Of a stretch of DNA of 64,000 nucleotides, positions 1 to 64,000 are shown piece by piece. The stretch lies in NCBI GenBank assembly GCA_964016885.1, contig OZ024743.1, positions 153,078,001-153,142,000 on the forward strand. The letters run 5' to 3'. The notes below the pieces were generated by a model, which saw nothing but the letters and a program-made list of their open reading frames with translations, searched no databases and was not told the DNA's origin. Numbering within the stretch: position 1 is the stretch's first letter; every line of letters begins with the position of its first letter. This DNA is from Eledone cirrhosa. Taxonomy: Eukaryota. A program made the translations under genes and the position numbers.

Positions 1-129
1 TTCAGTTCATCCTGATTTAACAATCACATATAGTCTCATAAAAGAATCACAACTTGAGTTGAACTTCCTCATAAACATGAAATAGCATTATTGATTGAGG
101 AATATTCTATTCATTTATATACACTTCAC

Positions 130-810
130 TAGTTAAAAGCCTACTTATAGTCGTATCTTTGTTCTGCAGGTCTTCCCTGAATTAAAGAAACACTTATTTT
201 CATTGGTGTTGAATCTGACTAGACAAAAAATAGAAGGTCCCCTTGCTGTGGAAGAGAGCTTTAAAATGTGGTAGAACCTAAGCTTGGGAAGTTGGTTCCT
301 GAACCTTCCTGTGTTGGTCAAACAAGGCCTGAGAAAGGGAGAGAGAGAGAGAATCAAGAGTGAAAAAATCGAATTGTTAAAATGTATATACAGTGAATTA
401 TTAGAGTGAGAGGGTGGACACCAAGGCAATGGAGAAGAACCAGAGGGTAGTCAAAGGCCAGATGGCACGATGATCTGACCCAATATATCAACCCCACATG
501 GCCCAATATGGCCAGAGACAGCAAGCAGTGGCAGTCAACCAGGGAAGAGTTTCTCTAATAGGAATGAGAAGATCCTGAATTTTGCATTTTGGATTTTGGA
601 TACACATATATTGCTTGGAGAGAGATAAACCAGGTGTCAATATGCTTGGAAGAAGATGTAAATATAGTAGCATAGCTGAGGTGAAGTGAAAAGATCGCTT
701 TTTTTGGTGGTAGTAATTTTGATGTGTACTGTGTTGTGTTGTGGGGTCAAATGAAAGAACTATTTTGGAAGGTACACACACTCTATGTCGATCTGTAGAG
801 ATTATCCAAA
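130..810 (-). mobile_element. Degenerate LINE fragment (AP endonuclease region)
   Basis: Minus-strand reading gives IGSDHRAI near 465-487 (C-terminal SDH motif of the APE domain) and a VYLP-like motif near 770; many stops; boundaries approximate. Confidence 0.35.
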
Positions 811-1254
811 TTGTTTATATCTTTTTTGTAGCTCCCATGTATTGGTATTGCATAACAGACAACTACAATTTAGCTTCGGCCTGCATCTCCAGTTTAAATG
901 TTTGATGAGAACAGCAGTTAGTTGATGAAGGTGCCTGGAATAACTCAGAGCTAATAACCAAAGAAAAATCCTTCTGTTACTGCTACGTAAATGTGAAGGT
1001 AAGAAAAGAGGGAAAGCATTTTATGTACAAAGTATGACTAAATGTAAAGTGATAACTGAGAAAGCTGGCTTTCTCAGAATATTTATTACAAATCAATGTA
1101 ACTTCAAGAGTGGTGTGTTACCTACACAATTTGATGAAATCCTTTTATCAGAAAACATGAATGTGACTGCAACAAGAGAAAAGGTAGATTTAGTTTGTTC
1201 ATGGCACAAATACACCCTTTTCTATATAGTCAGATATTTAAAAAAATAGATTGG

Positions 1255-1470
1255 TGTTGTTGTTTAGCCCTGGGTCAGACCTGATTGATCAAACCTATGA
1301 TAAAAGGTATTTGAGTCATGATGATCCTATTTTCCCCAATAACCAGTGTATACTGTATCACATTAACCAATGTGCCCCTAATTTTAAAGATTTTAGTGTG
1401 TTATTTACGTGAAATTTGGCTTCTATTTCTAGCAGATATAATGACTCCTTTGATAAAGACTCTTTTGATC
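1255..1470. repeat. Old dispersed SINE-like repeat (family C)
   Basis: ttgtttagccc..ggtcag.cctgat...acctatgat...gatttggc.gctatttctagc motif recurs at about 11525-11710, 50065-50260 and 51690-51815, and inverted at about 2700-2915 and 41380-41560. Confidence 0.55.
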
Positions 1471-2340
1471 TGTTTAAAAATTCGTGAGATTATCAATGGT
1501 CTTGAAGCTAACAATTATGACAGTAAACTTGTATATGAGTATACAAAGGCAAACATGTTCAGATACATGCTTTTGTATCTTTTCCCTCATATATGTAGAT
1601 GACATTCTCAATGTAATCTCTCCTTAAAAAGGGGTATGCAATGACTTTCAAGCTGTTGAATCCTCTGATATTCAGAACAACTTTAATATTAGGCCCACAA
1701 TGGAATAAAGAGTTCTTTCAGTGTTCAAATTCCAGTTTAAAATATCAGATGAGGAGGAAATCTTTCAGTCAATTTCAATAGACAGGATGTCTGTTCATAT
1801 TGATTTAGTTGTCCAACTCAATTAAATCATATCCAGTTACATATTTATTTATTGTATATCACTTTTGTTTTGTAAACATTAGCGTTATTGGATCATTGGT
1901 TACAGGTTTCCAATGTGTCAAACTGCATCTCTGATAATGAGAGTTACAAAAGAATGTTTATAACGTAGTGTAAAATAAATATTGTAAGAGATTTTACTCA
2001 AGCAGTATTGAATTTTAGGTATTCTAGCCAATGCATATGCACATTCATATATAATGCTGAGTTTCTGCACTGTTTCTATTTAACAAATTACATATAAAAA
2101 GTATAGTTCAACAAGAAGCTAAGTAGAAAAAACTTACTCAAACCCATATCCATGTGGTTGCAAGGTGAACTTCTTAACCACATAGCTAAACCTCTGCTCC
2201 ATGTTAAAATGTTTTATAGCAAATAGAGTATCATGGAGGATAAGAGCAGAAACATTAAGAAATATATCATGAGACTAATTGAGAATTGGGAATTACATAG
2301 GTATATATATATATATTTATTCCTCACTATACAATGATCA

Positions 2341-2617
2341 TGGAGGCACGTGGCCTAGTGGTAAGGGTGTTTGACTTATGATCATAATGTTGTGGATTTG
2401 ATTCCTGGCTTGAGTGTTGTGTTCTTGATCAAAACACTTCAATTCATGTTGCTCCAGTATACTCAGCTGAAAATGAGTACCAGCAATAGCTGAGGGTTTA
2501 ACCCTACAATGGAATGGTGTCCTGTCCAGGGGGGAGTCTTGTACTCTCAGTTGCTTCATGCCATGAACCTGGGATAAGCAGTGGCCAAATGAGCCTTCTG
2601 GCTTAAGACAAACTTTA
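2341..2617 (+). mobile_element. tRNA-derived SINE (family B)
   Basis: A-box-like tggcctagtgg and B-box-like gatttgattcc head, body ctcagctgaaaatgagtaccag; second copy inverted at 7185-7436. Confidence 0.75.
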
Positions 2618-3155
2618 GATTTTTCTTTAGATACAATGATCAGAAAATATGAAAAAAATGAAGAAGGCCTTTTAGAATATGTACTACTTCACAATCTTAT
2701 TCCTACATTGACCTGTTGAAGCCACTATATGTTTCCTTGACTTACCAAAAATAGTAGTCAAATCTATCTAAAATAACCTCCTGCCTAGTTTTTATATTTT
2801 GAAAAAGAAAGTCATAATATCATTTAAGGTAAGCTGTCTAAAAAAAGGGTATAGTCAAAGCAAGCTAGAATTCTTTTGGTCATAGATTTGCTTAATCTAT
2901 ACTTGGGCTAAACAACTATACTATCACCACCACCAACAACAACAACAATAACAATCTATATAAGTAGATATTCAATATGAAGAGAAAGGTTGAGTTTATA
3001 ACTGACTCATTTGAAATACTGTTTCAGACCATATGCTTCAAATACTGATTTTAATTGATTATACACACTGACCAACTGGGCAATTAAATGCGTTAACAAA
3101 TGCTTTAAAGCTTACAAGGTATACTCTATTGAATATTTGAAATGTAAAACCATCC

Positions 3156-3330
<175 letters not shown>

Positions 3331-4482
3331 AGAAGTATCTGAAAACCAGTTAGAATATGAAGGTTATAGTTTCCATTAAGCCTTTGATAAGAATATTGGA
3401 AACATGCATAGAAAAGAAGCTCAAATCAGCCAATATGAGGAGCTTTTATCCTTTTAGAGAAATTTATTGGCTGAGTTGAATGTCACATCCTACAAATCTT
3501 CACACTATACTGTGTATATATGTGTATCTCATAATGGCTTTGTTATGGTTGGCAGTAAATGATTATTTTGCTTTCACATTATGCCCTGTGAAAGCAAATT
3601 ACTGAAGACATCTACTTTTCACTTTATTTATCAATTTTGTGGCTTTCATTTCATTTTGTTGCCAGATTAACATTTCCAAGTAGGGAAATTTCCTCTAAAT
3701 ACCATTGGAAATTTGTTTTGATTGGAAAGTTACAGCACACTGTTGGTAAAACTAATTAGGCTTTTTTTTGTTAGTTGGAGTATGTTAAGTGTGAAGATAA
3801 ATGCATTGTATCTGTCTTCCTTGTAATATTATCCTGATACCCTATGAGAGGCAAATTTTGAAATGGCTCTGCCACTATACAGTGGTGACCATAACTGAAC
3901 CCTGAAACCTAATGCTGCACATATATCTTAAGTGTGTGAAATTTTAAATATACTAAATAAACTCTCTTGGCTTTTTATCTACAATATCCTGCATTCACCA
4001 TCATCATCATTGTTTTTACGTCTGTTTTCCATGCTTAAAGTCGAATTAAGTACTGATTTGTTTTGTGATGACCCATCCTACCTTTGCTAGCTGGAGAAAT
4101 GGATGTTAAATGGTGATGATGTATTTACTAAGCATTAATACCAACGCAGTATCTCTAACAAATAGGGTTTATAATAAGCCACATTATGAACTCAGAAACA
4201 TATGCTGTCAAACAAGATATTGTAAACCACCACTACTCTGTTTTTAAACATTTAAACAAATACTACTGGCTTTTAAAATGTGTCAACATTAACGTAATCT
4301 AAGATTTCTATGAACAAATATGATTTAATTATAGTAAAGATCATGCATGACAAATGTACTTTACATTTGGTTAATTAGCAAGCAGCAAGTTGAAGTAGAA
4401 TGCTTGTGTGTTGAATTCTTCATGATGAATTCCTTATTTAGTTATTGTTTTTAGAATGTATAATCTATTTACTGAATTGTAA

Positions 4483-4669
4483 ATAATTGTTTCTACTTTT
4501 GGCACAAGGCCAGCAATTACCCAGTGTATTACTGGTACTTTATTTTATCGACCCCATAAGGATGAAAGGCAAAGTTAACGTCGGCAGGATTTGAACTCAG
4601 AATGGCAAGGGCCGTAACTCTATGCGTCAAAGCATGGAGTCCGACCCTCTTCCGATACTGCCAATCCAC
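4483..4669 (-). mobile_element. tRNA-derived SINE family A (octopus OR/OK-like), ATT tail
   Basis: Reverse complement reads gtggattggcagtatcgg...gagttcaaatcc (B box)...gcctttcatcctt..ggggtcgataaaataaagtaccag...gtagaaacaatt; about 10 copies in the window. Confidence 0.9.
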
Positions 4670-4685
4670 ATTACTGAATTGTAAA

Positions 4686-4878
4686 TATTTTTTTTTTTTT
4701 CTACTTTTGGCACAAGGCCAGCAAATTAACCAGTGTATTACTGGTACTTTATTTTATCGACCCCGTAAGGATGAACGGCAAAGTTAACCTCGGCGGGATT
4801 TGAACTCAGAATGGCAAGGGCCGTAACTCTATGTGTCAAAGCATGGCGTCCGAGCCTCTACCGATACTGCCAATCCAC
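4686..4878 (-). mobile_element. tRNA-derived SINE family A, second tandem copy
   Basis: Near-identical to 4483-4669; flanked by actgaattgtaaata on both sides. Confidence 0.9.
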
Positions 4879-6368
4879 TGAATTGTAAATAATGCTTCAT
4901 ATATAAATGGAGTTGTTATTTGGAAGCAGAATAGGAAAGTTTTGATTGAGCTTTATAATTTATATTATGGTATTAATCTCATTAATAATTTCGTTATTAT
5001 TATTATTATGTTATAAGCTTTAATGATATGTTATATTGCTAATGCTGTAGAATAAATACATGATGATTATGATGATAATGATCACTTTCGTCATCCCCCC
5101 CCTCCTCCTCATCATCATCATCATCATCATCTCTCTTCTTCATCCATCAACATCATCACTGTTGTCATCATAAACATCATTGTTTTAACCTATTTCTTTC
5201 CCTGTTGGTAGAATTGGGGCAGGTCTACCATGCCATATATTTACTACTTGTGGTTTTCTATGTAATCTAAACCTTTAGTCCTAGTATCTTGAGAACTTAT
5301 GTCATTACAACTTCTTGCATCTCTATACATCTTTCTCTGCCTCCGGTAACTATCATTGTTAATATATAACATCACATATTCAAATCCGTGCAGCCAAATT
5401 TCCTGCATAACATCTAATTATTTTAAGGCTCTTGATACCTGTTTGCTTCTTGCTCCTTAAACACTTTCAAAGGAGGGCTTTGTTTGAAATGTCTAAAGTA
5501 AAATGCTAGACATCATGACTTTCTATAGCACACAAAGATTATTCAAATTTGAGAACCTAATTAAATGATTTTGCTTCCAAAGATTGTTACTAATTTACTT
5601 GGACGCTGGTTTTTATACCTTTCAGAAAATTTAACATTGAACTTTTCTCGATCTTCCACATTGAATATCCATGTTTTACTATAATGCAGCAGCAGCATTT
5701 TACCTAAAAATCCACTGCAGTTTTTCTATAGCAATTATTTGTTTTAAGTATACTATATTGTGTACATTTTCTTTTTCTTTCCTACATATTCAGGAAGGTG
5801 AATTCCCATTAATTAAAATGATGATTATTACTCGTGACCGTAAAACTTTTCAACTACAAACTATTTTGTTAGGTGTGAAGAGTTTCCTGCAGATCTTTAA
5901 ATTATTCTTTCTGTAATGAAAGACAAGTCATCAAAATATTAAAGAAATACATAAAGACATTAAGTTTTGAACTGTGATATTATTATTTCAATAATTATAA
6001 TGTGTAGTGACAAGCTACAGTGATTTTAATATTTTGATGACCTGTTTCTTGGTACAAATCCAAATATCAAATGTTTCTAAATACAAGCAAATAATTCCCT
6101 CAACTCAATTTAATATTCATTCAGCTACTTTTAAGAGTTAATCCAAGAGTTTGCGACTTCAGTAATTACCTCTCTCCAGCATACATCTATTGATCTCATA
6201 GAAGTTAGTCATATGAGTCATTGAAGATGGAGTACCACCTTCAAGGTTTTTTTTCGTTAATTAAATCAACACCTTCTTTGCTCAGATGGCATTTTTAATA
6301 TCTTGATTGAACCAAGGAGTCTTCCTGCAGCACAGTACCATGCCAAGCCACTATAACCCACATTATTT

Positions 6369-6533
6369 AGGGTCGGACGCCATGCTTTCCAGCATAGTTA
6401 CATCCCTTTATGATCTGAGTTCAAATCCTGCCGAGGTTGACTTTGCCTTTCATCCTTACGGGGTCGATAAAATAAAGTACCAGTAATGCACTGGGTGATT
6501 GCTGGCCTTGTGCCTAAAGTAGAAACAATTATT
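6369..6533 (+). mobile_element. SINE family A, 5'-truncated
   Basis: Family A body and gtagaaacaattatt tail; attattta on both flanks (possible TSD). Confidence 0.9.
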
Positions 6534-6544
6534 TAACAGCTGAA

Positions 6545-6960
6545 ACTGAAACTACTGAGTTGAACAGACTCCACTCTCTTTCAATGTCCTTAGATTGTTC
6601 AGAGAGTTCTCTGAAATTTGGATGCAAAGGTATCCACATACCTGGTCCTAACCACCTTATCAGCCAGTACTGTTCACATTATCCTGTAGATTGAACTGGA
6701 CCTGCAGGTTTTGTGGGTTTCTTGGCTGTAGGCTGTCTGAGGCTGCAGATGACTAGATGGTCATCAGTTGATAGCTCAGTCAATCTCTTAACATCAATAT
6801 CTAACACAGAATTGAAGAGATCAGAGACAACAACAAAATCAATTACTGATTTCTATCCCCAATTTCCTTTATACCATGTGTATTTATGGATGGATCTTTG
6901 TGCTGGAAAAAGGTGTTTGTAATAGAGAGCCCATTACTGGAACAGAAGTTTAATAAGGCT
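6545..6960 (-). mobile_element. RTE-clade LINE fragment (APE domain, Expander/Rex3-like)
   Basis: Minus-strand motifs ITNTFFQHK, HKYTWY, SVIDFVVV and TELSTDDHLVICSL, with frameshifts. Confidence 0.7.
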
Positions 6961-7184
6961 TCTCCATTTATATTTAGATTGGATCGCTGTTCCTTCCAAT
7001 TACTCCTTTCCATGTTATGTGGTCAGTGACAACATGTACATTGAAGTTTCTCATTAGCTTGGCTTGGAAATAAGAATTCCTTCTTCTATTTGCAGTACAT
7101 GCAGGCAGAGACAGTAAAAGTATCCAACGTTAAGACATTGAAGGACGTTGGTGTTAAGCTGGCATCTGTCTTTTAAAAGATGTC

Positions 7185-7436
7185 TAAAGTTTGTCTTGAG
7201 CCCAGAGGCTCATCAGGCTGGTGCTTATGTGACTGAGAGAACAGGATTCTTCGCTGGGCAAGATTCCAGTCCATCGCTGGGTTAAACCCCCAGCTATTAC
7301 TGGTACTCATTTTCAGCTGAGTATACTAGAGCAACATGAAATGAAGTGTTTTGTTCAAGAAAACAATTCACAGCCAAGTCCAGAAATCGAACCAATGATA
7401 TTATGATTGTAAGTCCAACACCCATGTGCCTCCACA
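7185..7436 (-). mobile_element. tRNA-derived SINE (family B)
   Basis: Reverse complement matches 2341-2617, including B box ggttcgatt and 3' end ggctcaagacaaacttt. Confidence 0.75.
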
Positions 7437-9229
7437 ATCTGACTTTAGATCAGCAAATATTCTGGCAGACTATCTGCTAACTTTGTAAATTGTCCCCACC
7501 ACACCTGCTATCAGGAACTCATCTTGGGTTCTTCTCTCTTCTTTAGAGAGGTGCTTCCTCACAAGGAGCAGAGAATACTTTGCTGATCTTCTAAACCTGG
7601 TCACATCTTCTGATGAGGGGTGAAAGAGCCCTCTTGTTTATGTTTCATCATCGACCACCCACACATCTGACCAACTTCAGTAATTGCCATCTCCCAGATT
7701 TCATCCTTGAAACTTTGGTTGACTCATGAGTGTGGTGCAAAATACTTCCTCAAAATGCTAGAGTGGGGTCCAATCACACAACTAGGCCATTTTAACACTT
7801 CTAATAAATATAACAAATTTTACACATTTTTGGGGATACAGTACTAAGAATTTTTCCATATAGTTCTGAAATTTTGTATGGAAGTTCTACTGTATTCTTA
7901 GAAAATTACTGAATAGCCTGAAGGAAACAATCTCACTCCTGTTCCCCTAAATTCAGAGGAGATAAAGAGTCATGTTGTTGGCTCTGGCTTTGCTGAAGGG
8001 AAGAAACAGAGTTAAGTGCACTGTTCAAAGACAGAAGGTCATCTGTTTTGATCTCATGACCTATGATTTTAGCTTCTGGTATCTTGATCATTGAACTCTT
8101 GTATAAATAACATTTTATTGAAACTAACTTGATATAATTTAAAGACATTGTAAAAACACCTGTATATGTATTAACCAATGTTGGTATCAATATGTTAATG
8201 AAATGGATGATATATATTTGGTGAAAATAATTACCAAAGTTGTAATACAGCAGAACACATGGGAAATAATGAATATGTTGAAATATTGACTGTATAAACA
8301 GCACAGGACATAATATTTAGAAGGGAACAAGCAGAAAATGTTGCATCATTTTGAATTTAATATATGAACTATAAACATGCTGAGAAAGAAACTGTAGTTT
8401 TTATATAAGTAGTACAAATAAATAAGTCTGTGTACTGATAAAAAAAACCTTCACCATCAAATTTGTAGTGATGTAGACTTCCAGCATTCTATCAGGGCAG
8501 AGTGGACCACCCACAGGTGTGAGCTATGTGACTTTGAAATGTCCATTGTGTTTCTCTTGCCATCCACTATTGGTACCATAAGGCAGCTTGCACCTGCATG
8601 CCAGAGAGCATTCCCCAACACTGTCTAGGCCTACATCATTAGAGTAGTGATGTTTAAGTACTCATATTGTTATTATACACTAAATACGTTGAGTAAAAAC
8701 TACTACTGTGGCAAATGGATATGTAAGTGAGATAACTATTTAAAATGGCACATTATAATTTTAAGTATATTTTGGTTGCTATTTCTAACAGGTTGAATGA
8801 CTGCAAAGAGGCTATCATGTTAGTTAACATATGAACATGTATGAAGTATAGACGATGTATATTAATGCCAAAATGATAGAAATAATTAGGTGAAAGAAAT
8901 CTTAAAATGATGTAGATAAATCTGATATAAAAAAGTAGAATTCTTAGATGAAATTTTACAGGATAATATAATTAAAAAACTTCTCAGTGTCTATTGGATG
9001 AAAGATAAAAGAATGTTCAACTGGTGGTGATGGTAAGGCTGATTGTAGTTTTTATCAAAAACTAGATATTAATAATATTATAAAGAAATAAACTAGAAAT
9101 TAATTATATCTACCATAGGGATATTGAAGAAACTTTACCTTCACATAGGCAACATAGGGTAGATTAGTTTCATGCAACATCATATTTATTCATTTAATCA
9201 AATAAATGTACAGGGACCAGCTGTACAAG

Positions 9230-11340
9230 TTAGCAGTAGTATAGTAAGTAAGGCAATCGAGGATATGAAGTCAGGCAGAGCAGCTGGACCTTCAAGGATA
9301 GTTGTTGAGATGCTGAAAGCATCAGGTATGATGGGCCACACTGCATTGTAAACCAAGTTATACAAAATGGTGTCATACCAAATGACTGGTCTGGCAGCAT
9401 CATTATAAACTGCTACAAGGACAAAGTTGATGCCCTAGATAGGGAAAACTACAGAGGCATTAATTTGGTTGACCAGGTTATGAAGATCACTAAAAGTGTC
9501 ATAGCTCAGCTGATTAGGAAATTAGTTAACCTAGATGAGATACAGTTTGGGTTTGTACTGGGTAAAAGTACCACAGATGCCCTCTTCCTTGTAAGACAAC
9601 TGCAGGAGAAGTACCTAGCTAATAGTAAACACCTCTACTTGGCTTTTGTAGACATGGAGAAAGCTTTTGACAGAGACCCCCATTCTGGTGGGTTCTTAGA
9701 AAACTATTGTAGACAAGTGGCTTGTGAGGGCTGTACAACCCATGTACAGAAGAACAGTCAGCAAGGTCAGAATTAACAATGACTGCAGCAAAGAATTTAG
9801 TGTGCAGGTTGGTGTCCACCAAGGCTCAGTTCTTATCATCGTTCTACAGGCAATAACAGAAGAGTTTAAGACTGGCTGCCCATGTAAATTTCTGTATGCT
9901 GATGACCTAACCCTTATAGTCGAATCTATACCTGAATTAGAGATGAAATTCCAAACCTGAAAGCACGGCCTGGAATCTAAAGCTCTTAAAGTCAACTTAG
10001 CAAAGACTAAAGTTCTATTAGAAAGGTTTACAGGGCCCAGATCTCCTCAGGGAAATGGACTTGCTCAGTGTGCTGAAAAGGAGTAGGTAGGAATTCCATA
10101 CTATTTCCCAAATGCAAGCTATAGGTGCACAAGAGATGTAGTGGGATCCCAGGCAGACTAACAAAGAATGTAGGTTTTACATGCTGTCGGTGCACAAGTA
10201 GCAAGAGCTCTCAAGATACTATCACCTCCAAATTCCTAGAGCATTTTATAGAAGTGGTAGATAGCTTATGTCACCTTGGTAACCAAATCAGCAGTGGGGG
10301 AGAGTATTTTGAAAGTACAGAAGCCAGAGTGAGATCGATTGGAGAAAGTTCAGGGATCTACTGCCGCTGCTAACTACAAAAGGTTTTTCCCTCAATATGA
10401 AAGGCAGACTGTATGATGCATGTATAAGAACAACTATGTTACACAGAAGTTAGGTCTGGGCTCTGTATGCAGAGAACCTGCGGAGATTAGAAAGAAATGA
10501 AGCCTCCATGCTTCGATGGATGTGCAATAGCAATATATGTGAACAGCAAAGCATAAATGAACTACGTGAGAAATTAGGCATAAGAGGGATCGGATGTTGT
10601 GTGCAGAAGAAGAGATTGCGTTGGTATGGGCACATGATGTGTATGAAGGATGACAGCTGTATAAAAAGGTGCAGAGCATTCAAAGTTGATGGTACCCATG
10701 GAGTAGGCAGGCCTAGGAAGACTTGGGATGAGGTAATAAGAGCTGACTTTACTCAATTACACCTCAATAAGGCAATGACACAGGACTGTGACCTCTGGAG
10801 CTATGAAGTATTACAGAAGACCCGCCCTCTATTATTCTCAGGCTTAGGCATATACCTAATAGTCAACATCATTTCCCTGCCATAAACCTCCCTTATACCT
10901 ATGTCCCCAATTTCCCATAGCATCTTCACCACCCCTCCCAAGTTCCTAACCTTCTATATAAATTGATCTATCTGGAGCCACGATAAAAGAGCCCAGCCCA
11001 CTACAGTGGTCATGTAGGTGTCATGACAAAAGTGAGCATCCAGTCTGCACTGTGAATTTGTCATGCAGGTGTCATGACAAAAAGTATCCAATCCATACTG
11101 TAAAATTGTCATGTAGGTGTCATGACAAAAAACATTCAGTGCTGTAAAGTGGTCATGTAAGTGACATGGCAAAAAGCACACAGTAAATGTGGTTGGTGTT
11201 ATGAAGGGCATCCAGTCGTAGAAACCAAGCCAAATCAGTTCTGTGTGAGTGAATCACAGTCCCCCAACCTGATACCTCACAAAGGGTCAGCCCATCCTAC
11301 CCATGCTAGCGTGGAAGATCGACGGTAAAAGATGATGATG
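9230..11340 (+). mobile_element. RTE-clade LINE, 5'-truncated, degenerate
   Basis: RT motifs QFGF..GKSTTDA, AFVDMEKAFD, GVHQGS, LYADDL, LRWYGH, GRPRKTW; (GAT)n tail at about 11331; several stops and frameshifts. Confidence 0.92.
11007..11180 (+). repeat. About 48-bp tandem repeat (x4) in RTE 3' UTR
   Basis: Unit gtcatgtaggtgtcatgacaaaa...ctgtaaa repeated four times; about two units in the homologous UTR at 22780-22875. Confidence 0.75.
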
Positions 11341-11856
11341 GTAATGTTGATGCTGATGATGAAAACCTTAAATAATATTAATTTGAATAACTATGAGAAA
11401 GAGATGGGTTACCAAGACCCAATGATAGTAAAAACAGCAGTTGCGAATGACTGGCATGTGCAGCAAAGAACAAGGAATACAAGATGAAAAAATGCTATGA
11501 GTTCATAGAGGAGGATCACACAGTGTTGTTGTTTTTCTCAGGTCAATTCTGATTGACCAGACAAGGAATCAAAGTCATTCCAGCCATGATCATTTAATTT
11601 TTTCAGACATAGTTTATATCAGAATATATCATCAACTATGACCTTCCTTTACTTTTAAAGATGTTAGAGTGTAATTTGAGGAAGATTAGGGTGATATTCC
11701 TAGTATAAGAGGTTTGTCACAAAGCAGTGTTGAATGATCAGTCAGACATAAGAATCTAGGACCTTAAATGTGATATTCCACCATCCATATGGATATATGA
11801 AGTTAGATCATACATACCAGATGAAGCTGTTGAAGAAGAATGATGATCATGACAAT

Positions 11857-11903
11857 GAAGAAGAAGAAGAAGAAGAAGAAGAAGAAGAAGAAGAAGAAGA
11901 AGA
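11857..11903. repeat. (GAA)n microsatellite
   Basis: Direct reading. Confidence 0.95.
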
Positions 11904-13320
11904 ACGCCAAGCCGTATTATCCTGGTAACATAAATGTGATAGTATAACTATATATTCATACATGTTATAACATAATTATATGTACTATATAAAAACTATA
12001 TATTTTGGAGATTATTATTACAAGAGGAATGTGTATGCAAAACATGGACACTGTGCAACGGTTTTATATGTTACAAAGAAAGACTTGTGAGTTTAGTCTT
12101 ATTCTATGAATGATTCACATATTTAGAATTTTACCCTTGGAATAATATACTGAGGAATAAGCATTTAGGGAAGAAACACACAATAAGGTTAATAGCCCTA
12201 TCAAAATATGTAGTCAATCATAAATATAACCTCTTTGATGTGATATAGCTTTCAATGTTGTCTCTTTTTATATTAATACATGCATAGTTGTTCGCATAAA
12301 CATACACAGCCTGTTCGTGTCTTTCCATAAAAAGTGGACCTGCAATAGTTTAAACAGAATATTAATTGCATGGATCACACCAGAGGGCCTGCGGAGACTA
12401 TGGAAACTTCTCCTTACTCCAAATCTATCAAGTATAGAAGCAAACAAAAACATACATACATCCATGCATATATATGTACACACATAAATATTACATACAC
12501 ACACATTCATATGTAGATACAAACATACACACACACACATATGTGTGCAAAGTGCAGAAAGAAAATACAAAGCAAACAACGCAGTACAATGAAGAAATAG
12601 TGTGCCAAAAGTAGAAACAATTATTAGTTTTCCGCTTGATATAGTTTCAGACGCTAGTCCTTCATCAGAAAATAGAATAAGAAAGTAAAGAAGAAAGAGA
12701 AAGATTGAGGAGACGGCCAGTGACAGAAATGAAAAACAAAATGTTTTAGAGAAAAAACAGATCTATTCATGGAAAACTGTTGATGTTGCTGTTTTGTGAG
12801 ATAATCCTGTGTTAAAATATGGTGATTGAGCACGTCTAGTTGAAAGGGAAAAAAATACCGTTTTGTTTATAGAGCTGTACATTTGAGCATGTGTATATAT
12901 GTGTGTGTGACTGTGTGCGCACGCATGTACGTGTGTGTGTGTGTGTGTGTGTGTGCACGCATGTACGTGCGTGCGTATGTGTGTGCACGCATGTACGTGT
13001 GCTTGTGTGTTTGTTTGTTATTCATCTGTATGAAGCTAGTCAGATTCCCACATTGGATTTTCACCCTGGAATTGGACTTTCACCCGGTCTCTACTTGAAC
13101 TACCATTTAGATATCTTTTTGAATCACTGGATTTTCTGATAGCTTTTTACTATATATATATATAAATATAGTGTAGGTAGTACAGTGAAATACGCATAAC
13201 AGGTCGATATGCAATAAATATTTTTCATATGTAAATGTAACTTTCTCATTTTTTCTATTCTATATAAATATATGTATATATATATATCAAAATGAAAATC
13301 CGAAGGCAAGGTAAAATTTC

Positions 13321-13416
13321 CAATCATTTTAATCACAACACATGTTTCAATAAGAGATAGATCGATCGTGAAGACATGATCGATTATCACTGATTTCGTC
13401 AGGTGAAAATGAATTG
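13321..13416 (-). ncRNA. Type I hammerhead ribozyme motif (slightly decayed)
   Basis: Minus strand: tcac CTGACGA [stem II aat..gata atcgatc / gatcgat.tatc..att] GAAA catgtg TT gtga; stem I extends via catttt/aaaatg and caat/attg; stem III acatgtgt near-palindromic; triplet GUU. Confidence 0.7.
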
Positions 13417-13478
13417 TCTTCAAATTCTTGATATGAGGGAGAAAATTAACAATGTTCACTCACAGAGTTTATTCCCTC

Positions 13479-13481
<3 letters not shown>

Positions 13482-13561
<80 letters not shown>
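13482..13561. repeat. (TA)n microsatellite
   Basis: Direct reading. Confidence 0.95.
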
Positions 13562-13565
<4 letters not shown>

Positions 13566-14785
13566 GGAGGTGAGTTTTATTGTAGTATAATACCCATCTT
13601 TCTACCTTATTTCAATGTTATTTATTATACATTATATAATACTAGTCACTCATTCTATATCATTCCTATTATCACTTCCCTTTCTTCCTCTTTTCTTTTA
13701 ATTTCTAACCTCTAATCTGTACTTTTTCTTCCTAGATTCTTCTCAATTCTTATTATTACTCACCACAATATATTCACTCTTCCTTCTTCCTTCATATCAT
13801 TGGCCATAAAACTTATTATTACCTTTTAAATACTTTATAGTATTACCTTTAAAAATCCTTCGTAAACATAAACATTTTTTGACGTTAGAATATTCCTCCT
13901 CAGTTCATTATATTTTTTTTCTCCCTTTCATGCTCGTCTAACTTTTACATATTACATATCACAATACATAAAAACAAACTTAAACCCTAACTAATCTCCT
14001 TTATTACATTATATTATTACCATTAGGAAATACTTCATAAACATATACATTTTGATGTTAGAGTCTTCTCTTCCTTAAACACTATTTACTTCTTTGCTTT
14101 CTGCGCTCATTTGTAAACAAACTATTTACATATATTACGCATACATATTACATTACATAAAAACAAACTTAAACACGAACTAATTCCTCTAAATTCATAA
14201 TTCATCCACTCTTCTACTTCTTTTCACATTATATCCTTAATAACATTAATATTTTTATTTTAATAAATACATATTAACAATTTCTTTTCATCGCACATAT
14301 TATTAAACCCTTCAATATACAAACCTTAATTTAACATTATTCTTAATTTTTTTTTCTTCATTAATTTCTTTTCTCTTCATCAATTTTCAAATTCTTTTAA
14401 ATTATATATTATCTTCCAACGGCTTTTTAACCTCTCTCTGTGAAACAATATATTTTTCTCAGTTATAAAGTCTCTCTCTCTCTTTCTATCACCCATCTCT
14501 CCTCCTATCTCATCCTTCCTTATTATACTCCTCCCCCACCATTCTTTACTCTCATCTCCTCCTCTTTTTCACCCCCCCCCTCATTTTTTCTCAATATCAC
14601 ACACCAATCTTAAATTATTTTTCATATGTTGATTTAAAACTGCACTATTCACTAGTGTTTTTTAACCTTCATATCATGTCTCCCTATTTTATCTGACGAA
14701 AACGCAAATGTCATCGCATGATGATATTTGTTTTTGAAATGCGCATAATAAAATACATGTAACTCTTTTAACCATCTTTTGATCT

Positions 14786-14786
<1 letters not shown>
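13562..14786 (+). mobile_element. Non-coding AT/pyrimidine-rich element between two (TA)n tracts with a hammerhead near its 3' end (Penelope-like or retrozyme derivative)
   Basis: Bounded by (TA)n at 13482-13561 and 14787-14856; internal duplication tacataaaaacaaacttaaac at about 13965 and 14154; hammerhead at 14685-14755. Confidence 0.5.
14685..14755 (+). ncRNA. Type I hammerhead ribozyme, intact core
   Basis: tattttat CTGACGA aaacgcaaatgtcatc gcat gatgatatttgttttt GAAA tgcgca TA ataaaata: 8-bp stem I, long stem II, palindromic stem III atgcgcat, triplet AUA; predicted cut 14747/14748. Confidence 0.85.
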
Positions 14787-14861
<75 letters not shown>

Positions 14862-15009
14862 GCATACACACATTCCCACACACACATGCATACATTCATA
14901 TATACATACATGCATACACACATACATCCACAATGCAGTAGATTGCCTGTGATATTTCTTTATGGGTTTTCATGATGTTCTGAGTATAAATCCTACTTAG
15001 GTTAACTTT

Positions 15010-15360
15010 GTCTTGAATCATTTATTGGGTTAATAAAATAATTAAAAAAAAGGATAAAAAGGAAATTAAGTAATGACAAAAAAGGGAGAAGGGGTAAAGA
15101 AGGGCAGACTGGCTGTATAGGAAAGTGATGGAAAGAACTATTAATGCCATAAATGAGAAGAACAAGAGGTAAAGAGCAAAGGCTATAGGGAAGAGCCAGG
15201 ACTATTAGGCAACAGAAGAAGGAGAGGGGGTGACAGGCTCTACACCTAGGCTCGAGCAGTGATTCAGTTGTGTCCCGCGGTCAAACCTCGAAGGCATTTC
15301 CACGGACAATGGCCAGTGATACATGCTGCACCAGCCTCCCCACCTCATGGAGCTCCTTCC
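15010..15360 (-). mobile_element. 3' fragment of a CRE-type (RLE) LINE
   Basis: Minus strand QHVSLAIVRGNA resembles the CRE C-terminal QRLS.A.QRGNA motif; boundaries approximate. Confidence 0.55.
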
Positions 15361-16047
15361 TTAGACAGACTGTTGATGTTCTGATTTTAAGGAGGAGCTT
15401 GGCTGTGCATGTAATAATTCAAGTACAGATAATGATTTAATATTCCTATAACAGCTCCAAGATGTGAGTGAAAAACTAAAATTGCATACATACATACATA
15501 CATAATAGATACATATGTAGGTACACATGTAGATACATATGTAGGTACACATGTAGGTACACATGTAGATACATTCACATATACACACATACACATGCAT
15601 GCACTCACATACAGTTATGCATACATACACTCAATGACTTTCACAAGCTTTTGGCTGGCATATGTGTTGTCTCCTCCCTCTGCCTTTACTACCTTTGCCA
15701 CAATGGTCTCTACTACTTTGACTTTGCAATTATCATGGCACTTCCATTAAGGCATTCCTGACTCACTTGTTACTCTTGCTCTCATCACCAATGTTGTTTT
15801 CAACCAGCCCCCACACTAACCAATGTGCCTAGTCCTTCTTGCCCAGAAAACTTGTTATCTGGAACTCTTTCCCTGCTCATGCTTTTCAAAAGAGTAAACC
15901 TGGAACAGTTTAAACAGGACACTAACAGCACTAATCTCTCCAATCAAAGAGGGTCTTTGAAAGTCCTAGGAACAATTCCTTTCTTCCAGATCTCCCAAAT
16001 CAAAATCCAAAAGCAAAAAAAAAAAAAAGAAATGCATACATATGTAC

Positions 16048-16657
16048 ATATATGTAGTAAGAAACACAGTAAATCGTGCGTCTAATATTACGAGGGCTGA
16101 AGAACCACATTTGTTTGAAATATTTAACCATGAAGCAGACAGAATGATAAAATAAAATGAAATTATATTATACAAACCGCCTCAATAACTATTATATCTC
16201 TCGGACAGATTAGGATTAATCTGTTTTGCCCTGAGTGTGTTTGTAACAGATAATCCATGGGCATCATCAGCGAGAGAATCTGATTAAATGCGACAAACAC
16301 CTAATACTAACGTTCACACAGAAAAATGAATTCATCACCTCGTGTGCCGTAAGTCGAAAGTGGTGCGAGTGTATTGGTTAGAAATAACAGTCCAACACAC
16401 GCGACTTAATAAGCTCACTTCTTGAGGGAGCCGAAATATAAATGAAAGTTAGAGTTAATAACTCATACTGAAACCCTGTAATTTAATAAGCTCAAAGTAT
16501 AAATACTGAGCATTATAATAATATATGTAATAAGAAACACAGTAAATTATGCGTCTAATATTACGAGGGTTGAAGAAACACATTTGTTTGAAATATTTAA
16601 CCATGAAGCAGACAGAATGATAAAATAAAATAAAATTATATTATACGAACTGCCTCA
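16048..16657 (-). mobile_element. About 1.3 tandem copies of a 473-bp non-coding unit containing a hammerhead (retrozyme or non-autonomous Penelope-like)
   Basis: 137-bp direct repeats at 16048-16184 and 16521-16657 (offset 473); hammerhead at 16197-16277. Confidence 0.7.
16197..16277 (-). ncRNA. Type I hammerhead ribozyme with a G12-to-A core mutation
   Basis: Minus strand: tctctcg CTGATGA t gccc..gggc AAAA cagatta atcc taatctg TC cgagaga; perfect stems I and III, triplet GUC; GAAA changed to AAAA at 16227 (CpG-type transition). Confidence 0.8.
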
Positions 16658-16724
16658 GCATAATACATACACACATATACAAACATACACACATACACAA
16701 ACACACAAACATACAAACAAACGT

Positions 16725-16990
16725 ACATGCTGATTGTTACTTCTTGTCAGAAGAGTGCCATCTCTTCATTGAACATTGCCTGATCATGTGCATGCAAGAG
16801 ACTTTTCAGAGCCATTTTTGTTTTGCAGGTATGTTCACCGATGTTACACTTGAGCTTTCTGTCTCCTAGCAGTACAAGCTTGGGTGTGTCTTCCTGCATT
16901 CTACCATGTCTGGTCAGTCCATAAGCTGACTTGCAAAATAAACCACACTCATTGCAAATATACCGTGGAGTGCATGACAGTAGAACCATC
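16725..16990 (-). mobile_element. 3' fragment of an RTE-type LINE with C2H2 zinc fingers
   Basis: YICNECGLFCKSAYGLTRHGRM and KCNIGEHTCKTKMALKSLLHAH (decayed C2H2), followed by a short stem-loop and (TG)-rich tail. Confidence 0.6.
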
Positions 16991-17042
16991 TCACATTAAT
17001 ACATACATACATATGACATACATATGTACATAGATACATATA

Positions 17043-17328
17043 TCCCACGGGTACAAGCCGAAGCTGAAGCATATAGCCAATATGCCCCCTACCCCCTCCT
17101 ACTGTAAAGTGGATGTGTAGGCTCCTCGGAAAAAAAGCACCTAGCACTCACTGTAAATGAGGTTGATGTTAGGAAGGCCTTCCAGCTGTAGAAATCAAGC
17201 CAGAATCAGTTCCCGTATGAGCAAGACAAGGTCAGCCTACCACACACTGTCCACAACAGGACAACCCGTCTAACTCATGCTAGTGTGGAAGAACGGACGT
17301 AAAATGGTGGTGATGATGATGATGATGA
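17043..17328 (+). mobile_element. 3' UTR fragment of an RTE LINE
   Basis: Reverse complement of 28620-28940; ends ggacgtaaaatggtggtgatgatg. Confidence 0.8.
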
Positions 17329-17425
17329 TACATATGTACATACATACATATATACATACATAAATGCATACATATGTACATACATACATACATAAATGCA
17401 TACATACATACATATATACATATGT

Positions 17426-17986
17426 ACATGGTGGCTGCCAACTCGTTTTCGAGTACGGCCACTACTTTATATCCGTGTAGGAGAACCCCTACCGATGCGC
17501 TGAACAAGTGTGACATTTTAGTCCAGCCAGCGACTTGAAAACTCTGGTACAAACAAACTACACTTGTGACAATTACTGACACATAGTGTTGGGCCCATAG
17601 TACCATGTGACGACAAGTGCAGAAAGATCTCCAGATATATAGCAATGCCTGTGCCATGAAGCTTCTATAGTGAGCAAAGGCACTGCACAAAGCCAGTCGC
17701 ACTCTCTTAACCAAGATGATATTTACCAAAAAGAAGAACAAGTCAACATCATTGAATACCATCAGGGTTGCAGGTGTTATATCATAGATTTCCTTCTCCT
17801 AGAATTCTGCCTTGACAAAGGCTAAGGGGTCATCAGTCCCGGTGATTTTGGATGGCCATTGACTCTTAAGAGCTCCTTTGCCTATTGACAGGTTTTGTTT
17901 TTAGTTCTGCAGGATGTCCCAAATCACCCTTCTCACCAAGAAACCTTGGTGGGGTTGCCAGTTTAGTCGCCAACGACCCGACCATG
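17426..17986 (-). mobile_element. Non-autonomous bipartite RTE derivative
   Basis: 5' part matches 20750-21060 (gcgactaaactggcaaccccacc; ctaggagaagg); 3' end gtggccgtactcgaaaacgagttggcagccaccatg; 3' part duplicated at 39700-40042. Confidence 0.7.
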
Positions 17987-18093
17987 ATATACATACATAC
18001 ATACATACATACATACATGATGACTGCCCCCTCGTTATCGAGTATGGCCATTGCATGAGGAGGAAAAAAAATTAATAAATAAATAAATAAAAA

Positions 18094-18146
<53 letters not shown>

Positions 18147-18326
18147 CATACACATATACACACACACATATATACACACACATACATTAATAACAATAAT
18201 AATAATAATAATAACAACAATAATAATAACGACAACAACAATAATAATATACATATACATATATATATACACATACACGCACACACATAAACATATCTAT
18301 ACACACACACACACACACGATAGCAA

Positions 18327-19454
18327 CTAACAGCGCTGCGATCGAATGTGACTTTTTAGCCCAGCCAATGATCTAAAATGTCTTGCACAGAGTCGGCAAC
18401 CAAAACATTCACTGGGAATAGTCGGCTGTGGTTGGAGTTTGTGTACTTTTGCATGTCGCTTGAGCCCTCCTGCTGATTTACATTCTCTACCACATGTTTG
18501 GCAAGCATGATGAGTAGCATCTCCAACAGCAGCCTGGTAGTCAACCACTGGTCTTACTTTATGACTGCGAAGATGACTTTCGAGTCCAGCTTTGCTTAGG
18601 CAGAGTCTCGCACAGACGCTGCATGTCAGCACCATAGGAGGACCCTCGCCGTCTGGAAGTGCAACAGCAATTCCCTTCCTCACATCCCGCTTTACTTTCT
18701 CGTATGCGATTCGAGATGCCTCAAAGGTAACTTTTCCCTCATATACAGTCTTTCACCATTTATTACGATCAGCAGCAATATTTTCCCATGTATCAGCAGA
18801 GATGTTAGCGTCTTTCAGAGAGGCTTTCAAGGAATCCTTATACCTCTTTTTTGGTTTATGTGGCGGTCGTTTTCCTTTAACCAACTCTCCATAAAAGAGT
18901 TGTTTTGGTATTCTAGAATCCTTCATCCTGGCAAGGTGACCACTCCAACGGAGTCGTTGCTTAAGCACAAGAGCTTCTATACTGTCACACATAGAGCTTT
19001 CCAAAATCTCGACATCACTGATGTGGTCCCTCCAGTGAACGCCATGGATCCGTCTGAGACACATCTGATGGAAACGCTCCAATTGCTTAAGGTCGTGTCG
19101 ATATGTGACCCAGGTCTCGCAGGCATAAAGAAGACAAGAGAGCACACATGCCCTGTACACCTTTACCTTTGTCCTCCTGCATATGTCTCGCTGACCCCAG
19201 AGTCGCCTTTCTAGCTTTCCGAAAGCATCACTTGCTTTCCTAATCCTAAGTGAGATTTCACTGTCAAGGTTGCTGTATCGATTGACAGTGCTTCCCAGGT
19301 AGACAAACTGATCAACCACTCCAAGTCGTTTGCCATACACATAGATGTTTGGTTCAGTGTACTGCTTACCAGGTGCAGGTTGGTACATGACGACGGTTTT
19401 CTTGAGACTGACAGTCAATCCTAGGGCAGTGCAAGCGTCAGAAAATGCATTCAA
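18327..19454 (-). pseudogene. RTE-clade LINE ORF 3' half: RT C-terminus plus three C2H2 zinc fingers
   Basis: LGLTVSLKKT, FVYLGS, LLYACETW, LRWSGHL, KQLFYGEL; a single in-frame TGA at 18753-18755 joins the two listed ORFs; fingers CSVC..HLRSH, CQTC..HAKVH, CRLC..HIRSQ. Confidence 0.92.
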
Positions 19455-19544
19455 AATTTTAATTAATTTTTGTATTCTGAAACATCAAAATACAACATAC
19501 ATACATACATACATACATACATCCAACCATAATGTAGTGGACAG

Positions 19545-19700
19545 GCAGAATTGGTAGAATATTTGATAAAATGCTATTGGTATATTTAATTATAGCTTTT
19601 TTTGACATCCTGTGTTTAAATTCTTTCGGGGTCAAATTTCCCTTCCATCTCTTCAAGGGCTGATAAATATATATAAATGAAGTACTGGGAGGTATTTAAT
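19545..19700 (+). mobile_element. Old diverged family A-like SINE
   Basis: ggcagaattggtagaa head and ggggtcaaatttcccttccatctcttcaagggctgataaa...aagtac resemble the family A body. Confidence 0.45.
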
Positions 19701-19851
19701 ATTCCTATACAGTTTTGTAGATATGAATGGAGGACTAAGCCTGCACACCTACATACATGCATACATATATACATACACACGCAAACATATATGTATACAT
19801 GCATGCATACATACCTACCTACATACATAATACATACATACATACATACAT

Positions 19852-20357
19852 CCTGCCCAGCAGATGCCAATATAATATCAAAGATTAGTGAAAAGGAGAA
19901 TATTTATGCAGAACTGATGAGAAATCTGCAGATACTCCACCCTGATTACACCTTAGATTTATGCCTGTGATTATTGGGGCACTGGGATATGTTAGTAACT
20001 GCCTCAATACAAATCTTGAGAAGCTAGGCTTCACAGGAACAGAAAGAACACAACTAGTTAGGAAATTACAAGTACAATCCATTAAATGGAACAGTAAAAA
20101 TATGTAAAACATTCCAAAAATTTTGCATCTAATAACTGCATATACACATGTACAGATACAAAGCATATACACATGCACACATACAACTCAAAACATCCAC
20201 ATCCACACATACAATAACATCCATATCTACACATGCATGCATACATACATATCTACCTAGTTGATGTGTAAATTCCAATGAGAGAGTCTTGTGTCTATGT
20301 TAGAAACCGACTCTCTCTCTATTGGTAAAACTTTGTGAAATTATAAAACCAGAAGAA
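19852..20357 (+). mobile_element. 3' fragment of an R4/NeSL-type RLE LINE in a (TACA)n tract
   Basis: PADANI..KISEKENIYAEL, PVIIGALG and a TVKICKTF-like C-terminus; 3' end gaaattataaaaccagaagaa-(CATA)n also at 40081-40100. Confidence 0.7.
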
Positions 20358-20566
20358 CATACATACCTACCTACATACATATATACCCTTATAAATAGAT
20401 TTGCAATGATAAGATCTCGTTTCATGAATCTTATTAAAGTAGATAAATTGGTGATTATTTTATTTTCATATCATTTGGAAGTTAATAAGTTATTAGAATT
20501 TCCATTAAATGAATGTTTTCAGCAAAAGACAGCACGGCAACTTTGTTTATATATTTTATAACCAGT

Positions 20567-20647
20567 TATGTATGTATGTATGTATGTATGTATGTATGTA
20601 TGTATGTATGTATGTATGTATGTATGTATGTATGTATGTGTGTATGC

Positions 20648-20695
<48 letters not shown>
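20567..20695. repeat. (TATG)n/(TA)n microsatellite
   Basis: Direct reading. Confidence 0.95.
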
Positions 20696-20698
<3 letters not shown>

Positions 20699-21221
20699 GG
20701 GTCACTCTTGAGGGCTACTGGTAACATGTAACCCAGTACAACCTGTCGAATGGTGGGGTCTTCAGCGACTAAACTGGCAACCCCACCAAGTTTCCTTGGT
20801 GAGCAGGGTGATTTTGGACACCCTGCAGGACAAAAAACAAAATCTGACAAAAGGCGGAAGAACTCATAAGAGTCAACGGCCATCCGAAAGTGTGTAAATA
20901 TGTATAGACACATGTACCGCGCAGTTAAACCACTGGGAGTGAAGGACCCCTAGCCTTTGTCAGGGCATTCTTCTAGGAGAAGGCAATTCAGGAAACTGGG
21001 ATAACTCCGATATAAAACTGGCGGCTCAATAGTTACTGATGATGTTGATCCTTTCTTCTTTTCGGGTTATAGCTACTGTCGCTCAGTGAGTGGGATTGGC
21101 TCAGTGCACAGTCACTTTAAAAAATATCTTCACGGACAGGCATTGCACAATAGAATTAATTAATAATTATTAATAATGGTATATCGTGCAATGGCCATAC
21201 TCGATAACGAGGGGGCAACCA
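20696..21221 (+). mobile_element. Full-length non-autonomous bipartite RTE derivative (about 525 bp)
   Basis: Shares 5' end with 39127-39684 (-) and 17426-17986 (-); 31-nt 3' end (21187-21217) identical to the reverse complement of 18025-18055; flanked by TA repeats. Confidence 0.75.
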
Positions 21222-21265
21222 TTATATATATACAACTAATATATATATACAACCATTATATATAT

Positions 21266-23033
21266 ACAACTAATCAGAGAGAGAATTGACCTAGATGAAA
21301 TGCAGTTCGGGTTTGTGTCAGGCAAAAGTACCACAGACGCTCTTTTCATTGTACGACAACTACAGGAGAAGTACCTAGCTAAAGGTAAACCCCTCTACTT
21401 AGCTTTTGTCGACTTGGAGAAAGCCTTCGACAGAGTCCCCCGCTCCATTATCTGGTGGGCTCTTAGAAAACTAGGCGTTGACGAATGGCTTGTGAGAGCT
21501 ATACAAGCCATGTATAAAGAAACAGTCAGCAAGGTTAGAATTAACAACGAATATAGTGAAGAGTTTAGCGTAAAAGTTGGCGTCCATCAGGGCTCTGTTC
21601 TCATCCCCCTACTATTTATTATTGCCCTTCAGGCTATAACAGAGGAGTTCAAGACCGGCTGCCCATGGGAACTCCTATACGCAGACGACCTGACACTCAT
21701 AGCGGAATCAATGGCCGAGCTAGAGAAGAAATTCCAAACATGGAAGCACGGCCTAGAATCAAAAGGCCTTAAAATTAACCTGGCTAAGACTAAAGTTCTA
21801 GTTTGTAGGAAAGAAAATAAGGCGGCGGTCCCTTCTGGGAAATGGTCGTGCTCGGTGTGTAGGAAAGGCGTAGGTAGAAACTCCATTTTATGTCCTAAAT
21901 GCAAAGTATGGGTGCATAAAAGATGTAGTGGGATCACAGGTAAGCTAACTAAGAACATAGATTTTACATGTGGCCCGTGCTCTGGTGCAATAAGTAGCAG
22001 CAAGTGCCCACAAAATACTAGCTCTTTCAATTGCGCAGAGGGTTCTATAGAAATAGTGGACAGTTTCCGTTACCTGGGTGATAAAATCAGCAGTGGGGGA
22101 GGGTGCTCTGAAAGTACAGTAGCTAGAGTCAGAACTGGTTGGAAAAAGTTCAGAGAGCTTATACCACTATTAGCTGCTAAAGGGTTCTCCCTAAAAATGA
22201 AAGGCAGGTTGTACGATGCCTGCATACGAACAGCAATGTTGCATGGCAGTGAGACCTGGGCATTGTGTGCAGAGGATATACGCAGACTAGAGAGGAACGA
22301 AGCTTGCATGCTCCGCTGGATGTGTAACAGTAATATACGTGAACGGCAAAGCATAAACGAACTAAGGAAAAAATTAGAAATAAGAGGGATCAGATGTTGT
22401 TTACTCGAGAGAAGGCTACGTTGGTATGGACACGTGATGCGCATGAAAGTCGATAGCTGTATAACAAAGTGCAGGGCAAAAAAGATAGACGGTAGCCACG
22501 GAATAGGCAGACCTAGAAAAACCTGGGACGAGCTGATAAACTCCGACCTCACACACTTACACCTCTCCAAGACAATGTCACTGGGCCGAGACCTTTGGCA
22601 GTACTCAGTAACAGAGAAGACCCGCCTTACCTAAATACATAGTAAAACCTACTACAGCCAGTAGGCATCTCTAACAAAATACCCCCCCCCCCCCGGTCCC
22701 ACCTCCCCCACTCCATCCACGCCACCCCGTTCAATGTAAAGTTGTGTTGGTGCCACACCATCCAGGCCGAAACAAATGAGATCGTGTAGGTGTCACGACA
22801 AAAAAACACACAGTCCACGCTGTAATGTGGCCGTGTAGGCAACACGGTAAAAACCTCCCAGACCCACACTGTAAATGTGGTTGGTGTTAGGAAGGGCATC
22901 CAACTGTAGAAAAATGCCAGACAGTCCTATGCGAGCAAGACAATCACTCTTGCCTCAAGTGGGACTACCCCCGTCCAAACCCATGCAAGCGTGGAACACG
23001 GACGTTAAACGTTGATGATGATGATGATGATGA
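21266..23033 (+). mobile_element. RTE-clade LINE, 5'-truncated, open 444-aa RT ORF (21300-22634)
   Basis: QFGF, AFVDLEKAFDRVP, GVHQGS, LYADDL, FRYLG, GSETW, RLRWYGHV, GRPRKTW; ggacgttaaacgtt(GAT)n tail. Confidence 0.95.
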
Positions 23034-23250
23034 TATATTTATTAAAATAACAGATTAAAGTTTAAGCAAGCGTGCTATTTTTCTCCACGCTCCACATATG
23101 ACTTATTATCTTCGTTTTTTCGTTCATTGCCAGAGAACGTCTCTATGCACCACCTAATAGAACATTAGTCACCGACCTCTTTTATACCATAAACGTGGTT
23201 CTGTCTTTGCTCGTAATTGTTTTTCACCGCTCCTATTAATGACGTATTAT

Positions 23251-23439
23251 GTGGTGGATTGGCAGTATCGGTAGAGGGTCAGACACCATGCTTTCCAGCA
23301 TAGTTACGTCCCTTTACGATCTGAGCTCAAATCCCGCCGAGGTTGACTTTGCCTTTTATCCTTCCGGGGTTGATGAAATAAAAGTACCAGTAATGCACTG
23401 GGTATTGCTGGCCTTGTGCCTAAAGTAGAAACAATTATT
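23251..23439 (+). mobile_element. SINE family A
   Basis: Full head gtggtggattggcagtatcggtagaggg through gtagaaacaattatt. Confidence 0.9.
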
Positions 23440-23559
23440 CGTTTTTTCCCGTTCTTTGCCAGCGAACGTTCCCACGAACCAAAGTATCGTCTTCCTGTCT
23501 TCCTCCAGTTACAACGTTTTTTGAAATATCCAGTTCTGCGTTTACAGATTGACTTTGTT

Positions 23560-23610
23560 AGTTTCAGAAGATCCCGTTAAGGGTGAAAGCAGCGATTCTT
23601 TGCTTAAATT
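23560..23610 (+). ncRNA. Decayed type I hammerhead motif
   Basis: agttt CAGAAGA t ccc gttaa ggg t GAAA gcagcgattctttgc TT aaatt; core U4 changed to A; the 3' half and about 110 bp downstream recur at 47747-47894. Confidence 0.5.
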
Positions 23611-23717
23611 TTAATCTGTTATTTTAATAAATATTTGCTCTACGGTTCTTATATATTTGATATATATTTATCCTTATCGAGCCCTCTTTGGATTTTAGTC
23701 TTCAATTTTATTATTAT

Positions 23718-23777
<60 letters not shown>

Positions 23778-23787
23778 GATATATATA

Positions 23788-23838
<51 letters not shown>

Positions 23839-23858
23839 GATATATATATCTATATATC

Positions 23859-23891
<33 letters not shown>

Positions 23892-24024
23892 CACACACAC
23901 ACACATATATTATATATATATAAATATAGTTTCCATTTATTTAATATCATTGTATATTATACTCCAGAAAACATTTATATTTGTTGAATTACCAACAAAT
24001 TGAATATCCCTTCTGCTTATATAT

Positions 24025-25577
24025 ATCATCATCATCATCATCATCGTTTAACGGACATCTTCCACGCTAGCATGGGTCTGGACGGGAATTGTCCCACTTG
24101 AGGCAAGATTGGTTGTCTTGCGGGTTTTCTACGGCTGGATGCCCTTCCTAACACCAACCGCGTTTACAGTGTGGACTGGGAGGTTTTTACCGTGTTACCT
24201 ACACGGCCACATTACAGCGTGGACTGTGTGTTTTTTTTGTTGTGACACCTACACAACCTCATTTATTTCGGACTGGATGTTTTGGTACCAACATAGCTTT
24301 ACATCGAAAGGGGTGGTGTAGATGGTGGTGGGGGTAGGGGTAGTGGCACGGGGGTGTATTTTGGTTAAGAGGTGCCTGCTGATTGTAGGTTTCGCTTTGT
24401 ACTTAGGCAAGGCGGGTCTTCTGTATTACTATGTAGCACCAAAGATCTTGGTCCAGTGACATTGTCTTGGAGAGGTGTAAGTGTGTGAGGTCGGATTTTA
24501 TCAAGTCGTCCCAAGTTTTTCTGGGTCTGCCTACTCCGTAGCTACCGTCTATTTTGATCGCCCTGCACTTTTTTATACAGCTGTCATCTTTCATGCGCAT
24601 CACGTGACCATACCAACGTAGTCTTCTCTCGAGTAAACAGCATCTGATCCCTCTTATTCCTAATTTCTCACTTGGTTCATTTATGCTTTGCCGTTCGCGT
24701 ATATTACTATTACACATCCAATGGAGCATGCAAGCTTCGTTCCTTTCCAGTCTGCGTAGATCCTCTGCACACAAGGCCCATGTCTCACTGCCATGTAACA
24801 TCGCTGTTCGTATGCAGGCATCATACAACCTGCCTTTTATTTTTAGAGAGAAGCCTTTAGCGGCCAATAGTGGTATAAGCTGTCTGAACTTTTTCAATCC
24901 CAATTCTGACTCTAGCTACTGTACTCTCGGAGCACCCCCCACCACTGCTGATTTTGTCACCCAGGTAACGGAAGGTGTCCACTATTTCTATAGAACCATC
25001 TGGGCAATGGAATGAGCTAGTATTCTGTGGGCATTTGCTGCTACTTATTGCACCAGAGCACCGGCCACATATAAAATCTATATTCTTACTTAGCTTACCT
25101 GTGATCCCACATCTTTTATGCACCTATACTTTGCATTTGGGACATAAAATGGAGTTTCTGCCTACTCCTTTCCTACACACTGAGCATGGCCATTTCCCAG
25201 ATGGGACCAGTGCCCTATTCTCCTTACTACATATTAGGACTTTAGTCTTAGACAAGGTAACTTTAAGGCCTTTTGATTCTAGGCCATGCTTCCAAGTTTG
25301 GAATTTCTTTTCTATTTCAGCCATTTATTTGGCTATGAGCATCTGCATATAGTTCATCTGCGTATAGAAGTTGCCATGGGCAGCCGGTCTTGAACTCCTC
25401 CGTTATAGCTTAGAGGGCGATAATAAATAGGAGGGGGCTAAGGACGGAGCCCTGATGAACACCAACTTTTACGCTAAACTCTTCACTATATTCGTTGTTA
25501 ATTCTAACCTTGCTGACTGTTTCTTTATACATGGCTTGTATAGCTCTCACAAGCCATTCATCTACACCTAATTTTCT
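24025..25577 (-). mobile_element. RTE-clade LINE, 5'-truncated, same family as 21266-23033
   Basis: ORF pieces 25410-25607, 25124-25324, 24857-25123 and 24403-24903 align residue by residue with the 444-aa ORF; (GAT)n tail at 24025-24045. Confidence 0.95.
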
Positions 25578-25589
25578 ATATATATATAA

Positions 25590-25720
25590 CATCCTCATCA
25601 TCATCATCGTCTAATGTCCATCTTCCATGCTAGCATGGATTGGAAATTTTTGTCCCACTTGAGGCGAGATTGGTCGGGAGACCATGTCTCACTTGTACAG
25701 AACTGTCTCTAGCAGGATTT
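25590..25720 (-). mobile_element. RTE 3' end fragment
   Basis: catcatcgtctaatgtccatcttccatgctagcatgg matches the RTE 3' terminus. Confidence 0.7.
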
Positions 25721-25759
25721 CTTGGAGGAATTTGACCAAAGAATTTTTGAATTTTATGG

Positions 25760-27450
25760 GATCTATTTCTGTTTTAATGTGTTTTGGTGTAATTTTAGAG
25801 AGAGTCTGACCAGTTTAGGTGAAATAATTGTGCCGTAATGTTTTCATGACATGTGAGTTTGATTTTTGTTGTGGGCGGAGAGCATGGGACCCAAGCTTTA
25901 GTTATACTTTAAAGATAATGCCAACATCATTTGCGCAATGCTAATGAAATATTTTCTACATCATGCAGATAATGTAGTGCTCACAGTGACATTTTCTAAT
26001 CGACCCCAATAGTCAAGGCCTGTTATGGTGTCTATCGTTTTTATGATTGACTTTTGAGATGCTTTAATTTTCATTATTTGTTTCATGTCGAATGACCAAC
26101 AGTATTCAAGGTGGGGTCAGGCAAAAGTAGAGAAAAGGATAATGGTGTGGATATCTTTCGGCTAGAATGTTCTGAGAATACAGGAACACATCTTGTGGGC
26201 CGAATCAAGTTTGCTGTTTATGAGTGGCCCAGCTTATATTATTATCAACAATTATTCTCAGGAATCTGATGTTGTTTGATACCATGAGCATTTCATCTGA
26301 GGGAAGGGAACATGAGAGTTTCAGTGCATCTTCTTTTTGAAAGGGGCTTAATTCAAATTTATCCTTGTTCAGCAGCATATTGTTTTTTCCATCCATTGCA
26401 TAAGTGCAAGTAGATCTGTTTGAAAGCATGTCCTGTTTTCCACTCCATTGATGATTTTCTAGAGCTCTGAATCATCTGCAAAGATTCTTATGTTCCTGTG
26501 CTTGATGACATCAATAATGTCATTGATATAGATAATGAAAAGAAGTGAACCCAACACAATGCCTTGTGGAACACCACTACTGACTTTAGCTGGGCTTGAT
26601 TGTACCCCTTCAACTACAACATGTTAGTATTTGTTTGTCAGGAAACACTTGATTCATTGCAATAACTTTCCAGAGACACCAATTTTGGATAGGTTTTTCA
26701 GTAGAATGTTGTGATCAACTCTGTTAAAGGCCTTACAGAAATCAAGGTATATGACATCAGTGTTGGAGCACAATCCCAAAGCTCATAAAATTCATCAAAG
26801 TGATACAGTAGCTGCATTAGGTAATCCCTTCCATTATGGAACCCATGTTCTTTGGAGTTCAACAGATTGCTGCTTTCAAGGAAATGATATAAGGGGTGAG
26901 ATCAAATGGTAATTCCCTGCCAAGGCCTTGTTTGCTCTTTTTGAAAACTGGGATAGAAAGTTTTCAGATATATAGTCCAGTGTGTTCCTCCACAGATTAG
27001 CTAGAGGAAATGCAAGTTGGTATTAACTCACCTTCAGTACTCTTGCAGGGAAACTATTGGGGTCTACTGCTGAGTTGTGTTTAATTTCGTTTATTGCCAC
27101 TAAGCTATCGGGGGCGCCAAACGTTATGTCAGATATAGTGTGTTGGGGATTAACATCACTGATACAGCCCAGATAAGCCATATCAGGATTGCTGAAAACA
27201 GAGCAGTATTGTTTCTGCAGTATCTCACCCATGGTTTTAGCATTGTCTTGGAGAGTGTCATTTTCATCAATCAGAGGACCAACAGTGGCGGCAGTGACCT
27301 TGTGTTTTTTCATAAAAGAAAAGAACACTTTGAGTTTAATTTTCTCAATGGCCCGTTTCTCCTCAGCTCTTTTTTGGTTACTGATGATGGTCTTCATGCA
27401 GAGTTGGAGGTTATATATTTTTTTATTAGAGCAATGTGATAACAATCAAA
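25760..27450 (-). mobile_element. CR1/L2-type LINE RT fragment, degenerate
   Basis: Minus-strand motifs YLDFCKAFNRVDH, SGVPQGIVLGSLLFIIYIND and IFADD; ORF 27023-27445 has a VGPL..E.LQKQYCSVFS linker. Confidence 0.85.
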
Positions 27451-27689
27451 TGTGTGTTACTGTTGGCAGTATTTTAGTTTGTTGATTTTGTTTTGTTTGT
27501 TCTTTTTATTTTTATAGCAATATTTTTTTCTGTTTTGGGGGATTCTACACTGAGTTTTGTTCATAGATCTTGTATATACATACACACACACGCGCACACA
27601 CATTATATATATATATATATATACACTTTTACTCTTCTACCTGATCCAGCCATCAATATATATGTGTATATATGCGCATATATATATAT

Positions 27690-28212
27690 AGTTGGCATGG
27701 CAATAAAGTCTTTAGAATAGTAGGCTGTGTGCTGCATATAGCAGTAAATGTAGTTAATATTAGTTGGAATTTGAACTTTGTTGTACGTGTTTGATACTCT
27801 GTAAAAATGCTGTATTTTGTCACAGGCCTATGCATAACTATTTTGCTGTCATTCTTGTGAGTTTATAATACACATATCGAACTGCTCAATCCACAAAAGG
27901 AGCAGAAAAGTGGCAATGATCAAATAATCACACAATGGTCCTGACTTAAATTTGTGCAATTGTTGGGTGTTATTAAAGCAGCATCTTTGAAAATTTGTTT
28001 TCACTTCATAGAAAAGGTGGTAGATGAATCATTGCACTTGTTTCGACAATTGCTGAAGAAATTATTCCAGAGAAAGTTAAATGCTTTGCATAAGCACTGT
28101 AAAGATGTTATTGCCTTCATTGGAGATTATGTTTTACAGAATAAATAAATTTTAGTTTCAATATGTTGTGCATTTTAAATAGTTATTATAAAGACTTTAT
28201 TGCCATGTCAAA
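27690..28212 (+). mobile_element. Non-autonomous Tc1/mariner element
   Basis: TIRs gttggcatggcaataaagtcttta / taaagactttattgccatgtcaaa flanked by TA; decayed transposase C-terminus ending IGDYV. Confidence 0.8.
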
Positions 28213-28614
28213 TATATATGATATACAGATAAAAACAATAAAGGGTCCAGTGATCTGAAAGTGTGACCAGGTGGAGGTTCAGATGGGGTCAGAGTAAACC
28301 CAATTCCATAGTGAAGATCTAAAGAAGGTATCCAATGGATTTATGTATGTATACATTTATATATATAATTTAGAATAAACCGTTTTTGAATACGGAAACT
28401 AATAAAGAAGTTATTCAGCTCATAGATATTTACGTATATTTATGTGTATATATGTGTATGTGTGTGTGTGTGTGTATATATGGGCAAGATTGATTATAGG
28501 TATATGTATGTGTTATATGTGGGTATTTTTGTGTATATGTATGTGTGTGTGTGTATATAATGTAATTTATATAAATGGTTTCCCCTTTTTAAAATGTTTA
28601 TATATATTTATATA

Positions 28615-29250
28615 TCATCATCATTATCATTTTACGTCCGTTCTTCCACGCTAACATGGGTTAGATGGGTTGTCCTGTTGTGGGCAGTGTCCAGTCGGTT
28701 GACCTTGTCTTGCTCATATGGGAACTGATTCTGGCTTGATTTCTACAGCTGGATGCCCTTCCTAACACCAACCTCATTTACAGTGAGTGCTGGGTGCTTT
28801 TTTTTCCATGGTGCCTACATATCCACTCAACAGGTGTGGTCTGCGTGCTTTTTTGCCGTGGCACCTCCATGACCACTTTGCAGTGGGAGGGGTTGGGGGC
28901 ATATTGTTTATATGCATCAGCTTCAGCTTGTACCCGTGGGTAGTCGCTTTTTCTGTATTACTGTATGACGCCAGCGGTCAGGGTCATGTGTCATCGCCCT
29001 TGAGACGTGTAATTGGGTAAGGTCGGCTTTTATCACCTCATCCCAGGTCTTCTTGGGTCTCCCCACTCCGTGGCTTCCATCGACTTCTAATGCTCTGTAC
29101 CTTTTTATGCAGCTGTCATCCTTCATACGCATCACATATCCATACCAACGCAACCTGCACACAACATTTGATTCCTCTTATGCTCAATCTCTCAATTTGT
29201 TTATGCTTTGCCGTTTGCATATATTACTATTACACATCCATCGGAGCATA
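28615..29250 (-). mobile_element. RTE LINE 3' fragment
   Basis: RLRWYGYVMRMKDDSCIKR..GRPKKTWDEVIKADL plus 3' UTR and (GAT)n. Confidence 0.9.
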
Positions 29251-30401
29251 TATATATATACATATATATCTGGATATGTAGGTTTTTTTAAGGAAAACTT
29301 TGTTAGGGTACATAGCTCAAATTTCTACCAAATTTTGTTTGTTTAAATGTTTATTGAAAATCGTTGATGTATTTTACATTCGTGTGAGTACCTTTTTCAA
29401 TACTGATATAGTTTATATCCAAATGTAAACATCCACCGGTGGTATAAACCCCTGTGCAAATTAATTGAAGATGTAAAAATCATTTGTTCATATAATTAAT
29501 TAACTAAAAATATAATTAATTATGTCTTATGAGATGGAAGAAACGTGCAGAAATTAATATATAAGATAATTCTCTGGTAATGATACATAGTTCTAATCAA
29601 CAGCCTCCTGAAAAAAGAAAAACAAAGAAAGAAAAAAGGAGAGAGGAAGAGAAAACAAGAAAAACTTGACTTGTAAGAATTCATGAAATTAGAATGAAGT
29701 TTGTCACTGCAGCTAATTGAGAATGAAGTTGATGGCTAATTCTATTTTATTCTCATCCTTATTCTGTACCAAAAGGAGATCTTCCAGTACATGGTTTAGC
29801 TTGATAGCTGTTCAGTTGGAGTGCCACGACTGAGCAGGAGGGAAGGCAGGGCAGAAGAGAGGGAATAACATTTCGAACTTTATCATTGACTTTGCCTTTC
29901 AGTCAAGCATTGCACACTAACAATTTATTCATTATTACTATTTTTATTCTTATATAATTATTTTAAAATTTTTTCATTCCTTCTTAATTCATTTATTTAT
30001 TGAGTCATTCTTTGTCTCTACTCCCCCTTATTTTAAATATTTTCCTTTACTTACCCCTTCCACCTCCCCATGTCATCTGATCATGCATTTAGGTATCCAG
30101 TTTTAGGAATCTGATTTTCCAAAGGAGGAATAACTCTTTCTTGGCAGGGGATTTTCCCCCTTATTCTTTTTTTACTAACTTACTATAAATGCCACCTTTT
30201 AAAATTTAGGTCTACATACTCTTTTTTTCTTTTGATTATTTCCATTTATGGAAGCCATCCAACTATCTATTTACCTCCTTCTCTCACTCTCACTTCCTAT
30301 CCATTCTTCCTCTTTCTCTATCCTTCCACAGATCTACCAACCACCCACATACTCTCCCTAAATACAATATTTTACTTTCACCTTCAGTGCTCCAGTCAAA
30401 A

Positions 30402-32150
30402 ATGCCAGCCTCTCCTCAGTCTTCTATCCAGCAGGAGGTCAATCAGTGCCACTTGTGTGCCACATTCAACAGATGCTAGAAAGGCAAGAACTGCTCCAAC
30501 TGTAACAGCTTCTTCCACCTTTCTTGTGTCAAACTCACTTGATGCATGTCGAAATCCTTGCATCAGTGGCATTGCCCCCGATGCATATCCCCACTCGATG
30601 CCACAGATAGAAATCAGGTGCCCAGCTCAACAGAGACCTGAACTTGCTTGTCCTGGATGAGTGAGGCCCTAGTGGCAATCTTCCACCTCAGGCAGTCATG
30701 GAGGTTCATCATAAGGATCCCAAAAGCTACCCATACTCTCGTGGCTGAAGCACTAACATTGTCTATCAATCAACACTAGACCAAACTGTTCATTGTTGCA
30801 ACCCTCACATTCGGGATCCCAATGGCAGGAACCCAACAGTGGGGGAGTGATCAGGCCTCTCCCTGACTTCAAGGCTCAAGGGCAATATAGCTTCCTTGTG
30901 TTGCCCACCAGTGAGAACATAGTAGCTGCCTTGAGATCCTTCACAGGGAACAGCAGTGGCAAAGTGGATGGCCTGCACCCCAACCACCTCAAAGACAACG
31001 TCACACCACACACTGCTGAGACTGGAGTATGATTGCTCTAGCCGACCATAGCCTTCACCAACTTTCTTCTCCATGCCAACTTGCCCTGCCATGTCCATTA
31101 TCTTTTCTTGTTAGCTAGTCTGACCACTCTTAGGAAGCATGATGGAGGCGTCTGTCCTATTGCAGTGGGCAATGTCTTCCAATGAGTTGCAGTGCAAGTC
31201 AGTCAAAAATGATTTGAGCAAAGCGCTAAGCCATGACCAGCTTTTAGTGGGAGTCATGTGTAGATGCAAGGTGGCAGCTCATGCAGACAGACACTTTACA
31301 GAGCTCACACATCATTTGTTACCCCATCTCTTTGTGAAGCTGAACATGAAAAATGCTTTCAAAAGAATCTCTCATGCTCAGCTTCACAAAAGGAGACCAA
31401 CTCAGCTCACTCATCTTTGCGCTGGCAATTGATGATGTTGCCCACTCTGCCCTGTTGTTCTTCAATGTCTGGTACCTGGATGATGCGATTCTGAGTGGCT
31501 TGATTTAGATAGTAGTTGAGGATTTGGGGGTATTCATCCCAGCTCTAAAGCTCCTTGGACTTGAGATCAACTTACTTAAGTGTGAGGTGATAAATGTTAA
31601 CTATGGAGGGGTTGAAATGCACAAGGCCATAATCAGCGTCCATCCCATCTTGCCCGGAGCTTGGCTTACACACAAAGATGCGGCCTGCATTCTTGACTCT
31701 CTAATTCTCTCGAAAGCCATACAAGAGTGCCTGGAGACCAAGCACGCAAATAATGGCAGAGGGGCATGACCTCATTGACACACACCTGGTTCTATTCCTC
31801 CTGGAACAGGCAAAAGGTCAATGGCGTCAGCCTCTGATTCACTTCAGATCTGGCACTACTGGCGTACTTCTCATCATGCCCCTACAGTCACCCCCCCCCC
31901 CTAGATGTGGCCCTAGACTGGAAAACAAATGTCTCACTATCTCCCAGTATACAGATGTCCAACTTAACTGGAGCAGCATCAAGTGCAGGTCTTCATCCTA
32001 GTGGATAGAGTCTGGCTTGGACCAACACAACCTCACCTGCCTCAGTGACATATTAAGAAGGCGCTTGAATGCAGTTGGCTTTCCATCACAACTGGAGCCA
32101 GAGGCCTCAACGACAGGGATGGAATTACCCTCTTCCCATTCGAAGGAGCT
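30402..32150 (+). pseudogene. Degenerate CRE-clade non-LTR retrotransposon with an N-terminal PHD-like finger
   Basis: Manual translation across frames: CHLC..CSNCNSFFHLSC..WHCPRC; RIPKA; ALRSF..SSG.VDGL.P.HLKD; K.DGGVCPIAVG; KLNMKNAF; WYLDD; LGLEINLLKCE; LSDILRRRL..GFP..LEP..DGITLFPF. Confidence 0.8.
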
Positions 32151-32340
32151 ACCATATAACCTAGAGTACATTTGGAGCCTAAAAACATCTCTCAAAAACC
32201 ATATACATATTCTAGTTCATACATACCCATATATTTATACATGCCCATGTGCTCACACATATATACTTACATATACATATACATACAAAACATACATGTA
32301 TATATATATATATATGTGTGTATGTATATGTATATATATA

Positions 32341-33146
32341 TACAATATGTTGAAAATGTAACACACTCGAGAGAGAGTGTCCCATCAATAAAACAGGGAA
32401 AACCACCAGTGTATGGAATCTATAACCTATGGAAGGCAGGGTAGACACACAATAATTAAAAATATAAATTAAAATGTATATACGCACCTCTATAACTATA
32501 TAATACATGCGTACAAATCCAAAGAGATCTGTTTCGCCAGGAAGTTGTTGACTGAAATGGAATAGCCCATCGTTCATCAGTGCATGCAAGACTATACATT
32601 TCAGACAATTCTAAGAGAAGCTAAAGCGTCCGTCCAGCTACATGCGGCAGAGAGATGTCACAGCGTGTTTAGGGCAGTGAACCAGTGGTGTCTGAGGGAG
32701 AAGCTGCTAGAAAAGGCAGCCCAAAAACCAATCGAAGTGTGCTCAACCAAACAGAGAGAGCGAAATATCACGATAAATTAACGGAGCCATAGACTCTCAT
32801 TATTTCCTGTCAATAATGTGCTCAAAGGAAAAGGAATGTTGAGCTCTTTAAAATACAATATGTTGAAAAGGTAACACACCAAAGAGACAGTGTGCCATCA
32901 ATAAAACAGGGAAAACCACCAGTGTATGGAATCTATACTCTTTATATTTTTAATGATTGTGTCTACCCTGCCTTCCATAGAGTATAGATTCCATACACTG
33001 GTGGTTTTCCCTGTTTTATTGATGGCACACTCTCTCTCTAGTGTGTTACTTTTCAACATATTGTATTTTAAAGAGTTCAGGATTCCTTTTCCTTTGAGCA
33101 TATTATTGACAGGGAATAACGAGAGTCTATGGCTCCGTTAATTTAA
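32341..33146 (-). mobile_element. 513-bp non-coding hammerhead unit (about 1.2 copies) plus an inverted junction-spanning copy
   Basis: Direct repeats from 32341 and 32854 (offset 513); 32941-33146 is the reverse complement of 32775-32940 continued by about 32428-32468; TA tracts on both sides. Confidence 0.75.
32506..32586 (-). ncRNA. Type I hammerhead motif (core intact, stem bases decayed)
   Basis: Minus strand: catgca CTGATGA ac...gc GAAA cagatct cttt ggatttg TA cgcatg; triplet GUA; A.C mismatches at the bases of stems I and II. Confidence 0.7.
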
Positions 33147-33150
33147 TGTG

Positions 33151-33240
<90 letters not shown>

Positions 33241-33249
33241 ATATATATA

Positions 33250-33665
33250 GTAGTTCTAAACAATTTAATTTAATTTTATAATAATATAATTTTAAAATTT
33301 GGTTTTGTAGATCTAGTAATTTCTTTGTTAACACCAGTGGAGAGATATTTAAAGATTCCTGGTTAACTCTACGGGGGAACTTCATTAGTAGGTGGCAGTT
33401 GTCAAACTGATCTCATGTTGTGTTGTGATATTTGACTCTCTATATAAGAGATTTGGGTGTGCCGGGTGAGGGGGTGGGGGTAATGTGTGTATACATCTAT
33501 ATATATGTGTATATGTATATATACCTACTAATGAAATTCCCCAGTAGAGTTAACCAGGAATCTTTAAATATCTCTCCACTGATGTTAACAAAGAAATTAC
33601 TAGATCTACAAAACCAAATTTTAAAATTATATTATTATAAAATTAAATTAAATTGTTTAGAACTA
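33250..33665. repeat. About 143-bp inverted repeat with about 128-bp spacer
   Basis: 33250-33393 is the reverse complement of 33522-33665 with few mismatches. Confidence 0.9.
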
Positions 33666-33789
33666 CAAGTGAAGTCATTCTTTTCCCTTTTCTAAATATA
33701 CATATATCTATGTATGTAGGTATGAATATATATATAAATATATATATATATATACACATATAATATGTATAATAAGAGAGGGCCCATGA

Positions 33790-36368
33790 GTTTAGTAAGA
33801 CATCCTCTCTAGTGTTGGTGGCATGAATAAAAGCACCCAGTCCATGCTGTAAAGTGGCACTGGTGTTAGGAAGGGCATCCAACCAGTGTATCAATGCCAA
33901 AACAATTATGAGCACGGCAACAAATATATATCGCAAAAACTGCGTAAACAGCAATACCACTAACCATGTTAGGGCTGCGCACGGTAGTGGGGTGGCTGGT
34001 GCGGCCATGTGCGAGAACCCCCCGACCGTCTTCAAGCAATCGCACTACAGGAAAAGGAACAACAAAAATATGAGGACGTCGCATCTCAGAGTTGCTACAC
34101 TTAATGTTGGCACTCTAACAGGTAGATCTGGTGAAATAGCGGAGATGTTGGAGAGAAGGCATGTGGATCTGTGCTGCGTGCAAGAGGTGATATGGAGAGG
34201 TGCCTCTGCAAGACTAATTGCAGGCAAACATCTTAGTTATAAACTTTTCTGGGTAGGTTATGATGATGGGTTAGGGGGAGTAGGCATTTTCCTGGCTGAG
34301 AGATGGATCAACAAGACAATAGAGGTAGTTAGAGTTAATAATAGAATAATGAAGCTTAGTTGTAGGCAGGAGACTACTGACAATCATCTCTGCCTATGCT
34401 CCCCAGGCAGGCCTAGGTAAAGAAGAGAAAGACTGCTTTTATGAGCAACTTTTACAGACAGCTGCAATGACAGAGGACGGAGACATCGTTATGCTAGCAG
34501 GGCACTTCAATGGTCATGTTGGACAGCTCCAGGATGGTTACACTGGGGTACATGGTGGGCACGGGTACGGCTGAAGAAATGAAGAAGGAGTGAGACTTCT
34601 TGAATTTTGTGATGCAAGTACACTGACCATTTTCAACACTAACTTCTAGAAACCTGCCAACCACCTAATAACCTACAAATCAGGTGAGCACATAAGCCAG
34701 ATTGACTTCTTACTAGTTAGGCAGCGGGACAGGCAGATGGTGTCAAATACCAAGGCATACCCTGGGTAAGAATGTACCCCACAGCATAGGTTAGTCGTTA
34801 GTGATATCTCAGTAAGCAAGAGACAGAATGAGACACGCATCATCAATCAAGCTATATATAGTCATACCAAAAGACTGGTGCAGTAATATTGTCATAAATT
34901 GCTACAAAGGTAAAGGGGATGCTCTGGAGAGGAGCAATTATAGGGGTATTAAACTGATGGATCAGGTTATGAAAGTGGCAGAAACGGTCAAACTAGATGT
35001 GATGCAGTTTGGTTTTGTGCCTGGGAAGAGTACAACAGATGCCCTCTTCTTGGTGAGACAATTACAAGAGAGGTTGTTAGAGAAGAATAAGCCACTATAA
35101 TTAGCTTTTGTTGACCTAGAGAAGGCCTTTGATAGGGTACCCAGATCTGTCATCTGGTGGTCTCTAAGGAAACTAGGTGTTGAGGAATGGCTTGTGAGGA
35201 CAGTGCAAGCTTTGTACAGAGGTGCTGTAAGTAAAGGAGGGTAGTGAGGAATTCCAGATACAAGTAGGAGCACATCAGGGTTCGGTCCTCAGCCCGCTCT
35301 TGTTTATTATAGTTCTCCAAGCCATAACAGAGGAGTTTAAGACTGGCTGTCCATGGGAACTTCTCTATGCTGACGATCTGGTTCTTATAGCAGAATCAGT
35401 AGAACAGCTAGAGAATAAATTCTGGCTATGGAAACAGCAGTTGGAAGCAAGAGGACTGAGAGTGAACCTAGCTAAGACAAAAGTGTTGATGAGTAGAAAA
35501 GAGGACAAAACTCTGATTCCATCAGGGAAATGGCCATGTTCGATATGTAGGAAAGGAACTAGCATTAATTCTATAAAATGCACACAATGCAGATCCTGGG
35601 TACACAAGAGATGTAGTGGGATAGCAGGCAAACTAACAGGTAGGGAGAAATATGTATACAGTAGATGTACAGGGAAATTAGACAGTAGAAGTCGCATTGA
35701 TAGACACATTTTTCAAATGCAGGCGGGTGCTATAGAAGTGGTGGATAGCTTCCGGTACCTAGGAGATCAGATTAGCATGGGAGGGGGTTTTCCGAGGCCA
35801 TAGTATCTAGAATAAGGACGGGTTGAAAGAAGTTTAGGGAGCTGCTTCCGCTGCTGACGAAGAACGGTTTCTCCCTGCATACAAAAGGCCGGTTATATGA
35901 TGCCTGTGTGAGGAGCGCGATGCTGTATGGTAGTGAGACTTGGGCAGCAACTGCAGAGGATATGCGACGGCTGGAGAGAAATGAGGCAAGCATGCTCCAT
36001 TGGATGTGCAATGTCAATGTGCGTGAACGACGCAGCATGGATGTGTTGAGAGAGAAACTGTGTCTGTGAGGGATAGAATGTAGTGTGTGAGAGAGGAGAC
36101 TGCGGTGGTATGGAGATGTGATGCGCATGGAGGATGACCGATGGGTGAAGAAGTGCCAGGAAATGACAGTTGAAGGAACACGTGGTAGAGGTAGACTATG
36201 AAAAACATGGGCGGAGGTGGTGAGAACAGACCTTAGATCGCTGAAGCTCACGGTGGAGATGACAAAGGACCGTGACAAGTGGAGAGATGCTGTGCTGAAT
36301 AAGATCTGTCCCACCCTTGCAAGCAGGGAAAAGCGGACGTAAAATGATGATGATGAATGATGATGATG
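33790..36368 (+). mobile_element. RTE-clade LINE with 5' region, APE and RT, internally deleted
   Basis: LRVATLNVGTLTG, CCVQE and GGVGI (APE) jump near 34810-34860 to IPKDW..YKGKGD..NYRGIKL; LYADDL; 3' end gcggacgtaaaa(TGA)n. Confidence 0.92.
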
Positions 36369-36693
36369 AATAGAAATTAGTAAATAAATAAATATATTCG
36401 ATTTTGAATTTGTTTCGCGAGCTTTCTTATCTGAAAACATCTGTTGAAACAGATATTGTTATATTTTAGGAGGGTCATGTTGCCAATAAAAACATTAAAA
36501 TCATAAAAACCAAACTAACAAAAGAAATCAGACACACACAGATAGAATATTAACTAACTAGTGACAAGTAAATAAACACATTAAGAAATAAATAAAAACA
36601 CAACACACCCGGATGTAATGCATATGCAAACTAAGAACACAACACACAACACACAAAAACAAAATGGTCTAGGAGAGACACAAAATAAAAACC

Positions 36694-36740
36694 TAGTCTT
36701 TGAGGAGGTCACAGAACGTGTGGAGAAAGTGCTTTGACAA
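36694..36740 (+). ncRNA. Decayed type I hammerhead relic
   Basis: tagtct TTGAGGA gg tcaca gaacg tgtgg a GAAA gtgc TT tgacaa; lies within an element with about 40-bp inverted ends (36453-36494 / 36825-36866). Confidence 0.4.
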
Positions 36741-37050
36741 TATATATAAACAACTTTCCAACCAACCAACTAACAAACCAACCGGAAACGTATAATAAAT
36801 TGAAGTCAAAACCAACAAGTGCATGTGTTTTTATTGGCAGCATGACGCTCCCAAAGTATAACAATAAATAAATAAATATATATATATATATATATTTATA
36901 TGAATTTGAGTATGTGTTGGTTGGTTACCAATGCTTAAGTATGCTGGGTAGAGCACTTAACAAAGTGCTCAGGTGGGTCTGTTTACTCTGGTGTAATTTA
37001 AAAACAATAAGTGTAAGTCAACAGTTTAGAATTAACTTTATTTATTCATA

Positions 37051-37117
37051 TTCGCTGCTATATATATTTCGGTGAGAACCATTATTCAACCGCTATGCCC
37101 TCATCAGACAGCTAGAA
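37051..37117 (-). ncRNA. Type I hammerhead motif, core intact
   Basis: Minus strand: gctgt CTGATGA gg...cc GAAA tatata TA gcagc; palindromic stem III atatatat; stem II imperfect. Confidence 0.65.
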
Positions 37118-37199
37118 CTTGAACAGTGAAACAGAAAAACATGATGATGGAACAAAGTTTACCTCCATTATTTCGCTCCTTTGTTATGCCCTATCCCGA

Positions 37200-37542
37200 A
37201 GTATGGTGTTGTTTTCTCCAAGAACTGGTGGCATATGATTTAGAATGTCTTTGAACTGTTCGATTACCCTCCTTATTCTCCTGATTTGGCCCAATCTGAT
37301 TATCATCTTCCCCCCAACATGGTAAAACACTTGACTAGGAAGAAGTATTACAGTGGTGATGATGTCATATCTACTTTTGATGACTTTTTTGTCAGACAGG
37401 ATGAAATCATATTCACCAATGGTACTGCAACATCTATAGAAGAAATGTGTGATTTGGAAGGGGAACTATAGTGAAAAATAAACCACATTTGATCAAATTC
37501 CATGAGAGTATCAACCTATGAACTTTTCAGCTAACTGTCATA
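37200..37542 (+). mobile_element. Mariner transposon 3' fragment
   Basis: YPPYSPDLAQSDYHL (YSPDLAPSDY motif); ends with TIR-like aacctatgaacttttcagctaactgtcata followed by TA. Confidence 0.85.
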
Positions 37543-37545
37543 TAT

Positions 37546-37715
37546 ATCATCATCATCATTGATTAACGTCCATCTTCCACACTAGCATAGCTTAGATGGG
37601 TCCCATTTAGTGGCAAGTTAGGTCGGGTGTCCGTGTCTCGCTCATATAGAGGTGTTTCTGGCTGGTTTTCTACAGCTGGATGTCCTTCCTAATGACAACC
37701 ACATTGACAGTGGTT
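37546..37715 (-). mobile_element. RTE-type 3' end fragment
   Basis: catcatcattgattaacgtccatcttccacactagcat...ttctacagctggatgtccttcctaa. Confidence 0.75.
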
Positions 37716-38029
37716 TTATATATATTAGCGGATGTAAAATGATGATGATGATGATGATGATGATAAACAAGAAATGTAAGTCAGCAGGTTAAAATTAACT
37801 TTGTTTATTCCTATTTGCTATTATATATATATATTAAAGTCTTATGTACTGGACCATGTCCTTTTGAAACATGGCCCTTTCATCAGTTTGTCTGGGCGTT
37901 TGGTCTTGATAACCTTTCATAACTGCCTCAACAAACTGGCATTGTACTCTGCATTGATGGTGTGGCCCTTTTGAAGATATTCTATAACCAAAATGCGAGT
38001 TACAAGTTGGCATAGCTACACATCTGGCC

Positions 38030-38262
38030 ATCTCTCATAACCTTTCAAAGTCTTGAAATTTGTGAAACTGGGATGGGCATATGAGGTGCATGAAGGATAA
38101 CAGGTGTATAATAAGGTGCAAGTCACTTGAGGGTGTAGGGTAACTTGGAAGAGAAAGAACTAGGAAAATGTGGGATGAAATAATAAAGGCTGACCTGGCA
38201 CAGCTGAACCAGTCAGGACCAAGACATTTGGTGCTATGATGTATGACAGAAAACCTAAGTTG
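38030..38262 (+). mobile_element. Old RTE ORF 3' fragment
   Basis: WDGHMRCMKDNRCIIRC..GRERTRKMWDEIIKADL. Confidence 0.7.
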
Positions 38263-39126
38263 ACAATCCAGTTCAGCCAATTCCATAAACTTGACTTGAG
38301 CTCATGAAGGGCCTCCAGCAGTCATGCAATCACAGCCAAAACACGGTCCCACTATGAGTAAATTATGGTACGGCCAAATGGTCAGACCTCTTCCAGGACG
38401 GTATCACCTTGTTCCATGGGCAGACTTGCCTCATAAGTGGGACTACCCAAACACACACACAGTAAACATGATTGGTGTTACAGAAAGCATCCAGCCAATA
38501 CACAGGTCTCACTATGTGTAAGATTCAGCATGGCTAACTAGCCTGACTTTCCTCATAACATGCCTGCAAAGCTCCCAAAATATGGTTCCGCTATGAGCAG
38601 GGTATAGTGCAGCCAACTGGTCACATATACCTCATTATGGGTCCACCCAGCTGCCAAATACAGCTTAACTTATAAGCAGGCTACTGTGTGGCCAACTGGA
38701 CAGGTCACTCTAATAAGGGGACCACCCAGTTTTATGCTCTAAACATGGGTGTTGTTAGGATTTGCATCCATTTGTAAAAAAACAGCCAAAATACAGTTCC
38801 GATTCGGCAAATTATGGTGTAGCAAAATGCCCAGACTCTCCTGCTAACAGAACCACCCAGTTCCATACTATAAAAAATTGTTGGCATTAGGAAGGGCATC
38901 CAGCTGAAAAGAAATGGCCAGAAAGCCATTTGAGCAAAGTTCAGCTGAAATGTATAAACCAACTATCTTTGAAAATCTGTACCTAAGATTACACCATAAA
39001 ATATCTGTGAATGGTCATGACTGGTTCTGTACAATTCTAGAGGTGGGAATAAGTGGAGAACATCTGTAACATTCGTTTTCTTGCCAGTGTTTAAACTAGT
39101 GAAAGTTATGCACATACATACATACA

Positions 39127-39684
39127 AGATGGCTGGAACTCAATTTTGAGTAATGCTATAGCTTGATACTTAAGTATGAGTATCAAGCATGTGGCTTTTT
39201 AATCCTGCTAGGGACTTGCTATGGACAGCAATACAATGCATCACAAAAAAGTCACATATCAAGCGATGCCTGTACTTGAAGCTTTCTTAAGTGAGGAAAG
39301 GCCCTGCACATCCCACTCTCTGAACATCAAATGCATTTGCCCAAAAAGAAGAACTGGTCTACATCATTGGATGCAAATGATGTTACAGGTTTTATATGAG
39401 AGTGACCTTCTCCTAGAAAGATGTTTTAACAAAGGCTAGGAGTTTCTTATTTCCGCACACACACACACACACACACTCACAAAAAAATCTTTATTGGATG
39501 ACCATTGACATGCCTGAGTTCCTCCACCATTTGCCAGGTCTTGTTTTTCATCCCGCAGGGTGTCCAAAGTCACTCTCCTCACCAAGCAAGTTTGGTGGGG
39601 CTGCCAGTTTAGTCGCTGACGACCCTACCATGCACAGGTTATACTGGGTTACATTTTACCAGTAGTGCTGAAGAGTGACCTGAT
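39127..39684 (-). mobile_element. Older non-autonomous bipartite RTE derivative
   Basis: 5' end caggtcactctt..tactggtaaaatgtaacccagta..gcgactaaactggca matches 20696; ctaggagaagg motif; decayed 3' stem-loop. Confidence 0.65.
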
Positions 39685-39699
39685 AAACATACATGCATA

Positions 39700-40042
39700 C
39701 ATGGTAGCTGCCAACTCGTTTTCGAGTACGGCCACTACTTTATATCCATGTAGGAGAACCCCTACCGATGCGCTGAACGAGTATGACTTTTTAGTCCAGC
39801 CAGCGATTTGAAAACTCTGGTACAAACACTACACTTGTGACAATTACTGACACATAGTGCTGGGCCCATGGTACCATGTGACGACAAGTGCAGAGAGATC
39901 TCCAGATATAAAGCAATGCCTGTGCCGTGAAGCTTTTATAGTGAGCAAAGGCACTGCACAAAGCCAGTCCCACTCTCTTAACCAAGATGATATTTACCAA
40001 AAAGAAGAACAAGTCAACATCATTGGATACCATCAGGGTTGC
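39700..40042 (-). mobile_element. 5'-truncated copy of the 17426-17986 element
   Basis: Near-identical to 17426-17772; flanked by CATA repeats. Confidence 0.85.
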
Positions 40043-43000
40043 ATAAATACATACATACATACATACACACAAAATTTCTGAAATTATAAAACCAGAAGAA
40101 CATACATACTTGCATACAAACATATACATGTGTGTCTATGACAGGCTTCCACTGAATATCTCTCACAATATAATGGCAAGCTGGCAGCTTTAGTATAAAA
40201 TCCATGCAATGAAATAATACTCAAACAGTAGGGCTGCAAACCAATCACAGTCATAGCAGTTGTTAAGTGTTTAGTTTACAGTTAATTTCTATCATAACAT
40301 TGGGATATGAATAAAATGTTAGTTTGGATCTACCTAACAAATTTCAAACTAAATAATTCTATCATGCACAGGAATTTTGTCAGGTACCATTTAAGCCAAA
40401 ATAGATTCTAAAGGGAATTCTGATATAATAGGTCTGTTTTTTTTTTAAAAATAAAGGCACAGGAAATAGAAAATAACTGAGAGTGTAAACTTTAGAGGTT
40501 TAGTCTAATATTAATATAGATTCATACCAAATTTAACAGTAAGAGTTAACATCTGTATTCTCTAGATTTCCATTGATATTTCTGTCTTTACAATATTTGT
40601 ATAGTGTCAGCAAAATTGATTTTATTGCTAAGTGCCCGGTGTACGGCTAATCACTTGGTTATGAAGGATGAGCAAAGCTGACTATGAGAACTAGATTCAC
40701 ATGCCTTCCCAGGAAGCACAATACAATATTTGTGGTAAAAATGTTTCTGATGACAACATGTTCTGTTGGCCAATGTTTTAACCTCTCAGCCATTGTGTCT
40801 TGTTTCATAAAAAGCTAAATTTATTTGAAATCTAAAATATATATGAAACATTTGATAGTAATAAATCAATAGACCTTTTAGTAGATTGATTTTGTGTAAG
40901 CAGCAACAGCTATATATTTGCTATGGAATCTGTATAATGTTTGAAAACTGAAGTTATTTGAAAATGTGTGACAAGAAATGGTAGATGTTTGGTTTGAAGC
41001 TGATTTAGTACATCTTAAAGTTGACTGAATATTTCTTTCAACTCAGAGATAAAGTGACTACAAGGAAAAGCATAGAAAACTAATTGCAAATTAGAGAAGA
41101 AAATAAATTTAGTGTGATTACCAAAAACTTAAATATTAATTTACATGCACCTGGATCACCAAAAGACAAAAATAAAATATATTTAACATGGTATGTATGG
41201 CTCCATAACTCCTGATGTAGTCGTAGTGGTACCATATTAACATGCATCATTTCTAGGGTATTTTTAAGCCTGGCGGAGACCATTCCTCTCCAGGCCTATT
41301 TATCATAGTAAAAACACACAAAAAACACTCACAAAATGTCTGTTACATCAACTAATCATAAAAAAAAGAAATGAGCTAATTATGGAACCTCTAAACTGTT
41401 ACTCAAAATAGCAGTGAAACCCCCATTAATATATACCTTACTGTCTTGAAAGAAAAAGGGCTCATTGCACATAGATATCTATAGATATGCACAAATATGG
41501 GATTGTCATGGATGGTATGCTTTTGATTATATGTTAACTCAATCAAAGCTGACCACTGATAATTGACCATCGACTACTCCTTCTCCACCTGCTCCATCAT
41601 CGTTATCGTCATCCTTTCATGTTCATTTGTCTATGCCAGTGTGGGTTTAGTGCATCTGTTTTAGCACATCATCTAATCATTTCTCATAGTTTTCATCATC
41701 TGATTGTTGTTGTATATATCATGTTTCTTTCTTTTTTCATGGATACCCTTGTTATTCCAATCAGTTAATTGCATGGCTGTGTAGATTTTATCATGCCACT
41801 GGCACTAAGAAAGTTGTCTACCAGAATTAATGTGCCATATTGCCTTATCTTCCCATACTACCAGAAAGAGATGGGATGCCTTGATAAAAGGCTGCCTTAA
41901 TCAAGGCTGACATGGGGCCAAAGAACAACAACAACAACAACATCACGGTTAATCATTTATCGGTGAGAAGAGCATATAACAACAATAATGGTTGCTTTAT
42001 TAACATGCATATGTTTAAACATTGTGGAAACCATTTCACTTATGTTAACAGAAAAATGGAAGTAAAAATTGATATATTTTGTGATGACAATTATACAATA
42101 TCAATGAAATGAAGTCTCTCATTCTATTCAAATACAGGATATAGTCGACATCACAGTGTCAGGACTTTTAGAATTATTCTATCTATTTGCACTGTCATTA
42201 TTGAGCCATTAAACAAATTCCCCATCCCTGTCATTATGGTGATACTTATTGAAAGACATAAATGTTTGAGAATTGCTTCTGTTGTTATTATTCTGAACAC
42301 AGAAATAATGTGTATTGACCATATTTTTTTGTTTGCTTTTCACTTTATTGTTTTTGCTTTCTCCCAGGAAATCACAGTTGGCAGAGAAATAGAAAAAAAA
42401 AATCTAGACAACAACATATGCCATTAAATGGTTAGTTTCTCGTGAGTCATGGAATGTGATCTCAAAGAAAATTGATAAAATCATTCTAATGTTTATTTCT
42501 TTTTGACTCAGTAGAAAATATATATAAGAGGAAAAAACAAAAACTAAAAGTATGTGAAACTACATGATAACTCATTTGTGAATAGTCAAGTAACTTTATC
42601 CTTTCAATAGCTGTGAAAAATTATAGATGGTATCAATAGTTAGTAGTTAAAATAAGAATTGTAAGAAATTGAATTTATTTTGCTTCTAGTTTAGAATTGA
42701 TGGTATATTTGCATGCATATTATTTTCATATAAGAGGTTGTTTCATGTTTATAGATTATGTTATATGATGTGTGCTTGGATTAATGTTAATATTCATGCG
42801 GGACTATCAAATGAAACATTTTCAATATTATGTCATTGTTTTTGTATTTAAATAAGCTATCAATTATTTTTTTTCTTAAAATTAAGCTAACAAAATAACA
42901 TTTTGAAACTTAAATTTGAGTGGTTAAGGGTTTAGAAGTACATTCGAGAGTTCATTAATTTGTTTTAAGCATCATGACCAATGGTGGCCTGAAGTACCAT

Positions 43001-44260
43001 TCAAATAATTTCATATTTTAAAAAAACATTCACACTTACACATATAATAGTTTTAGGTAAAAATATATCATTTCCCCAGCTGAACTAAATATCCCAGTGA
43101 ATGCGATTTCCCTCAAGAATAAGAAGAAAGTCATGTTTCTGTTGGTCATATTCCTTATATATCATCATTATCATCATCATCCATTTGTCTATGTATCCAC
43201 ACACACACATGGTTCGGTAATCAACCTGGTGATCTTTGTGACACTGGAATCCTGGAAATCATTTATGCCAACGAACATATTTTAAACAAAAACTCTGGCG
43301 CAATTTTGGTTGTAAACATAAATTGTATAAAACATTTTTATATTACAGCCCAACATTATATCCTAATCGACACTATGCAGATGATATATGTCATGATTTG
43401 ATAGCTATAAACAATCAAAATTTATGCTACGGGATGTCTCACCTATGTTCCTCTTTCTACACTCTCCATCCGTACATATTATGCTATAAATTGCACTCCT
43501 AGTATTGCAGTTATTTGTAGGCATAATTTGCAGACTATACAATTCTTATTAGTGAAGGGGGTTTTCTCAAAAGGATATATTCAACTAATTAAGGCTTATA
43601 TATATATACAACAGGAGGAAACATTATAGTACCACTGATGATGTTGCAGATGTGCAACAAAGGAAATTTGATAGACTATATATATATATATATATCTGTA
43701 TTTTTAACCGTTGGTCAATCAATGATAAACGTTGATTGCCAAATAAATTAACTATGGAGAAATAAAAGATACAGTGGTGAAAACGAACCAAACAGTGAGT
43801 GTCTTCTGTTATTATTTCTGGCAATATTATTACAACAATATGACCCTACCCAAGTATAACAATATATATATATATATATATATGAAAGTGGATGAATATT
43901 TCAACAGGCACTAAGTACTTGTAGAAATATGCAAGGTGTTTATAATATTTGTTGTTCGATGGTACTAATTTGAGATATATATATATATGTATGTGTGTGT
44001 GTGTGTGTGTTTGTGTGTATACATATATATATATATGCATATATAGGTGTGTATATATGTGTATATGCATATGCAGTGCCCGAACATGGCCTCAGCCGGA
44101 TGGCTAGAACAGGTAAAAGAGTAAAATAGTATATATGTATATGTGAGTGTATAATTTTCATGCACTATATTTTTGTTAATATATGCATCCACACTGGTCA
44201 GCACATATATATGAACCTAAATCTGAAAACATTACTATTAATGTTTTCATTATTATTATT

Positions 44261-44625
44261 AGAGGAAAATCAGGGTGGAGAGGGAAGTGCTGCCTTTCAA
44301 CCAGTTTGTTGAAAGGTGGGTGAGAGAGGCAGGCATGGTCCGTGTGTATGGGCCTGCCTTGAGCATACACCTGTAGATTGGAGTAGACAGACTGGGAGAA
44401 GGCACCTTGCCCTAGCAGACAAGGTGACTGCGGCTTTTGTGGGATTTCTACACAAGTGACCCTTAGAGTCTCCTCAACTTTGGGGAAGTTATGTTTGTTT
44501 TAAATGTTTATTTTCTTAGTCTCTTTTATAAATTTGATTTTACACAAGGAAAAACCCACACTGTATTGTCCTGTAACATCTTTAATGTATCTTAATGTGA
44601 GCCCTTTGTAGCTTATAAAGAAATC
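44261..44625 (+). mobile_element. 5'-truncated L1/Tx1-type LINE related to 56274-62168
   Basis: Aligns with 61811-62168 (aggaaaatcagggt.gag..ggaagtgct; actgggaga; ataaagaaa); tcattattattatt on both flanks. Confidence 0.85.
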
Positions 44626-44637
44626 ATTATTATTATT

Positions 44638-44818
44638 GGTAGAGGGTCTGATGCCATGCTTTGCAGCAAAGAGTTATGGCCCTTTATGTTCAAATCCCGC
44701 CGAGGTTAACTTTGCCTTTCATCCTTACGGGGTCGATAAAATAAAGCACCAGTAATACACTGGGATAATTGCTGGCCTTGTGCCCAAAGTAGAAGCAATT
44801 ATTATTATTATTATTATT
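44638..44818 (+). mobile_element. SINE family A with (ATT)n tail
   Basis: Family A body; starts directly after the (ATT)4 that closes the Tx1 fragment. Confidence 0.9.
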
Positions 44819-45361
44819 ACTATTTACCATTATTATCAATCTATAGCTGCAGAAGTAAATATTTTGAAAACGTTACAACCAAATATTGCCTTTAGAAAAT
44901 CAAAAGACTTAATGGTAGCCTGTGAGGACGTTCTCTTGAGATGAGTGAACTATATACATGGAGAATTATATCATTATGGGAAGTGGGAATAACAAATTCT
45001 TGCTATGAAAAAATCAGGAAACAAATATTTTTTATAGAATAGCCAACTTTTTTCCAGCTACCATATATTGAAACTGATCTTAATAGTTGTAAAATGATAA
45101 AGATATTGAAGGTATTAATAATATTTGCTTAGTAGTTTGCCACCTCTACAGCCATTAGGAATCAAACAATGGTGATATTTCCTACTTTATCTATTTCATA
45201 GTTAAGCAATACATGAAGTGATGCAATTTATTGAAAATATTAAAGTATACTCTTCAGCATGATAGCAAATTCTCAGCTTAGTAGAGCAAATCAGAGCCTA
45301 TGTTTTGCTATGCTTCAGTGGCAAACAAAATGACCAACTCCTTGTAACACTGACGCAAAAT

Positions 45362-45625
45362 GTCACAATGGCACTAAAAGTCGATAGAAGCCTAGAAGTG
45401 GGGAGACCCAAGAAGACCTGGGAGGAGGTGATAAAAGCTGATCTTGCCCAATTGCACCTCTCAAGAGTGATGACACAAGACCAAGACCTCTGGTGTTATG
45501 CAGTAATACCGAAGACCCGACTTCCCACGGGTACAAGCCAAAGCTGAAACATATAGACACTATGACTCCACCCCTTCCCAACTGTAAAGTGGTCGTGTAG
45601 GTGTCACAACAAAAAGCACCCAGTC
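45362..45625 (+). mobile_element. RTE LINE 3' fragment
   Basis: LKVDRSLEVGRPKKTWEEVIKADL..TRLPTGTSQS. Confidence 0.85.
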
Positions 45626-45629
45626 TACA

Positions 45630-45904
45630 TTTATCGACCCCATAAGGATGAAAGGCAAAGTTAACCTCGGCGGGATTTGAACTCAGATCATAAAGGGAGG
45701 TAACTCTATATATATAATTGTTTCTACTTTAGGCACAAGGCCAGCAATTACCCAGAGCATTACTGGTACTTTATTTTATCGACCCCGTAAGGATGAAAGG
45801 CAAAGTTAACCTCGGCCGGATTTGAACTCAGAATGGCAAGGGCCATAACTCTATACGTCAAAGCATGCCATCCGACCCTCTACCGATACTGCCAATCCAC
45901 CGCC
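45630..45904 (-). mobile_element. SINE family A: partial copy (45630-45708) plus full copy (45714-45904)
   Basis: Reverse complement of the family A consensus. Confidence 0.9.
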
Positions 45905-46116
45905 CTATATATATAATAGTAGAAGTAGAGGATCTAACATGAGCTAGTTACCTCTTCAAAAGAGAAGAGCTAATAAGCCAAAATGCCGAGCTCATGGTAG
46001 ATCCACTACTTCCACTAATATACAGAACTTTGCATCTTACCATGTATTGAGTACTTCTTTTATTTGTGCTCTTCCTGGTCCAAGTACCAGAGACTATCAA
46101 TATATATATATATATC

Positions 46117-46596
46117 AAGAATTAGAAATAGGACTATCCATCATCAGCGGTCTACTAGCCATCATAGGTATTTCTTATGTTCAAATGAATCATTGACATG
46201 ATTTTCTCATCATTTCCTCTCTTTACGTTGCCTCACCATTCATGTTTGTTTACCTGTCTCTCTTTCTCCACCCAATTCTTTTTATCCCAATAACTTATTT
46301 TAGTTATTGTTCGTGCTAGCCTGGGGTATCTGGTCTTTAATGCAAAGAAATAACTATGAATACCACTGATGATGGAGGGTCCTATTTCTAATTCTTCATT
46401 TTAATTTGTATATCACAATTGCAACAACACAGCATGCTATTTTTCATTCCTATATATATATATATATATATATAGTAATAATAATAAAATTGGAGACTAA
46501 AATCCAATATATATATATATATATAGGAATGAAAAATAGCATGCTGTGTTGTTGCAAATATGATATACAAATTAAAATGAAGAATTAGAAATAGGA
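46117..46596. repeat. Nested foldback inverted repeats around (TA)n
   Basis: 46380-46450 vs 46526-46596 (71 bp, 2 mismatches); 46117-46152 inverted relative to 46353-46394. Confidence 0.9.
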
Positions 46597-47232
46597 ATTT
46601 GTGTAAAGGAATTTATTCCTTTGTTCAAATTTTGAATTTGACTCCTAAAACCGGTGATTACCTCCCTTCGAGAAAACCATGTGCCTACTAGCCGTGTTTA
46701 CTGCTAATAATCACAACCGGGCGGACTAGAATGAAAATTTGTTGACGAAGTAACTTCCACTGTTCTATCTTCCAAAACCAATAACTTGCAGGCGCCTGCA
46801 AGTGGATTTTATCGATTTCGGATTTACAGAAACCTAGCGGAGATATTATATATTATATGTGATATATATTATTTGTTATATATTATGTGTTACATGTTAT
46901 GTGAGGTATCAACCCGATGGTCCAGGTTTGTCATATTTTCCTGAGTTCAGTTTTTTTCTTCGCTTTGGTCACTGCGGCTTGCCTATCGGTTGCTGTCTAA
47001 ACGTAATGTTATAACTCTAAGGTAATATACCTTATTGAGTGCTTAGCTGCACACCCCGATTGCATTCGTTAGCTTTGCTGCAGCCAGAGCTTCGATTATG
47101 CTGTACTAAATTTTGTATATATATATATATATATATATATAGGAACCAGTAAGACCCCGACGGCTGAGCTCAAGCCGTTTCGACGGCTAATTCTGCGTTA
47201 TGGTCCACCTGGTTCCTTACCACATTTCCTTC

Positions 47233-47287
<55 letters not shown>

Positions 47288-47506
47288 TATTATTATGTAA
47301 TAAACAACATAAGGCAATTATTCCATTTACCAGTGGTTTCTTAAAAGCAAAAGGTTTTGCTTTCAATCCTCAGAATGAAAAATCCTGGTTTGTTTATTGA
47401 ATATGGATTCTTAAAACAAAAATGCAATCTATATGAAAGTGAGGCTGGAAAAGGGAGAAGGAAAGGAAAAATAAAATAAAACTACACATGCAAACACACA
47501 CAAAAA

Positions 47507-47561
<55 letters not shown>

Positions 47562-47587
47562 TATATATATATTTATATATATATATA

Positions 47588-47637
<50 letters not shown>

Positions 47638-47663
47638 TATATATATATTTATATATATATATA

Positions 47664-47706
<43 letters not shown>

Positions 47707-48045
47707 GTCTGGATTGGTCATCAGACAAGATGTTATATACGTATCATCCCGTTAAGGGTGAAAGTAGCAATTCTTTGCTTAAACTTTAATCTGTTATTTT
47801 ATTAAATATTTACTCTACGGTTCTTATATATCTGATATATATTTATCCTTATCGAGCCTCTTTGGATTTTAGTCTTCAAATTTATTATTATTACTTTTTT
47901 TTTTTTTTTTTTATTTGTGCTCTGAAATAGCAATGTATATATGAATGTACATATTGTATATTTAATAATATACTGTATGTTTATTTTAAAACATTTTGAA
48001 TTTAAGGTAGTGATTAACGTCACATACCTAGCTTCAACAAAAACA

Positions 48046-48106
48046 AAGGGAAATAACCGACGATCGTTTCTCACTTTTTACTGGTTATCAAGGTCATATA
48101 TCCCTT
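48046..48106 (-). ncRNA. Decayed type I hammerhead relic
   Basis: Minus strand: aaggga..atgacc TTGATAA cca..tga GAAA cgatcg TC ggttat.tccctt; palindromic stem III acgatcgt, triplet GUC; two core transitions; host element has 36-bp inverted ends (47951-47986 / 48278-48313). Confidence 0.55.
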
Positions 48107-48352
48107 ATTTTTGTTGTGAGTTGTAGATGCTGCATTCTTATAGAATTCCAATTATGTTATTGAGCTGTTTAAACTCATTAACATACAGAGTGGTTACCGG
48201 CCCAGCAACAATTAGAAATTTGTATGTGACGTTAGTCCCTACCTTAAATTCCTAACAAAAAGCCTTCAACATGTATTAAATAAACATACTGTATATTATT
48301 AAATATACAATATTTGTATATATATATATATATATATATATTGTTATATTTT

Positions 48353-48384
<32 letters not shown>

Positions 48385-48601
48385 ATATTAGTGGTGGTAC
48401 TACAAGAAAATGAACCCAGTACAAGCTGTGAAGTGGTTTGCACTAGGAATGGCATCCAGCCATAGAAAGAATGCCAAAATGGAATGTAAGAGCAAGACAC
48501 ATTACATTTGTTTGACCTGCATGTCGAGCCACAGTGGTGACAAACCATCTAACCAAGATGATGATTATCAAAGTGTGTTTGTGTATTATCTCTCTCTCTT
48601 G

Positions 48602-48658
<57 letters not shown>

Positions 48659-48682
48659 TCTCTCTCTCTCTCTATATATATA

Positions 48683-48718
<36 letters not shown>

Positions 48719-49593
48719 TATATATTGACACAATATGAATATGTATTTAAAAATACAATTATATGAATATGTGGGTGTGTGGGTGTTTGTGTATGTGCGT
48801 GTGTATGTATTATGTGTGCATATGTATGTACTAATGTATAGGAAGAGCAAATGTGTGAGCAGCTTAGTAAACCAAACTGAAAATGGACAGGAAATTTTCA
48901 TCACAGATTCTGAAATTCACATTTGTATGGCAGGAAACCATTAGGCAGTTATATATCAGAATACTCATAGAAATTCAAATAAAGGAAGTAATATTTATTT
49001 AATTCCCTTTTACACTAACACTCACACACTTACCATTTACATGAGTGTGCACACACACATTCATACACTTGTTTGCAAGCATCTACTTACACTTACCACA
49101 GGAGCATATGAAAATCCATACAGACACAGAAATAAACAGACATACATATCTAGACTTATATACACAAACAGTAACACATACACATATTATACACCCTCAC
49201 ATGAGCAATTAAGAAGTATAGTTTGCCCTCTTGTATATATAATGTATACTGTCTGAGTTATAAACACACAATGAAGCAACAAAATTACATGTGTTTTCAC
49301 TAGTGAAACAAATTATACATAAATTGCTACATATGCGTACACACAGCTACTAAGGTGTATAGATCTCTCTTTCTCTTTCTCTCCTACTCTTTCACTGTTC
49401 CACCCTCTCTCTCTCTTTTTTTATATATATATACACCTAAAGATATATATATATATATATGCATCTATAAATTCATACTTACATAGATGCAAACACACAG
49501 CTAAATATGCATAGATTCATATATAGTATATTATATATGCATGTGTGTGCGTATGTTTGTGTATTTATATAAAACTAAAACGTTGTAAATAAT

Positions 49594-49778
49594 TGTTTCT
49601 ACTTTCGGCACAAGGCCAGCAATTACCCAGTGTATTACTGGTACTTTATTTTATCGACCCCATAAGGATGAAAGGCAAAGTTAACCTCGGCGGGATTTGA
49701 ACTCAGAATGGCAAGGGCCGTAACTCTTTGCTTCAAAGTGTGGCATCCGACCCTCTACCAATCCACCGCCAATCCACC
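49594..49778 (-). mobile_element. SINE family A with 19-bp TSD
   Basis: ctaaaacgttgtaaataat at 49575-49593 and 49779-49797. Confidence 0.95.
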
Positions 49779-50435
49779 CTAAAACGTTGTAAATAATGTC
49801 AGCTGTTCCCAAGTGATATAGTGGTCTGTTCATATTACTGACCAATTAGATACAACCTAATTTACATAAGAGCTAATTTGACTCAGCTGCATTAGAGAAG
49901 AGGGTCATGGCAATGGTGATGGCGGGTAGGGATGATGACAAAAGAGATAATGATGATAATCATGATGATGGTAATAGTGCTGTTATTGATCCTTATAATG
50001 ATGATCATGATAAGGCTGTAACGAGTTTGCTGTTTGTATGGTTGAATTGTTGTTGTGGTTCCTGTTATTATTGTTTCGCCCTTGGTCAGCTATGGCGCAG
50101 CAGACCTATGATCTAAAACATTACATTCATTTTAGGAATGTGTAGTACCACATTATCTAATAGCCTTCCCCATATTTAAAAGAGCATGGTATGATTTGCA
50201 AGAAATTTGCTTGCTATTTCTAGCTGGTTTAGTGACCATGTAGAGGCTACTTTGCTGGCTCTAGTTTGTGTGGTATGGGTGGTGCTTAAGTATTTCAAAA
50301 ATTGAAATAGTGTGTACATTACTGTGAATAGTAACCACTTATGAATGAATTAGCTACTCAGATCAGTTGTAGATCACCAGACCTATTATCACAAACGTCA
50401 CTGATCATCCCATTTTTTATTCTAGCATCTTAGAT

Positions 50436-51084
50436 TAGGGTTCGGCAACATCTTTGCCTCCACAAGCCAGATCGAGTACTAATGATGGACAATGGGCTGG
50501 ACGAAGGCCATAAAAGAATAATTATGAAAAATTACACAAGCTAAAATTTAATCACGAGTCTTGACTATACTTAAAAATAATTTGTATTAACCACAGACGA
50601 ATGATGTCAGTTTCACAAATCAGAGATACGGGAGGTCGCTGTTGATGGAGTGAAGGCAGTACGGCAACTTAGACAATAGTACCTCTGAGGCAGTCTTTTT
50701 ATGTCCGCCGGCAGGCTCAAGTCGGCTCTCAGTTTTTTGTTTTATTTTTTACATGGGAGTGGTGGTGATTGGGTAGAAATGTTTCAGAATTGTATTGTTA
50801 TTATTTTTGTGTTGTGTAGTGGAAATGATGTGCGGAGCTCTGTGTATGCGACAAATTTTTAATTGTGTTTTGCTGTCAAACCGTTCACATCCAGTTGGTG
50901 GTGGAAATTAGGTAGTGTGAATCAGAAGATTTGTGGAAGAATGTAACAGCAGGCCTTTTATTGTATTCGTAAGTCTCGTCTCTCATATTACAATAAATCA
51001 AAATTTTAAATAAACAACTCACTGGGCATCAGTTCTCGCGGGCCGGTCAAAATCTCTTCGCGGGCCGTAGGTTGCTGACCCCTG
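50436..51084. mobile_element. Non-autonomous hAT (Charlie-like) element
   Basis: TIRs tagggttcggcaac / gttgctgacccctg; perfect 8-bp TSD tcttagat at 50428-50435 and 51085-51092. Confidence 0.9.
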
Positions 51085-51814
51085 TCTTAGATGTGTGTTT
51101 CCATATTAAAAATGGTATGACATGATATGAGGGATATTTGACTGCTATTTCTTACAGACCAAGTGACCACATAGACGGCTTGACGGTTTGGGCGGTCTTG
51201 TTAGTGTGTTATGGATGATGTTATTGTTGTTTTTTTTGTAGCCATCTGTTAGTTAAGATTAAGCAGACCTATCACATACAGGTATTTGGCTGATTGACCA
51301 TAGCTAAGAGTCATATTGCATAATTTAACATGTAGTGGTATCATATGCAGTGTGGGGGGTGTTCTGTTATAGACTTAACATTATCTACTCTCAAGGAAAT
51401 TAATCAGCTTCTCAGATTTTATTTCTATATGTCTGTAGATGTTGGCGGTGACTGCATTAGAAGCAAGCAAGTTATTCTTGGTCAAATGCTTATAGTGTAA
51501 GTAGCAACTTCTTGAGGAAATTAATCAGCTTTTCAGATTCTATTCCTAGGCCATATGTTCTAATAACTTTGTTAATATTATTAAGGGAGGCATGAAGAAT
51601 TCAACTCCAATTGTTTAACTCACTAGAGGTCAATAAATTGAATCATACATATGTTGAATATCTTTGATTACAGAAAATCAAGCTGTCAATTATCATGTTG
51701 TTTAACCCAAAGTCAACATTGAATCAGTAGCCCTGTGATTAAAAATATCTAACCCCTCTTCAACCAATTTCTTTTTCAGATAGAGTGTATCAAGCTATGA
51801 TCATATTAATCTGC

Positions 51815-51878
51815 CTTCTTCTTCTTCTTCTTCTTCTTCTTCTTCTTCTTCTTCTTCTTCTTCTTCTTCTTCTTCTTC
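51815..51878. repeat. (CTT)n microsatellite
   Basis: Direct reading. Confidence 0.95.
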
Positions 51879-52348
51879 CATCTACCATACTAAGAACACC
51901 TTTCTTCCCTGGGCATGGATACATTGAAGCTCCGATGTCTGACAACTAACTTGTTAAATACCCGCAAGATTATTAACCATCTTTCCAACAACAACCCTGA
52001 GCAACTTTTTGAATTCCATGTGTCTAACACACGTGGGCATGCCTACAAAGTCAGAAAACAGCACAGCTCCCATGACTTTTGTAAACATTTTTTCACGTTC
52101 AGAGTTGCTGAAGCATAGAACAAACTACCTGCATCAGTTGTTAGCTGGTGAGACACTGCATCCTTTAAAACCTCCATGGTTCCTGAAATTTGCCAGCATA
52201 GCACCTGATATTCCCCCTCCATACAAATGCCCACATGTATATCATGACTCATACACTGTTCACTTTCTTGACATTTGTATATTATTCTATGTACTATATA
52301 TGCACCTTTGGTGCATTGTAGTGCACCTGAGCACTGTACACAACACTT

Positions 52349-52350
<2 letters not shown>
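51879..52350 (+). mobile_element. CR1-type LINE 3' fragment ending in (ATT)11
   Basis: NTRGHAYK...KHFFTFRVAEA*NKLPASVV corresponds to the CR1 C-terminal TRGH..FF..RV...WN.LP motif. Confidence 0.8.
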
Positions 52351-52383
<33 letters not shown>

Positions 52384-52384
<1 letters not shown>

Positions 52385-54053
52385 TTTGAGTCTCAGTCAT
52401 TGATGTTATTTAACTGGAAAGTTTGTTGAAATGAATATCCAGCCGCTACCAGCGGTCTCAAATATTCAGGAGGTGTCGGAGGGTTCTTGCTGTTCCCAGC
52501 AAGCATGCCTTTTGAAGTGTTCCAAAAAGCGGGGCTGGACTAATCTTCTTTAACCATCCTTGGAAACTCTTTGAGATAGTACTTCATGGCAGTTCCAAAT
52601 CCTTTTTACTTCCAACTTTAAGTCCTGGTATCGGTTAATTTTCTCCCTCTTCTTTTCTTGCACTCTCGTGTCAAATGGCAGGCTACATCTACAATCAGCC
52701 ACAATCTTTTTTCCTTGTCCAAAACCACCAGGTCGGGCCTATTGTGTTCTAATTTCTTGTCCGTCTGTATCCTAAAATCCCAAAGTACCTTCACCTGATC
52801 GTTTTCTATCACCGACTCTGGCTTATGCTCATACCACTTCTCAGAATGTGGTAAATTGTTTACTTTGCATAGGTACCAGTGGATCACCCTGCCCATCACA
52901 TCATGTCTCCAGCCTTTATAGTGAGTCTGGGCTAGGTGTTTACACTCGGATACAATGTGAGCCACAGTCTCCTCTCTCTCTCCACAGATCCTACACAGTG
53001 GGCTAACCTCCTCCTTGTAAATATGGTGTTTCAGCCACTTCGTTTTGAGGGCCTGCTCTTGTGCAGCCATTAGCATTCCTTCTGTAGCCTTTTTAAGGTC
53101 TCCTCTTTTCAACCAGTTCCATGTCTGTGGATCTCTAAATTCAGTTTTCTCAAAGAAGGTACTATGAAGGGATTTTTCATGAAGGTTGCTCTTTCTCCTG
53201 GTTGTTATTTCCTCCTTGGACATCCTCTGGTCTATTGTCCTCTCCTTCAGTACAATTCTGAGCATTGGCTCCCTACTATCAGTCACGTATTTGTGTAGGT
53301 TGTTTTTCTCCATCTAAACACAGTCCTCTATGCTGATAAGACCTCTTCCACCTTCAGATCTCCTTAAGTAGAGTCTATCGACATCACTCCTCTTGTGGAA
53401 CATGTTGTAGATAGTCAATAATTTTCTAGTCTTCCTATCCATTTCTTTTTGTTCAGCATCATTCCATCTAAGAATTCCCGCACTGTACCTAATAATAGAC
53501 ACAGCTCGGTAATTTACTGCACTTATGGCATTTCTACTGTTCAGATGTGACTTTAATATGCTCCTTATTCTCCGAATGTATTCAGATCTTATCAATTCCT
53601 TCATTTTTTTGTTCTTGATGTCATCTGCCTCCAGAACACCTAAATATTTGTATCCTTCTTCAGTGTCAATTTCCTTTATCATCTCACCTGTTGGTACCTG
53701 GATTACGTTGCTTCTGCTCAATTTACCCCCTCTTCATCACAAGGACTCCACACTTACTAATACCAAATTGCATACATATATCATTGCTGAAAATACGGAG
53801 AGTGTCAACAAGCACATCCAACTCCTTCTCACTCTTCCTGAAGAGCTTAAGATCGTCCATGAAGAGGAGGTGATTGATGGTAAGCTCTCCCTTTCCCAAC
53901 TTGTATCCTGCTCTCCCTTTTCGCAGTATAATGGTCAGGGGGATCAGGGCAAGGATAAGCAACAAAGGGGTCAAACTATCTCCCTGGAAGATACCTCTCT
54001 TGATTTCCACGCCTCCCAAGGATTCTCAGCCCGATGTTAACTCTGTTTTCCAG
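52384..54053 (-). mobile_element. R4/Dong-type RLE LINE, 5'-truncated (Dong-A)
   Basis: RGIFQGDSL, HLLFMDDLKL, YKYLG, GGRGL, CRICG..ET..HIVSEC, RHD, WDFRIQTD..NRPDL; (TAA)n on both flanks in element sense. Confidence 0.92.
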
Positions 54054-54069
54054 ATTATTATTATTAATA

Positions 54070-54915
54070 TTATAGTTGCATTTATCTTGCTTTATGTTCA
54101 TACGAGTTATCACCAAGTCACAACCAGTGACCTCAAGACACAACAAGGTCCGCCATGTTCAAGAAAGATCATACATACACACACATGCATCTTTAGGTGT
54201 TTAGACTTGTGATGTACTTATATTGACAGAATCTTCCTTAGTATATGGGCAGTTCCCATTAGTACTATCTTTTGTATTTCTCCTATATGTGGGTTTCCTG
54301 GGATTTGCGATAAGTAATCATTAGACCCCTTAGGTATCAGTCCTAGAGCAGCTACAACCAGTGGTATTGTTTTAGTTTCCAATTTCCACCTTTTTCCAAT
54401 TTCTATCTCCAGGTCCTTATACTTGCTCAATTTTTCAAATGTTTTTATAGATATATTCCTTTCTATTGGAACAGACATATCAATTAGCAGGCGTACCCTC
54501 TTTTTAAAGTCATTCAGTATTATATCAGGTCTATTTGCATCTATTTTTCGGTTTGTTTGGATGCTAAAGTTCCACAAGATTGAGATGTGATCTCTTTCAA
54601 GTATGGGAGGTGGTTGATGCTCCCACCAATTCTTTTGATGGGGCAGGTCAAAATGCTTACACACTATCCAATGTATGTATTGTGCAGCTCTGTCATGCCT
54701 GTTTAGGTATTCGGTTGGAGCTATAGGACTGCACATTGAAATTATATGATCAATGGCCTCTGGTTGCATAATGGGTTGCATCCATTTTTTATTATGTTGG
54801 CTTGGTAATTTTTTGTTGGCAGACACTGATCTTGTGCTGATATAATCAGTCCTTCAGTCTCCGATTTCAGTCCAGAGGATGCCAACCACTGATGGGTTAA
54901 AGTTTTGTCAACATC
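54070..54915 (-). mobile_element. Second R4/Dong-type family 3' fragment (Dong-B)
   Basis: LKSETEGLIISAQDQ, HIISMC, RHD, NRPDI, KLSKYKDL, GTAHILRKILSI; ATT tracts on both flanks. Confidence 0.9.
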
Positions 54916-54930
54916 ATTATTATTATTATT

Positions 54931-54991
54931 ACACTGGGTAATTGCTGGCCTTGTGCCTAAATTAGAAACAATTACTATTATTATTATTATT
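54931..54991 (+). mobile_element. SINE family A 3' stub
   Basis: acactgggtaattgctggccttgtgcctaaattagaaaca plus ATT tail. Confidence 0.85.
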
Positions 54992-54994
54992 GTT

Positions 54995-55991
54995 CTTTGA
55001 GTCTCTGTCATTGATGTTAGTTAACTGGAAAGTTTGTTGAAATGAATATCAAGCCACTACCTGCCACCTCAGATATTCAGGACGTATCAGAGGCTTCTTG
55101 CTGTTCCCAGCAAGCATGCCTTTTGAAGTGTTCCAAAAAGCGGGGCGGCGCCAATTTTCTTTAACCATTCTTGGAAACTCTTTGAGATAGTACCTAGTGT
55201 GCCTATGACAATGGCAGTTCCAAATCCTTTTTACCTCCCACTTTAAGTCCTGGTATCGGTTAATTTCCTCCCTCTCCTTCTCTTGCACTCTCGTGTCATA
55301 TGGGCAGGCCACATCTACAACCAGGCCCAATCTTTTTTCCTTGTCCAAAACCACTAGGTCAGGTCTATTGTGTTCCAGTTTCTTGTCTGTCTATATCCTA
55401 ACATTACACAGCACCTTCACCTGATCGTTTTCTATCACTGAATCTGGCTTATGCTCATACCACTTCTCAGAATGTGGTAAATTGTTTACTTTGCATAGGT
55501 GCCAGTGGATCACCCTACCCATCACATCATGTCTCCAGCCTTTATAGTGAGTCTGGGCTAGGTGTTTACACTCGGATACAATGTGATCCACATTCTCCTC
55601 TCTCTCTCCTCAGATCCTGCGCAGTAGGCTAGCCTCCTCCTTGTAAATACGGTGTTTCAGCCACCTCGTTTTGAGGGCCTGCTCATGCGCAGTCAATAGC
55701 ATTCCTTCTGTAGCCTTTTTAAGGTCTCCCCTTTTCAACCAGTTCCATGTCTGTGGATCTCTGAATTCAGTTTTCTCAAAGAAGGTACTATGAAGGGATT
55801 TTTCATGAAGGCTGCTCTTTCTCATTGTTGTTATTTCCTCCTTGGACATCCCCTTGTCTATTGTCCTCTCCTTCAGTACAATTCTGAGCATTGGCACCTT
55901 ACTATCAGTCACGTATTTGTGTAGGTTGTTTTTCTCCATCTGAACACAGTCCTCTATGCTGATAAGACCTCTTCCCCCTTCGGATCTCCTT
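54995..55991 (-). mobile_element. Dong-A second copy, 5'-truncated
   Basis: Aligns with 52384-53365, including the 3' end ctttgagtctc.gtcattgatgtta. Confidence 0.92.
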
Positions 55992-55993
55992 TT

Positions 55994-56183
55994 ATTGGCA
56001 GTATCGATGAATAGCGGTGGATTGGCAGTATCGGTAGACTTTGACGCATAGATTTACATCCCTTGCCATTCTGATTTCAAATCCCCCCAAGGTTAACTTT
56101 GCCTTTCATCCTTACGGGGTCGATAAAATAAAGTACCAGTAATGCACTGGGTAATTGCTGGCCTTGTGCCTAAAGTAGAAACA

Positions 56184-56273
<90 letters not shown>
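55994..56273 (+). mobile_element. SINE family A (duplicated head fragment) with (ATT)30 tail
   Basis: attggcagtatcg at 55994 and 56021; body to 56183; (ATT)30 at 56184-56273. Confidence 0.9.
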
Positions 56274-56484
56274 GGCGACCTACGTAGTAAATCGTATCAT
56301 CGTGAGCTCCGCAAAGGTTTGTTATTTCCGTTTGTTAAAAATTGCCATTTATGGAATTTTTTTTATTGTTAACTATATATAAGCACTCATACATTGTTTT
56401 TCGAAAAGGACACCCAAAAAGATTGGGGCCTTGTGCCCAAATTTTAAACTTTTATGATTATCAAAAAATTTCTTTGAAAAAAAA

Positions 56485-58495
56485 ATGGATAATTCACCAC
56501 TGCACCAAGCAGCTGAAAGACTTTCTCACAAATTAACACCTCACACCAACACCACCATTGTAAATGATTATACGTCTTCCAACACAAACAATTTAAGCAC
56601 GAGCAATATTTTAAATTTGTCTCAGGCAGACATTCATTTCCCGCCATTACCAATTACTGCAGGTGTTAAAGCCGCCACCACCACCACCACCGCGACAACA
56701 GAAACAAAAGGAAAAAATAAATCAACTCGTGATGTCGAAATATTTTCAACAAAAATGGACTCTCCCAAACCGACTTTCACTGACGTCACCACCACCACAA
56801 CTAAAACTAAAATTAATAATAACAAAAATAACGATAGCAACAACAACAACAATGACATTAAAAAAACCACCCTGAGTTTTGCCAGAGTAGCAAAACAGTG
56901 CGAAGCATTTACGGTAACTCAGGAGGATTTAGAAAATGCCAAACAAATGGTAAAGAAAGATGGGTACAGGGTCAGTCTCACCCCCCCACCCCACCTAATA
57001 AAATGGAGCATCGGCGCCTATGCACCGTGTCGTATCGAACAATAAATGTAAAATCGCGCCGAGTGGAACGGGCATCCGAGTCCCAAATCCAAAAAGCTTT
57101 GGGACATGTGTGGGCAAGAAAAACCCACATCAGACCTGGGCAGAAGTATGGAACCGTGGACGTGTTCTTTGAAACACCAGAGGAGGCTAGAGAACACTCC
57201 ATGGCCCCATTAAGAAGTGACAACTTCACACTCGTCCCAAGCTATTGTGGCCAGAGACTCGTAAAGATCAGGGTGACCCACGTTCCACCGGCCATCGAAA
57301 TTCCCTGGCTAATAGGGGCCGTCCTCGCCGGCATCGAAGCCAACACAAAGATAATAGCAATAGCAAAAGAAATGCAGGAGATCTGGTCCGGATCTGGGAT
57401 GGAGCTCCTGATCCAAGCGGACCAAAAAAGCATTGAGGAGTTCCTAGAGGTAATAGACCTCACTGACGGCAGCCACCTCACCGTAATTGTCGAGGGCAGA
57501 AGGCCTAGGTGTGTAGTTTGTGGTGAAGGAACCCACCTAAGGGCTTTCTGCCCTCAGGCTAAAAGGTTGAGGCCACCTCTCCTACCCACCCCAGTGACAC
57601 AACCATCAACACCACCAGTAGCAGAGATGGCAGCAACAACTGTAGCAGCAACAACAGAAGCAACTATAACAGCAACAACCCCAGCAACAGTAGCAAAACC
57701 AACACCACCACCACCAGCAAAACCAACACCACCACCACCAGCAAAACCAACACCACCACCACCAGCAAAACCAACACCACCACCACCCAACGCTTCAGAA
57801 CTAGCACCAGCGCCTACACCATCCACCACGCCACAACCAAAACCAACGCCTGTGGAGGATTTTCCACTCCCCGGCCTATCACAACTGGAGACAGATTGTG
57901 ACGACGAGGAGTGGGAAATGGTATCAGGAAAAAAAAAAGAAACCAAAAAAGAAAAAATTCTCTTCCTTCCCCCTCCAAAAACAAAATACAGAGGGAAACA
58001 AATAAATTAACAAACAAAAAAGTTAGGACAGATATGCCACCATCCACACCAGCATCACCAACCCCATCAACCCAAACACCAACACCATCACCATCATTAA
58101 CCCCAACACCACCATCACCTACACCACAAAAGTCACCAAAATGCGAAAGAGAAACAAACCCACAACAAACGCAAACAAAACAAAACAACCAAAACGATAC
58201 ACACTACACAGCATTAAATTTGAACAACAACCAATTATTACACTACATCCAACACAACACCAGCATCACAGAAAAAGATGACACAACAACCCACAAATTC
58301 ACACCACCTCCACACATACAAATCACTCGCATCACACAGAAAACGTACATGACACTAAAACAAAAATTCCCCAAAGACATCGGAGACTTCCGACAAGCAC
58401 TCTCCAGGAGGATTTATAAGGACATCCTTCCCGAGGAGGCCACAAGCAGTGAAAAGGATGGAAAAACCGTCCTTCCCCTACGAAAAGTAAGGTAA
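56485..58495 (+). pseudogene. Tx1 ORF1 (gag-like, CCHC zinc knuckle, Pro/Thr-rich), two frameshifts
   Basis: Joined from ORFs 56485-57045, 56898-58010 and 57911-58495; RCVVCGEGTHLRAFCP; shifts fall near a C-run (about 56985) and an A-run (about 57930). Confidence 0.8.
57693..57788 (+). repeat. 24-bp coding tandem repeat x4 (AKPTPPPP)
   Basis: gcaaaaccaacaccaccaccacca repeated. Confidence 0.9.
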
Positions 58496-58529
58496 GTGGT
58501 CTTTCCCATCTTTTCCACTCCATTTCAAC

Positions 58530-61500
58530 ATGACCTCACTCAGAAGAGGCAGCATAAATGCGCGTGGCTTGGGGTCGTCATGGAAGAAGGGCCACCTGCT
58601 CAACGACCTCAGGTCACTAAACATAGATGTAGTGGCCATCAGCGAGACCAGAATCTCCGAAGCACGGGCCTTCGCACCAATCTTCGGCGGCTACGATGTG
58701 TACGCATCTCCCAGCCGTCCGGGATCGGGGGGAGGAGTTGCTATGCTTTTTCGGAGAGGTTTGGATCTTGCCATACGGGCCACCTTCCTGGACCCAGAAG
58801 GTAAGTTGGTGGTGCTGGACGTGACCAGCGGAGAAGGGCAAGCTTTCAGGTTAGTGGCCGTCTATGCTTCCGGCGTCTGGAGACCTTTCTTGGAACGTCC
58901 CGCTCTTTAGTGTTAGTGGGCGACTGGAACGGGATCTTGGATGCACGCTGGGATTGTGTGGGATTAGTGGATAGGGAAGGAGGGTGCAAGAGTCTCACCA
59001 ACCTGCTCAGGCGTTTTGAACTGTCTGACAGGTACCGAATGGATTTCCCGAATGTACCAATGTGGACTTGCACAAATCGCATAGGGTCATCCAGATCATA
59101 TCTAGATAGAGTATTTTGTAGGGAAATGGATAGGTCTAGCATAGGTTGTCCACAATTCAAGATAGTCAGCTACACGGACCAAAAATTCGTGATCTGTGTG
59201 CTTGACTTAGATAGGCTTCATAGACGTGGACCCGGCTACTGGAAGCTAAACGCGTCCTTACCAGCGCGCAAGGCCTACAGAGACCGGATTAGCGAACTAG
59301 TTAAGCGGGCGTTGACGGGGGCCATCGTCAACAACAAGTGGTGGTTTGCTCTGAAAAGAGCAATTAGAATAGAGTCCATTAGGTTTAGTAAGGCTTTAGC
59401 AATAGAGAAAAATAGAGCAGAGGGAGAATAAGTTAGAAAATTAGACGAGGCGCTTAGTAAAGGCATCGCTACCGACGTACGTGCGGCGAAATTGGCCCTT
59501 GACCAATTCTTCAATGCAAAGCACGAAGGCTGCGTTGTCAGAGCTAGGGTGCGTGCTCTCAGACACGAGGGGACGAAAGCCGTTCAATGGGCCCGAGTGG
59601 AGGAGGCGCGTCGTGGCAACAAAGCCACGATCCGGTCTTTGCTGGACCACGACGGGCGCATGCTACTCGATCCCGGGCAAATGTGTGAAGCTTTTCAGCG
59701 ACACTTCGCTCAACTGTTCGGGGGCAGTGGCGGGCCGGATCGAGGGATGGACTTTAGTGTCTACCTCGACGGACTGCCGCGGCTTTCGGCCACTGAGGCG
59801 GAGTGTTGCGAAAAGCCGATAACAACCGCTGAAGTACGGGAGGCAATGACTGGCTGCACAAGGGGTAAATCGCCTGGTTTAGATGGTCTGCCCTATGAAC
59901 TTTACGTACAAATGCCAGACTTGTTCGGAGGCCTCTTGGTGGACGTCTACTGCAACTGGCAACAGAACGGGAGAATTCCCAGCTCTGTGAGCCGAGGATC
60001 GGTGGCGCTGCTGAGAAAGGATCCGAACAAGGGGGATAACATAGATAATTTTAGGCCCATAACTCTGCTAAACACAGAGTTCAAGATTTTGGCCAAGGTG
60101 CTAGCAAAGAGGTTGGCGCTTGTCGTTGGTGGTCTGGTGGGAGAGGCACAGACATGCGCCATTCCCGACAGATCCATCCACGACAACCTCCACCTCATGC
60201 GATACATCGTAGAGAGGGTAGCTAGGGAACCTGGCACGGGTGGGTCATTGATCAATTTAGATCAGTCGAAAGCTTTCGATAGGGTCGACCATCGTTACCT
60301 AGCGGCAGTCCTGAGGGCGGCTGGCTTTGGGCCCGTCTTCAGAGGTTGGATCTCTACCATGCACAGCGACATCTGCTCTGTAGTGAGAGTGAACGGTCAC
60401 CTTTCGGAAACGTTCAACATAATGCGCTCGGTCCGCCAAGGATGTCCCCTCTCGTCCCTATTGTAGGTATTGACTCTCGAGCCATTACTGCACAAACTGG
60501 AGACGCTGAGGGGGGTCCCGCGCGAACTAGGATGCGGAAGATCCGTGTCAGCATATGCGGACGATGTCACCCTAGTGGTGTCGAACGCCAAACACATCGA
60601 GGCGATCGGCACTACACTAAGAGAATACGAAGCGGTGACAGGAGCAATGATCAACCAGGAAAAGTCAGTGGGCCTGCAGCTCGGCACCTGGAGAGGCAGG
60701 TCCATGCCGTCCAACAGCGTCGTCGGGCGCTGGACGGACGGACCGGTTAAATTGCTAGGGGTCTGGTTCGGTCCAGACCTCCAGACGGACAAAAACAGGG
60801 ACGAGGTGACGAGCAGGGTGGCTTCTCTCACCCAGAAATGGGCCGAGAGGAAGCTATCCCTGAAAGGTCGAGCGGAGGTGGCTAACGCGTACATCGCGTC
60901 CGTCATCTACTACCGCCTGACCGTCGTACCTTGTCCTAAGCCCCGCCTGACTGCGCTGGAGCGTTTGCTCTTTCGCTTCTTGTGGAAGGGACGCGCTCCG
61001 ATGGTCAGGCGGTCCATCTGCTGTCAACACCCGCTACGTGGAGGGCTGGGCATGCCGTGGCTGATGATGCGCAGACACGCGCTCAGGCTACGACATCTCC
61101 ACCTCTTCCTCGACGGTGATCAGGTGTGGTCGCCGTTTGCTAGACACGTTTTTCCCCAGCTCGTCTCCTTGACGGAGCTGCAGTCCTGGGTCAAGCGAAG
61201 ACTGGGAGGGAGCGCTTGGAGACTGGAATGTCTTCAGGCGCTCACAGCCCTCGACCAATCGGGCAATGTGATCGGTGGAAACTCCACCTTGGCGTTCTAT
61301 AGGGGATTAGTGGAGGGTAAGAGCGACGACGTACTTGGAGAAACTCTAGGCGTCGACGAAAATCAACTAGCCAATCTCTTCGGAAGGACTTTCGGGCCGG
61401 GGCCTATGGACAACTTCCAGAAATCCCTGGCCTGGCAGTGCTACCGGGGTGCTTTGCCAGTTCAGGATAAACTCTACAGGCATGGAGGTGCCGTCAGCCG

Positions 61501-61926
61501 GGCATGTCCGAGATGCGCGCAGGGCGACGAAACCGTCCTGCATGCACTCGACTCGTCCAGTGTCCGAGCATTGCTGACTTGTGGGTTTATGTTGAACACC
61601 TGCTGTCACGTGTAGGACGGATCCAGCTATCAGCTGAGTCCATCGTGAGGATTGCCCTGCCCTCTTCCTTTAGCCGGGAAGGGCAAGCATTTTATATCTG
61701 TCTGGTGGCCATGGCGAAAGAGATATTATGGTGGACACGTTTGAAGGGGCTGAAGACGAGCACTTACCTCTTTGGTGATGCCCTGATTAACTTTTTCAAA
61801 TTTCATTTGAAAAGGAAAATCAGGGTAGAGAAGGAAGTGCTCTCTTCCCAGCATTTTGTTGAAAGATGCGTGAGAGAAGCAAGTATGGCCCGAATGAATG
61901 GGCCTTCTCTGAGTATGTGTCTGTAA
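58530..61926 (+). pseudogene. Tx1 ORF2 (endonuclease, reverse transcriptase, zinc knuckle), disrupted
   Basis: SINARGL, ISET, VGDWN, SYLDR, WKLN, SPGLDG, RPITLLN, LDQSKAFDRVDH, QGCPLS, AYADD, GGLG, CPRC..ETVLHAL..C; frameshifts near 58870 and 61550, stops at 59429 and 60464. Confidence 0.92.
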
Positions 61927-63602
61927 ATTAAAGGTGGAAAACTGGGAGAGGGCACTTGCCCTGGTGGTCAGGGTCACTGTGGTCTTTTAATGGGCTTTCT
62001 CCACAAATGTCCCTCGGAAGTCTCCCCCCTATTGGGGAATTTTTCTTTGTTATTTTATTACATCCTCTGTTTTTTACACGCAGAAATGCCCATTTGTACC
62101 GTCCTGTATTGTCCTGTACTGTCCTTAATGTCTACTTTATGTAAACCCTTGTGGTTAATAAAGAAAATATTATTATTATTATTATTATTATTATTAAATG
62201 TTTATTCTTTTCATTTAAATTTTATATATTAAAAAAAGAATTGGTTTCTTCATCCTAATTTATTTATATTAAATTAATATTACAAATATAGTCAGTTACT
62301 TCATTTTCCTAATCAGAAATATCTACCAAATTCCAAAGAGTGATCTAACTAATGAAGGACTATTTTGAAAGAAGTAAGATACACCTCACACATGGGCAAA
62401 ATTTCCACCACATTCAGATTTGAATCCACACACCTTGAAGTCCATATAAAAAATGGTTTAAACTTCAGTAAAAGAAAATGGACTACTCTCAGCTTCAACA
62501 ATGTGTTTTCCTGTTGTATGAGCAACAGGATAGCATACTAATTAATTGAATGTGTATGCGGCTGAGTATTCCACAGACATGTATACTTGGGTTTCTCTCT
62601 TGGGATCCTGTTCTGCTTTAAACTATTTTGGATTTCCTGGTAAATGCTTTTCCTATTTTATTTATATTTGACATCATTATTGACGACATTCATTAGTATT
62701 CTATATATTGTATGATTTATTTTCATTGTATTGAACTACTTCAAACAAATTTCCAAATTGTTTGTTTGGTGGTGGATTGACAGAATTGTTAAAGTGTCAG
62801 ATGCCGTGGGGCATTGATTCCAGCTTTCTTGCATTCTGAATTTTTGAGTGGAAGACTAAATCAGTTGCTTTGTTTAACAACCCCACCCTGTTCTCTGATT
62901 TTCTTTGGTTGTGTGCTTTTGAACCAGGTATCCAGTTTGAGGATAACTGCTTCTCTTGATCTTTTGTTTTGCTACCCATCATCTGAGATAACTTTAGATT
63001 CCATTGTATAAAACCATCCTTTTTAATGCATTTATTTTCAAATTTAAACCGTCCATCATAATTTTAAGTAAAAATCTTTTGTTAAATTATATTTCGAACG
63101 CTAGCTTATTCATGGAAAATTTAGTTATTTTACTCAATCTCTCCAAATTCTTGCTTATTAAAATAAAATCAAGGAATTGCATGAACAACGTATTTTTGTT
63201 AGGAAATGATAATGAAAAAGTTAAATAAAAACATCATATCTAGTGTATAAGTTGAAGATAAACTATTCATTTAATCAGCATACTAATTGTAGTCATCTTC
63301 TTATTATGAATTGCTATCTTAAGATTAATATCTTAAATATGTGGTCTCCATTTTTAAGATGAAGAGTTTGTTGGGGGCAAAATATTGTAGTAATATTGGC
63401 AGGTTAGGAAACTTATGGTTATACCTTTTAATTGGTGTGGTTATTTTTGTGTTGCAACAATTATTTATGGATAGCCAGAATTAGTTTTACATGGGTAAAA
63501 ACTATATGGCACAGGGTGAATTAATTGCACAAAGCATTCAGATCAAAAGATCAACATGTCAAACTGTAGCAAGCCTACTAGAATTGTGATCATACTGTTT
63601 AA

Positions 63603-63822
63603 CCCTTTAGCGTTTAAACCGGCTCTATCTGGCCAGAATTCTCTCACCTATTTCTGTTCAAACTGGCTATAACCAGCTTCTCATACTGATGTTAAGTTAT
63701 TGTTCTCAAAATAAATAATATAAAAATCTCATAGATTCGATATTATGTGAGATAATAATGTAAAATAAAGGGTTTACCACAAAATACAACAGTATATATA
63801 GAGTAATGTAAATGCTAAAGGT
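63603..63822. mobile_element. piggyBac-type MITE
   Basis: TTAA at 63599-63602 and 63823-63826; TIRs ccctttagcgttta / taaatgctaaaggt. Confidence 0.75.
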
Positions 63823-64000
63823 TTAAAATATTTAATCCCTATATTAAAACCAGTCAGAATGTTCTTGAAGAAAACTCGGTTGTTAGATTAAACAGGTTGA
63901 AGAACTACATATTCTATTTTTAGTTATATGTGCACTGTTGTGTGATGGGAGGCTATCACTGTGCTAGGTCTGTCAATGTTATCAACTCCCTATAGAATCT

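What the first reader, a model, noticed from the sequence alone, without database searches (positions are those of the whole stretch)
32341..33146. 513-nt hammerhead unit with an inverted copy that reads across the unit junction
Seen: about 1.2 direct copies, then an inverted 205-bp segment that continues past where the direct copy stops (32940) into sequence matching 32428-32468. The template therefore was tandem or circular. The architecture resembles 16048-16657 but the sequence is unrelated. Tandem plus inverted ends are typical of Penelope-type integration, linking a retrozyme-like RNA to Penelope machinery and (TA)n targets.
Basis: partly seen in the sequence, partly recalled or inferred. 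Interest (0 to 1): 0.72.

Follow-up and report, generated by a model that had tools for sequence, protein, structure and literature searches.

The report
Penelope-pasted hammerhead retrozyme, two-armed copy
This is one decayed copy of an abundant 539-base non-coding repeat with a hammerhead-ribozyme motif, and its mirror-image arms end at two fixed sites 85 bases apart, so it is a new family of a known genomic hitchhiker (retrozymes) that was likely pasted in by a Penelope-type jumping-gene enzyme.

Summary
A 601-nt arm (32340-32940) is joined head-to-head to a 214-nt inverted arm (32941-33154) that crosses the unit junction, between (TA)n tracts. It belongs to a dispersed family with a 539-nt unit (513 here through deletions) and a type I hammerhead motif; this copy's ribozyme is damaged. 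Copies end at two fixed sites, A and B, about 85 nt apart. In 48 of 50 classifiable head-to-head insertions one outer end is A and the other B, the published Penelope 'tail' signature. Both outer ends of this copy are such sites. The element at 16048-16657 is a distant homologue (z 11.7) with the same 85-nt offset, not unrelated. A tandem or circular template is supported, but the two cannot be told apart: there were no RNA data and no editing marks. No coding partner was found among 45 GIY-YIG loci. Seven insertions fuse a retrozyme arm head-to-head to other Penelope-type elements; one event versus sequential insertion is unresolved. Retrozymes as non-autonomous Penelope derivatives are already published, and this scan noted the same two-armed pattern in other families of this genome and others.

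The parts
32340..32940 (-). Long arm, about 1.17 units (family positions 89-718); hammerhead-sense RNA reads on the minus strand. Its outer end at 32340 is fixed site B (no tail).
32941..33154 (+). Short inverted arm (family positions 219 to 1); RNA sense on the plus strand. Its outer end at 33154 is fixed site A (with tail).
33066..33154 (+). The roughly 85-88-nt tail between sites B and A, present at this outer end only
32765..32852 (-). Internal copy of the tail; 32765 is site A of the next unit, with a seamless unit junction at 32764/32765
32940..32941 (.). Head-to-head joint of the two 5'-truncated arms (1-nt overlap)
   Evidence: L001
32505..32587 (-). Type I hammerhead motif: CUGAUGA from 32580, GAAA from 32535, predicted cut 32512/32511. 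Stem III is intact; in this copy the first stem I pair and one stem II pair are mismatched.
32299..32339 (.). Left (TA)n-rich target tract
33155..33249 (.). Right (TA)n target tract
16048..16657 (-). Single-arm copy of a homologous family 2 (473-nt unit, same 85-nt A/B offset). Hammerhead core from 16270, cut 16204/16203; GAAA is changed to AAAA in this copy.
33250..33700 (.). Separate neighbouring head-to-head Penelope-type insertion in the same TA tract, with a tail of about 34 nt on its right arm only

Best explanation
The element is one copy of a dispersed, non-coding 539-nt hammerhead repeat whose copies end at two fixed sites 85 nt apart, and it was likely inserted by a Penelope-like (PLE) reverse transcriptase-endonuclease acting in trans. 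Inferred mechanism: the enzyme cuts both strands of a (TA)n tract, and each cut end primes cDNA synthesis inside the RNA, one at site A and one at site B. Both cDNAs run towards the RNA 5' end, through the uncleaved or re-ligated ribozyme and over the unit junction, and stop at variable points. They are then joined head-to-head by short homologies. If only one arm survives, a single-arm copy results. The template holds more than one unit in series, as a circle or a linear multimer (about even odds). Shown: the family, the two fixed ends, the one-A-one-B rule, TA targets, seamless junction, common source of the two arms, conserved ribozyme core. Inferred: the enzyme, two-strand priming, transcription, self-cleavage, circularity.
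For: Family: 104 matches from 40 scored of 2738 candidates; 228 exact matches to one 29-mer against 0 for the reversed control; median 95% identity to consensus. Ends: 55 of 165 segments start at positions 1-10 and 69 at 82-95. Of 84 insertions, 56 are head-to-head (48 A/B, 1 A/A, 1 B/B, 6 with one unclassifiable end; p about 1e-12) and 28 are single-arm; none is tail-to-tail. 184 of 202 A/B outer ends abut TA repeats, against 25 of 49 free 5' ends. Family 2 shows the same two ends. Coding RT+GIY-YIG elements are abundant in this genome (10,596 candidates, 150 scored; Pfam) and show the same A/B build. Arms share subfamily alleles (168/253, against 20% between loci), and strongly marked haplotypes sit in both arms. 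Papers: two internal RT start sites define the tail, both strands are cut and extended, AT-rich targets, and ribozyme cleavage is not needed (PMC11167929, parts 1-2 of 4 read). An inverted 5'-truncated copy plus a 30-40-bp tail on one side is the usual PLE build (PMC8557442 passages; PMC3846280 passages).
Against: No coding partner was found: neither unit matches the ends of PLEs in 45 GIY-YIG loci, and none of the coding families measured has an 85-nt tail (about 36-68 nt). The tail is twice the published 30-40 bp. The family 1 consensus does not fold into the hammerhead as its lowest-energy form (-23.7 against -18.6 kcal/mol when constrained), and pair 10.1-11.1 is G-C in only 10 of 86 copies. 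There is no A-to-G editing signature and only 4 of 163 rare-variant observations are shared between successive rounds, so nothing shows one molecule read twice. Only 1 of 84 insertions spans two whole ribozymes. By linked markers, 10 of 25 informative two-arm loci scored discordant and 6 mixed, mostly at weak markers. Arm sharing may be inflated by later gene conversion.
Confidence: 0.82

Rival explanations
1. Same enzyme, but the template is strictly linear: read-through or ribozyme-trimmed transcripts of 1.5-unit or tandem source loci. No circle is involved.
For: Stops rise past one unit, and 4 of 5 arms reaching positions 770-809 stop there, next to the second cleavage site at 801/802. There is also an excess of stops at 250-289 around the first ribozyme (22 of 84 at risk, p 1.6e-4 against a 0.115 baseline). 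Rounds share few rare variants. Unprocessed RNA is the main substrate in vitro (PMC11167929).
Against: Stops near the ribozyme are spread over 40 nt, and many lie beyond the cut site, which fits stalling rather than a cut end. Linear copying can only shorten copies, yet arms reach position 977 (L174) and, in family 2, 1108 (L041). Related retrozymes are found as circles in mussel (PMC7229834, section 14 read).
Confidence: 0.4
3. The inverted arm is made by fold-back self-priming on the first cDNA or on an antisense template (model discussed in PMC3846280), not by a second primed start.
For: Some joints are near-palindromic (L111 289|287, L127 269|267, L181 175|175). Arms share rare variants more often than rounds do (50/290 against 4/163).
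Against: Most joints are asymmetric by tens to hundreds of nt. Fold-back alone does not explain why the two outer ends are A and B in 48 of 50. In this copy the short arm carries a tail that lies outside the long arm's outer end.
Confidence: 0.15
4. The copies are merely truncated 3' ends (pseudo-LTRs) of an unfound coding PLE rather than an independent non-autonomous element.
For: Only 45 loci from the 150 listed GIY-YIG hits (10,596 candidates) were examined, so the partner search is shallow.
Against: Arms run past a full unit back into the same unit instead of into an ORF (28 of 84 cross the junction). The PLE-protein matches next to free 5' ends face away from the retrozyme arm and belong to different families. 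The full-length stem III differs from the minimal PLE hammerheads (PMC4209133 passages).
Confidence: 0.07

Closest known systems
Metazoan non-LTR retrozymes (Cervera and de la Pena 2020, PMC7229834, passages and section 14 read; Li, Clavereau and Pollet 2026, bioRxiv 10.64898/2026.07.22.740005, parts 1-3 of 5 read, supplements not seen)
   Same: Non-coding unit with a type I hammerhead, partial tandem copies, many dispersed loci, coexisting PLEs, proposed PLE-driven mobility.
   Different: The unit of 539 nt is above the 170-400 nt of the 2020 paper but within the 51-972 nt of the 2026 preprint. Most copies hold one ribozyme and would not meet the preprint's two-ribozyme 'active' criterion. 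The main subfamily has A opposite C at 10.1-11.1. Expression, cleavage and circles are untested. The parts read do not describe head-to-head arms or tails for retrozymes.
EN+ Penelope-like element insertions with inverted pseudo-LTR and tail (PMC8557442, PMC3846280 passages; PMC11167929 parts 1-2 of 4)
   Same: Head-to-head 5'-truncated arms, tail on one outer end only, two fixed 3' ends downstream of the hammerhead, (TA)n targets, microhomology joints.
   Different: No ORF; the tail is about 85 nt rather than 30-40 bp; no pLTR homology to a coding element was found.
L1 twin priming (recalled, not from a call)
   Same: Two primed cDNAs give an inverted insertion.
   Different: Here both outer ends are fixed element sites and the arms overlap in sequence; there is no poly(A) tail.

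Membership tests
Non-LTR retrozyme | Short non-coding unit repeated head-to-tail in the genome | tested here: met
   539-nt period; 28 of 84 insertions cross the junction, but arrays are mostly under 1.5 units. No ORF of 150 aa or more overlaps it.
Non-LTR retrozyme | Type I hammerhead core with stems I and III | tested here: met
   Core intact in 72 of 86 copies; 7-bp stem I and 8-bp stem III. Both stems differ in sequence but still pair in family 2. None of 68 polymorphic sites falls in 36 core, stem III or proximal stem I positions (p about 0.008, post hoc). Rfam at gathering threshold found nothing in the window.
Non-LTR retrozyme | Stem II closed by G10.1-C11.1 | tested here: inconclusive
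   A in 66, G in 10, C in 10 of 86 family 1 copies; an alternative short stem II after a 21-nt insertion is possible. Canonical in the family 2 consensus.
Non-LTR retrozyme | Two complete ribozymes in consecutive units (the preprint's 'active' criterion) | tested here: not met
   This copy has one. 1 of 84 family 1 insertions and L041 in family 2 have two.
Non-LTR retrozyme | Self-cleavage and abundant circular RNA | not testable with these tools
   No RNA holder listed; needs bench work.
PLE-type insertion | Fixed 3' ends with 5' truncation and head-to-head inversion | tested here: met
   56 of 84 head-to-head, none tail-to-tail.
PLE-type insertion | Tail on one outer end only | tested here: met
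   48 of 50 classifiable insertions; length about 85 nt, longer than published.
PLE-type insertion | AT-rich or (TA)n target | tested here: met
   184 of 202 A/B outer ends.
PLE-type insertion | Terminal sequence shared with a coding PLE | tested here: inconclusive
   No match in 45 GIY-YIG loci; only a small part of 10,596 candidates was sampled.
Autonomous PLE | RT plus GIY-YIG ORF | tested here: not met
   No such ORF in the element or the window list.

The most novel reading that the evidence does not exclude
Each side of one PLE-cut TA tract is primed by its own RT protomer, one set to site A and one to site B, running on a circular RNA. The second side can be taken by a particle that carries a different RNA, so retrozyme arms fused head-to-head to other PLE families (7 loci; A/B complementary in 4 of 5 that could be scored) are single-event chimeras. 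The 85-nt tail, kept between two families only about 56% identical, would be the ruler of one still unidentified PLE enzyme.
Probability: 0.2. Interest if true: 0.6.

Novelty: new member of a known kind. Interest (0 to 1): 0.3.

Why it matters
It adds genomic support for a proposed but mechanistically unproven route, in which animal retrozymes are integrated by Penelope enzymes. It gives a short template with two mapped start sites for an in vitro test. Tail length varies by family within this one genome, from about 34 to about 100 nt, beyond the 30-40 bp usually quoted, which may help match hitchhikers to enzymes. The locus itself is an old, damaged copy, and the class is known.

Tried and rejected
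Rfam scan of the window: 0 hits. RNA runs: no RNA holder listed; this is no evidence either way. Three runs of one sample and one study, held as contigs, covered the family but did not bridge this copy's joint. Partner search: a recalled Pfam accession was not in the library. GIY-YIG loci gave only short AT-rich matches; a weak in-register alignment of family 2's tail with one young PLE family scored 43 against a shuffle maximum of 49-53, and the one score above its shuffles (L095, 47 against 39) was AT-rich and unconvincing. Editing-mark test for one circle read twice: negative in family 1 (A>G 52, T>C 121 rare changes). A third retrozyme family (L096/L233) is not detectably homologous (score 131 against 109 +/- 14). 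Chimeras as a pointer to one partner: rejected, since they involve different families and two other free ends join LINE-like window ORFs, as target deletion would give. A-arm versus B-arm length differs by about the tail length only. Target-site duplications cannot be read in TA tracts. Literature searches listed no paper on tails or head-to-head arms in retrozymes, or on mixed-arm PLE insertions. These searches cover open-licence papers only, and supplements of PMC8557442 and the preprint were not seen and may bear on tail lengths.

Full report
Observation. The described anatomy is real. A long arm at 32340-32940 contains an 85-nt direct repeat at spacing 513. An inverted arm at 32941-33154 aligns in one piece to a doubled unit across the junction and continues into sequence matching 32428-32468 (201/217 nt, E 1e-89). 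Both sides are (TA)n. The arms are 91-94% alike, which argues against a read fold-back artefact, although no outside contig bridged this joint.

Family. The host is a 3.0-Gb genome; I take it to be an animal, probably a cephalopod, which is a guess and not a tested result. The unit gave 104 matches from 40 scored of 2738 candidates. The consensus of the 30 best loci has a 539-nt period, and the window copy lacks 26 nt. For a less biased sample I used a 29-nt pattern: 228 exact matches, 0 for the control, 100 listed, all on contigs C1-C4. I took 89 loci covering most of those 100. I dropped 4 that repeated the same insertion and 1 segmental duplicate, leaving 84. Median identity to consensus is 95%, so the family is not young.

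Two fixed ends. In hammerhead sense, copies have a variable 5' end and one of two 3' ends: site A (position 1; window 32765 and 33154) or site B (positions 85-89; window 32340). Of 165 segments in 85 loci, 55 start at 1-10 and 69 at 82-95. With looser classes (A up to 35 or just past the junction; B 78-117), 56 of 84 insertions are head-to-head: 48 A/B, 1 A/A, 1 B/B and 6 with one unclassifiable end. The other 28 are single arms, and none is tail-to-tail. In 132 insertions of both families, 184 of 202 A/B outer ends abut TA repeats, against 25 of 49 free 5' ends. Contigs from one outside sample repeat the TA loose ends at 32765. The window copy is therefore a standard B-plus-A insertion, and 32341 is not a unit start.

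What is known. This is the published PLE build: an inverted 5'-truncated copy and a 30-40-bp tail at one end (PMC8557442; PMC3846280; passages). For an anole PLE, the protein cuts and extends both strands at AT-rich DNA, starts inside the RNA at two sites that delimit the tail, and does not need ribozyme cleavage (PMC11167929). Animal retrozymes as non-autonomous PLE derivatives are proposed in PMC7229834 and in bioRxiv 10.64898/2026.07.22.740005. Earlier notes of this scan report the same two-armed pattern in other families; these are leads, not support.

Second element. 16048-16657 belongs to a family with a 473-nt unit (2071 candidates, 40 scored) that has the same two ends about 85 nt apart. 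Registered at site A, the two consensuses align at 309 of 551 columns, z 11.7. The tail alone (z 4.4) and the stretch up to the ribozyme (z 9.2) exceed all 300 shuffles.

Ribozyme. The core is intact in 72 of 86 full copies. Stem I (7 bp) and stem III (8 bp) pair in the consensus and pair with different sequence in family 2. No polymorphic site falls in 36 core and proximal stem positions (post hoc). Against activity: pair 10.1-11.1, usually G-C (PMC4209133), is A opposite C in 66 of 86 copies, and the family 1 consensus prefers another fold by 5 kcal/mol, whereas family 2 folds as a hammerhead. The window copy also has mismatches in stems I and II and a fold z of only -1.4, so it is probably inactive.

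Template. 28 of 84 insertions cross the unit junction and 51 have an arm that reads past the first ribozyme. Across 112 family 1 loci, 53 of 56 crossings have no indel. The junction was therefore in the template. Stops are in excess around the first ribozyme (22 of 84 at risk), rise after one unit, and 4 of 5 arms stop near the second cut site. That fits either a circle or ribozyme-trimmed multimers. The editing test that could show one molecule read twice was negative. Opposite arms share subfamily alleles in 168 of 253 cases against 20% between loci. Strong haplotypes occur in both arms, but 10 of 25 informative loci scored discordant at mostly weak markers, and conversion between arms is possible.

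Partner. PLEs are abundant. Four of five long ORFs tested matched both RVT_1 and GIY-YIG, and one matched RVT_1 only at that cut-off. Tails read by eye from a few loci each are about 36, 42, 45, 54 and 68 nt in coding families, about 34 nt in the neighbour at 33250-33700, and about 100 nt in a third retrozyme family. None of 45 GIY-YIG loci shares ends with families 1 or 2. The partner is unidentified, and 85 nt is long but not unique here.

Mixed arms. Of 24 free 5' ends without TA, 7 are fused head-to-head to a 5'-truncated arm of another PLE-type element (L022, L035, L096, L121, L154, L163, L183). The outer ends are A/B-complementary in 4 (L035, L096, L154, L163), not in 1 (L183), and undetermined in 2. 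That is not significant. Two other free ends join LINE-like sequence, so insertion beside an older element with target deletion explains these equally well.

Verdict. A new family of a known kind, with clean Penelope-type ends. PLE-driven insertion is likely (0.82); circularity, cleavage and partner are open. Interest 0.3.

Noticed in passing
window 33250-33700: Head-to-head insertion of another abundant Penelope-type repeat (1599 candidates) in the same TA tract, with a tail of about 34 nt on one arm.
   Followed up: partly
L154/L205, L163, L035, L096, L121, L022, L183: Retrozyme arms fused 5'-to-5', without TA, to arms of different PLE-type families; L154 has a 12-nt fold-back at the joint.
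   Followed up: partly
L027:2035-2225; L136:950-1141: Retrozyme 3' ends fused in sense directly to 5'-truncated ends of coding PLE families.
   Followed up: partly
L079:3110-5629 and L193-L204: Very young coding PLE family: 40 of 40 scored copies are about 100% identical over the 311-nt end, with a tail of about 54 nt. A natural candidate for enzyme assays.
   Followed up: partly
L096:1731-2395; L233; L077:6500-7450; window 43880-43977: Third hammerhead retrozyme family (unit about 470-490 nt, 2350 candidates) with ends about 100 nt apart; not detectably homologous to families 1 and 2.
   Followed up: partly
L183 right flank; L046 left flank: Another tandem repeat family with two ends about 47 nt apart, in which a CGAA motif precedes CUGAUGA; possibly the permuted hammerhead of earlier notes.
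   Followed up: no
window 43610-43865: 3' end of a coding PLE family (same as the L035 arm), tail-to-tail with a family 3 fragment; the same pairing occurs in L077.
   Followed up: no
L039:2100-2290; L042:2088-2291: A roughly 190-nt SINE-like repeat has inserted at site B inside two family 2 copies.
   Followed up: no
window 56862-61615 (+): Long LINE-like element by reading of the translations (ORF1-like, endonuclease and RT frames broken by stops); several other RT fragments lie at 9309, 18753, 21240, 24403 and 35231.
   Followed up: no
L101, L122, L139, L114: Inverted arms nearly identical to each other (0-3 differences in 110-289 nt) although each carries subfamily or private changes, suggesting conversion between arms.
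   Followed up: partly

What the first reader, a model, noticed from the sequence alone, without database searches (positions are those of the whole stretch)
51879..62195. 10-kb chain of seven retro-insertions joined by (ATT)n linkers with family-specific orientation
Order: CR1(+), (ATT)11, Dong-A(-), (ATT)4, Dong-B(-), (ATT)5, SINE stub(+), ATT, Dong-A(-), SINE(+), (ATT)30, Tx1(+), (ATT)9. No element interrupts another's body, and all junctions except 55991-55994 are ATT tracts. Dong copies always read (TAA)n; SINE, Tx1 and CR1 read (ATT)n. Established: Dong targets TAA repeats and some Tx1 families target microsatellites. Inference: a self-renewing landing pad in which every insertion regenerates the target for unrelated endonucleases (RLE and APE).
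Basis: partly seen in the sequence, partly recalled or inferred. Interest (0 to 1): 0.7.

Follow-up and report, generated by a model that had tools for sequence, protein, structure and literature searches.

The report
Retrotransposon pile-up on shared ATT repeats
Seven jumping-gene copies sit end to end here because, across this probably octopod genome, two unrelated kinds (Tx1-like and Dong-like) land in ATT/TAA repeats facing opposite ways, likely using the repeat tails that older elements leave behind; repeat-targeting is a known habit, but I did not find the ATT target reported for Tx1.

Summary
The chain is in the sequence as described: CR1(+), Dong-A(-), Dong-B(-), SINE stub(+), Dong-A(-), SINE(+), full-length Tx1(+), with ATT linkers. 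It is one case of a genome-wide pattern. 1,532 of 1,687 exact Tx1 5' ends follow a perfect (ATT)4. 32 of 54 Dong 5' junctions abut (TAA)3 or more, none the opposite strand. 57 of 85 Tx1/Dong tails directly touch another member; all 61 neighbours found follow the orientation rule. Corrections: CR1 does not target ATT (1 of 27 5' junctions); it only supplies a tail. The SINE prefers short ATTAT(T) sites and also lands inside other elements. The SINE ends in the same small hairpin as Tx1, with compensatory changes, so Tx1 likely moves it. Dong at TAA in molluscs, microsatellite-targeting Tx1, Tx1-moved SINEs and opposite-facing elements in one repeat (SART/TRAS) are all published. An ATT target for Tx1, shared with a Dong, was not found in eight searches. 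Reads could not confirm this locus. The scan has noted the same pattern at eight or more other places in this genome. New variant of a known kind; interest 0.45.

The parts
51815..51878 (+). (CTT)21 microsatellite directly left of the truncated CR1; link to the chain unexplained
   Evidence: 0 of 29 other CR1 copies have (CTT)2 or more at the 5' side
51879..52350 (+). 5'-truncated CR1-like LINE (last ~50 codons and 3' UTR); oldest member, likely the seed
   Evidence: longer copies carry CR1-type RT motifs (motif-to-clade link recalled); 19 of 221 substitutions against its 20 closest copies
52351..52383 (+). (ATT)11: CR1 tail and Dong-A tail, tail to tail
   Evidence: same junction type in 3 of 29 other Dong-A copies
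52384..54053 (-). 5'-truncated Dong-A (end of RT, CCHC knuckle, PD-D/ExK-type endonuclease), frameshifted
   Evidence: near full-length copies
54054..54073 (+). (ATT)4 plus degenerate units: 5' flank of Dong-A and tail of Dong-B
54074..54915 (-). 5'-truncated Dong-B (CCHC and endonuclease end, 3' UTR)
54916..54930 (+). (ATT)5 linker
54931..54970 (+). 40-bp 3' stub of the SINE, including the terminal hairpin
54971..54991 (+). ATTACT(ATT)5: SINE tail and Dong-A tail, tail to tail
   Evidence: same junction type in 14 of 29 other Dong-A copies
54992..55991 (-). second 5'-truncated Dong-A copy, 91% identical to the first
55992..56013 (+). junction without an ATT tract: TTATT, a 13-nt copy of the SINE head (55994-56006), 7 further bases
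56014..56183 (+). SINE of about 170 bp with a tRNA-like head (recalled box motifs) and a Tx1-like 3' hairpin
   Evidence: no Rfam match at threshold
56184..56273 (+). (ATT)30 between SINE tail and Tx1 head
56274..62168 (+). full-length 5.9-kb Tx1-like LINE (ORF1 with CX2CX4HX4C knuckle; ORF2 APE, RT, zf-RVT), broken by stops and frameshifts; youngest member
   Evidence: 9 of 516 substitutions against its 20 closest copies
62169..62195 (+). (ATT)9 Tx1 tail and right end of the chain

Best explanation
This is a stack of seven retroposon copies joined by ATT repeats, likely built by successive target-primed insertions of two unrelated repeat-seeking LINE lineages into tails left by earlier elements. 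Shown: a Tx1-like lineage (APE endonuclease) sits with (ATT)n on its sense strand, and two Dong-like families (restriction-like endonuclease) sit with (TAA)n on theirs, so in one tract they face opposite ways; CR1 and SINE copies end in ATT tails that Dong and Tx1 copies abut. Inferred: Tx1 first nicks the A-rich strand and Dong the T-rich strand; each insertion splits a tract and adds its own repeat tail, which leaves two usable targets, so stacks grow without any contact between the enzymes. Inferred: the SINE is moved by Tx1 proteins through a shared 3' hairpin. Inferred order here: CR1 first, the Dong copies next, Tx1 last.
For: Tx1 heads: 1,532 of 1,687 exact heads follow (ATT)4; 46 of 46 sampled full-length copies have 3 or more units; 6 of 13 truncated copies do too; 5' ends of six further Tx1-like families lie after ATT tracts (motifs u1, u2, u4-u7). 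Tx1 tails: 2,236 with (ATT)5 against 8 with (CTT)4. Dong 5' junctions: (TAA)3 or more in 14 of 27 Dong-A and 18 of 28 Dong-B, opposite-strand ATT in 0 of 55. Neighbours: 21 of 28 Tx1, 20 of 29 Dong-A, 16 of 28 Dong-B tails touch another member, against 4 of 29 CR1 tails and 4 of 300 random points; 61 of 61 follow the orientation rule. SINE heads in 800 kb of random DNA: ATTATT within 40 bp upstream in 36 of 74, AATAAT in 1 of 74, background 2.5%. SINE and Tx1 tails share a CUUGU loop with a 3-4 bp stem; the first three pairs hold in 92, 85 and 87% of 71 distinct contexts, with G-C/C-G and G-C/A-U exchanges between SINE and Tx1. Divergence from the 20 closest copies: CR1 8.6%, Dong-A 4.6 and 3.8%, Dong-B 3.4%, SINE 2.6%, Tx1 1.7%. 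Published mechanism parts: Dong at (TAA)n in insects, molluscs and cnidarians (PMC7998251, passages); Tx1 families at (TC)n, (TTC)n, (TTCC)n (PMC4494074, passages); SART and TRAS in opposite orientation in one repeat (PMC7265360, passages).
Against: No nicking or transposition assay; strand choice is inferred. 7 of 13 truncated Tx1 and 22 of 54 Dong 5' junctions lack 3 repeat units, so specificity is loose or the upstream tract is often lost. No target-site duplication outside the repeat was seen in 19 plus 17 two-ended Tx1 copies, and none flanks this chain. Tail-to-tail junctions obey the orientation rule partly by construction; only 19 of the 61 neighbours face the tract with a 5' end. The hairpin folds no better than shuffles in most cases (z from -2.1 to +0.8), and its count is anchored on the loop motif. 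Family samples are the best-scoring copies, not random ones. The order rests on short alignments, with no empty orthologous site. Reads do not bridge the junctions.
Confidence: 0.8

Rival explanations
1. The 5' (ATT)n of full-length Tx1 is largely part of the element's own RNA (read-through from the upstream tract), so Tx1 brings or lengthens the repeat instead of only finding it; its true nicking preference is a short ATT motif like the SINE's.
For: 46 of 46 full-length against 6 of 13 truncated copies have 3 or more 5' units (p = 5e-6). L248 and L257 have (ATT)22 and (ATT)10 upstream but one ATT followed by (CTT)n downstream. SINE tails in front of a full-length Tx1 have 6, 9, 12 and 30 units, while 2 of 107 random SINE tails reach 6. 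The SINE, likely moved by Tx1, uses short ATTAT(T) sites.
Against: No duplication of flanking sequence outside the 5' tract, which would prove carry-over, in 36 two-ended copies. Truncated copies L012, L030 and L028 have 18, 10 and 8 upstream units. Truncated Dong copies lose the upstream repeat about as often, so loss at truncation can explain the asymmetry.
Confidence: 0.3
2. Passive accumulation: elements insert without sequence preference and the chain reflects tolerance of insertions in gene-poor, AT-rich DNA plus each element's own repeat tail.
For: True for CR1. The window is repeat-rich (195 tandem-repeat rows).
Against: 91% of Tx1 heads at (ATT)4 against 0.1% background; strand asymmetry at 5' ends of Dong (0 of 55 opposite) and SINE (36 against 1 of 74); elements abut exactly at tracts.
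Confidence: 0.04
3. Misassembly: unrelated repeat copies were joined through ATT tracts by the assembler.
For: Short-read contigs do not bridge the junctions. All genome-wide counts come from one assembly.
Against: Three linkers are only 12-21 bp and one junction has no tract. Junctions fall at natural 3' ends and scattered 5' truncation points, with strand asymmetry and a family difference (CR1 excluded) that misjoins would not give. Both unique flanks are matched without differences by contigs of runs X4 and X5, which may be the assembled sample itself.
Confidence: 0.05

Closest known systems
Dong (Bombyx mori), DongAg, DongBg, Darwinula Dong1/2; R4 clade (PMC3812793, PMC7998251, passages read)
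   Same: One ORF of about 1,140 aa with RT, CCHC knuckle and C-terminal restriction-like endonuclease, no N-terminal zinc finger seen; (TAA)n on the sense strand at both ends. Dong-R4 families are reported active in Octopus vulgaris (PMC13282606, Table 1).
   Different: Here most tracts used are tails of SINE, CR1 and Tx1 copies, and the tract is shared with an APE-type lineage.
Kibi (TC)n, Koshi (TTC)n and crocodilian (TTCC)n/(TTTC)n Tx1 families (PMC4494074, passages read)
   Same: Two-ORF APE+RT LINE that sits in a microsatellite with the T-rich strand as sense.
   Different: Target is (ATT)n, in a mollusc; several families share it; sister families end in (ATCT)n-like repeats; 8 copies end in (CTT)n.
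SART and TRAS in (TTAGG)n of Bombyx (PMC7265360, passages read)
   Same: Two LINE families insert into one repeat in opposite orientations and stack there.
   Different: SART and TRAS are both APE-type and use a host telomere repeat; here the two have unrelated endonucleases and the repeat is dispersed and largely made of retroposon tails.
SINEU with Tx1-Mar in crocodilians (PMC4494074, passages read)
   Same: A SINE linked to Tx1 by shared target; tandem SINE insertions; target lies in another mobile element.
   Different: This SINE has a tRNA-like head, about 107 tails per 800 kb, and a shared 3' hairpin.
Octopus OK/OR1/OR2 SINEs (Ohshima and Okada 1994; seen only as a citation in PMC4758252)
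   Same: tRNA-derived octopus SINEs; OR2 is listed as a CORE SINE.
   Different: Identity with any of them was not tested; no reference sequence was available.

Membership tests
Dong / R4 clade | Single ORF with RT, CCHC and C-terminal restriction-like endonuclease | tested here: met
   Near full-length copies L277 and L278; RVT_1 and zf-RVT hits; closest homolog P0121 has a weak HSDR_N_2 hit over the nuclease (E 0.0036, below cut-off)
Dong / R4 clade | Insertion in (TAA)n with TAA on the sense strand | tested here: met
   32 of 54 5' junctions with 3 or more units, 0 of 55 opposite; full-length L055 and L088 have 5 and 8 units
Dong / R4 clade | N-terminal Myb/SANT-like domain, no zinc fingers (PMC7998251) | tested here: inconclusive
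   A W-rich N-terminal segment is visible by eye; Pfam gave no Myb hit for P0121; no profile-profile test run
Dong / R4 clade | RT phylogeny with named Dong/R4 references; 5' HDV-like ribozyme | not tested
   Homologs returned carry no names; no tree built; ribozyme not searched
Tx1 clade | ORF1 with zinc knuckle; ORF2 with APE, RT and C-terminal zinc domain | tested here: met
   full-length relatives of about 1,150 aa with PF03372, PF00078, PF13966
Tx1 clade | RT phylogeny inside Tx1 rather than L1 proper | not tested
   No named Tx1 reference among the 120 homologs listed; assignment rests on architecture, repeat tail and recalled motifs
Tx1 clade, microsatellite-specific group (Kibi/Koshi) | More than 20% of flanks are one repeat type (criterion in PMC4494074) | tested here: met
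   1,532 of 1,687 heads
Tx1 clade, microsatellite-specific group (Kibi/Koshi) | Target (TC)n, (TTC)n or (TTYC)n | tested here: not met
   2,236 tails with (ATT)5 against 8 with (CTT)4
CR1 clade | CR1-type RT and C-terminal motifs, short repeat tail, no target specificity | tested here: met
   Motifs in L104, L106, L112 (clade link recalled); 1 of 27 5' junctions at (ATT)3
Tx1-mobilised SINE | 3' end shared with the partner LINE | tested here: met
   About 25 nt with a shared loop and compensatory stem changes; the CR1 tail lacks it
Tx1-mobilised SINE | Same target preference as the partner | tested here: inconclusive
   Same strand and motif (36 against 1 of 74), but short sites: (ATT)3 in 12 of 74
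Tx1-mobilised SINE | Mobilisation in trans by Tx1 proteins | not testable with these tools
   Needs a cell assay

The most novel reading that the evidence does not exclude
An octopod Tx1 lineage both seeks and makes (ATT)n: its full-length RNA carries a 5' ATT leader, and its proteins spread a SINE of several hundred thousand copies whose tails seed new tracts, so Tx1 builds the main supply of targets for itself and for the unrelated Dong elements. That would be a self-amplifying, element-made niche shared by APE and restriction-like endonucleases.
Probability: 0.3. Interest if true: 0.65.

Novelty: new variant of a known kind. Interest (0 to 1): 0.45.

Why it matters
It gives a concrete reason for retrotransposon stacks and long ATT tracts in an octopod genome, where Dong-R4, Tx1 and SINEs are among the active families and where the annotation paper I read reports hotspots without discussing target sites (PMC13282606: no occurrence of 'target' or 'nested'). 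It adds a target to the Tx1 series, with sister families on other repeats in the same genome, which suits a study of how an APE endonuclease changes specificity. It names a likely partner LINE for a very abundant SINE. The locus itself has no sign of a host function.

Tried and rejected
Read support: Logan contigs of X1, X4, X5, X7 and X4, X6 break inside the repeats and bridge no junction; inconclusive. Target-site duplications outside the repeat: none in 19 and 17 (3 of 20 regions held no tail) two-ended Tx1 copies, none around the whole chain. The idea that (CTT)n(ATT)n heads mark Tx1 insertions into CTT tracts: rejected, since L122, L125 and L131 have ATT and no CTT at their 3' ends. CR1 as an ATT targeter: rejected. 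ARAGORN found no tRNA in the window and Rfam gave only three chance-level hits. Pfam did not recognise Tx1 ORF1 or a Dong Myb domain. No related genome is held, so no empty site could be compared. Rows dropped before counts: the window's own copy in each set; duplicates L027, L080, L250, L245 (= L138), L247 (= L141); Tx1 chimeras with another family's 5' half (L238, L239, L260); L233 (5' end not reached); L246 (full-length with an insertion, 8 units, not counted); L008 (counted as L148); Dong L037, L042, L067 and CR1 L104, L106 (5' end not reached); the SINE-derived satellite in L193.
Full report
Observation. The linkers are (ATT)11, (ATT)4 with a degenerate extension, (ATT)5, ATTACT(ATT)5, a junction with only TTATT, (ATT)30 and (ATT)9. 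A (CTT)21 tract lies directly left of the CR1. The window is G000:C4:153078001-153142000 in a 3.0-Gb assembly. The closest named relative of the Tx1 RT is an Argonauta hians protein at 76% identity, so the host is probably an octopod; this is inference.

The elements. The Tx1-like copy is full length (5.9 kb), with a knuckle-bearing ORF1 and an APE-RT-zf ORF2 broken by stops; other copies are about 97% alike in their last 1.2 kb. The three Dong pieces are 5'-truncated ends of two families whose near full-length copies have one ORF with RT, CCHC and a restriction-like nuclease. The CR1 piece is a 472-bp 3' end. The SINE is about 170-190 bp and occurs about 107 times per 800 kb of random DNA. 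Clade names rest on architecture and recalled motifs; no tree with named references was built.

Genome-wide test, Tx1. An exact 21-nt head occurs 1,687 times, 1,532 of them directly after (ATT)4; the background for (ATT)4 within 30 bp is 0.1%. Of 46 sampled full-length copies all have 3-27 perfect units upstream; of 13 truncated copies 6 have 3 or more (p = 5e-6). The tail is followed by (ATT)5 2,236 times and by (CTT)4 8 times. Six other motifs seen after ATT tracts begin further Tx1-like elements; a seventh (u3) showed Tx1 homology in 1 of 8 places and is unassigned. More distant Tx1 families end in (ATCT)n-like or no clear repeats.

Dong, CR1, SINE. Dong 5' junctions abut (TAA)3 or more in 14 of 27 Dong-A and 18 of 28 Dong-B copies and never (ATT)2 on the same strand. 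CR1 5' junctions have (ATT)3 in 1 of 27 (p = 6e-7 against Dong), so the CR1 tract is its own tail. SINE heads in 80 random 10-kb stretches have ATTATT within 40 bp upstream in 36 of 74 and AATAAT in 1 of 74; tails are mostly 1-3 units; short duplications starting with ATTAT are visible by eye in several copies; two SINEs lie inside Tx1 bodies.

Neighbours. Beyond the 3' tract, 21 of 28 Tx1, 20 of 29 Dong-A and 16 of 28 Dong-B copies directly touch another member, against 4 of 29 CR1 copies and 4 of 300 random points. All 61 neighbours follow one rule: Tx1, SINE and CR1 on the ATT strand, Dong on the TAA strand. Forty-two are tail-to-tail junctions, where the rule is partly automatic; 19 face the tract with a 5' end. 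The most frequent site of Dong-A is a SINE tail (14 of 29). The sets are the best-scoring copies, not random draws, but the random sample shows the same junction types.

SINE partner. The last 25 nt of the SINE resemble those of the Tx1 families (aligned). Both fold into a CUUGU loop on a 3-4 bp stem, weak by energy. Across 71 distinct contexts the first three pairs hold in 92, 85 and 87%, against 25-68% when slid by one and 6-35% by two, and the second and third pairs differ on both sides between SINE and Tx1. I noted the tail likeness before the look-up; the hairpin idea came from finding e1-10319827 and was tested here. Mobilisation itself is inferred.

Mechanism. By target-primed reverse transcription (established knowledge), an element with an (ATT)n tail primes on the A-rich strand and one with a (TAA)n tail on the T-rich strand, so the two face opposite ways in one tract. 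An insertion inside a tract leaves repeat on both sides and adds a tail, so the site stays usable. CR1 and SINE tails supply fresh tracts. Divergence from the closest copies (CR1 8.6%, Dong-A 4.6 and 3.8%, Dong-B 3.4%, SINE 2.6%, Tx1 1.7%) fits CR1 first and Tx1 last; the middle order is unresolved. No cooperation between enzymes is needed. Open point: the 5' tract of full-length Tx1 may be partly carried by the element (rival 1).

Assembly. Short-read contigs match both unique flanks but bridge no junction, so this locus is unconfirmed by reads. Short linkers and the family- and strand-specific pattern argue against misjoins.

Literature. Seen as passages: PMC3812793 (list of microsatellite-targeting LINEs, Dong at TAA), PMC4494074 (Tx1 targets, SINEU), PMC7998251 (Dong at TAA in most insects, molluscs and cnidarians), PMC7265360 (SART/TRAS; lead from finding e1-10353984), PMC3774820 (Dong ribozyme), PMC9115989 (octopus Dong and RTE), PMC4758252, PMC5786205. 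PMC13282606: first third of the text and passages. PMC4640811: search listing only. Eight searches returned no report of an ATT-targeting Tx1 or of Tx1 sharing a tract with Dong. The library lacks most subscription papers and Repbase Reports, where such families may be described; I opened no supplements, and the phylogeny figure of PMC4494074 with its target labels is not held.

Earlier notes of this scan. One search listed eight findings at other places in this genome with the same reading; they are unreviewed and are not counted as support.

Verdict. Real, systematic, and explained by known targeting behaviour. New in detail: the ATT target for Tx1-like families, its sharing with a restriction-like-nuclease element, and a likely Tx1-SINE pair.

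Noticed in passing
window 44249-44836: A second, smaller chain: (ATT)4, truncated Tx1 of another family (+), (ATT)4, 5'-truncated SINE (+), (ATT)7.
   Followed up: partly
window 51815-51878: (CTT)21 abuts the truncated CR1 with no matching tract at the far end of the chain; (CTT)n also lies next to ATT tracts at L122, L125, L131, L136, L173, L248, L257, in some cases beside what looks like a Dong-A 5' end. Origin unexplained.
   Followed up: partly
L193:4525-10000 (G000:C3:356564004-356574003): A tandem array of about 47-bp units made from the SINE head, over 5 kb long, starting after a SINE tail and ATT tract.
   Followed up: no
L166, L189, L212, L221, L225: More distant Tx1-like families end in (ATCT)n or ATATCT-like repeats instead of (ATT)n: a target switch inside one genome.
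   Followed up: partly
L238, L239, L260: Three copies join the 5' half of another Tx1 family to the 3' half of this one at the same point just before ORF2: a recombinant subfamily.
   Followed up: partly
L233: Tx1 copy with an inverted internal segment of about 2.3 kb.
   Followed up: no
window 21240-22634 (+) and 35231-35803 (+): Other LINE pieces with an RT followed by a PHD-like finger; not part of the chain.
   Followed up: no
window 23710, 47884; L034, L047, L234, L259: A recurrent unidentified repeat end holding (ATT)3 is also abutted by Dong and Tx1 tails: a further source of targets.
   Followed up: no
L220:-strand 4800-7630: Tandem repeat of about 565 bp, each unit with an (ATT)4.
   Followed up: no
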